From the IMG/VR virus record IMGVR_UViG_3300032893_000170, positions 1 through 37,742 of that record: 37,742 bases of DNA; one strand, 5' to 3'. A program made the translations under genes and the position numbers. Below, piece after piece: positions 1 through 37,742 of the stretch. Source of the DNA: a virus. Under the pieces are notes generated by a model. The model searched no databases. It worked only from the letters and a program-made list of their open reading frames with translations, and was not told where the DNA came from. Each line of letters begins with the position of its first letter. Within the stretch, counting starts at the first letter, position 1.

Positions 1-228
1 AAACTAGAAACGATCGGTGGAGATTTGTACATCCACTCCAACGCGACGTTGCCGAAACTAGAAACGATCGGTGGATATTTGTACATCCACTCCAACGCGA
101 CGTTGAGTGCTGATAAACTAGAAACGATCGGTGGAGATTTGTACATCCACTCCAACGCGACGTTGCCGAAACTAGAAACGATCGGTGGATATTTGTACAT
201 CTACTCCAGCGCGACGTTGAGTGCTCCA
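1..228 (+). repeat. In-frame tandem repeat array (54- and 60-bp units, 4 units) inside the repeat-protein gene
   Basis: Units start at 1, 55, 115 and 169. They share the core aaactagaaacgatcggtggaNatttgtacatccactccaacgcgacgttg. The 54- and 60-bp forms differ only in the linker (ccg vs agtgctgat). Confidence 0.9.
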
Positions 229-723
229 AACTTAATAAATAAAAATGATAAAACCGCTAAAATAACTTGTGAAAAAGCCCTAACATTATCTTTTAAAAAG
301 AATGGTCTAATTAAGGTTGACGGCATTTTGTCATGGTTTATTTCTCGAAAAAAAATAAAGGATCTAATTATTTTTAAAATAATTATAGTCGGCAAATTGA
401 AAATTTCGTTTGTTGTTCAGCGCAATGAACAATTCGCACACGGTGAAACCATCCAAAAAGCAATTAAATCTCTGCGCTATAAACTTACCGATCGAGACAC
501 ATCTAAATTCAGGAAATGGATGGTCACGACAACGATTTCGGTTGATGATGCGATTCATGCCTATCGAGCCATCACTGGAGCGTGTGAGTTTGGAGTTAAA
601 AATTTCTGCGAATCTATAGAGATACCGAAAAACTTAACGGTCTCAAAAGTAATTGAACTCACAGATGGAAAGTACGGAAATCAAGAATTTAGGAAGTTTT
701 TTAAAGTTAATCGAGTCTTGTAG
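1..723 (+). CDS. C-terminal part of the LRR-like tandem-repeat protein (continues from 37240..37695 across the circular junction)
   Basis: Frame 1 is open from base 1 to TAG 721-723. It encodes KLETIGG[DY]LYIHSNATL units, then a roughly 165-aa non-repetitive C-terminal domain. The frame matches the ORF that opens at ATG 37240 once the 47-bp end overlap is removed. Confidence 0.75.
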   Translation, partial: KLETIGGDLYIHSNATLPKLETIGGYLYIHSNATLSADKLETIGGDLYIHSNATLPKLETIGGYLYIYSSATLSAPNLINKNDKTAKITCEKALTLSFKKNGLIKVDGILSWFISRKKIKDLIIFKIIIVGKLKISFVVQRNEQFAHGETIQKAIKSLRYKLTDRDTSKFRKWMVTTTISVDDAIHAYRAITGACEFGVKNFCESIEIPKNLTVSKVIELTDGKYGNQEFRKFFKVNRVL

Positions 724-759
724 TTTTCGAGACTTCCTTTTTAGAGGAAGGAGATCTAA

Positions 760-1032
760 ATGACCAAAATCGAACGTGATGAAATCAAGAGGCTTGCGGA
801 AAAGGCGATGTCTCGACCGTCGGCTTTTTCTAATAAAAAGTGTGATAATGGATACTCAAATAAAGCGCTATTTCACGCAGCATGCAGCCCAGAAAAAATA
901 ATCGCGCTGATCGAGCAGATAGAAAAATATGAAGAAGCGTTGGAAAATATAAAAAATCGCAAGGGTGATTTTCCATACGCAAAATATATTAGATCGATTT
1001 GCAAAGAAGCACTGAAAGAGTTTGGGGAATGA
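760..1032 (+). CDS. Hypothetical protein (90 aa, helical/charged)
   Basis: ATG is preceded by ggaaggag. The ORF is tightly packed with its neighbours. Confidence 0.6.
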   Translation: MTKIERDEIKRLAEKAMSRPSAFSNKKCDNGYSNKALFHAACSPEKIIALIEQIEKYEEALENIKNRKGDFPYAKYIRSICKEALKEFGE

Positions 1033-1253
1033 AAGTAATATTTAAAATTATAATAGGATTCATAGCAAGCTGTGCTTTTTTGGGCATGCTATTGCCGGTG
1101 TGGTATGTAATAGGGTCTCTTTCTACTCAAGTAGAAGGTGACAAGATGTCGGTGGGCGCTGCGGCTTTTAGTATTTTTTTGTTCCTTGTTTTGCCGCTTT
1201 TAGTATTTTTTATTTATGCTCTCTATTCTCTTGGAGATTCTATTTTTAAATAA
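1029..1253 (+). CDS. Small membrane protein (74 aa, two hydrophobic helices)
   Basis: ATG 1029 overlaps the upstream stop (ATGA). Hydrophobic segments IIIGFIASCAFLGMLLPVWYVIG and AAAFSIFLFLVLPLLVFFIYALY. Confidence 0.6.
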   Translation: MKVIFKIIIGFIASCAFLGMLLPVWYVIGSLSTQVEGDKMSVGAAAFSIFLFLVLPLLVFFIYALYSLGDSIFK

Positions 1254-2214
1254 GATTTGCACAAAACGAGAGTCAAAACTCATCGGGCAAGATGAAGGTG
1301 GAATTGATGTTTATGGTGAATGGGTGTTAAATGGCTTGGATTTATTTAGCGGAATTGGAGGACTCACCATCGTTCTACACAATTGGGTCCGGCCAATCGC
1401 CTATTGTGAAAGTGATCGATACGCCCAGTCAGTTCTTCTGTCACGTATGTCAGAAAGAAGATTGCCCATCGCACCCATTTGGGACGACGTATGCACTATT
1501 CGCCGAGCGCATCTTCCCATGGGATTGGACATCATCTACGGCGGATTCCCGTGCCAGGACATCAGTATTGCAGGACATGGAAAAGGCTTGGAAGGAAAGC
1601 GGAGTGGATTATTTTTCGAAATCATACGACTATGTCGCGAGCTTCGACCAAGATTCGTTTTCCTGGAAAATGTCCCAGCTATCACTGTTCGAGGGCTTGA
1701 TCGAATTCTCTTGGAGTTCACTGCGCTGGGGTACGATTGTAGATGGACGATTGTATCAGCCGCAGAGGTTGGAGCCCCACACTTACGCGAACGCTGGTTC
1801 TTACTTGCCCACGCCAATGGCGACAGACTACGGAACAAGGAACAAAAATGGGATATCCAAACCATCGTTGAATACAATGGCAAGAAAAAATCTTTGGCCG
1901 ACACCAAAAGCAAACGATGCGGAGAAGGGCGGAAATTTCGATATCAACAACTCGAGGAATGGATTACCGGCAGCAGTAAAGAGATGGTCAACCCCTTGCG
2001 CGCGGGACTGGAAGGACAACGGGAAAAGCCAATCGAGTTTTACAAGAAACTCTCAAACACTTCTGACTCAAGCTGGTGGGAAGCTGAACCCGCAGTGGGT
2101 CGAGTGGCTGATGGGGTACACAATAGATCACACCGCCTTAAAGGATTGGGCAATGCTGTTGTTCCGCTCCAAGCGAAAAAGGCGTTCGAAAGATTGATGG
2201 GTATTAATTTATAA
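1216..2214 (+). CDS. DNA (cytosine-5)-methyltransferase, large-domain motifs only in this frame
   Basis: Motif I LDLFSGIGG (1336-1362), motif IV GGFPCQDIS (FPCQ 1546-1557), motif VI FLENVPAI and motif VIII GAPHLRERWFLLA. Motif X is RLKGLGNAVVP (GNAVVP 2149-2166), preceded by WWEAEPAVGRVADGV. Start uncertain: ATG 1216 overlaps the upstream gene, and GTG 1324 is an alternative. Confidence 0.85.
   Translation: MLSILLEILFLNKICTKRESKLIGQDEGGIDVYGEWVLNGLDLFSGIGGLTIVLHNWVRPIAYCESDRYAQSVLLSRMSERRLPIAPIWDDVCTIRRAHLPMGLDIIYGGFPCQDISIAGHGKGLEGKRSGLFFEIIRLCRELRPRFVFLENVPAITVRGLDRILLEFTALGYDCRWTIVSAAEVGAPHLRERWFLLAHANGDRLRNKEQKWDIQTIVEYNGKKKSLADTKSKRCGEGRKFRYQQLEEWITGSSKEMVNPLRAGLEGQREKPIEFYKKLSNTSDSSWWEAEPAVGRVADGVHNRSHRLKGLGNAVVPLQAKKAFERLMGINL
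1331..2197 (+). CDS. Nested +2-frame ORF (288 codons) carrying TRD-like xTPxAxD repeats and a motif-IX-like LNPQWVEWLMGY element; possible small-domain subunit or recoded segment of the methyltransferase
   Basis: Stop-free from ATG 1331 to TGA 2197 and wholly inside the MTase ORF. Contains LPTPMATD (1805-1828), WPTPKAND (1895-1918), WSTPCARDWKD (1985-2017) and LNPQWVEWLMGYTIDHT (2084-2134). The ATG abuts the stop of a 12-codon uORF. Confidence 0.4.
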   Translation: MAWIYLAELEDSPSFYTIGSGQSPIVKVIDTPSQFFCHVCQKEDCPSHPFGTTYALFAERIFPWDWTSSTADSRARTSVLQDMEKAWKESGVDYFSKSYDYVASFDQDSFSWKMSQLSLFEGLIEFSWSSLRWGTIVDGRLYQPQRLEPHTYANAGSYLPTPMATDYGTRNKNGISKPSLNTMARKNLWPTPKANDAEKGGNFDINNSRNGLPAAVKRWSTPCARDWKDNGKSQSSFTRNSQTLLTQAGGKLNPQWVEWLMGYTIDHTALKDWAMLLFRSKRKRRSKD

Positions 2215-2231
2215 AAACAACCGGAGGACAA

Positions 2232-2537
2232 ATGGAAGCTAATTTTTGGATTAAAATAATAGCAAAAAAGAGATATGGACGCACACAGTTCGCGCGAGCA
2301 GATGCATTTGCAAAAAAACCAACAATCAACGAAGATGAGATCGCGCTGAAAATCAGCATGACAATACCTGATGAAGTATTCGAAGAACCTGTTTTTGAGG
2401 CTAAGTTTGTGATACCAAGAGCTGTGAAGAATGTTCCTGAGATGCTCAATGTTGCAAAGCAAGTTGGCGACGCGATGTCAAAGCAAACAGGATTTAAAAT
2501 TAATGTGAGCATTCCGCAGGAGGAGACAAAATGTTAG
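2232..2537 (+). CDS. Hypothetical protein (101 aa)
   Basis: ATG is preceded by ggagga (2223-2228). No recognisable motifs. Confidence 0.6.
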   Translation: MEANFWIKIIAKKRYGRTQFARADAFAKKPTINEDEIALKISMTIPDEVFEEPVFEAKFVIPRAVKNVPEMLNVAKQVGDAMSKQTGFKINVSIPQEETKC

Positions 2538-2571
2538 CAGATATTTTTGAAGAATCATATGAGGAAGTAAA

Positions 2572-2808
2572 ATGATCAGCATATACACGTTGCGCAAAGC
2601 AATGACAAGGTTCAATAAAACAACAATCCAGGTCGCCGAAGAATCTGGCGTGAGCAAAAGCACTCTGTTCAGGTTCTTAAAGGGTAGGCCACTCAAAGAT
2701 AAAACCAATAAGTTGCTCGAAGAATGGATCGATTCGCAAGAGGCATCAAATGCCTCTAAAATGCTCCAGAATCGCTCAGAATTGATTATTCGAAGTTTTG
2801 TACCGTAA
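2572..2808 (+). CDS. Small helix-turn-helix DNA-binding protein (78 aa)
   Basis: TTIQVAEESGVSKSTLFRFLKG looks like an HTH. RBS gagga upstream. Confidence 0.55.
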   Translation: MISIYTLRKAMTRFNKTTIQVAEESGVSKSTLFRFLKGRPLKDKTNKLLEEWIDSQEASNASKMLQNRSELIIRSFVP

Positions 2809-2826
2809 CTATCAAGGAGCTATGGT

Positions 2827-3036
2827 TTGACCACTATAAGGCTTTATACGTGTCGAAAGTGTGGATACAAGTGGGACACTCAAGACGCATTCTGGTATTG
2901 CATCGTATGCGGAAGCGGGCAAATTGATTGCATGACAAAGATCGCAGATGCATCAGAAAAATATCGGAGTAGTTCTAAATATGTAAAAACTGAGTTGTGG
3001 GGATCTGCCATTGGGCTTGTTTCTAAAATTTTTTAA
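2827..3036 (+). CDS. Zinc-ribbon protein (69 aa, TTG start)
   Basis: CRKCGYKW...CIVCGSG gives two CxxC pairs. aaggag lies 7 nt upstream of TTG 2827. Confidence 0.5.
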   Translation: MTTIRLYTCRKCGYKWDTQDAFWYCIVCGSGQIDCMTKIADASEKYRSSSKYVKTELWGSAIGLVSKIF

Positions 3037-3145
3037 AAATAAATATTGCCAATGTACAAATGTTCGGTTTATTAGTTTATTGCTATCCACAGTTCATATT
3101 CAAAAAGTTTGAGTTGCATATCCTGGACCTGGACGGATACTGCTG

Positions 3146-3203
3146 GGGGGACTTCGGACACGGACTGTGGATACTTTCTTTGTCTGGTCCCCCTGTTTTT
3201 TTT
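3146..3203 (+). terminator. Candidate intrinsic terminator ending the 760-3036 gene block
   Basis: gggggac (3146-3152) pairs with gtccccc (3187-3193). The stem extends via cggac/gtctg with one G-U pair and is followed by T8 (3196-3203). Confidence 0.5.
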
Positions 3204-3249
3204 CGGATAGCGCGAGGAGATTCAAACAACGCTGCGCCATTCGTGATTG

Positions 3250-3278
3250 TTGCATTAATGCGGTGAGGTCTTTATATG
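3250..3278 (+). promoter_or_regulatory. Candidate sigma70-like promoter (TTGCAT-17 nt-TATATG)
   Basis: Hexamers at 3250-3255 and 3273-3278 with a 17-nt spacer. It sits downstream of the terminator and upstream of a long GC-richer leader. By-eye match only. Confidence 0.25.
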
Positions 3279-3559
3279 CACACGTTGGAAACAGGGTCTT
3301 GAAAAAGATCTTTTGAGCGGGCGTGATCGGTGGGGCAATGCGAAGGCCCTATAAACAGTCGCTCTAGTGGGATTAGGTTCGTCATCCGAAATCCTGTGTC
3401 AAAGCTTGGGAACTCGTCTCAAAAGACAGGCAATGCTATGGCTCATGTTTCAGCCTGAGGATAGGATTTAATCATCTTATTTTCTTGGTTGGAAACGTGT
3501 GCCTTGCAAGGGAATCTGAACTCAAAGACAATCAATGCATTAAGGGGTTGAATATCCAC

Positions 3560-3745
3560 ATGACAGACCAAAACAGATGGAGAACAAAAAGAGAAAACAA
3601 GTGTGTGCCTCTTGGTGAAGTAGTTCATGGAATGGTCAAAGAAAAAAAAGATCAAGAACTCAAAGAATTGATGGAAGTCTGGGGAGTATTGTACATAGAA
3701 AAAGTTTACAAAGATTGGTTAGATAAAAATACTGTGAGGATTTAA
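3560..3745 (+). CDS. Hypothetical protein (61 aa; a longer TTG 3485 start is possible)
   Basis: ATG 3560 with aagggg about 13 nt upstream. The stop abuts the RBS of the next gene. Confidence 0.45.
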   Translation: MTDQNRWRTKRENKCVPLGEVVHGMVKEKKDQELKELMEVWGVLYIEKVYKDWLDKNTVRI

Positions 3746-3747
3746 AT

Positions 3748-3933
3748 ATGGGCGGCAGAAAAAGAGTTGTAACCATTCAGTGCGCTTCTTGTTTGGATTA
3801 TTTTCCAAGAACGTGTTTATTTAGAAAGATAGTGTGGCGTGATATTGTCGATGGACCATTGGTTTTGATTGGAAGAGGTCCACAATATTTTTGTTTCTCA
3901 TGCAAAGAGACTTTTGAGTTCGAAAATGACTAA
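3748..3933 (+). CDS. Small Cys4 zinc-finger-like protein (61 aa)
   Basis: CASC...CFSC pairs. RBS gagga upstream. Confidence 0.55.
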   Translation: MGGRKRVVTIQCASCLDYFPRTCLFRKIVWRDIVDGPLVLIGRGPQYFCFSCKETFEFEND

Positions 3934-4351
3934 ACGCTGGTCTGATTGTTTGACAAAAGAACATCAGCTTCGAGGTAAAACAAAAAAGAGTCCTAGAACT
4001 AATGCGGTTCGATCACATTGCGGATTGCATAGCCATATGAGCGGAGCAGAGCGCGACTGCTGTCTTTATTTTCAAATGCTTGAAAAAGTTGGCTATCTTA
4101 AAATTTTAAAAGTTCAACCAAATGTTTTATTGACCGATGCAAAGATACGAGTGATTCCAGATTGGTTGCTAGAATTCAAAGATGGATCACAACGCTATGC
4201 AGATATGAAAGGTTTTGAAACCCAAAGCTGGGGAAGAAATAAACGACTGTGGAAGTTTTATGGACCATTGCCCATGGAAGTTTGGAAGAAAAAGGGCGAT
4301 GTATTTTATATCAGCGAAACAATTGTTCCTGTTAAAGAGTTGACAAAGTAA
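3926..4351 (+). CDS. DUF1064-like PD-(D/E)XK nuclease (putative Holliday-junction resolvase)
   Basis: ATG 3926 overlaps the upstream stop by 8 nt. The pattern SGAERDCCLYFQMLEKVGYLKILKVQP...VIPDWLLEFKDGSQRYADMKG...KRLWKFYG matches my recollection of the DUF1064 layout. Confidence 0.5.
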   Translation: MTKRWSDCLTKEHQLRGKTKKSPRTNAVRSHCGLHSHMSGAERDCCLYFQMLEKVGYLKILKVQPNVLLTDAKIRVIPDWLLEFKDGSQRYADMKGFETQSWGRNKRLWKFYGPLPMEVWKKKGDVFYISETIVPVKELTK

Positions 4352-4387
4352 AAGCATGGATTCAATATTCATTCAGGAGAAAACAAA

Positions 4388-4777
4388 ATGGACGCATTAA
4401 ACGCACCAAGACCAGCGAAGCAGCCCTGCCCACCACACAGAGTTCTTCCTAGAAATTCAAAACAAACCATTCGTGAATTGATTACTGACAACGAAACAAA
4501 TATAGGCATGATTGGTTTTATGAAACAAATTGCGAAAATGAAGCCAAAAGGTCCATGGAGAGAGTATTTGACTTTTTTTGCTGCAAATCAATCTGGGGAT
4601 GTTGATACTTTGAAACCAGAGATCAAAAAATATGTCTTGAAAATGCACAAAGATTTGAAATCAGAATGGACTAAAAATCAAACAGGAGAAGAAGCAAATG
4701 CCACTGAACAAAGGGAAGTCGAAGAAAGCGTTGAAACAAAACATCAGAACGGAAGTAAGGGCGGGAAAGCCAATTAA
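4388..4777 (+). CDS. Hypothetical protein (129 aa)
   Basis: ATG is preceded by aggaga. The 3' 80 nt overlaps the small ORF at 4698. Confidence 0.5.
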
Positions 4778-4832
4778 ACAAGCCGTAGCAATTGCTTACG
4801 CGGTTCAACGAAAAGCTAAAAAGAAAAAATAA
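4698..4832 (+). CDS. Tiny lysine-rich protein (44 aa) [44 protein letters not shown]
   Basis: Not in the ORF track because it is under 60 aa. ATG 4698 lies 8 nt after aggaga (4684-4689). It resembles a widespread small-protein pattern, GKSKKAxxxNIxxExxAGKPxKQAxAIA. Confidence 0.55.
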
Positions 4833-4847
4833 CTAAAGAATTATCGG

Positions 4848-5588
4848 ATGCTACGAACGAGACCTAAGATTTTCCTATCGACTCAACAGGTGGAAAAGGG
4901 ACGAGTTCTATTGGATTTGGATAAAGGATTTATAAAATACAATCTTCCTGGGCACACCAAACAAGAACTAGAGCATATTTTAAACATGGAGTACAATAGG
5001 CTCGATAGATATCTAAGGCGAAGACAGCCTCTTTATGCTGCAAGAATTGAAAATGAAAAAAAACAAAGCGCAACAGTTGAGACAACATTCAACAGAATTA
5101 TGCGCTATCAAGCTCTGGAAAAAGTAGAACAAGCAAGCGCCTATATAGCCTCAGGATTGTACTCTGGCGAATTCGATCGATGCATTATTTTTGGACTTAG
5201 CCATTCAGTAATGACTGGTGTAAAAATTTTTCTTCATAAATTTAGACCCACATTGCTGCATCCGGGATCTAGGCCGATAAACATAGAAAGAGCTGAAAAA
5301 GCATTTATCAGCGGGAAAAGACCGATAATTATTTTAAATATAAAAGCTGGGTTTGGTCTAAACTTACAATCCTCAAGCAGAGCATTTTTCATAGAACAAC
5401 ACATGGACATAGGAACAAATGTAAGAGCGGTTGATCAACTATTTGGTACTGAGCAGCAAGAAAGTGTTTATATAAAAAACTTTTGTTTGAAAGAACCACT
5501 AGACATGAAGCTAATGGAGCTTCTACGATCTGCTATGAAATGGCGTCTTCGTGGTGAACCGGACGAACTTCCAAGGGAGCTAATGTGA
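4848..5588 (+). CDS. Orphan SNF2-type helicase C-terminal lobe (no DEAD/DEAH lobe), degenerate motif VI
   Basis: CIIFGLSHSVM (motif IV-like), IIILNIKAGFGLNLQ (motif V-like) and RAVDQLFGTEQQESVYIKNF (motif VI position, arginines missing). No Walker A/B. Confidence 0.55.
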   Translation: MLRTRPKIFLSTQQVEKGRVLLDLDKGFIKYNLPGHTKQELEHILNMEYNRLDRYLRRRQPLYAARIENEKKQSATVETTFNRIMRYQALEKVEQASAYIASGLYSGEFDRCIIFGLSHSVMTGVKIFLHKFRPTLLHPGSRPINIERAEKAFISGKRPIIILNIKAGFGLNLQSSSRAFFIEQHMDIGTNVRAVDQLFGTEQQESVYIKNFCLKEPLDMKLMELLRSAMKWRLRGEPDELPRELM

Positions 5589-6058
5589 GTGAAGTAAAAT
5601 TTGTTTTAAATCTGACTATCGAAGGATCTTCTTTGCAGGACATAGACGATGGATTGGTAAAGGCAGCTGGACAACGTTTGATGGCACGTCTTGATAAACC
5701 ATTGAACATGAGCGCTAACACAATAGTTAAGGGTCCAGAAATAAAAGAGCTAAGAACTCCAGCAATGAAGGAACGTGATGCAGAAAATTCGAGGCGCGCG
5801 CAAGAGCGAAATAAAAAAATACGTGAAGAAAAAGCTGCCGAAGATGAAAAGATCCAACAACAAGAGGAGCAATCTCCGATAATCAAAGCCCTTCATGCTG
5901 TATATCTTAAAGAAGGACGTGCTGGAGCCGAAGAATGTCTAGCAAAATTTGGGGTTAAAAAATGCAGCGAACTAGCGGCTGATTTTTATGAACCATTTGT
6001 GCAATATTGCAATTCAAAACTTGAAACAACAGAGGAAAAACAAGATGGATCAAATTAG
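5585..6058 (+). CDS. Hypothetical charged protein (157 aa, GTG start)
   Basis: GTG 5585 overlaps the upstream TGA, with aagggagc upstream. Confidence 0.5.
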   Translation: MSEVKFVLNLTIEGSSLQDIDDGLVKAAGQRLMARLDKPLNMSANTIVKGPEIKELRTPAMKERDAENSRRAQERNKKIREEKAAEDEKIQQQEEQSPIIKALHAVYLKEGRAGAEECLAKFGVKKCSELAADFYEPFVQYCNSKLETTEEKQDGSN

Positions 6059-6305
6059 CCTTCAGGATTTAAAATTTTACGCGGCTCACGCGCTTTCTGG
6101 GCTTAGTTCAAATTCTTTTTTGATGTCACCAGACGGAAAGCTTCATTTATTGAAAAATAAGCTAACTATCGAAGGAATTGCGATAAACTCAGCTCTTTCA
6201 ATGATAGAAAAAATTCATATAGCCAAACTTTCCTTAGATAAAATGGAAGAAGTTGAAAGAGAAATGCAGGCCAAAAATGTCAAACCAATAAAGGAGACCA
6301 AGTAA
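6045..6305 (+). CDS. Hypothetical protein (86 aa)
   Basis: ATG 6045 after agagga. The LKFYAAHALSGLSSN motif is shared with the ORF at 36971. Confidence 0.5.
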   Translation: MDQISLQDLKFYAAHALSGLSSNSFLMSPDGKLHLLKNKLTIEGIAINSALSMIEKIHIAKLSLDKMEEVEREMQAKNVKPIKETK

Positions 6306-6535
6306 TGGAAATCACAAAAGCGCAGGAAATCAATCTTGTAAATGCAATCAAATCACACCGAAGTGCTAAGGCCAGGGTAGAGGCGGCACAAAGAGATGCA
6401 TATGCAAAGCTTGAGAAGCTTAAGGAGTGTTGCCAAGGCAATGGACCAGAGGCTCAAGTTTATGCAACAGCTTTTGAGCTTTTAGCAAACTGTCATATTC
6501 AACGTGCTGATGAAATTGAAGCGATGGAGGGATAA
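6305..6535 (+). CDS. Hypothetical protein (76 aa)
   Basis: TAATG stop-start overlap with the upstream gene. Confidence 0.5.
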   Translation: MEITKAQEINLVNAIKSHRSAKARVEAAQRDAYAKLEKLKECCQGNGPEAQVYATAFELLANCHIQRADEIEAMEG

Positions 6536-6536
6536 T

Positions 6537-6722
6537 ATGGGCAAGAAATGGATTCAGAAAGCAGGTATTCATAAGGGTGGGTTACATAAAAGTCTGGGTA
6601 TTCCAGAGGGCGAGCACATTCCGCATGAGAAAATTGTTGAAGCGGCTAAAAAACCAGGAAAAGTTGGTCACCAAGCTCGTCTTGCGCTCACATTTGAAAA
6701 AATGAAACATAAAAAGAAGTAA
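6537..6722 (+). CDS. Tiny lysine-rich protein (61 aa) MGKKWIQKAGIHKGGLHKSLGIPEGEHIP...
   Basis: ATG 6537 after ggaggg. It resembles a recurrent small-protein pattern, KKWIQKAxxKxGALxKxLGxxxGExIP. Confidence 0.55.
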   Translation: MGKKWIQKAGIHKGGLHKSLGIPEGEHIPHEKIVEAAKKPGKVGHQARLALTFEKMKHKKK

Positions 6723-6762
6723 TTTCTAGATCGTGATACAATAAAATCAAGGAGACTATCTT

Positions 6763-6999
6763 ATGGCATCTGGAAAAGAATATATTGGCAAGGAATCGGA
6801 AGAAAAGGAATCTGCGAAAGAACGCCGGAATGAAAAACCAAGCCAAGAACACCATATGAGCGAAAAAATGAACAAACCAAAGACTCCAATGAGTCCAAAA
6901 ATGGACCATAAATCCGTTGAACATAGCCCAATGCCAGCACACAAAATGACGGATCATCCACTCAAACATTTGGAAAAATTCAAATACAAAAAGAAGTAG
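6763..6999 (+). CDS. Small Lys/His/Pro/Met-rich protein (78 aa)
   Basis: ATG 6763 after aaggaga. Last gene of the plus arm; its stop abuts the stop of the minus-strand lysozyme gene. Confidence 0.55.
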   Translation: MASGKEYIGKESEEKESAKERRNEKPSQEHHMSEKMNKPKTPMSPKMDHKSVEHSPMPAHKMTDHPLKHLEKFKYKKK

Positions 7000-7458
7000 T
7001 CAGTGAAAAGTGTCACCAACTCGCATCATATCGGCGAGTTCCACGGCGCGCTCACCAACTTGACCGGCCCATGCGCTTTGCAGCATTTGATTCGATGCTT
7101 CAGAAAAATCTTTTGCTGAAACAGCAGCTATCATTTTCTTGAATTCCGAAAACTTCATCGGACCCATGTTAAATACCATTGAGGCCACCACATTTTGTCT
7201 AGAATCGTCTAATCCGTTAAACCATGGGTAAGCCTCTCGGCAATACGAAACAACCTTGCTCATGTCATTCTCAAGCAAAAAACCGGCTTCCTGATCAGAA
7301 ATCCCAACGTCTTCGATGTTTCTCCCGGTTCCGATGGTTAGTTTTCCTTGATGTTCGCATTTGCAATCACGAAAAAACTTACCACAGCAATCAAAATATG
7401 GCCTTAACTCTAACCCCTCGTCTTTGATCAAAAGACCTCTTAAGCTGTCTCGATTCAT
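7000..7458 (-). CDS. Endolysin, T4-type lysozyme (GH24) with a Cys-rich insertion
   Basis: LIKDEGLELRPY...KLTIGTGRNI aligns with T4 lysozyme [26 protein letters not shown]. The C-terminal MVFNMG...W..Q.....A pattern is also retained. Confidence 0.85.
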   Translation of the reverse strand: MNRDSLRGLLIKDEGLELRPYFDCCGKFFRDCKCEHQGKLTIGTGRNIEDVGISDQEAGFLLENDMSKVVSYCREAYPWFNGLDDSRQNVVASMVFNMGPMKFSEFKKMIAAVSAKDFSEASNQMLQSAWAGQVGERAVELADMMRVGDTFH

Positions 7459-7462
7459 AAAA

Positions 7463-7774
7463 TTAATCCCTTAGATCTCGAAGATAAGCCTTAAGATTTG
7501 CCCAGCCCTGAGGATCAGTAGAAAATCCTTTGTTTAGTGCTAGCAGCATGGCCTCAGCACTTGGATATACGATGATCAGCGGATGAGCATCTGGTTTTAA
7601 ATTCCCATCAGAATCGTAATCAGCCTGAAGATTGTAACATTCCTGCTCAAGTTTTGGGACATTATTTAAACAGATGTTGGTATTTGGACGCGGAACATTA
7701 TTTTTACACCCGGCAAGTAAAAGCAGGAAAATACAAAGCAGATACCACGCTTCATTACGTTTTATCGAACGCAT
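7463..7774 (-). CDS. Outer-membrane lipoprotein, o-spanin candidate
   Basis: MRSIKRNEAWYLLCIFLLLLAGC carries the lipobox LAGC. The start is embedded in the 3' end of the upstream ORF (Rz/Rz1-like overlap). An alternative start is at 7801. Confidence 0.6.
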   Translation of the reverse strand: MRSIKRNEAWYLLCIFLLLLAGCKNNVPRPNTNICLNNVPKLEQECYNLQADYDSDGNLKPDAHPLIIVYPSAEAMLLALNKGFSTDPQGWANLKAYLRDLRD

Positions 7775-7970
7775 CGTGAGCTGCTTTCTCAATGTCTTCA
7801 CCGGTTGTTGCTTTCTTTAGATCAGAAACGCTCGCATTAGCCTCAGCTGCGTTTGCAGCCTGACTTTTAGCCTCCGCTTCCTTTTGTTTAAGATAATCGC
7901 TTAAATCGCCACCAAGTGACTTTATCAACATGATGGCGATATCAGCAATGAGCGTAGCAAGCCAAGACAT
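7755..7970 (-). CDS. Small N-terminally hydrophobic, helical protein (71 aa), i-spanin-like candidate
   Basis: MSWLATLIADIAIMLIKSLGG followed by an Ala/Lys/Glu-rich helix. It sits immediately upstream of, and overlapping, the lipoprotein gene. Confidence 0.4.
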   Translation of the reverse strand: MSWLATLIADIAIMLIKSLGGDLSDYLKQKEAEAKSQAANAAEANASVSDLKKATTGEDIEKAAHDAFDKT

Positions 7971-7971
7971 C

Positions 7972-8118
7972 TTACGATCCTTGTTTTGACTTGAAAAAAC
8001 TCATGATCAATTGAAAAACGCTGTTTGATTCGATCGAGCTATTGTTGGCCAGGAGCTCGCAAATACCATAAAGAATTCCAAAAATAATCCCTGAATGAGC
8101 TTGTAAAAATGTAAGCAT
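7972..8118 (-). CDS. 48-aa single-TM peptide (holin/antiholin-class candidate)
   Basis: Not in the ORF track. ATG 8118 lies one base after the upstream stop, and its own stop lies one base before the next ATG. Hydrophobic core GIIFGILYGICELLA. Confidence 0.4.
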   Translation of the reverse strand: MLTFLQAHSGIIFGILYGICELLANNSSIESNSVFQLIMSFFKSKQGS

Positions 8119-8119
8119 T

Positions 8120-8323
8120 TTATTTCCTCTTTTCTAATTTGTGAATACGATGTTCATGACTATTTATTTTTTCGATAATAACCGCAATTTGTGTGTTCAA
8201 ACTTTGGACGTTCTTCGAAAGATCACTCAAAGATTTGGCACCCCATCCGATAATCATTATGAATAGGCTGCCAAGAAAATGCAAAGGCAAATGATCTAAA
8301 ACAAACTGCGTCATTTGTGACAT
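8120..8323 (-). CDS. Holin candidate (67 aa, one TM plus charged helical tail)
   Basis: ATG 8323 after ggggga. LHFLGSLFIMIIGWGA is the TM segment, and the C-terminus is HEHRIHKLEKRK. First gene of the lysis cassette. Confidence 0.5.
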   Translation of the reverse strand: MSQMTQFVLDHLPLHFLGSLFIMIIGWGAKSLSDLSKNVQSLNTQIAVIIEKINSHEHRIHKLEKRK

Positions 8324-8339
8324 AAAACACTTTCCCCCA

Positions 8340-9008
8340 CTACTCTTTACAGTATATGGCGAAAGGATGATTCTCGCCATGATATTTCGAAAGCAACCGC
8401 TTTACCGAACCATAGGTTCTTCTTATGCGAAAATACCATATTTTTGATGCAAGTCTCAAAAAGATACTTCGATCACCAACACTTTTTATCTTTATCCAAA
8501 TAAGCTGTTTATCAGATGCATTTTCTTCATTAAAAAGAGCGTCAGATATTATCTCAAAAACAAGAGATGCGTGCTCCACGGCATTAATTATTTGTCCGGA
8601 GCAAAGCTTATAAAATGCGATGTTCCAGGTAAGTGAAACCGAACTAAAATAGAATGTCTTGGTATTGTTCATTATCCAATTATTTCTGTATCCAAAGCTG
8701 GTCAGGTTTCTGGCCGTCCAAGGATACCCAGAAAAAAGAGATGCGCAATAAAAAGAAATCAAATCATCTTTCGTAACTTGATCATATGAATTGGCCTTGT
8801 GAGCGATCATTCCATCTGGTCTTTGTAATCGAGTAATGCCATTTTCTATCTTAGAAACAACTGAGCTGGATTCTTTATTTTGTTCTGCAATTATTAAAGC
8901 AATTGCTCCTAATAAAATTGGATTTCCAGACGAATTGACCGATGGATTTGGTCTGTCCCCCACAAGACAATCTTGGTCTATATAAGGCTCCAGTGCCTCA
9001 AGAAACAA
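8340..9008 (-). CDS. Hypothetical protein (222 aa, TTG start), visibly AT-richer than neighbours
   Basis: Strong RBS taggagg 4-5 nt upstream of TTG 9008. No recognisable motifs. Confidence 0.6.
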   Translation of the reverse strand: MFLEALEPYIDQDCLVGDRPNPSVNSSGNPILLGAIALIIAEQNKESSSVVSKIENGITRLQRPDGMIAHKANSYDQVTKDDLISFYCASLFSGYPWTARNLTSFGYRNNWIMNNTKTFYFSSVSLTWNIAFYKLCSGQIINAVEHASLVFEIISDALFNEENASDKQLIWIKIKSVGDRSIFLRLASKIWYFRIRRTYGSVKRLLSKYHGENHPFAIYCKE

Positions 9009-9016
9009 GATACCTC

Positions 9017-9964
9017 CTATTTACTGACCATAGTAATTGTAAATCTAGCAAGCCCAGATGTGTCGTTAGCATTTGAATCAGTATGTGCCCTAATCACATC
9101 ATTGACCGCCAATATTTTGCAATTTGACATAACGTTTGGACCATCAAAGCTAGAATTTCCCGTTAGGGCAACAGCCACCATGTCTGCTGCGTTAATGCTT
9201 TGAATGGATGTAGTCAGCTGCGAAGAATTTAAAGAAATACCAACATAAGCAAGACCACCTGTATTTGCATCGCCATAGCTCATGCAATAAACTCCAGCTG
9301 TATTTATTGTAAAACTAGCACCATCCGTCGCACTATCGGCATATGTGATATCCGATCCAGTATTGATAAGAGTGGTTGTGAATCGACGAATTTTTGTGTT
9401 TGTAGATCCATATCCATTTCCGGCATAAAGAGTTACCTCTGATCGAGGGCCTGCTGCACCAGAACCATTTGATGCAGCGGTAATCCGACCCTTGGCGTCT
9501 ACAGTTAAATTGGTATTTGTGTATGATCCGGCTGTTACTGCTGTATTTGCAAGAGTTAAAGCACCAGTGTTTGCTAGCGTAGCATCTCCGGACATTGCAA
9601 CATCGGCTGGTTGATTTGATCCATTGCCAACATAAAAATGAGCGCTTGTTAGGCCAAGCATTTGAGATGCTGTTGCAGAACCGGTTAAGTCCGAAAACGA
9701 TGGCTGTGCATATGTAAATGTATTTGGAGATGTAAAACCAGTGCAGTATTGATGAGACGGTGCGCTTGAAGTACTTAGCGTTGATTGGTATGAAAGGGCG
9801 GGAATATCTGCAGCAACCAATGATCTAAATGTTACCGGAGCAGATCCACCAGATGTTGGACCGGCCATAACTTTATTTGCTGGCTGACTAAGCTCTCCAA
9901 AATACCCAGCTTGGGCAGGCGCTATTAAAAAGCTTAAAAGGATTACCAAAAGTTTATTTAACAT
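9017..9964 (-). CDS. Receptor-binding/fibre-like protein 3 with signal-peptide-like N-terminus
   Basis: Begins MLNKLLVILLSFLIAPAQA. It shares the AGPTSGG..P.FR.L.AADIPALSYQ..LSTSSAP.HQ..TGFT.PNTFTYAQPSFSD module with the two upstream proteins. An alternative start is at 9979. Confidence 0.6.
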   Translation of the reverse strand: MLNKLLVILLSFLIAPAQAGYFGELSQPANKVMAGPTSGGSAPVTFRSLVAADIPALSYQSTLSTSSAPSHQYCTGFTSPNTFTYAQPSFSDLTGSATASQMLGLTSAHFYVGNGSNQPADVAMSGDATLANTGALTLANTAVTAGSYTNTNLTVDAKGRITAASNGSGAAGPRSEVTLYAGNGYGSTNTKIRRFTTTLINTGSDITYADSATDGASFTINTAGVYCMSYGDANTGGLAYVGISLNSSQLTTSIQSINAADMVAVALTGNSSFDGPNVMSNCKILAVNDVIRAHTDSNANDTSGLARFTITMVSK

Positions 9965-12506
9965 AATATGTGCTCCCATCTGAAATTACTGTAATGCTGT
10001 TATATTGAGTCGACAACACTTGAGTTGCCAAGCCATCTATTAAGTCGGACGAAGAAATACTAACCGTGTTTGCAGAAGAATCAATTTTCTTAAAATAAAA
10101 AACGTAGCTTTTGCCACCAGAATTTGCTGATGCCGCAGATGGAAGGGTAAATGTAAATGATCCTCCTGATGCGTCTCCTAGCATGTTTCGGTCAGTAAGT
10201 AATACCGTGTAGTTTGACGATTTTGAACTAACCGACTCAGCAAGTTGCAATGTACTCGGAGATCCAGAAATATTTGTAAAAGATGGTTGGGCATACGTGA
10301 ATGTATTTGGTGCCGTAAATCCAGTACAAAATTGATTTGCTGGTGCGCTAGAAGTGCTAATTGGAGCCTGATAATCGGTTCCAGAAGATGCCGCACCTAT
10401 TGCTGTTCCATTTCCCTTAAGAAGACCCGTTACTGATGTTGAAATGGTTAAAGTTGGAGTGGTTCCGCCGGAAGATGATCCAGCAAATCCGTTTGCGTTT
10501 GCAATTGAAATACTAGATACAAATCCAGAGGGAGGAGTTCTTGCCGCTAGTTGATCCAATGCAGCCGATACTGTTGTTGGCGACGGAGACCAGTTACCAG
10601 GAGTTGTTGGCGAATAAGAAACATATGGAGATAAAGAAGTAAGGCTTAAAGAATAGGCTCCAGTAATGCTACCAATCGCAGGAAGACTTCCAGAATCACT
10701 TAAAATAGTTGGAGTTCCGCTACCTGTTGTATGCCCAACAATAGAATATCCAATGTCAGAAATATTTCCAGAAAGCTCTAAGAAAAAACCACCAGAAACA
10801 TCAATGGCAGTAGTATATAAATCAGCCCCAGTTATTGTGGCAAAGGCACTGTTTCCAGAATCTTTAAATGTCAATGTTCCGTAAATTGCGCGCGCTAAAA
10901 TAGTGGACTGCTCAGCCTGAACTGTTGCTCCACCACTTAATCCGCCACCATTTATAAAAAGAGACGAGTTAGAAGAACCCACCCCCTGTTGTTCGAAGTC
11001 GATTAATCCAGAAGAAGCACAGTTGTTTAATGTTAATTGTATTTGTGTAGCATCATTTCTGATCCAAGTTAAGGTTTGAAAAAGAATGTTAGTTGCAGAA
11101 ACAGTGTCATTTGTAACCCCACCAGAAATGGTAAGGCTCTGATTTAACTGAATCGAATAATCTGAAACTATATTGATATTAGCCGGACAAGTAATAGGAC
11201 CGGCATCACTGTCGTTATTACCGCCAGAAATCTCAATGGTATATGGTTGATTAATTGTAGGAGAGATAGTGCTACACGCATGTTGAAGTGTTTTCCACGG
11301 GCTCTGAGATGATCCGGTTCCAGAATCACTCCCACTTATAAAGTCTACATAAACCTTATTTACAGAAAGAGGAATATCAGCAGCAGCGATTGCAGATGAA
11401 CTTAAATTTCCAGAGGCATCACTTTTTACGTAACCTGCTCCAAGGCTTTTAACTTGAGCTGTTCCACCAATTACGGTGTTGCCATTTGTGCGCTGGACAC
11501 TGAAGGTAGTGTTTCCAGAATTATCCTTATAATACATTTGTGTTGGGTCTGTTCTAAACCAATAAGCCCCACCAGCATAATACGGCAAAGTGCTTTCAAC
11601 TGAAAATAAACCGAAGCGACCTCCTTTAATTCTGGCATAAGACCCATGCGACGCAGAAATGGGAGTTGATGTCAATTGTTCATCGGCATAAACAATAATA
11701 CCTTCCGAATTTATATTGAATGGCATTCCATCCGATTGCCACGATCCCAATTCTATGGTTTGATCTGTTTGATAAGCCCAAATAGCGTTTCTAGCAAATG
11801 GATCGACATAATCAGTTTGAACCTGACCATTATTAATTTTTAAATTTTTATTTGTAGAATCATAAAAAAAGTTTGTGTTATCTTCCGTCAGGGTTGTTCC
11901 GCCGGCTCCGGCAAAGGGGACGCTTCCTGCAGTATAATCGCCGTGATTAGTTCCACCTTGGGCCGTGGTCGCAGTACCAGAAATGTCTGAAAATGCTGGT
12001 TGAGCGTAAGTAAATGTGTTTGGTGCGGTAAACCCTGTTCCAAATTGATGCGCAGGAGCAGACGACGTAGATAACACAGGTTGATATGAAAGCGCAGGAA
12101 TGTCTGCTGCAGTAAGAAGTCTAAATGTCGGTGCAAGTGGGCCACCAGATGTTGGGCCAGCAAATACTGTATTATTGGCTTGAGTATTTATTGTGCCTGT
12201 CAGAGTTCCGGCTCCTGTTACCGGAGATCCGGACACTGTAAAAAGAGGACCAGTTAGAGAAAGCCCAACGCTTGTTACTACACCACCAGCAGCTGTTGCC
12301 TCAAGAAGCCACGATGTCCCATTCCACACATAAAGACCGAACCCGGTTGTTTCTAATCTCAGATCACCAACAACATTCCCAGAAGATGGGAGCGTTCCAA
12401 CGCTTAGAGTGGGTGCCTTATAGTTTGGTGATGCAGTGTTTGGATAGTACTGACCAAATGCCATAGATCCGATTAATAAAAAAATCAAAGCAAATATTTT
12501 ATTCAT
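9954..12506 (-). CDS. Tailspike-like protein with central parallel beta-helix region and signal-peptide-like N-terminus
   Basis: ATG 12506 after gaggtg. N-terminus MNKIFALIFLLIGSMAFGQ. The shared fibre module occurs twice. The central SGSDSGTGSSQSPWKTLQHAC... stretch with Gly/Asn/Ser-rich repetitive strands suggests a pectate-lyase-like fold. Confidence 0.65.
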   Translation of the reverse strand: MNKIFALIFLLIGSMAFGQYYPNTASPNYKAPTLSVGTLPSSGNVVGDLRLETTGFGLYVWNGTSWLLEATAAGGVVTSVGLSLTGPLFTVSGSPVTGAGTLTGTINTQANNTVFAGPTSGGPLAPTFRLLTAADIPALSYQPVLSTSSAPAHQFGTGFTAPNTFTYAQPAFSDISGTATTAQGGTNHGDYTAGSVPFAGAGGTTLTEDNTNFFYDSTNKNLKINNGQVQTDYVDPFARNAIWAYQTDQTIELGSWQSDGMPFNINSEGIIVYADEQLTSTPISASHGSYARIKGGRFGLFSVESTLPYYAGGAYWFRTDPTQMYYKDNSGNTTFSVQRTNGNTVIGGTAQVKSLGAGYVKSDASGNLSSSAIAAADIPLSVNKVYVDFISGSDSGTGSSQSPWKTLQHACSTISPTINQPYTIEISGGNNDSDAGPITCPANINIVSDYSIQLNQSLTISGGVTNDTVSATNILFQTLTWIRNDATQIQLTLNNCASSGLIDFEQQGVGSSNSSLFINGGGLSGGATVQAEQSTILARAIYGTLTFKDSGNSAFATITGADLYTTAIDVSGGFFLELSGNISDIGYSIVGHTTGSGTPTILSDSGSLPAIGSITGAYSLSLTSLSPYVSYSPTTPGNWSPSPTTVSAALDQLAARTPPSGFVSSISIANANGFAGSSSGGTTPTLTISTSVTGLLKGNGTAIGAASSGTDYQAPISTSSAPANQFCTGFTAPNTFTYAQPSFTNISGSPSTLQLAESVSSKSSNYTVLLTDRNMLGDASGGSFTFTLPSAASANSGGKSYVFYFKKIDSSANTVSISSSDLIDGLATQVLSTQYNSITVISDGSTYYVK

Positions 12507-12519
12507 TGAGCACCTCATA

Positions 12520-13539
12520 TTAGTTTGCATCCCACTGTCCACTTACGCCAACAGTAAATTGAACCGAATTCCCAGGATTCAGTGTAACGCTTGCAGCAGT
12601 TTCTACTGTATCGACACCATTTCCAAAAACAACAATATTGAATGTCTGTGACTTCAGATTTTTAATAGTTATGGATTGTCCAACCACAACCGCCGGAGGA
12701 AGAGTGTACGCTCTGTTTGCAGTAAGAACAGTGCCGCTTCGTACATATCCTGCGTCCGCTGGTATCGCATAGTTGGCATCACCACCGTTATAAACAACCA
12801 CCGGAGATCCGGCAGGAAGATCAGCCGCAACAAGAGGTCTGAATGTTGGCGCACCAGCCGGACCAGACGTTGGCCCAGCAAAAACAAGATTTGCTGTTTG
12901 CGTTGTAAGCGATCCAGTTAGTGTTCCGGCTCCTGTTACCGGAGATCCAGAAACAGAAAACAAACTGACAGGAAGCGAAAGGGCAACGCTAGTTACGGTT
13001 CCACCACCACCAATCCCAGCACTGTCTGATAAAATCCAACCGTTTCCGGCAGGATTTATAATTGGAAAATATCCAGGAAATAAAGACAGATTACCAGGCA
13101 ATTGCATTGAAAAAGATGCGCCATCACCATCTGCAAGTTGGACACACCGAGAAACCTCATCCTGCAATCTTTGAATCAAGAGAGTGACGTAATCAAATTG
13201 TTCTACAAGTGCAGACGATGAAATTGTTCCACCCTGCAACAATGCAAAATTTTGTTGCTGAATTGGCGATCTAATTACAATAATTATATCTGTAATCAGC
13301 GGAACATAAGATGAAAAAACAACAGTTCCGCCGCTCGCATAAAGACCCTGGTAATTTGGTGTTCCAGAGATGGTGTAGTCAGTATTTAAAACATATGGGC
13401 CGGTTATTCCACCGGCAATAGTGTCATATTTGTAAACGATTAAATCAGCCTGTCTGAAAAAATAATATGGGAATGAGAAAGAAGTTGACACTCCGTCCCC
13501 GGCAACAACTACTCTATTTGTTACTGATGAAACACCCAT
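12520..13539 (-). CDS. Tail fibre with T7 gp17-like N-terminal tail-attachment domain
   Basis: VVVAGDGVSTSFSFPYYFFRQADLIVYKYD...IIIVIRSPIQQQNFALLQGG...LVEQFDYVTLLIQRLQDEVSR matches the podovirus fibre N-terminal pattern. The C-terminus carries the shared module. Confidence 0.7.
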   Translation of the reverse strand: MGVSSVTNRVVVAGDGVSTSFSFPYYFFRQADLIVYKYDTIAGGITGPYVLNTDYTISGTPNYQGLYASGGTVVFSSYVPLITDIIIVIRSPIQQQNFALLQGGTISSSALVEQFDYVTLLIQRLQDEVSRCVQLADGDGASFSMQLPGNLSLFPGYFPIINPAGNGWILSDSAGIGGGGTVTSVALSLPVSLFSVSGSPVTGAGTLTGSLTTQTANLVFAGPTSGPAGAPTFRPLVAADLPAGSPVVVYNGGDANYAIPADAGYVRSGTVLTANRAYTLPPAVVVGQSITIKNLKSQTFNIVVFGNGVDTVETAASVTLNPGNSVQFTVGVSGQWDAN

Positions 13540-16500
13540 TTATTCCCCCTGATTTAGTGTACCACTATTGCGCTTTTTAAAATCAGAAATCATTTGACTT
13601 CCTTGTTTTGCTATAGATCCATACTGAAAAAGTATGGTGTCCAATAGCTGCCTTTTTTCAATTGCAGGCATTTTCGGATCATCCTGTATAATTTGATAAG
13701 TCTTTCTTGCAGTTGCCATGCCTTTTGAAATTTCGTTCAGATTTAATTGAAAGTCAGGATGCTCGTTTGCTATTTTCTGAGCAGCCTCAATGTCACCATT
13801 CTTGGCAGCCATCTTATATGTTTCCATTGCTCTATCTGCTTCTTTTTTTGCATCATAAAAGTCTTGAGAATATTGCGTATTAAATGACGGATATCGAACC
13901 AAAAATGAATGAAGAACCGGAGAGTCCTGCCACGGCTCCGCTTTATCAGAATTAAGAGCCTCAAGCCGTTTGTTTTTTTCTTCTTGAGACGCCGAAGACT
14001 TGTCTATCTCATTTCTTTTTTCTTGGTTGATAAGAGCATCTGCTGTTTTAAGCGCCCATCCTCCGGCAGTTCCTCCCCATGCATGAATATAATTTTCTAT
14101 AACAATAGGCGATTGCAATGGAACATTTGATCCTTCTGGACCAATGTCTCTGACATATGGGACGTATCCGATAATTTTGGCTATCTGTTTTGCCGCATTG
14201 CTTGTGTATGGCTTATATTGCATTTCTGGAAGTTCTTTTTCCAGACCCTCATTTACAAGCGGCCTTCCGGTAAAGTTATTTTTGTTTCTCCATTGCTCTA
14301 GGACAGGCTGAATTATATTTGGAATTGGTTCTGGAATAATTGATTTTTGAAATGTATTTACAAAATCTTTAAATCTATTCGGATTTTCCTTGAAATAAGA
14401 ATCAAGAGCAACCTCTGCTCCAGATCCAAATAAAATTCCTGGAGCCCATGGTTTTGGTAACCTTAGAATTGTGGCTGGTTTTTCTGGACCAGATTCACCG
14501 CCAATTAATTTTGTTACATTGAAAAGCCAGTATTGATCCTTCATCCAGTTTGGCTGTGATTGAATCGCTTCATCGTCTTTGTTTGCCGCATATAACATTG
14601 CAGAAACAGCGGTTAATGCGCTTAACTTCGCGATAGTACTTTTTGGATCTTCTTGAAACGCCTGTGCCATTCTATCCAGTGAATTTATGTGGGCACCAAT
14701 AAATGCGACCCCAGTTCTAAGCGCAGACCTCTGAAGACCAACCTTTTGATAATCAGGAACAACTTCTCTAGATCTAAACGCAGCTTCCTCCGGTGAAGTT
14801 CCTTGCGCTATAGATTTCTTATATTCAGCAAATCTAGATGCATTGTCAGTGAGTCGAATAAATCCTTCTGTGGCTTCCATGGCAGTATGGACTGCATTCC
14901 ATGCTAGACCATGTATTGGTGCCTCTTTTTCAGAACTCTCTATTACGTTGTCTTTCATATAAGAATCGTCTAGTCGCATAAACGATGAAGATGCGCCGCC
15001 ATGATAAACCCAGTCTTGATAATCCTTGCTTTCCTTTCCAATCAATTCTTTTAAAACCATGGCCGAATCAAAAAATGGTATCATTCCAGTTTTTGAATAA
15101 ACACCAGCCATTATTTGAGATCTAAAAAAGTGAGACAAAGCAAAGCCTGGATTTACAACTACACCAACCCTGGTCATGTTTGCGAATGTTCGCATTACCT
15201 TGCTCCAGGCATCAATTGATGTGAAGTCCCCGTCCATTCTCTTTAATGAATCGATAACTCCTGGTGCTCCTTCGTAAATCTTTGGTTTTCCATCAACCAT
15301 TATTTGAATTTGATTATCTTTTAAATATGTGGACTCAGGTCTAAAAATATTAAATGCATCCGGATCAATTCCTTCAATTCCTTGTTTTTTTAACGCGGAA
15401 ACAATTTCTTCAGAAGAGACCTCCCTTGGTAGCATGGTTTTTTTTACTTCTGTAAGATATGCATCGGGATTTTCTTCTCCGCCTTCTTCTAAAAGTTTTC
15501 CATCACGCATAGAATCAACAAACGAGTTTCTGATGTCATTTATCATTGCTTTTTTGATAATAGACTCAGTGTTTTTGTAGGTCTGTAGTATTGGGTCTAG
15601 AATATTTAAATCAGACCCATAAATTTTTTTAATAGCCGATCCACCGCGAACTTTTCCTGTATAAAAGTCAGGATCTTGAACTCTATTTAGTGGTATGTGA
15701 TTTTGATTTGCCTCTTTTATGGCAGACAACGAATCATCGCTAATAAGTCCTTTAGCATTTGCAAAATCAAGAACTCTATTTTCAAAATCGACTCTTCTCT
15801 GATTTATTTCTTCAAACTTATCCTGTCCTTCATCAACAACTTTTTGCGCTTTTTCTCTATCAAAATCAGAGTATGGTGTTATCTTTCGGTCGTCTAGTTC
15901 TAGCGCTCGTTTAGCGATACCATAAGCTCGATATCCATTTATGTCACCATCTGGAATGTCTTTAAATATGGCATTTAGTCCCTCGCCATTTATTTCATTT
16001 GTAATTCCATCTCTGGTTCCAAATTCAGCAAATGATCTGACTGTGTCTGTGTGTGCGGCAAATCTTCTTCCCTTTTGATAAGCATCATCTTTCGCACTTA
16101 TTTCAGCACCGTTTGCCTTTGCTTCTTTTAGCGCTGAATATAGTGGGTCTAAGTAGTCCTGATTTCTGGCATACCAATCATCAAATTTTTGGCCAAATTC
16201 TTTATTTTTGGGCTCTTCACTGATTCCAATTTTATCTAGAATCTCTTTTGCCTCCGGAGATCTTTCGGCAGAATCAATGGGAGGTATTTTACCAACATCT
16301 TCCTTTGGAACTAGTTCAACTTTTGGAGGCTCACCAGTTAACTCCTTTGTTGGAGTCTCACCTTCTTTTGTTGGTGCCACATCTTTTTCAGACGGCGTAA
16401 TCCTCAAGTCTGTTGGTTGTGCTTCTTTTGGTGTTGAGTTATCGCCAGCCAAAATGTCTTGTTTAAGCTGAACGTCTTGTGATGCCGCAGTAACAACATC

Positions 16501-17337
16501 TGCAGGTGTTTGTCCTGTCTCTGAATGAATGTTACGAAGTTTTGGTACAACATGAACAATTCCATGTATACCGCCAAGAACAAGTGCTCCATCTAAAAAA
16601 TCATCAAAATGCGGCAAATGTCCTTCTAGTGCAGATCCAATGGTTGTCATTGATCCAAGCTCTGCTGCGGTTTTTGCAGCAGTAGTTAGTGCCGGACCAG
16701 CAAAACCCTCTGTAATAGTTTCTGCGGCGCCACCAGTTGCTGCGGTTGCAACTCCTGTTATCATTCCTTTTGTATATTCCCATCCCGAACCCACAAGCCT
16801 ATCAACAAAATCTGATGCATTTTTTATGTCACCTTTTTCATAGTGATCCATTAAAAACTTTCTGATAGCTTGAACGGCACCAAATCCTGCCCCCATCCCT
16901 ATTGGTGTTTCTGGACCACCGGCAGCAACGCTTGCTGCCAAAAATTGAGGAGCATCACCAATCATTTGTCCTGTCTGGCTCATTACGCGCATGGCGCGTG
17001 ATGCATTCTCAGGAAGAATTGTTGTTGGTGCTCCATGAATAATTAGTCCAGAAGTAGAACCTTGAATTCCAGCAATAAACGCTGACATAAAATTATCTGC
17101 ATAAGATTTGTTTTGTGTTGCTCCAGACTTTTCTTGTGACGAAGAATAAACTTTGTGCGCGTCTAAATTTTTTTGTATATAATTCTTGGTTGCAGACATG
17201 TCTGGTTCTGGAGATGCCGAAGGAACTATTCCCATTTGCTCATCCGTCATTGCATCCGGCTTTGGCGATTCCATCTGTGCATCAGTAAGTGCTTCACCAG
17301 AAGAACCCATCTGCTGGTCTGTTAGGACATCTGCCAT
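13540..17337 (-). CDS. Large internal virion/ejection protein (T7 gp16 position and size class, 1265 aa)
   Basis: Assignment rests on synteny and size only. No lysozyme or transglycosylase motif recognised. Confidence 0.55.
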   Translation of the reverse strand: MADVLTDQQMGSSGEALTDAQMESPKPDAMTDEQMGIVPSASPEPDMSATKNYIQKNLDAHKVYSSSQEKSGATQNKSYADNFMSAFIAGIQGSTSGLIIHGAPTTILPENASRAMRVMSQTGQMIGDAPQFLAASVAAGGPETPIGMGAGFGAVQAIRKFLMDHYEKGDIKNASDFVDRLVGSGWEYTKGMITGVATAATGGAAETITEGFAGPALTTAAKTAAELGSMTTIGSALEGHLPHFDDFLDGALVLGGIHGIVHVVPKLRNIHSETGQTPADVVTAASQDVQLKQDILAGDNSTPKEAQPTDLRITPSEKDVAPTKEGETPTKELTGEPPKVELVPKEDVGKIPPIDSAERSPEAKEILDKIGISEEPKNKEFGQKFDDWYARNQDYLDPLYSALKEAKANGAEISAKDDAYQKGRRFAAHTDTVRSFAEFGTRDGITNEINGEGLNAIFKDIPDGDINGYRAYGIAKRALELDDRKITPYSDFDREKAQKVVDEGQDKFEEINQRRVDFENRVLDFANAKGLISDDSLSAIKEANQNHIPLNRVQDPDFYTGKVRGGSAIKKIYGSDLNILDPILQTYKNTESIIKKAMINDIRNSFVDSMRDGKLLEEGGEENPDAYLTEVKKTMLPREVSSEEIVSALKKQGIEGIDPDAFNIFRPESTYLKDNQIQIMVDGKPKIYEGAPGVIDSLKRMDGDFTSIDAWSKVMRTFANMTRVGVVVNPGFALSHFFRSQIMAGVYSKTGMIPFFDSAMVLKELIGKESKDYQDWVYHGGASSSFMRLDDSYMKDNVIESSEKEAPIHGLAWNAVHTAMEATEGFIRLTDNASRFAEYKKSIAQGTSPEEAAFRSREVVPDYQKVGLQRSALRTGVAFIGAHINSLDRMAQAFQEDPKSTIAKLSALTAVSAMLYAANKDDEAIQSQPNWMKDQYWLFNVTKLIGGESGPEKPATILRLPKPWAPGILFGSGAEVALDSYFKENPNRFKDFVNTFQKSIIPEPIPNIIQPVLEQWRNKNNFTGRPLVNEGLEKELPEMQYKPYTSNAAKQIAKIIGYVPYVRDIGPEGSNVPLQSPIVIENYIHAWGGTAGGWALKTADALINQEKRNEIDKSSASQEEKNKRLEALNSDKAEPWQDSPVLHSFLVRYPSFNTQYSQDFYDAKKEADRAMETYKMAAKNGDIEAAQKIANEHPDFQLNLNEISKGMATARKTYQIIQDDPKMPAIEKRQLLDTILFQYGSIAKQGSQMISDFKKRNSGTLNQGE

Positions 17338-18968
17338 TATTTATTTTCCTTTACCGGATACCATTTTCCATCAGAATCATTCCTCTGCCTCATAATCCCG
17401 TCTGGACCTTTCATAATTCTTGGCCGATTAACTGTCTTTTCAGTTGTACCCTGTTGTTTGGTTTCCTGAGAACCTTGTATGTTGTATTGTCCTCTTATTT
17501 CGTCTGCTTTTTGCTTTATAATATCAGCAGGTGTTTGCATATATTGTTGAATGTTTTTTCCAAAAAAGTCAGGCGAACTAGGATTCAAAACAGAATCAAC
17601 AGACTTTCCATTGTTAACCGCACTTTGTTTTGCTTGCTGCAATGCATTTGTAAACTGCATTAATTGAAGCTCACCACCAGCATATTTTTGTCCGCCATTG
17701 GCAGAGTTTATTTTTTCTTTTGCAAATTCTATTAATGATTTTTCGTTTGAAAGATTTGCTCTTCCTTGTGGTGTTTTATCAAGCATTGTAAGCATTGTCT
17801 TATAATCATCGCCAGTCAAACCACGAGATGTCTGTTTCATGAGTTCTTCCGGTGAAGATATCTGACCATTTAAAATTCTTGAATTTATATCGTTATAAAC
17901 AGTTGGTGGTGTCGAAGTTTGTCCTTTTGCAGCAAGCCTTGCTATTTCAGCATTTGATTTAAGCATTGCTTGAGTTGCTTCCATTGTCATACCAAGCTTT
18001 TGAGCACCAGAAATAATTTCTTTTGTAGAAAGAGTTCCAGCAGCCATTTTTGGAACAATACTTGTTTGCCAATTCTGTATCGCAGCTTCGTTCTGAATTT
18101 TTTGAACATCTAAAACACGATTACCTTCGGTTTGTGCAGCATTAAAGTTTGCCCTAGATTGCTTTATTAGGGCCGCCTTTTGATCAGCATTAAGATAATC
18201 ATCAAGAAAGTTTTTACCTGTATCTGGGTCGACATGATTTAAAAGACCTTCGACAGCATTATACCTAGGATCTCTTGGATCTAATTTACCACCGCTTGAA
18301 ACCATATCACTTACCACGGCATCAAAGCTTTTTTGCATCACACCTTTTACCATGGAATCAGCTAATAGAGTCTGGTCCTGCTTTTTCATTGCCTGAAGTT
18401 GAGCAGGATTTTTATTCATGTTTGGGTCATTTTCGTATCCATTGTATTTTTCATCAAGGGCACCCATCTCGTTTGCAAAAGTTCCTGGAGATGGATCTTG
18501 CATTACAATATTTGATGAAATATTCATTGCATTGGTATGGGACGCTACTTCGTTTGCTCCAGCAATTTGCGCACTACCTTGTGCTGCCCAACGGATTAAA
18601 GAACCTCTGGTTCTGCCCGATGCGCGTTCAAATTCAGCTCTGCCGCGAGGTGTGCTAAACTTAGATCCAGCATCACTTGCCCAGTTGTCATAATCATCTA
18701 AGAGCGTATTTTGATCCAAAATTCCGCGCTTTGTTTCGTCCTGAACTCTATTAAAAAAATCTGCCTTTGTTCCAGCAACCTGCTCTTGTGCGTCAGCGGC
18801 CTCCATCATGGAAGCCCTATTTTCTAAAACATTGGCGGTTTCAGTAATTCCCCTACCTAGCTGTTCAACGCCTTCTCCAAAACGATCAACAACATTTAGA
18901 TTTGCGCTGGCGCCGCCTTGTGGTTCAGCAGCGGATTGTTCTGGTAAATATTCTTGTATTCTAGCCAT
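17337..18968 (-). CDS. Internal virion protein (gp15 position, 543 aa)
   Basis: Synteny only. The start overlaps the upstream stop. Confidence 0.45.
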   Translation of the reverse strand: MARIQEYLPEQSAAEPQGGASANLNVVDRFGEGVEQLGRGITETANVLENRASMMEAADAQEQVAGTKADFFNRVQDETKRGILDQNTLLDDYDNWASDAGSKFSTPRGRAEFERASGRTRGSLIRWAAQGSAQIAGANEVASHTNAMNISSNIVMQDPSPGTFANEMGALDEKYNGYENDPNMNKNPAQLQAMKKQDQTLLADSMVKGVMQKSFDAVVSDMVSSGGKLDPRDPRYNAVEGLLNHVDPDTGKNFLDDYLNADQKAALIKQSRANFNAAQTEGNRVLDVQKIQNEAAIQNWQTSIVPKMAAGTLSTKEIISGAQKLGMTMEATQAMLKSNAEIARLAAKGQTSTPPTVYNDINSRILNGQISSPEELMKQTSRGLTGDDYKTMLTMLDKTPQGRANLSNEKSLIEFAKEKINSANGGQKYAGGELQLMQFTNALQQAKQSAVNNGKSVDSVLNPSSPDFFGKNIQQYMQTPADIIKQKADEIRGQYNIQGSQETKQQGTTEKTVNRPRIMKGPDGIMRQRNDSDGKWYPVKENK

Positions 18969-19555
18969 TACATGCCTAACCCTTCTTGCTCACCTAATAA
19001 TGATGGGTTTAATCTATTCAAATTTGTTTTAAGAGCATCGTTTTCAGAAGAAGTAAGATCAGCAGAAGTCATTGACGTTGGATTTTCTGAACCAGTTCCG
19101 CTGGTAAGTATGCCCCCAGCAAGAGATGAACTGCCACCAAGAACACTGCCAATCGCTGAAAAATAACTTCCTTCAAGAGCAGAGTTTCCACCAAATTCAT
19201 CTAGTGACGCCTGGTTTTCATGGTTTATTGCGTTTATTTCAGATCCATGAATAATATTTTGACGATCGAGCTCAGCGTTCATTGCTCCGGCCATTAAAAC
19301 AGATTGTGCAGAGGTAGATCCAGATGTTATACCGGCGGCACCGTACGCAGCGGCTGCCCTACCAAGCGCTTGTTTAGCAACCAATTCCTGTCTAAATGCA
19401 TTGTATTGTCCAGCCTGAAGCGCTTCCTCGGCTTGAACGCGTTGCATTTCTGCCTGAGCATTTAAAGTATTGGCGGTCATGCGACCCTTTAAAAGTGAGC
19501 CACCAGCACTAACCAATCCTCCGATTGAACTTACTGCAGGCATTGCACCGGCCAT
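18968..19555 (-). CDS. Ala/Gly-rich internal virion protein (gp14 position, 195 aa)
   Basis: Synteny and size. Gly/Ala/Ser-rich N- and C-termini. Confidence 0.45.
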   Translation of the reverse strand: MAGAMPAVSSIGGLVSAGGSLLKGRMTANTLNAQAEMQRVQAEEALQAGQYNAFRQELVAKQALGRAAAAYGAAGITSGSTSAQSVLMAGAMNAELDRQNIIHGSEINAINHENQASLDEFGGNSALEGSYFSAIGSVLGGSSSLAGGILTSGTGSENPTSMTSADLTSSENDALKTNLNRLNPSLLGEQEGLGM

Positions 19556-19992
19556 TATCTGCCCCCCAGATAAACCATAAGACTACAATCTTCGCCATTT
19601 GGTAAAAATTTTATAGCGCGTTCACATTCGGTTATAAATCCAAGCATTTTTGCTCTACGTATTCCGATTTCGAAATTACATGGAACCGCAATTTCAAGCC
19701 TATTATAAAATGGCGCAACATCATTTAAAAATGACTTAATTCCTCTAAAAATAGGAACAAAGTACTCTTTTGAGTTTTCATCAAAAACAGTCCAAAGATA
19801 TCCTCTTCCATTCCAATATGGCACTATTCCACCACACACAACTGGTTTTCCATTTATCATACCAGTAATTGATGAAAGTTTTTCAAGAACATCGAAGTCA
19901 ACTGTTTTAAAAAATTCAACATTATCAGAGTTTGATTTTTGATTAAGCATCTCACTAAGATGTCCTCTTTTAAAGGCTACCTTCTCAAACAT
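19555..19992 (-). CDS. Small virion-module protein (gp13 position, 145 aa)
   Basis: Synteny and size only. Confidence 0.35.
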   Translation of the reverse strand: MFEKVAFKRGHLSEMLNQKSNSDNVEFFKTVDFDVLEKLSSITGMINGKPVVCGGIVPYWNGRGYLWTVFDENSKEYFVPIFRGIKSFLNDVAPFYNRLEIAVPCNFEIGIRRAKMLGFITECERAIKFLPNGEDCSLMVYLGGR

Positions 19993-22816
19993 CGAACTCC
20001 TCCATAAATGAAGTCAAAGATTGAATGCACCCAGGAAGGGCCGAGTTCATTTCAATGCATGGCTGACTATCGAAATCATAGGCACTTTCTAATCCTTCTC
20101 TTATCATTCCGGAAAATAGTGGCATTGCTTTGTCTGCCTGGTCAACATCTGCTTGTGAAAATTGAACAGGAATCAAATTATTAAAACTAGTGCCAAGAGA
20201 CAAATCGCCGGTTCTATATAGTTGCGCTGCAAGTCTTGTAGTTCTTCTTGTTTTTCCAATTGATGTGCCATCCGGAGATCCGGCATCCGGCCTTAGGAGT
20301 TGAATCTGAGATTTAAAACCGTATCCAAGTTGAACTTTTGCGGCAGGAAATGGAAGAGTTACCGAACCAGAATTACTTACAACAAGGTTTCCACAAATCC
20401 CACCATCTAAAAGAGCTGAAATAGTTTCATTTTCAAGCCAGGCAATACCAGAAATTGTTGTAACTAGTTTTGCTGCCTGTCCACCAGAAACATATGGGCT
20501 TACAATTCCACCATCACTAGGATCAACTGGAAGTGTTGAGATGGGATTTCCTTCAAAATCAAAAAGCTGAAACGTGTTACCAGAGATGCCCTGAATTATA
20601 AATTGATTCCCATTTACTACACTTGTGGTTGTTTGGTTTCCATTAGAATCGGTTAGCGTTTTTGAAACACCAACAACATCATTTATGGTAATATGATCAC
20701 CATTACTAAATGGCACCGGAACACTTATGTTTACAACAGCAGGAACTGCTGCAGTTATATTTGTGATCGTGTATGGACTATAAAATGTTCCACCGCAGTC
20801 CAATTGGAAGGCATCGTCCTGTGACACAGAGTCATCAAAAATCTTTGTCATGTATTCGATGCAATTTACGGTAGATCCATTGATGTATCTTTTTACAACA
20901 ATCCAAAGTTGATCAAATGTAAGGTCCGGAGCGGGGATAGATGCAATTGAAAGTGCGGCCGGGATTGTTCCAGATGCATCAGATCTACCGCCAAGATGAT
21001 GTGGCATCCATCCGGCGATAAGTGAAAGGTCATCTCTGTTGTAAATCATAGAAATCAATGCACCATCTGATCTTACGGCCCAAATTATTGGATGTGTTTC
21101 TTTTGTAACTGCCAAAACAGTAACTGATGGAATGGCTATTTGCTCTGAAAGTTCAGTCAAATCTATTGACCTAAATGTTCCTGCCGCAAAAAAGAAACTC
21201 ATTTCTCTTATTTTTCGTCCCGCCCTTTGAACATAAAGAGTTCCATTTCCAATCTTCACTGGATTGATGGAAGAACTTCCAAAAAACGATGTCTGCTGAG
21301 CATTGAAGTTTGTTGGAGTAAGCGCATCACTTGTAGAAGATGGTGTCATTACCCATTCAGAAACATAGGTAGCAGCCAGAAGTCCCTGAGCTGTAGAAGA
21401 CATCCACTGGATAGAATTTAGATCGGTTGAGTTTAGTTGAAATGAAAATGCATTTTTATCTGTTACATTCAGCGTTGCTGGATCAGATGGTGCAAAGTTT
21501 TCATAATTTCCAACTTCACTGCCGTCCACTTCTTGTGGGGCTCCGCCAGCACCACCCAAAACAAGTCTATCCTGATGAAATGTTCCACATCTTGGAAATC
21601 CAAATCCAGGAGAATATACACCAAGTTGCCAAGTTGTTGCGACTGTATTTAATACGACACCATTAAGACCACCAAGAGGAAAGTTTATTAATGCCTTTGC
21701 TGCATTTTCAAAGCTTGCGAGATATCCATAGAATCTAACAGTTCCAACAACAAATCCCATTATTCTGCCAGCATCTGGTATCAATACTCCGGTTAACTTT
21801 TGTGCCAATGCTGACGTCGCAAATAAGGCTATTCTAGAGTTTCCACCAGAAACATATGCATTAGTAAAAGTAGATGCCACTAACAAAAATGTTGTTGTAG
21901 AGGTAACTATGATTTGCCAAGAAACAACTGGCGCCGCAGGAAGTGTCACCGAGTCCCAATTGTTTGCCTCTGTAGTACCAACTATTCCGCTGATAAAAAT
22001 ACTCTGTCCCGTTTGATATCCATGTGCAGCACTAGTGGTTATCTGAATTTGACCAGAACCACCGGGGTCCGTTACTGCCCCACTTATTGTTGCTGGTACA
22101 ATATTTACGTAGTTACCGCCAGCAAGCGTAAACTGATCCACCACTACGTTAGTGCTGTCGCCTATATTCTGATAAGTTTGTAAAGGAAAATATGGTCCAT
22201 CCTGAAATGTGCATTCGGAAAGTTTCCAAGCTGTTTGTGTTTGCCTTTGAAGTTTATATGGTACGTACTTTGGGTGAAATAAATAAAGAGTATCTGCATT
22301 TTGAGCGTACCGAATATCTGCAAGATCTGCCTGAAGATATGGTGTTTGAATTTCTAAAATTGTTCCATTTGCTATAGATGCTGTGGTGATAAAATTGAAC
22401 TCACCTTGCTGCAAAGAAAGCGTTGCTCTAGAGGCATAAAAAAGACCAATTGGTCTTGCAAATTGATCCAAATATTGTGGCCCATACGTTGGGTTACCAA
22501 CCACTTTATAAGAAGAGCCAACGGTCACTAGCTGCCCATTATTTGCATAAAATCTGACATACTGATTTCCAAATTCCAGCATATATGCTTGGGTTTCGGA
22601 AAATTGAAACGGGATTAAAATAGGAGGTGTTGAAAGCTTTGACTGCGCACAAAATTTTGTTCCAGGTCTTCGAACAATTGGACCCTGCAAAAGTGGAAGC
22701 GCGTTTAGACCACTTTGAAGACCTTTTTTGTATCTTGGATTATCTGCCTGACCAAAATAAAGCGGGCTTACCACACCAGAGGAAAAGCTAGACTGAAGTA
22801 CCGCAGCCTTTGGCAT
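19985..22816 (-). CDS. Tail tubular protein B / nozzle-like protein (943 aa)
   Basis: The N-terminal pattern SSFSSGVVSPLYFGQADNPRYKKGL...IVRRPGTKF...FQFSETQAYMLEFGNQYVRFY is typical of podovirus gp12-like proteins. It follows the gp11-like gene. Confidence 0.6.
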   Translation of the reverse strand: MPKAAVLQSSFSSGVVSPLYFGQADNPRYKKGLQSGLNALPLLQGPIVRRPGTKFCAQSKLSTPPILIPFQFSETQAYMLEFGNQYVRFYANNGQLVTVGSSYKVVGNPTYGPQYLDQFARPIGLFYASRATLSLQQGEFNFITTASIANGTILEIQTPYLQADLADIRYAQNADTLYLFHPKYVPYKLQRQTQTAWKLSECTFQDGPYFPLQTYQNIGDSTNVVVDQFTLAGGNYVNIVPATISGAVTDPGGSGQIQITTSAAHGYQTGQSIFISGIVGTTEANNWDSVTLPAAPVVSWQIIVTSTTTFLLVASTFTNAYVSGGNSRIALFATSALAQKLTGVLIPDAGRIMGFVVGTVRFYGYLASFENAAKALINFPLGGLNGVVLNTVATTWQLGVYSPGFGFPRCGTFHQDRLVLGGAGGAPQEVDGSEVGNYENFAPSDPATLNVTDKNAFSFQLNSTDLNSIQWMSSTAQGLLAATYVSEWVMTPSSTSDALTPTNFNAQQTSFFGSSSINPVKIGNGTLYVQRAGRKIREMSFFFAAGTFRSIDLTELSEQIAIPSVTVLAVTKETHPIIWAVRSDGALISMIYNRDDLSLIAGWMPHHLGGRSDASGTIPAALSIASIPAPDLTFDQLWIVVKRYINGSTVNCIEYMTKIFDDSVSQDDAFQLDCGGTFYSPYTITNITAAVPAVVNISVPVPFSNGDHITINDVVGVSKTLTDSNGNQTTTSVVNGNQFIIQGISGNTFQLFDFEGNPISTLPVDPSDGGIVSPYVSGGQAAKLVTTISGIAWLENETISALLDGGICGNLVVSNSGSVTLPFPAAKVQLGYGFKSQIQLLRPDAGSPDGTSIGKTRRTTRLAAQLYRTGDLSLGTSFNNLIPVQFSQADVDQADKAMPLFSGMIREGLESAYDFDSQPCIEMNSALPGCIQSLTSFMEEFDV

Positions 22817-22818
22817 GG

Positions 22819-23466
22819 TTACATCCTCACTAGAATGTAGGAATCAATCGGAGGCTGTACTGGTTGTTCCTCAAATGAATTTCGTTGTTTTGCCTTTGCC
22901 ATGATTTCCTTATAAATCTGACCAAGCGCTGCAAGCTTTGTATTGCTTTGAGTAAGCTCTTCACAGGTTTCAATTGCAAGTCTTGCCGAAAGAGCCTCTG
23001 CAAAACAGGAATCAAATGAATTTTCTTGTATGTCGTTACTAACATACCTAAACATTAATGGCGATGGTGAATTTGTTGCAATGGCCAGCCCTTGATCAGC
23101 GCCCATTTGTTCTATTTGCCAATCATTGTATTGAAGTCCTGAGTTTGGTTGTACTGGAGGAACTGGAACTGCTCCAAATGTATAGTTTGGATTCTGATCT
23201 GGCGGAGCTAACATCAAAAAATCACCGGGAAGTGGGAAATAATTTCTTTTTCCAAATGCTGGCTTTATTGCAGAAGCTGGAACAATCACTCTTTGAATTG
23301 AGAAGCTCCAATAGTTTTCTCTTAAAACACTTTCAAGAGTTGGTTGATACGCACGATTCATAGCTCTGGCGCCACGATCATTGGCCTGCAGAGAGCTTAT
23401 CGGTTGATATCCTAAAAGCTGAAGTGCTCGATTACAGATAGAAGTTTTGGTTGTTGTACTACCCAT
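22819..23466 (-). CDS. Tail tubular protein A / adaptor-like protein (215 aa)
   Basis: ICNRALQLLGYQPISSL...AYQPTLESVLRENYWSF is the characteristic N-terminal pattern of gp11-like proteins, as I recall it. Confidence 0.55.
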   Translation of the reverse strand: MGSTTTKTSICNRALQLLGYQPISSLQANDRGARAMNRAYQPTLESVLRENYWSFSIQRVIVPASAIKPAFGKRNYFPLPGDFLMLAPPDQNPNYTFGAVPVPPVQPNSGLQYNDWQIEQMGADQGLAIATNSPSPLMFRYVSNDIQENSFDSCFAEALSARLAIETCEELTQSNTKLAALGQIYKEIMAKAKQRNSFEEQPVQPPIDSYILVRM

Positions 23467-23481
23467 TTAACCTCCATCATA

Positions 23482-23790
23482 TTAGCTATAAGGCACTGTG
23501 ACAAGATCTGCGTACATTGCAGTTGCAGTTCCTGCGTTCATAAAAAGCTGATACTGGCCAGAAGGCAAATCTAGAATATAGACGCCATTTGTTGTTATGG
23601 TGACAATATCTATTGCTACACCACTTCTTGGTACAAATTGAAGTTTTGTTGTCGTTGGATATGATGTCGCGGTAATAACAAGAGCCGCATGACCACCAAC
23701 AAATGCGGGTTGATTAGCCTCTGGCTGTTGTGTAGCTGGAGAACCACTTGAGTAGTTTGTAACTAATCGAATCCCAGCAATTGCCGACAT
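23482..23790 (-). CDS. Hypothetical virion-module protein (102 aa)
   Basis: Tight ATGA-type packing between the capsid and tail genes. Confidence 0.5.
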   Translation of the reverse strand: MSAIAGIRLVTNYSSGSPATQQPEANQPAFVGGHAALVITATSYPTTTKLQFVPRSGVAIDIVTITTNGVYILDLPSGQYQLFMNAGTATAMYADLVTVPYS

Positions 23791-24026
23791 TATTCTTCAC
23801 CGACCACAGGAGGCCAGTTATCTCTGATAATTTTTTGCATGAAAAGATTCAAAATAATCAAAACCTCTTCTCGGTAAACACCGCGAGATGCACCAGAATC
23901 AGTAACTGTATTTGCAAGATTCACATTTAGCTCGACATTGTTAGCTGTTACAGCCGGACCAGGTTGTGTTTCCACAACTTGATCCAGCGTATAACCAACA
24001 TTTGCACCGTAAAGAATGGTTGCCAT
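23790..24026 (-). CDS. Hypothetical virion-module protein (78 aa)
   Basis: Position only. Confidence 0.5.
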   Translation of the reverse strand: MATILYGANVGYTLDQVVETQPGPAVTANNVELNVNLANTVTDSGASRGVYREEVLIILNLFMQKIIRDNWPPVVGEE

Positions 24027-24038
24027 TTGACTCCCTTA

Positions 24039-24587
24039 TTACGATTGATACCGAACTTTTAGACCAATATATTGCTGTGAAGCAATGGCCGTCGAAACCG
24101 TGACACAGATATCAAGATCCATTCCTGGATCAGCCGACAAACCGATTGCCTGCCAAAGAGGTTGCTCTTGCAATGCAATGGTGTTGGTTCCAGACTGATT
24201 GATGATATCCGTTGGACCACCTGCACCCACAACCGAAAGAGCCGAAGCAAAGAATGCTGCTGAAATCGCAGTTCCTGCGTCAGATGGCATCGGATGTTGC
24301 CCATATGGTGCGATCGGAAATGGTTGATAGTCTGGCCAGTAAACACCTACGTTTACAGCAGCAGCGCCACCAAAGGCACCATTTTGGATCAGAACCGAAC
24401 TAACCCGTGCTCGTGAAGGCACGGTGCATAGTCGGTAAATTGATCCAGCACTATCTGCGTTTGTCACGCTTTGAACGAAACCTTCAGATTCTTTAAACTC
24501 CCCACCAGACACCAGGTTGTCGGTTAAAACCTTAGGAGTAGCATCTCGGTTTGTAATTAAGGTCGATTTTGCACTTTGAACAGCCAT
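24039..24587 (-). CDS. Hypothetical capsid-associated protein (182 aa)
   Basis: Immediately downstream of the major capsid gene. Beta-rich, Gly/Ala/Val-rich composition. Confidence 0.5.
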   Translation of the reverse strand: MAVQSAKSTLITNRDATPKVLTDNLVSGGEFKESEGFVQSVTNADSAGSIYRLCTVPSRARVSSVLIQNGAFGGAAAVNVGVYWPDYQPFPIAPYGQHPMPSDAGTAISAAFFASALSVVGAGGPTDIINQSGTNTIALQEQPLWQAIGLSADPGMDLDICVTVSTAIASQQYIGLKVRYQS

Positions 24588-24604
24588 TTTTTATTCTCCT
24601 AAAA

Positions 24605-25507
24605 TTAATGAGCCCAAATTTGAACAACTTTTTTCTCTTCAAGGCGTGTGGCGCCAAATGTTCCCATGACGTATGCCTGATATGGGAGCGAGCGAAGATC
24701 TTTTCGCTGACTCACATCAGTCATGATGTCCTGCCACAAACCACAATAGGCACCAGACTTTGCCCACAAAGGAACAGCCGTTGAAGTTCCGCCGAGATCA
24801 TCGGTTCCTGTATTCAACAACTCTGTGTGGATGAAGTCTATTCCAAGGAATCTTGTGATCTTGCCCTCAACAAGCACTGGGTGATCATTGAATTCATCGC
24901 TGATCACTTGAACTTCTTGAAGCAGAGAATCGTGGTTTGCTGCGTTAATTGCGCAGAAGATTTGGTCTGCATCGAGGTCGACTTCGTTTTGCATCAAAAT
25001 ACGTTTTGCATAACGAAGTTTTGCAACCGTAAGGTTTGTGCTTGAAGAAGCGCCCTGTGCCACCGTTACAACTTGTGAGGAAGGCAGAGTTACTGCGGTT
25101 CCACCATTGTTTCCGGTGTAGTTTGTGCCAGTCAAACCCTGAATAATTTGCTGGTCAATCGCACGACCAAGAGCATAAACAGCGTTTGTCACGTAACTTG
25201 ACATTGGATCGATCAACAAACGAAGTTTGTCGAAGCTATCCAAAAGCTGACCCAAGTCGTAATCATTTGGAAACACCCAACGACGATCAGTCGGTGCATC
25301 TGTGATTACGATCGGTTGATATCGGCCTTCAACAAGGTTTGCGTTGATGGCGCCAAATTGGTCAACAGGTGATGCCTGCGAACCAACATGATTTCCGCTC
25401 ATCACGGCTTCACGAAGCCTTGAGCCCTTTTGTTGAAGTTTTAATTGGATGTTCGAGCTAAACTGCTCGACATAAAAAAGTGGTATGCCACTATTGACAC
25501 CAGCCAT
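24605..25507 (-). CDS. Major capsid protein (300 aa)
   Basis: Strong RBS aggagg and position after the scaffold gene. The N-terminal FYVEQFSSNIQLKLQQKGSRLR pattern resembles podovirus coat proteins. Confidence 0.7.
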   Translation of the reverse strand: MAGVNSGIPLFYVEQFSSNIQLKLQQKGSRLREAVMSGNHVGSQASPVDQFGAINANLVEGRYQPIVITDAPTDRRWVFPNDYDLGQLLDSFDKLRLLIDPMSSYVTNAVYALGRAIDQQIIQGLTGTNYTGNNGGTAVTLPSSQVVTVAQGASSSTNLTVAKLRYAKRILMQNEVDLDADQIFCAINAANHDSLLQEVQVISDEFNDHPVLVEGKITRFLGIDFIHTELLNTGTDDLGGTSTAVPLWAKSGAYCGLWQDIMTDVSQRKDLRSLPYQAYVMGTFGATRLEEKKVVQIWAH

Positions 25508-25659
25508 GAGATAGCCTCCTAGAAATAAACCAATGTTTGTTTTCCTAGATGGCTTGTCCTTTTGGGGGCCGATCTTGCAGCTATTTAAGGTTTAGCTCAA
25601 CCGAGGTCTTTCCCTTCTGTCTGTTCGGCCCAGTGGGTTATCGAACTTAAAATCAATTG

Positions 25660-25682
25660 TGCATGATATTTTTCATCATGCA
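25660..25682 (-). terminator. Hairpin just after the scaffold stop (weak terminator/attenuator or RNA-processing site)
   Basis: tgcatgat (25660-25667) pairs with atcatgca (25675-25682) across a 7-nt loop. On the minus strand it is followed by the U-rich stretch auugauuuuaaguu. Confidence 0.3.
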
Positions 25683-25691
25683 AGAACTTTT

Positions 25692-26630
25692 TTAAATATT
25701 AACCTGACCAGGATATGCCTGTTCATGCAAGCGCTTCCATTTTGCAGCAGCTTCTCGGTCACCGCTTTGTAATCGATTTGCAAAATCCTTGTCTGAAATC
25801 AACTCTTTAATCTGTGCCTTGGCATTCACAGGCTCAAGAAGAGCATCTGGTCTTTGACCACCAATATATGGTGCCTCACCCACTTGTTTACCAAGCTGAT
25901 GAAAAAGTTTTGCCGCACGATCATGGCCAAGAATTGATTCAAGCGCAGTAACTTCTTCTGCTTTAACTCCCATGGTTCGAATCGCTTCTTTTGCAATTGT
26001 AAGATTTTGTTCGTATGCAGCCCCCCAATCTTTTGCAAGAGCTTGTTGTTGGTTTTTTATTGTTGCACTCGCAGCTTCTTTTGCTGATGTAGTTTGTGAT
26101 GCGATATAATCATTCCAAGATGAAGTAATTTTTTCTGCATCTGCTTTTGGTAATCCAAGTTCATGAAAAACACCTCTGAAATGATCTAACAATTTTGGAT
26201 CAGCACCTTCTTTTGGTGCCACCAAATTGTAGTCCTTAGCTTCTTTTGGTGCGCCAAGGCTTTCTCGGATCGCACGACCTTCCGAAGTTAATTTTCCTTT
26301 TTCGTCATAAAATTTTTCTGGAAGTTTTAAGACTCTATCTTTTGGAACTCCAAGAAGTTTTTCAGCTCCACGGTATGATTCAACTAAATCTGCCGGAGAT
26401 TTCCAGCCTTTATTTCCGACATATCCCTTTAAATCTTCGCTTAATCCACCCAGCCAATCTCCTGTACTTGCGCCTGAGTTTACGGCAGTAGGAGTTTCGT
26501 TTCCTTGCCCTCCAGTCGTAGCAGCTTGGGCAGATCCCATCAGTGTTGATCCAGTCGTGGCAGAACCTGCAGTGCCTGATCCTTGTCCGGTTCCAGCAGC
26601 TTGTGGTGTCAATGTTGTTGCTGTGCTCAT
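25692..26630 (-). CDS. Scaffolding protein candidate (312 aa)
   Basis: Lies between the portal and capsid genes. Low-complexity Thr/Gly/Ala N-terminus followed by a helical, charged body. Confidence 0.5.
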   Translation of the reverse strand: MSTATTLTPQAAGTGQGSGTAGSATTGSTLMGSAQAATTGGQGNETPTAVNSGASTGDWLGGLSEDLKGYVGNKGWKSPADLVESYRGAEKLLGVPKDRVLKLPEKFYDEKGKLTSEGRAIRESLGAPKEAKDYNLVAPKEGADPKLLDHFRGVFHELGLPKADAEKITSSWNDYIASQTTSAKEAASATIKNQQQALAKDWGAAYEQNLTIAKEAIRTMGVKAEEVTALESILGHDRAAKLFHQLGKQVGEAPYIGGQRPDALLEPVNAKAQIKELISDKDFANRLQSGDREAAAKWKRLHEQAYPGQVNI

Positions 26631-26660
26631 GTGTTTTCTCCTCTGGAAAAAGTTCCATTT

Positions 26661-26951
26661 TTATTTTTTATGTTTTTTTTCTTCACTTGCTCTAAAAATA
26701 ATTCTTTGTTTAAGTTCATCATAACTGCATCTAGCATATTCATTTATTCGAAGATAAACTTCGCGTCTTCCCTCTAATACTGCATGAACTCTTGCATCTG
26801 GATGAAAGGTTGTTTGATCGGCGCGACAAAATCTTTTTAAGTCTTCTACTACCATATTAACAAACTGAGAGTTTGTCTCAAAAACCCTGGCATATGCTTG
26901 TTGAAGTTTTTTAATATCGTCCTCAATCTTTGACTGTGGTGCCTCAATCAC
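26661..26951 (-). CDS. Hypothetical protein (96 aa) downstream of portal
   Basis: Overlaps the portal stop. VEDLKRFC...AVLEGRREVYLRI resembles a small protein commonly found next to podovirus portals. Confidence 0.5.
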   Translation of the reverse strand: MIEAPQSKIEDDIKKLQQAYARVFETNSQFVNMVVEDLKRFCRADQTTFHPDARVHAVLEGRREVYLRINEYARCSYDELKQRIIFRASEEKKHKK

Positions 26952-28699
26952 TGATTCATAGCTCCTGGATTACCTTGATTTTGCTTTTGTGGAGCAAGCT
27001 TTCCACCAGATGCCACATGAGCTTTAACCATCGCAGCAGCAGCGGGAGCGGCTTGAATCGCTTGCTCTACTTGTTGTTGTTTTGCACGCATAACCTTTAT
27101 TTTCATAACATCCTTTGCTGATCTAATCCAAGCCTGTGGTGTACCAAATATTTCTGCCATCTCAGGAGCTGCTTTGTCAAAGTCAATATAGTCGAGATAC
27201 GAATTATCTCCAGTAGCATTTGCAACTGCCATCAAAGCCTCAACTGTTCGCTGAGCACCGGCTGCCCATTCAGCTTTCATAGTTCTTGAAATCGGAGAGT
27301 CATAGATGATCTTATATTCGCCTTTTGCTTCTTTAAGAAGTCCTGGCATTGGATCGATAAGGCCCTGTCGTGACAAAATGTCAAGTTCACGATCAATCAT
27401 TGGTCCAAGATATTCTGACTGTTGCCTTCCAATGGTTGGCGCCAACAAAATTCCTTTTTCTCTGGTTCTTTCCAGAACCTCGGTCGCAGTCATTTCTGGG
27501 TTTTCGGTAAGAACCTGAAACAAAGAAATCAAAAAAGTGTCATTGATGAGATTTCTCTCATCATCCATCAATTCTTTACCAGCCTGGACATTGCCTGTAG
27601 GTAGTGGCTGAACAAGGAGACGTCCATCTTCCGATATGCCGCCAGCGTTGATAGCACCTGGAAGTAGTGAGAAACCATCGATGATGCCATCATTTGCTGC
27701 GAGTAATACTGGATCAGTAACTCTGTGCCCTTGCTTAAGCATTGTCTTTTTTTGTTCATTAAGAGTTTTAAGTGCAGGCAAAATATCCATAGCAGGAGAA
27801 CGGCCATAAGTTTCATTGGGTGCCTGGAAATAGCGTGATACAGCGTAAGGAAATGTTCGGTAACCACCTTCTTTATATCCACCTTTTGGCCAACAAAGTT
27901 TTCGCCCTTCAATAGAAACGTAATACGATACAAATGGCATTCCCTTATAGTCTTTTCGCTCAGGATCTTGATCAAGCCTTGGCTTAACCCAGTGAAGGAA
28001 AAAAAACTGACGCTCTGGAAATCTATTCATGATCGAGGTGATATTTTCAGGGCAGCTATCACCAAACCAAATATATGCCTGACGCGCGGTAAGCATAAAG
28101 TGTCTGCACACGGAATCAATAAGTCCTTGATGGTTTTCTTGGAGATAGCATTCACCAAGATGGACGTGTTTATATCTGATTCCTTTTCGTCCGGCAAAGT
28201 CATCGATAAAGTTTAGCCCAGTTCCATATGCTCCAAGGGATAGGTATTGACCCTGGTTTTGTGAGGCAAAGTTTGCATTTGGCGCATATCTGTAGTGGAA
28301 AAGTTTTTTTGTCGTATTTTCAAACCAAAGTTTTACCGCTCGATCCTTGTTGATGTCGTCATCAGAAGCTCGTAGCTGATGCCAGAATTGATCTCTTGGA
28401 GTAAGAAGTGAGTCTAATATTGCTCCAAATCGCTGAAGAGCTACAACTCCGGTTGAGTCATAGACTTCAAAATTTCGTTTGTCTCCCATTTGATTGAGCT
28501 GAGAGAAGTTTTGAAAAAGCCAGGATTCCATCGGAAATATTCGTTGTGCAATTTCTGTCCAATGCGACGCCCAGTTTCCGCGAAGACCAAATAGATATTG
28601 CCATTCCAAAATCAAAGTCGAAGCCGTTTCATCATCTTCTTGGGATTGATGTTGAGATCCTTTAATTGTCGGTGGCTGAAAATTATTTACACCATCCAT
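26948..28699 (-). CDS. Portal (head-to-tail connector, podovirus type, 583 aa)
   Basis: Size and position after terL. EVYDSTGVVALQRFGAILDSLLTPRDQFWHQL...NFASQNQGQYLSLGAYGTG matches the T7 gp8-type connector pattern. Confidence 0.8.
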   Translation of the reverse strand: MDGVNNFQPPTIKGSQHQSQEDDETASTLILEWQYLFGLRGNWASHWTEIAQRIFPMESWLFQNFSQLNQMGDKRNFEVYDSTGVVALQRFGAILDSLLTPRDQFWHQLRASDDDINKDRAVKLWFENTTKKLFHYRYAPNANFASQNQGQYLSLGAYGTGLNFIDDFAGRKGIRYKHVHLGECYLQENHQGLIDSVCRHFMLTARQAYIWFGDSCPENITSIMNRFPERQFFFLHWVKPRLDQDPERKDYKGMPFVSYYVSIEGRKLCWPKGGYKEGGYRTFPYAVSRYFQAPNETYGRSPAMDILPALKTLNEQKKTMLKQGHRVTDPVLLAANDGIIDGFSLLPGAINAGGISEDGRLLVQPLPTGNVQAGKELMDDERNLINDTFLISLFQVLTENPEMTATEVLERTREKGILLAPTIGRQQSEYLGPMIDRELDILSRQGLIDPMPGLLKEAKGEYKIIYDSPISRTMKAEWAAGAQRTVEALMAVANATGDNSYLDYIDFDKAAPEMAEIFGTPQAWIRSAKDVMKIKVMRAKQQQVEQAIQAAPAAAAMVKAHVASGGKLAPQKQNQGNPGAMNQ

Positions 28700-28700
28700 G

Positions 28701-29048
28701 TCATGCTCCTGTCAAAAGACTTGAAGTAGTTGTGGGTTCATCAGTAAGTCCACTTGGTGTGGTCAGCACAGATGCCGTAGATCTTGCATTTTGTTCTCTA
28801 GCAAGTTCGGATTGAATTGCTGTTGTAGACGCTAATGCTGGGGTAGCGGGCTGTGTAATTGGTTTTTTTTGTTCAGGAGGCGCTGGATTTAAGAGTTTGG
28901 AAATATTACCACCTTCAAGTCCACCAACTGCGGCCCCAAGTCCAGCACCAATTGCGGTTCCAATTCCTGGAAATAAAAGAGTACCAACCAATGCGCCTTC
29001 TCCGGCACCAATACCTGCTCCAGTAATATTTGGCGAAACACCTGACAT
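28701..29048 (-). CDS. Glycine-zipper small protein (115 aa)
   Basis: GAGIGAGEGALVGTLLFPGIGTAIGAGLGAAVGGLEGG followed by a Pro/Thr/Ser-rich tail. Confidence 0.55.
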   Translation of the reverse strand: MSGVSPNITGAGIGAGEGALVGTLLFPGIGTAIGAGLGAAVGGLEGGNISKLLNPAPPEQKKPITQPATPALASTTAIQSELAREQNARSTASVLTTPSGLTDEPTTTSSLLTGA

Positions 29049-30625
29049 TATTTTTTATCCCCGAAAATGTTGTAATCCAAGCCTTGTGCAATTCTTGGAC
29101 GTCTTGATCTACTACCTTTTGCCGATGTTAAGTCTTTTCTGGCAATTTTACAATGAAAGGTAAGAGCAAGGGCATCTGCGTGGTCGGGGGATTTTATGCC
29201 TCGTTTTTTCATCTGCTCCTTGCTCTCTAATTTTATCTTATCTTCTTTTCCAAACGGAGACCACTCCGGCGCACAAAGATCTGTCAAAAGTTTGGCGTTT
29301 GCATCAATCATACCCCCGGATAGCCATTCTCGCATACGCCCCCAAAGTTCGGTGCGATGATCCCAGTATTGGGCATCGGTAGAAGCTGTGCCAAATCCAA
29401 CCTCAAAAACACGGTATCCCATTTCCTTTAAGCGATCGATAATACCTGCTCCAGCACCAGCATCAATAAAAACACCATCTGGATTGTACTCGTCAATGAG
29501 TTCAGCACACTTGTTTGCAACATACATGTTATCTTTGCCAAGCATTTCAATCGGAGGAATTACTCTGGCATCGCGACCACGTCGAAACCGTATAACGGTC
29601 GCATCGGTTCCATATCTAGCTGGGTCGCATCCCATGACCAAAGCCGCGGAGTCATCGGATCGTTCAGAGCTACGATAGCGAGCCTCTGTGACAAGTCCTC
29701 TTGGCATAAACTGGCGTTCGGATTGGTTTGGGAACTGACCAAATACATGAATTTTGGCTTCATCACTATTCTCCCCATATTTTGCAATAATTCCTAGGTA
29801 AAGCTCTTTATCAGAATACTCAGTTTCTATCTGCATTGCATCAATATTTTGAGTTCGCCAAAACTCACGGTGTTCGTTAAAGCAATCATAAAACGCGCCA
29901 GAGTTTCGACGTGGGTTAGAAAACACGATCCAGAACCGATAAAGAGTCTTTTCGGTAAAAAAACCATCGGATTCTTTCCAAATCGGTGTCGGAATACCGG
30001 AGGCTTCGTCAAATATCAGCATAACCCCAACATCCGAATGGATACCTGCAAATGCCGCCGGATTGTCCTCATCCCACAAAACACCATGTGCATAGTAATA
30101 GGTCTCATCGATCTTAAGCTGGTCTTTTAATGCTTTTGCAAACCAAGCCGATGGCATTAGCTTCTTCGTGATTCGATCAAACCAGTACCCATTTATTGCC
30201 AAGGTGTGCCATTTCCCGATTTCCGCAAACGTCTTCGATGTCAGCTGATCATCGGTATTCGCTGATAGCTGTGTAGTCGATCCAGGATGGCAGCTAAGCA
30301 TCCAAAGCGAAAGCCATGCCACAAGTGCTGACTTCCCAATTCCACGTCCTGATGCCACCGCCAGACGATAAACAGTGGGCGTTTCACCTCGCAGCACCCT
30401 AGCCTTATTCTCAGCAATGTGTTCTGCGATCTCCGTCAATATCTTGACTTGCCACGCAGCCGGTCCCTTATACTTCTCAAGCCTTGTTCCCTTAGCCCCC
30501 CATGGAAAAGCATAAAGAACGAAATTAAGCGGGTTATCACGCACACTAGGATGAAGCATACGCTCGAGTATTTTCTGGGTTTGCTCAATCGGTATCCCAG
30601 ATGAAAGCGCATCACTTTGTTTCAA
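29048..30625 (-). CDS. terL: Terminase large subunit (525 aa, TTG start)
   Basis: Walker A-like ASGRGIGKSAL and Walker B-like VMLIFDEASGI. C-terminal nuclease-like region with GCDPARYGTD and DHADALAL. Confidence 0.85.
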   Translation of the reverse strand: MKQSDALSSGIPIEQTQKILERMLHPSVRDNPLNFVLYAFPWGAKGTRLEKYKGPAAWQVKILTEIAEHIAENKARVLRGETPTVYRLAVASGRGIGKSALVAWLSLWMLSCHPGSTTQLSANTDDQLTSKTFAEIGKWHTLAINGYWFDRITKKLMPSAWFAKALKDQLKIDETYYYAHGVLWDEDNPAAFAGIHSDVGVMLIFDEASGIPTPIWKESDGFFTEKTLYRFWIVFSNPRRNSGAFYDCFNEHREFWRTQNIDAMQIETEYSDKELYLGIIAKYGENSDEAKIHVFGQFPNQSERQFMPRGLVTEARYRSSERSDDSAALVMGCDPARYGTDATVIRFRRGRDARVIPPIEMLGKDNMYVANKCAELIDEYNPDGVFIDAGAGAGIIDRLKEMGYRVFEVGFGTASTDAQYWDHRTELWGRMREWLSGGMIDANAKLLTDLCAPEWSPFGKEDKIKLESKEQMKKRGIKSPDHADALALTFHCKIARKDLTSAKGSRSRRPRIAQGLDYNIFGDKK

Positions 30626-30849
30626 AATCGTGACCCTCCATGCTTTCCTTCAAAACTTCATCAAGTACTCGCCAATCCGTAACATCATCAGGCATATCTT
30701 CAAAGTACCGACTACCAAATTCATAAAGATGAAAATTTTCTGTAATCACTTCAGAACAACACAGCGCAGAAGAACAATGGAACGCTATAAGAAAAAAAAA
30801 TAGAAAATGGGAGGGAAACCTAAGGCTATAGAGTACCGGCTGAAAAGCG

Positions 30850-30873
30850 CCCCCCCTCCCCCTACCATCCCCC
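30850..30873. other. C-tract/G-tract element (C7-t-C5-ta-CC-at-C5) in the terS-terL spacer
   Basis: Read directly from the sequence. On the transcribed minus strand it is GGGGGatGGtaGGGGGaGGGGGGG. An A9 run on the plus strand (30792-30800) lies about 50 nt away. Confidence 0.9.
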
Positions 30874-30913
30874 GCCTTAAGATATGCCTTGTTTCTATTG
30901 ATTTCCGAAGTTA

Positions 30914-31708
30914 TCAAAGCAATCCCTCGAAGTCTTCGCCTTCCTCTGAAACTGTTTCCGTGTCTTCACCAAGCTCTAAGCCATAATCATAGTCTTTACT
31001 CACAGTGTTAATATCTGGACCTATTCCAGTAGCAGTGTTAAGACAACCTACCTTATCGCCGTAGTAACCAGACGCACCAGGATCGTTTATAGGCTCTTCA
31101 TTTGGTAATGTTATGGCCTTGGGTTCAGCTCTTTTAGGAACCTCTACTGCATCGATTATCTCGCTCTTGTACCTTTCCGCACCCATTTCGGCCATCTCTC
31201 TAATCTTCTCACGTTCTTCAAATGAGCTCATATAATGCAGTGCAGGGGCTACTTTCTCCACGGGCGGGATCTCTTGCACTGTGTTATTTAGGGCACCAAA
31301 TAAGCGTGTATCAGCCTGCTCCAGTGCTTTGGTTAGGTCTATTGTATGGCTTACCTCTACATTAAGCTTGGGGCCATATCGAGCAGGATTACGCCAACCA
31401 ACGATTGTACGGATATTCTCTGATCTTCCTCTTGCTATCATGGCATCTGCTACGGTTTGCGCCTCGTCATATACAGTAAGCAACTGGTCTGCTATCTTGT
31501 CTGCCCCTATAGAGCGGTTTTCAGTCCATTTTTTTGCAAATAAAGGGTCTTTTATAGCAAATCTCGCTATAGTTTCCCAAGAGATATCACATAGTTTCTC
31601 AATTTGTGCTATGGGTGTCCCATTTGCTGCAAGGCGTAGTATATCATCCTGCTTACTTGGTTCAATGGTCATGAATTTAAGACTTCGGTTATGTTCTTGG
31701 TACTTCAT
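30914..31708 (-). CDS. terS: Terminase small subunit candidate (264 aa)
   Basis: First gene of the late arm, upstream of terL. N-terminal HTH-like ANGTPIAQIEKLCDISWETIARF and an acidic C-terminus. Confidence 0.6.
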   Translation of the reverse strand: MKYQEHNRSLKFMTIEPSKQDDILRLAANGTPIAQIEKLCDISWETIARFAIKDPLFAKKWTENRSIGADKIADQLLTVYDEAQTVADAMIARGRSENIRTIVGWRNPARYGPKLNVEVSHTIDLTKALEQADTRLFGALNNTVQEIPPVEKVAPALHYMSSFEEREKIREMAEMGAERYKSEIIDAVEVPKRAEPKAITLPNEEPINDPGASGYYGDKVGCLNTATGIGPDINTVSKDYDYGLELGEDTETVSEEGEDFEGLL

Positions 31709-31806
31709 TGATTTGAGGATGCATAAGTTTTACAGCGTTGTCTAGAAGTTCTACAACATGTTTTGTTTTGGATATTGATTATTCGAATAATATCACGCGT
31801 CATAAG

Positions 31807-31835
31807 TTGGTACATGCGTTGCAATGCATTATTTC
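31807..31835 (+). promoter_or_regulatory. Candidate early promoter (TTGGTA-17 nt-TATTTC) with a 16-bp imperfect palindrome filling the spacer
   Basis: atgcgttgcaatgcat at 31814-31829 has one mismatched pair. It lies in the divergent intergenic region between terS and the first plus-strand gene. By-eye match only. Confidence 0.25.
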
Positions 31836-31884
31836 GTCATTGAGGACTTAATACGGCATGATGCTATTTACGAGGTATTTTGTC

Positions 31885-32151
31885 ATGAAGAAGATCATAT
31901 TCGCTATTTTATTGCTTGGATCGATTGTAGCCAAAGCAGACCAAGGCGGTGAAAGCTGGACCGTGGGTGATAAGGTATTTACATCCAAGGCTATGGCTGT
32001 ACGTTATATCGTTGCGACTGGAAAACGGACTGAAGTAACGCATACGCGCTGTGAGATCCTAACCAATAAGCTCACATTCAAGGCATGCCCAAAAAACAAA
32101 CTTTCAAACTTTGAGAACGAGCAGTTCAACGGCTTGAAAGTGTCTAAGTAG
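31885..32151 (+). CDS. Small secreted protein (signal peptide MKKIIFAILLLGSIVAKA)
   Basis: ATG 31885 lies 9 nt after gagg. Classical n-h-c signal with AKA. Confidence 0.55.
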   Translation: MKKIIFAILLLGSIVAKADQGGESWTVGDKVFTSKAMAVRYIVATGKRTEVTHTRCEILTNKLTFKACPKNKLSNFENEQFNGLKVSK

Positions 32152-32201
32152 TTCACTCAAGGCCATGGATGGCACCCCCAAACAACTAAACCGAGGTTAC
32201 T

Positions 32202-32489
32202 ATGTTAACACGACGCAAAATCAAGTTTTTAATATTTTTCGCCATATTCACCACGTTGTCATTGGCCATGCTTAAAACTGTTCGAGCAGACAACGGAATA
32301 TACGAGACTAAGTTCTCAAAACAGCAATTAGAGCTCTGGAACTATGTACATCTCGACGATCCGATTGATGGATGTGTGCAACGAGAATTTAAAGATAACT
32401 TCGACGCCACAGACAATGAGTCCTTTATGGAGTGTGAGGGATTAGACTATGACTCATGCGATATCGACGACGAAAACGAGGATGTGTGA
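32202..32489 (+). CDS. Small secreted acidic, Cys-containing protein (signal/anchor KIKFLIFFAIFTTLSLAMLKTVRA)
   Basis: N-terminal hydrophobic segment. C-terminus is ECEGLDYDSCDIDDENEDV. Confidence 0.55.
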   Translation: MLTRRKIKFLIFFAIFTTLSLAMLKTVRADNGIYETKFSKQQLELWNYVHLDDPIDGCVQREFKDNFDATDNESFMECEGLDYDSCDIDDENEDV

Positions 32490-32490
32490 T

Positions 32491-32736
32491 ATGGCAAAAC
32501 GAAAACTACGCCTTAAAATAACGCACACAGGCATACCATATTGTGAAAGCCGTATCGCCATACACCTAATCAACCCTGATCAACGCGAACTTGACCAGGC
32601 CATTGAAGACGCAGAGCGCAACATGTTTTACGAGATTGTTTGCCACTACTCGAACGTAATCCCGATCGAGGCATATGATTGGATGCGAAATAAAAACAAT
32701 AAATCAATGCAAAGTGCTGAAGATTGTCCATTTTGA
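32491..32736 (+). CDS. Hypothetical protein (81 aa)
   Basis: ATG 32491 lies one base after the upstream TGA. Confidence 0.5.
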   Translation: MAKRKLRLKITHTGIPYCESRIAIHLINPDQRELDQAIEDAERNMFYEIVCHYSNVIPIEAYDWMRNKNNKSMQSAEDCPF

Positions 32737-32747
32737 AAGGAAACCAA

Positions 32748-33248
32748 ATGAAACTTGAGCCCAAATTTAAAATCAATAAATCAGACCGTCTTTACATAAC
32801 AGACGATTATTTTTCAAACGGCCATTGGATTGTCGCTCGAAATTCGATTCAAAAACGAATTGATTGCCCAGTCTCGAAACAACTCCAGCAGCTGCTTTGC
32901 TTACGCAATGGCGCTTATTATGATGGACCTACGGGGTTCCCAAAGGAATACAGCGGCGACATAACCCGAGTCATTCCAAAACGAGATGAATACTTACCGA
33001 TCATAGATACGCCAGCCGGGGTTAAATTCGTTGGCAACGCCATACACGCGTATTACTTCTTCATTCAAAAAATAGACGAAGAAACAAGGGAAGACCAAAG
33101 TTTTCAAATCTATGTAGATCCATCTTATGTGCCACTTATTAGACTTGGTTATGGGTTTGCAAAATCAAAGCTTGATCCGATTCTTATTTTAAAAGAACAG
33201 GATATTAACTCCGATTTGGTCGGCGCCGTCATGCCGATGCGTTTTTGA
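32748..33248 (+). CDS. Beta-sliding-clamp-like single-domain protein (166 aa)
   Basis: The C-terminus IYVDPSYVPLIRL...DPILILKEQDINSDLVGAVMPMRF parallels E. coli DnaN IGFNVSYVLDVL...AAYVVMPMRL. The N-terminal LYITDDYFSNGHWIVAR recalls the ATDGHRLA strand. Confidence 0.5.
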   Translation: MKLEPKFKINKSDRLYITDDYFSNGHWIVARNSIQKRIDCPVSKQLQQLLCLRNGAYYDGPTGFPKEYSGDITRVIPKRDEYLPIIDTPAGVKFVGNAIHAYYFFIQKIDEETREDQSFQIYVDPSYVPLIRLGYGFAKSKLDPILILKEQDINSDLVGAVMPMRF

Positions 33249-33259
33249 AGAGGTGAAAT

Positions 33260-33541
33260 ATGATGCGACTTAAAGAATTTAAACAATTGAATGCAGCCAA
33301 AGGACTTCATTGGTTCGACAAGGGAACTATGCGGTTTTTTAACTCTCGTATTTTAGACTTTGACTGTATCTCTGGGTATTTTATTTCCAGCGAAAAACAA
33401 CTAATCACTGATCAGTGCCGCTATACGATCCGGAAGGCTGATTTTAAGACCGGGAATGTAACAACCATAGGCGAATTCTGTGAATATTCGACACTAAATC
33501 GAGCCCGTACTGCACTTAAAAAAATAAGGCATTCAAAATGA
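33260..33541 (+). CDS. Hypothetical protein (93 aa)
   Basis: GLHWFDKGTMRFFNSR...YFISSEK...RYTIRK resembles a recurrent phage small-protein pattern. Confidence 0.55.
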   Translation: MMRLKEFKQLNAAKGLHWFDKGTMRFFNSRILDFDCISGYFISSEKQLITDQCRYTIRKADFKTGNVTTIGEFCEYSTLNRARTALKKIRHSK

Positions 33542-33726
33542 AGTACACCGAAAAAATTCTTTTAAAGACAACTAAGGAACCCCGCGGCAAAAACTATAAA
33601 ACTACATCTTTTACACTACTTAAAGAAGACTACATTTTATTTAAAAATGTGTGTCAAAGTCTTGACAGATCGCCATCATCTGTACTAAGGGCGCTTGTTA
33701 AGCAGCTGATTGAGGATGCGCAATGA
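33538..33726 (+). CDS. Ribbon-helix-helix DNA-binding protein (62 aa)
   Basis: TSFTLLKEDYILFKNVCQSLDRSPSSVLRALVKQLIE gives a beta strand plus two helices, typical of CopG/Arc-type proteins. Confidence 0.55.
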   Translation: MKYTEKILLKTTKEPRGKNYKTTSFTLLKEDYILFKNVCQSLDRSPSSVLRALVKQLIEDAQ

Positions 33727-33920
33727 AAAAATGCTCAAACTGCTTTCAATTAAAATCGACCGACCAATTTTATGTAAAACGTCAAAACTTTGGCACAAAA
33801 AATGCGCCCTTAATAAAGCAGTCTTACCAGTCACGGTGTAAACAGTGCAACGCCGAGGTTGTCCGCGGCTACAATCAAAGAAAAAAACTAAGATCAAATA
33901 TTTTTTCCTTGCCAACTTAA
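33723..33920 (+). CDS. Zinc-finger protein (65 aa, CxxC...CxxC)
   Basis: CSNCFQLKSTDQF...CKQCN. Confidence 0.5.
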   Translation: MKKCSNCFQLKSTDQFYVKRQNFGTKNAPLIKQSYQSRCKQCNAEVVRGYNQRKKLRSNIFSLPT

Positions 33921-34083
33921 AATCATAGTCTTATATCCGCTTGGCTTGGCAGCAAAAACTATAAGACATTGATCAAGGCAACTCGTAAGGCATTGGTCAC
34001 ACCGCACGCGATGAGTTGATATTTTTACATCAGCACACAGCGCCAAGCACTTATTGCGTGCGGGTTTTAAAAGGCAGTACTTC

Positions 34084-34287
34084 ATGGCGCAAAACAAACC
34101 TGAAATAATAGACTATTTCGACGCACATCAGTTAGCTGGTTCCGATCCATATGATCCAGACAAAGACATTGGATCTATCGATGGCGAACTTCTTAAAAAA
34201 CTTGTTACTAGCGACCTCGCTAAATCGCTTGAAAATTCCCTCAAAGATCAAAAAAAATGGAAACACGATCGAAAGGAACAAAAATGA
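34084..34287 (+). CDS. Hypothetical acidic protein (67 aa)
   Basis: ATG 34084. The stop overlaps the next start (ATGA). Confidence 0.45.
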   Translation: MAQNKPEIIDYFDAHQLAGSDPYDPDKDIGSIDGELLKKLVTSDLAKSLENSLKDQKKWKHDRKEQK

Positions 34288-35075
34288 AACCATATTTTAT
34301 AGATAATTTACCAATGAATCTATATCACGCCGGAGATCAACTATCATCTAGTGGCTTAAAAGAACTCGCTTTGTCACCCGCGCATTACAAGGCAAGTCGC
34401 AACAAACCATTTGAACAAGAAATTATCGGAACACTTACTCACATGCGGGTATTAGAGCCAAAGCTATTTGAAGACACCGTTGTTTTTATTGAAGGACACC
34501 GCGGATCTAAGCTTGTTAAGGCAGAGGTGGAATCGGCTGAGGCAGAAGGTAAAATAGTTTGCAAGCCAGAGGAATATAAAAAAGTTGTTTTAATGTCTGA
34601 TGCTATTTTGGCACATCCACAGGCTGGTGTTTTATTTCAAGGCGGCGTTGCTGAGCGTTCATTTTATTGGGCAGACCCAGAGACAGGAGCTCTGTGTAGA
34701 TGTAGGGCTGACTACTTTATCGAAAAAAACATGATCGTTTCGGACATTAAGTATTTTTCAAAACTTATTGATTTTGAACTCCAATGTCAAATTAGAAAAA
34801 TGAAATACGATTGGTCAGCGGCATTTTACGAAGACGGAATTGGTATTGTAATGGGCAGGCCCGTACAAGTTTTTGCTCACGTATTTGTTGAAGAGCCTCG
34901 TTTTGTCGGCGATAACATAGGCGTGCGCGTAGTGACTATCGACGAACAAGATTTAGACGTAGCTCGTCGTGAATTTTTGCCATTAAAAGAAAGTTTTGCC
35001 GCCGCATATAAGGATCAAAAATGGCCTTCATATAACCAAGAAATAACAACCATTAGAACATTACCAAGATATTAG
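34284..35075 (+). CDS. PD-(D/E)XK exonuclease, RecE C-terminal/DUF3799-like
   Basis: YHAGDQLSSSGLKELALSPAHY, GTLTHMRVLEP and CRCRADYF...IVSDIKY give a D...(D/E)xK signature. Immediately upstream of recT. Confidence 0.7.
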   Translation: MKPYFIDNLPMNLYHAGDQLSSSGLKELALSPAHYKASRNKPFEQEIIGTLTHMRVLEPKLFEDTVVFIEGHRGSKLVKAEVESAEAEGKIVCKPEEYKKVVLMSDAILAHPQAGVLFQGGVAERSFYWADPETGALCRCRADYFIEKNMIVSDIKYFSKLIDFELQCQIRKMKYDWSAAFYEDGIGIVMGRPVQVFAHVFVEEPRFVGDNIGVRVVTIDEQDLDVARREFLPLKESFAAAYKDQKWPSYNQEITTIRTLPRY

Positions 35076-35083
35076 GAGAACAT

Positions 35084-36115
35084 ATGACAACCGAAAACAC
35101 AGCCGTTATAGAGAAAAAAACTGAAACCCTTCAAAACATTTTAAATCTAAACAAAGCCCAAATCGAGGCAGCGCTTCCAAAGCATTTAACTGCGGATCGG
35201 CTGCTTCGTATCGCAATGACAGAGGCCAGGAAAAATCCTGTACTTCTCGAATGCTCTCAGACAAGTTTTATCGGCGCAATAATCCAGACAGCACAGCTTG
35301 GTTTAGAGCCAGGCGGAGCGCTTGGACATTCTTACCTTGTGCCATTTAAAAATAAAAAAACAGGCCAAACCGATGTTCAATTTATTGTCGGATATCGAGG
35401 AATGATGGATCTTTCATATCGATCTCCACATGTCGATAGAGTTGTGGCCAGGGCTGTTTATGAAGGTGATAAATTCTTTTTCCAATATGGAACGGAAGAA
35501 AAAATTGAACACATTCCTGATCTCGAAGCCAACGGCCAGAAGCTAACTCATGTTTATGCGATAGTGTTTTTGAAGAGTGGTGGAAAAATATTTGATGTGA
35601 TGGAGAAGAAAGAGATCGAATCTACACGAAAAAGATCAAAGGCAGCAGAGTCCGGTCCCTGGGAAACCGATTACGAAGCAATGGCTAAAAAATCAGTGGT
35701 TAGACGTTTGTTCAAATATTCTCCGGTTTCGATCGAACTTCAAAATGCAATCGGTCTTGATGAGGCGGCAGAGCGTGGCGAACAACAAAACGGGTCTTTC
35801 ATTGAAACCACTGCAGAACATGTCCCTGAAAACAGAGCAACAAAACTAAGCGGAATAATCGCAGAAGAAAAAACAAAACAAAAACCAACAGAATCCGCAC
35901 AACCGATTCCGATTTCAAAGCCCTCTCAGGATGGCCGAATCGAGCTTGGCAAAGAAATCAATGCCGTCAAAAAAGCCCTTGGATGGACCAATGAACAATT
36001 TGCGACAAACGTGCTTCAACAGTTTGAAAAACCCACAGCACAATTAACTGTCGATGAAATGAAAGAGCTTCTTTTTATGATGAACCAAGATCTGCAAGAA
36101 AGAGATGGTGTATAA
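35084..36115 (+). CDS. recT: RecT-family single-strand annealing protein
   Basis: LLRIAMTEARKNPVLLECSQTSFIGAIIQTAQLGLEPGGALGHSYLVPF...VQFIVGYRGMMDL is a textbook RecT core. Confidence 0.9.
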   Translation: MTTENTAVIEKKTETLQNILNLNKAQIEAALPKHLTADRLLRIAMTEARKNPVLLECSQTSFIGAIIQTAQLGLEPGGALGHSYLVPFKNKKTGQTDVQFIVGYRGMMDLSYRSPHVDRVVARAVYEGDKFFFQYGTEEKIEHIPDLEANGQKLTHVYAIVFLKSGGKIFDVMEKKEIESTRKRSKAAESGPWETDYEAMAKKSVVRRLFKYSPVSIELQNAIGLDEAAERGEQQNGSFIETTAEHVPENRATKLSGIIAEEKTKQKPTESAQPIPISKPSQDGRIELGKEINAVKKALGWTNEQFATNVLQQFEKPTAQLTVDEMKELLFMMNQDLQERDGV

Positions 36116-36116
36116 A

Positions 36117-36974
36117 ATGAACAACGAACTCGTAAAATTCGATAAACTAGTGGCCGATGTAAAAATATTTTTGGCTCCAATTAAGGAAATCAAGGTAACT
36201 GATCTAAATACTGCTAAATCCGCATTGGACACAGTAAAACAGGTCAAAACATACACGAAGATGGTAGAAGATAAGCGAGTAGAGCTGGTGACGCCGCACA
36301 ATGATATCGTAAAAGAGATCAATGCGTATGCCAAGCAATTGCTAGCACCGCTTGCCGATGCAGAACGATCAATTAAAGATGGTATTGCTAAGTTTGAATT
36401 TGAACAAGAAAAGATACGACAAGCAGAAGCTAGGCGCATTGAAGAAGAGCGCATTGCAAAAGAAACGGCGATTGAACTTAAGCGTCAGAAAAAAGAGGCA
36501 GAAGAACGTGCCGCCAGAATTGCCGAAGAAAAACGCATCCAAAGCGAGCTTAGAGCCAAATTTGCTGCAGAAGAAAAAGAGCGCAAAGAATTAGAGGAGC
36601 TATTTGGAAAGTCAGACAAAGAAGAAAAACGACTAGCCGCCGAAGCTAAACAAAAAGAATTGGAGGCTGCAAAAGAAGCTGCCAGACTTAGAGAAGAAGC
36701 GGCTGAAAAACAAAGAGCTATTAATTTAGCCGCTGCCGAACGTGAAAAACAACAACGAGAAAAAGAAATAAAAAAACAACTGGCCGAGCTCGAAACATCG
36801 AGAACCAAGGGAATGCGCAAAACTTGGAAATTCGAAATAATGTCGATCAAAGATTTGCCAAGAATGTTTTTAATTCCTGATGAAGTTGCAATTCGCAAAT
36901 CCATCCTTTCGGGAACCAGAGAAATTCCAGGAGTTCGGATTTATGAAGAAAGTGAATTAACGGTGAGACGATGA
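36117..36974 (+). CDS. Coiled-coil protein, DUF1351-like (recombination-module associated)
   Basis: ATG 36117 lies one base after the recT stop. N-terminal layout VTDLNTAKSALDTVKQVKTYTKMVEDKRVELVTP, then a long Glu/Lys/Ala/Arg coiled coil. C-terminus WKFEIMSIKDLPRMFLIPDE...IPGVRIY. Confidence 0.55.
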   Translation: MNNELVKFDKLVADVKIFLAPIKEIKVTDLNTAKSALDTVKQVKTYTKMVEDKRVELVTPHNDIVKEINAYAKQLLAPLADAERSIKDGIAKFEFEQEKIRQAEARRIEEERIAKETAIELKRQKKEAEERAARIAEEKRIQSELRAKFAAEEKERKELEELFGKSDKEEKRLAAEAKQKELEAAKEAARLREEAAEKQRAINLAAAEREKQQREKEIKKQLAELETSRTKGMRKTWKFEIMSIKDLPRMFLIPDEVAIRKSILSGTREIPGVRIYEESELTVRR

Positions 36975-37198
36975 CTACCAGAACACAAGCAGCATTTCCA
37001 AGGCCACATTCAGAAAATAAATTTAATGAAGACCAAGCCTTTGCACAACAAGGACTAACAAAGCTAGAATATTTTATGGCGATTGCAATGCAAGGACTTT
37101 GTGCAAATCCAATAGCATGTCGTGGGCCTGATTATATCGCGGCAGAGGCCATGGATATCGCAACGGCAGCAATTAGAGAATTGGAAAAAGTAACATGA
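36971..37198 (+). CDS. Hypothetical protein (75 aa)
   Basis: ATGA overlap with the upstream gene. Carries the LEYFMAIAMQGLCANP motif. Confidence 0.5.
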   Translation: MTTRTQAAFPRPHSENKFNEDQAFAQQGLTKLEYFMAIAMQGLCANPIACRGPDYIAAEAMDIATAAIRELEKVT

Positions 37199-37239
37199 AT
37201 ATTTCTAATTACGAAGACGCTTTCAAAGGAGCTAATAGA

Positions 37240-37742
37240 ATGAAAATAAAAATAGGCGACTTAATTGTATCGGACGACATGGAAGTTGATTTCGAAGACA
37301 TTACGGGATCTTTAACCATAGAAACTGGAGTTAAATTTAAAGCTAAGAATTTGAAAAAAGTCGGTGGAGATTTGTGCATCCACTCCAACGCGACGCTGAA
37401 TGTCGATAAACTAGAAACGATCGGTGGAGATTTGTACATCCACTCCAACGCGACGTTGAGTGCTGATAAACTAGAAACGATCGGTGGAAATTTGTACATC
37501 CACTCCAACGCGACGTTGCCGAAACTAGAAACGATCGGTGGATATTTGTACATCCACTCCAACGCGACGTTGCCGAAACTAGAAACGATCGGTGGAGATT
37601 TGTGCATCCACTCCAACGCGACGTTGAGTGCTGATAAACTAGAAACGATCGGTGGATATTTGTACATCTACTCCAGCGCGACGTTGAGTGCTGATAAACT
37701 AGAAACGATCGGTGGAGATTTGTACATCCACTCCAACGCGAC
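37240..37742 (+). CDS. N-terminal part of the LRR-like tandem-repeat protein (open at the window end; continues at 1..723)
   Basis: ATG 37240 lies 7 nt after aaggag. The frame stays open to the last base. The ORF track lists only the antisense shadow here. Confidence 0.75.
   Translation, partial: MKIKIGDLIVSDDMEVDFEDITGSLTIETGVKFKAKNLKKVGGDLCIHSNATLNVDKLETIGGDLYIHSNATLSADKLETIGGNLYIHSNATLPKLETIGGYLYIHSNATLPKLETIGGDLCIHSNATLSADKLETIGGYLYIYSSATLSADKLETIGGDLYIHSNA
37354..37742 (+). repeat. In-frame tandem repeat array (54/60-bp units, 6 complete units plus a truncated seventh)
   Basis: Units start at 37354, 37408, 37468, 37522, 37576, 37636 and 37696. The last 47 bp equals bases 1-47. Confidence 0.9.

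Follow-up and report, generated by a model that had tools for sequence, protein, structure and literature searches.

A nested reading frame under selection in a phage C5-methyltransferase gene, and the two-chain enzyme that it probably encodes

Can one stretch of phage DNA encode both chains of a single enzyme, in two registers and over almost its whole length? The question is raised by a locus in the IMG/VR virus record IMGVR_UViG_3300032893_000170, from which a stretch of 37,742 nucleotides was analysed, here termed the window. An open frame in register +1 (F1; 1216 to 2214, + strand) holds the motifs of a C5-methyltransferase, and a frame of 288 codons (F2; ATG 1331 to TGA 2197), lying in register +2, one nucleotide downstream of the F1 register, is contained wholly within it. 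The original prediction placed the small domain of the enzyme in F2 and offered three explanations: a two-chain enzyme made from nested genes, recoding between the two frames, or two compensating indel errors. All of its motif and ORF coordinates (F1 motifs, F2 repeats and the LNPQWVEWLMGYTIDHT element) agree with the sequence and are collected in Table 1. The window contained no tRNA gene and no Rfam family.

By its motifs and profile matches, F1 is the catalytic large domain of a C5-methyltransferase. Motifs I (FxGxG), IV (PCQ), VI (ENV), VIII (xRxR) and X (GNxVxP) all lie in this one chain and are conserved in homologues, and F1 is the dominant frame from RVDRLRGLGNAVVP onward. The proposed check with PF00145 gave a match for the product of F1 (E = 6.6e-39; score 134.7 bits, cut-off 22) and none for that of F2; F1 was also matched by TIGR00675 (E = 9e-32, 111 bits against a cut-off of 100.65) and by phrog_363 (E = 3e-66). 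Its best solved relative is M.HhaI (E = 2.5e-19, N-terminal part only), to whose motifs I-VIII the N-terminal 190 residues of F1 align with identical catalytic motifs. In M.HhaI the segment from motif VIII to motif X contains the recognition domain and motif IX, in one chain and one frame, whereas F1 has unconserved shadow sequence there. The PF00145 alignment (aa 39-250) covers profile positions 2-216 of 324 and stops, bearing out the claim that F1 has no recognition domain or motif IX between VIII and X; neither was found in this part of F1 by Pfam or by a PDB search with an F1-only profile. The F1 middle is hydrophilic (37% charged) and poorly conserved, is found by tblastn in few loci, and is probably a linker joining motif VIII to motif X. 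Some homologous F1 products are as short as ~230-245 aa with an unconserved middle of 40-60 residues, which leaves no space for a recognition domain.

The F1 ORFs of homologues open merely 2-3 codons upstream of G-LDLF, and because of this we place the F1 start at GTG 1324 (M-L-N-G-LDLFSGIGG), which is probably the true start, and not at ATG 1216 as originally assumed. The two ORFs thus start 7 nt and stop 17 nt apart, overlapping by ~867 nt on the same strand and both staying open across the same ~290 codons. In homologues the F2 ATG sits 4-7 nt past the F1 start, and the Shine-Dalgarno sequence ends 0-4 nt upstream of the F1 start and 7-9 nt upstream of the F2 ATG. The window also has a mini-ORF in the F2 frame whose stop abuts the F2 ATG, with the F1 GTG sitting inside it; of 62 loci that were chosen without reference to F2, 42 have an F2-frame stop immediately ahead of this ATG. 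This arrangement suggests a start region that couples the initiation of F1 and F2. The F2 'AT|G' is retained although the F1 codon switches between AAT, TAT and CAT (F1 residue N, Y or H), and in almost every locus the F2 stop falls ~15 codons past the motif X GN.

Table 1. Positions of the F1 and F2 reading frames and their elements in the window
Feature	Position	Strand	Basis
Possible translation-start region	1293..1330	+	sequence reading
Shine-Dalgarno-like GAAGGTGG	1293-1300	+	sequence reading
Mini-ORF in F2 frame, 7 codons, MFMVNGC*	ATG 1307 to TAA 1328-1330	+	sequence reading
F1 ORF (alpha-like), 296 codons	GTG 1324 to TAA 2212-2214	+	start inferred from homologues
F1 motif I FSGIGG (AdoMet binding)	1345..1362	+	sequence reading; invariant in alignment
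F1 motif IV FPCQ (catalytic cysteine)	1546..1557	+	sequence reading; invariant
F1 motif VI ENVP	1666..1677	+	sequence reading; conserved
F1 motif VIII APHLRERWF	1774..1800	+	sequence reading; conserved
F1 middle segment, shadow of F2 repeats	1807..2070	+	composition, tblastn, shuffle test
F1 segment WWEAEPAV, over F2 motif IX region	2074..2097	+	conservation beyond F2 constraint
F1 motif X GNAVVP	2149..2166	+	sequence reading
F2 ORF (beta-like), 288 codons	1331..2197	+	sequence reading and homologues
F2 N-terminal motif MAWIYLAE, over F1 motif I (NGLDLFSG)	1331..1354	+	conservation test
F2 island VLQDMEKAWKESGV (consensus ALQExExAWKESEA)	1565..1606	+	conservation test
F2 island LRWGTIVDGRLY (consensus PRWGMIVDGxLY)	1721..1756	+	conservation test
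F2 repeat modules [LW]xTPxAxD	1805..2017	+	sequence reading
F2 repeat LPTPMATD	1805-1828	+	sequence reading
F2 repeat WPTPKAND	1895-1918	+	sequence reading
F2 repeat WSTPCARDWKD	1985-2017	+	sequence reading
F2 motif-IX-like element LNPQWVEWLMGYTIDHT	2084..2134	+	sequence reading; profile comparison
F2 basic tail KDWAMLLFRSKRKRRSKD, shadow of F1 motif X	2141..2194	+	sequence reading

The nested F2 frame is real and under selection, and is neither a product of chance nor of sequencing error. An i.i.d. model with the base composition of the region gives a probability of 1.5e-7 for 288 open codons. As a fairer null, the synonymous codons of F1 were shuffled with protein and codon usage preserved, which in the window produced a mean of 7.9 F2 stops and no stop-free frame in 300 shuffles. 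The 114-codon middle of F1 is in turn open against 5.1 stops expected on shuffling F2 codons (P = 0.003), and the third frame has 12 stops from 1324 to 2197. In nearly all of 80 viral loci both frames are open end to end. When homologues were checked for scattered +2 stops, 62 of 72 viral loci had none in F2 against 7.2 expected (P(0) ~1e-4), with no stop depletion in the control frame (16.0 observed vs 15.0 shuffled), and the same was found for 57 of 62 genome loci chosen by the F1 N-domain alone (4.3 expected). None of 67 loci had a stop in the F1 middle, where 3.6 were expected, and overall both frames are open in ~90% of 140+ diverged homologous loci. That F2 is fully nested and stop-free is thereby confirmed, and the shuffles and the homologous loci show that it is kept so by selection.

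An artefact was nonetheless conceivable, either as two compensating indel errors or as an alternative frame that is open and never translated, since GC-rich DNA can leave such frames open by chance and gene callers report one ORF per contig (F1 in the contig of the window, F2 in a near-identical ENA contig). Against this stand an equivalent arrangement in hundreds of independent assemblies of varied sources and in cultured phage genomes, the shuffle tests and third-frame control, which exclude a compositional cause, the conserved F2 ATG, and the existence of conserved residues specific to F2. We consider the comparative data to have effectively refuted this explanation, and its probability to be negligible.

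Since the flanks of 80 loci had no conserved gene families in common, there was no dS control from neighbouring genes, and the shuffles and third-position identity were used instead. Synonymous constraint on F1 is weak overall (third-position identity 0.36-0.44 vs 0.33 expected), and much of the N-terminal half of F2 may therefore be kept merely stop-free. Within this background there are islands where F2 is conserved above F1 over shared nucleotides, and elsewhere F1 exceeds F2. The N-terminal MAWIYLAE is conserved beyond the level imposed by F1 with z up to 9.7, and the VLQDMEKAWKESGV island with z = 5-11, its W at 1589 being conserved at 99% vs 47% expected; in an AlphaFold model of low confidence this island falls within a predicted helix (F2 residues 74-92). 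In the LRWGTIVDGRLY island, F2 L and Y are conserved at 76% and 79% and the F1 residues there at 30% and 37%, and similar WGM..NG..F/Y motifs are present in the F2 ORFs of Acinetobacter and Gordonia phages. In the other direction, W, W, E and V of F1 (WW..EP.V) are conserved beyond the F2-imposed level (z = 4-10), and F1 and F2 are both constrained on shared nucleotides at FLLAHA/YLPTP and WW..EP.V/LNP.W. In a sub-family whose 5' end is duplicated, synonymous codons preserve W[IT]YL in F2 where F1 reads L, P, S or F; this sub-family was considered as a case of F2 coding over non-coding F1, and dropped because F1 may also start upstream there.

The two-way excess bears directly on recoding, in which translation would begin in F1, shift by +1 near 1800 into F2 and return by -1 near 2135, giving one chain with motifs I-VIII, repeats, IX and X. 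In the hybrid chain the motifs do follow the canonical order, motif IX preceding motif X by ~9-13 residues, and rare database proteins (P0128, P0136) join an F1 N-terminus to an F2 C-terminus; both of these chimeras, however, end in F2 and are without motif X. The Gordonia phage CheeseTouch, where motif IX lies in the F1 frame and the repeats alone in F2, also speaks for recoding. On the other hand, the segments that a hybrid would leave unused stay open in ~90% of loci, conservation extends to the ATG of F2 and its N-terminal motif, the stretch from motif IX to motif X contains a canonical -1 slippery heptamer in 7 of 50 loci only, and the first junction has neither a stop nor a known +1 signal. 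Because conservation exceeds expectation in both directions on the same nucleotides, a single recoded chain fails as an explanation, and we regard recoding as quite improbable. The argument that had been raised against both recoding and indel errors holds, now backed by 140+ loci. By contrast, the original premise of single-chain phage and actinophage enzymes with LLPTP repeats, EWLMG and GNxVxP in one frame was not borne out, as none was among the best 120 matches to the hybrid query, and in CheeseTouch itself the frame of the LPTP repeats is +1 to that of the annotated methyltransferase.

What, then, does F2 contribute? Pfam and NCBIfam hold no model for it, and phrog_1008 matches it with E = 6.5e-30; the PHROG families 363 and 1008, of F1 and F2 type respectively, are each labelled DNA methyltransferase. 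The [LW]xTPxAxD motif of its repeats is conserved in homologues, where copies number 0 to 5 over a region of 54-172 codons, and the repeats are a candidate target-recognition region. In the LNPQWVEWLMGYTIDHT element that follows, L, P, E, M and G are nearly invariant among homologues. A profile built from the element together with F1 motif X found a single PDB match of marginal E = 0.33, which falls in the motif IX region of a plant DRM C5-methyltransferase (4onj, PLEPDEVEMLLGFPKNHT); a control profile from the C-terminal part of F1 alone found none among PDB sequences, and Pfam none on C-terminal fragments of 43-58 residues (hybrid, F1-only or F2-only). AlphaFold modelled F2 alone (114 sequences) with a mean pLDDT of 60.5 and residues 1-70 below 50, and Foldseek found no match to this model in the PDB; for the hybrid chain, from a mixed F1/F2 alignment, the N-terminal domain alone was confident and the F2-derived part reached pLDDT 31-70. 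Neither prediction decides between one chain and two. As proposed, F2 carries the repeats and a motif-IX-like element; that these make up the small domain is weakly tested by the marginal match.

Nested genes are well known from small phages, where genomes are tiny and under size pressure and the overlapping genes encode unrelated functions; gene B of phiX174, for example, is nested in gene A in another frame of the same strand, and both are translated. Unlike phiX174, our case concerns a tailed-phage genome of 37.7 kb and a 290-codon overlap, with products that are probably one enzyme. The two genes of M.AquI, which had been named as precedent, overlap merely briefly. M.AquI is a two-chain C5-methyltransferase cut within the variable region, whose smaller chain has motifs IX and X (PMC3404938), whereas in the window motif X stays on the chain with motifs I-VIII and the genes overlap fully.

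The direct precedent is instead M.EcoHK31I from E. coli HK31, whose layout was shown by Lee, Kam and Shaw in 1995, as described in two later articles (PMC2836561; PMC3404938). There, alpha has motifs I-VIII together with X, and beta has motif IX (PMC2836561), the 176-aa beta is encoded in an alternative frame inside the gene of the 309-aa alpha, both chains are required, the N-terminus of beta is needed for association with alpha, and alpha is described as containing the target-recognition domain (PMC2836561; PMC3404938). Like M.EcoHK31I, the present locus has a second ORF wholly inside a methyltransferase gene on the same strand and in another frame, and F1 resembles alpha in its motifs (I, IV, VI, VIII and X). 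It differs in that F2 spans nearly all of F1, starting 7 nt after it, where the M.EcoHK31I overlap is partial, and in that conservation is absent from the F1 middle and found instead in the repeat modules of F2, where alpha is said to hold the recognition domain; moreover, M.EcoHK31I is part of a restriction-modification system and the window gene is a phage orphan. Protein searches gave no match named EcoHK31I. The architecture is therefore less novel than was first held: nested alpha/beta genes are known since 1995 for one E. coli enzyme, and it is the full-length overlap that is unusual here. A further comparison is offered by Paenibacillus larvae phages (Shelly gp55/gp56, NC_041909), where a C5-methyltransferase gene also has a nested ORF in the +1 frame, with WxTPxAxD repeats and LNPEWVECLMGFPIGWT. 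Unlike F2, this ORF begins ~60 codons into the outer gene and ends ~50 codons before the outer stop; it is a distant relative (33% identity over 43% of the query), and we found no functional study of it.

F2 might still be a genuine protein with a function of its own, such as DNA binding or anti-defence, that shares the locus by overprinting. The selection evidence shows that F2 is a protein and not what it does, its lack of family models and of a recognisable fold leaves room for such a function, and an HNH-like module accompanies it in some relatives. Yet a motif resembling motif IX of a solved enzyme is absent from F1 and present in F2, and no C5-methyltransferase can do without it; F2 was not found apart from F1 in 140+ loci, the short F1 products offer no space for a recognition domain, and M.EcoHK31I is a precedent to the contrary. 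We therefore hold a separate function to be unlikely.

The explanation that fits best of the three originally offered, and that we consider probable, is a dual-coding gene whose F1 and F2 products would form an alpha/beta C5-methyltransferase from nested genes. The mRNA segment 1324-2214 would be translated in two registers from starts 7 nt apart with a common ribosome-binding region. F1 would yield an alpha-like chain with the catalytic large domain (I, IV, VI, VIII), a hydrophilic, poorly conserved linker and motif X; F2 would yield a beta-like chain with the MAWIYL motif, a helix, the WGM..G..Y element, [LW]xTPxAxD modules that vary in number, the motif-IX-like LNPxWVEWLMGYPxGWT and a basic tail. 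The active enzyme would form from both chains, as in M.EcoHK31I; beta would bring motif IX and probably the recognition of the target, and the phage enzyme would most likely methylate phage DNA and so allow escape from host restriction. Translation of F2, the heterodimer, target recognition by the repeats and the anti-restriction role are what we infer in this picture.

Judging from database searches, the nested arrangement turns out to be very widespread and usually half-annotated. F2 has full-length homologues in 568 protein clusters (40-57% identity over ~100% of length), and matches 43,237 cluster representatives at E <= 1e-3 and 26,347 at E <= 1e-10. Even the very distant Acinetobacter phage ABMM1 has an equivalent two-ORF architecture, with starts 4 nt apart. 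Paenibacillus phage Shelly gp56 is annotated 'g55 internal gene', while for a Bdellovibrio protein named by NCBI and for the GenBank records of the Acinetobacter and Gordonia phages only the F1-type product is given. When E. coli genomes were searched at the DNA level with a homologue from Pseudomonas, only four prophage copies turned up, and the one examined is an annotated pseudogene with an internal stop. In some relatives F2 is fused to, or precedes, an HNH-like module. Literature searches on phage methyltransferase genes that overlap or are nested gave no account of the F1/F2 family.

Gene callers keep one of two long overlapping ORFs on the same strand, and thousands of entries named 'DNA cytosine methyltransferase' or 'hypothetical protein' may therefore be halves of an enzyme; F1 expressed alone may yield an inactive protein. 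It may further be, and here we stop somewhat short of calling it probable, that a very large clade of C5-methyltransferases from phages and prophages, comprising tens of thousands of protein clusters in many bacterial phyla, has full-length dual coding as its normal and ancestral state. If so, the recognition module and motif IX of the clade would always lie on an overprinted beta chain, the N-terminal half of beta would be a functional element laid over catalytic-domain codons, and most 'DNA cytosine methyltransferase' entries of the clade would describe half an enzyme. No family of long (~290-codon) same-strand overlapping genes known from prokaryotic viruses would be larger, and the view of M.EcoHK31I alpha as holder of the recognition domain might need rethinking. 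With 26,000+ clusters, the family is a large natural data set on two proteins evolving over shared nucleotides, and shows how start codons 4-7 nt apart may use a common ribosome-binding site. More speculatively, variable repeats on a separate chain could let methylation specificity change quickly.

The two-frame description of the original prediction was confirmed from the sequence: F1 (the frame +1 C5-methyltransferase ORF), F2 (the frame +2 ORF nested inside it) and all their motifs lie where it had placed them. Pfam profile PF00145 matches the product of F1 over positions 2-216 of its 324 (E = 6.6e-39) but not that of F2. The contig, with genes for terminase large subunit, head-tail adaptor, tail protein, RecT and exonuclease, looks like a complete tailed-phage genome of ~37.7 kb. 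Its large ORFs at 9954-12542, 13540-17337 and 17337-18968 either lack any PHROG match or match a PHROG without assigned function, and neither tRNA genes nor Rfam families were found in the window.

Coordinates of the features discussed, in nucleotides of the window
Feature	Position	Strand	Basis or remark
Small ORF, 84 codons	999-1253	+	directly upstream; hydrophobic, membrane-like product (MKVIFKIIIGFIASCAFLG...)
F1 ORF	open 1216-2214	+	sequence
F1 FSGIGG (motif I)	1345-1362	+	sequence
F1 FPCQ (motif IV)	1546-1557	+	sequence
F1 ENVP (motif VI)	1666-1677	+	sequence
F1 APHLRERWF (motif VIII)	1774-1800	+	sequence
F1 WW..EP.V	2074-2097	+	conserved beyond what F2 motif imposes
F1 GNAVVP (motif X)	2149-2166	+	sequence
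F2 ORF, 288 codons	ATG 1331 to TGA 2197	+	sequence
F2 island MAWIYLAE	1331-1354	+	conserved beyond F1 constraint
F2 island ALQExExAWKESEA	1565-1606	+	W at 1589 99% conserved vs 47% expected
F2 island PRWGMIVDGxLY	1721-1756	+	F2 L, Y 76%, 79% conserved vs F1 residues 30%, 37%
F2 LPTPMATD	1805-1828	+	sequence
F2 WPTPKAND	1895-1918	+	sequence
F2 WSTPCARDWKD	1985-2017	+	sequence
F2 LNPQWVEWLMGYTIDHT	2084-2134	+	sequence
Tail protein	19985-22816	-	
Head-tail adaptor	26948-28699	-	
Terminase large subunit	29048-30625	-	
Exonuclease	34257-35075	+	
RecT-like annealing protein	35084-36115	+	
Second exonuclease-like ORF	36105-36974	+	

A 288-codon open frame has a probability of 1.5e-7 under an i.i.d. 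model with local base composition. Permutation of synonymous F1 codons is a fairer null; in the window it gave a mean of 7.9 F2 stops and no stop-free frame in 300 shuffles, and the third frame holds 12 stops across the same span. Two samples of 80 homologous loci were compared, a viral one fetched by F2 alignment and one from bacterial and archaeal assemblies fetched by the F1 N-terminal domain alone, and therefore blind to F2. In nearly all viral loci, whose F1 shares 51-79% identity with the window across motifs I-VIII (one exception at 44%), both frames are open from motif I to just beyond motif X; F2 is stop-free in 62 of 72 where synonymous shuffles predict 7.2 stops (P(0) ~1e-4), and the control frame shows 16.0 stops against 15.0 shuffled. 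Among the F1-picked loci F2 is stop-free in 57 of 62 (4.3 stops expected), with 13.5 control-frame stops against 11.8. The F1 middle is open in 67/67 loci versus 3.6 stops expected from F2 codon shuffles, a test that took in only loci whose F1 reaches motif X (~74 of 80), and F2 stops ~15 codons 3′ of the motif X GN almost everywhere. Because both frames are kept open in two samples, assembly error and chance are ruled out, upholding what had been argued against indel errors and chance from the window alone; we leave an artefactual or fortuitous origin a negligible probability.

Synonymous-site constraint in F1 is weak overall (third-position identity at identical four-fold codons 0.36-0.44 vs 0.33 expected) and clusters in islands where F2 conservation exceeds what F1 allows; from RVDRLRGLGNAVVP onward F1 is the dominant frame. 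One sub-family, whose 5′ end is duplicated, retains F2 W[IT]YL by way of synonymous codons at a position where F1 varies among L, P, S and F. The island z-scores are inflated by shared ancestry, which nevertheless does not explain the patchy pattern or the better conservation of the subordinate frame at some sites. As judged from these alignments, protein-level selection acts on F1 and F2 over shared nucleotides.

Double frameshift recoding, from F1 into F2 and back to give one hybrid chain, translates one frame per position and so cannot account for selection on both. Of 50 loci, only 7 have a canonical −1 slippery heptamer in the stretch separating the F2 motif from motif X, and neither a stop nor a known +1 signal marks the first junction. 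The best 120 hits of a hybrid query included no complete single-frame relative; the only chimeras that it found, the database proteins P0128 and P0136, both end in F2 without motif X. We regard recoding as improbable. With both frames open and selected, the best explanation is an option listed in the original prediction, a two-chain enzyme from nested genes: the window gene is probably a single cistron that encodes an alpha/beta C5-methyltransferase in two completely overlapping frames, whose translation in F1 and F2 would yield the alpha and beta chains. M.AquI alone had been named as a two-chain precedent; the architecture that matches is that of M.EcoHK31I, a C5-methyltransferase of two polypeptides, both required, in which shortening the beta N-terminus weakens association (PMC2836561; PMC3404938). 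In architecture the window agrees with it on every feature that could be compared, and a protein search returned no hit named as an M.EcoHK31I subunit.

A profile of the F2 motif plus F1 motif X had as its sole PDB match the motif IX region of a plant DRM C5-methyltransferase (PLEPDEVEMLLGFPKNHT, E = 0.33), and an F1-only control profile matched no PDB sequence, a weak but specific sign that motif IX may lie on F2. It is rather unlikely that F2 has a function unrelated to the methyltransferase. The F2 product has 568 homologous clusters (40-57% identity, essentially full length), of which every named one is a 'hypothetical protein' and none carries a Pfam domain; in PHROGs F2 is phrog_1008, labelled 'DNA methyltransferase' (E = 6.5e-30), and F1 matches phrog_363. 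Predicted alone, F2 has a mean pLDDT of 60.5 and a disordered-looking stretch of 70 residues at its start, the hybrid F1/F2 chain is confident in the N-terminal domain only, and Foldseek returned no structural match. The repeat region varies from 0 to 5 copies and from 54 to 172 codons among homologues with very similar F1, which would fit a candidate specificity module. An HNH-endonuclease-like ORF (C..C...HH...C..CH) occurs in the F2 frame of some homologues, after the motif-IX-like element and before the motif X codons (locus L002 ~3280-3590; L055 and L056 ~3250-3680; proteins P0133 and P0037, the latter with the HNH-like part fused to F2). The L055 insert gives a PF01844 match with E = 5.7e-4, which falls just short of the Pfam cut-off, and F1 is stop-free for ~140 extra codons through the insert, reaching RVDRLRGLGNAVVP; apparently a homing-type insertion has been accommodated in both frames.

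The F1 start first proposed, at 1216, was not upheld, as homologous F1 frames open 2-3 codons before G-LDLFSG with ATG, GTG or TTG, giving M(L)NGLDLF.... By this comparison the start in the window is almost certainly GTG 1324, which sets the two starts 7 nt and the stops 17 nt apart; overlap of the upstream small ORF with the long F1 version taken by the JGI gene caller is a further reason. The F2 ATG is built from the final two bases of one F1 codon (AAT, TAT or CAT, thus N, Y or H, in homologues) and the G of the next, and AT|G is nevertheless kept. Among F1-picked loci the position holds ATG in 46/62 and GTG in 4/62, with an F2-frame stop immediately 5′ in 42/62; the F2 start is under selection. 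In homologues the Shine-Dalgarno sequence ends 0-4 nt 5′ of the F1 start and 7-9 nt 5′ of the F2 ATG, so that a single ribosome-binding region can serve both. In the window a strong Shine-Dalgarno-like GAAGGTGG (1293-1300) lies 6 nt 5′ of ATG 1307, which starts a mini-ORF of 7 codons (MFMVNGC*) read in the F2 frame; the mini-ORF contains F1 GTG 1324 and its TAA (1328-1330) adjoins the F2 ATG, an arrangement that suggests termination and re-initiation feeding both frames. In Acinetobacter phage ABMM1 (L081 1233-1239) the gene upstream ends in a TGA that shares bases with the F1 ATG (ATGA) and adjoins the F2 ATG. The 5′ extent of F2 differs by lineage. In most, both frames start together; in some loci (L026, L069, L092, L093) the first 25-40 codons of F2 contain stops, so that F2 must start later, and the nested ORF begins ~60 codons in for Paenibacillus (L082, phage Shelly) and ~85 for Gordonia (L083, CheeseTouch). 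The part common to all lineages begins just 5′ of the motif VI shadow (SWK/SWR element).

With a profile built from 114 F2 clusters, 43,237 cluster representatives were recovered at E <= 1e-3, of which 26,347 remained at E <= 1e-10. The F1-picked loci, where the usual F2 N-terminus is MSWLFSQALVAE, are drawn from Acinetobacter, Pseudomonas, Myxococcus, Bradyrhizobium, Halomonas, Ralstonia, Akkermansia and many metagenome-assembled genomes. The genes flanking the 80 homologous loci are unrelated among loci, and the methyltransferase gene (1324-2214) has 48.5% GC vs 41.3% for the contig; it looks like a horizontally mobile cassette, and stop avoidance in two frames may raise its GC. Gordonia phage CheeseTouch has its LPTP repeats in the +1 frame relative to the annotated methyltransferase, and its EWMMG motif and motif X in the annotated frame, so the motif-IX-like element can sit on either chain; the single-frame arrangement of all elements that the original prediction stated for actinophages is not borne out there. 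A proteobacterial variant in an E. coli PCP07014 prophage (NZ_CM129871, L164 2504-3284), annotated as a pseudogene with 'internal stop', has both frames broken at the same place (F1 stop 2869, F2 stop 2873).

The layout recurs in Acinetobacter phage vB_AbaM_ABMM1 (ORF starts 4 nt and stops 14 nt apart), with F1 only annotated, and in Paenibacillus phage Shelly both ORFs are annotated, as gp55 and gp56, the latter noted as 'g55 internal gene'. On ENA contig k141_6285748 (37,434 nt; L165 1501-2367), a near-identical assembly of the window phage, the gene calls keep only F2 (P0001), and those of JGI on the window keep only F1 (P0121). Pipelines forbidding long same-strand overlaps choose one frame more or less arbitrarily. 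The kind of gene is already known; what stands out here is that the overlap is complete, the start region is shared, the family is large and, as a rule, just one of the two proteins appears in annotations. For the phage, the enzyme would serve as an orphan methyltransferase, probably in anti-restriction.
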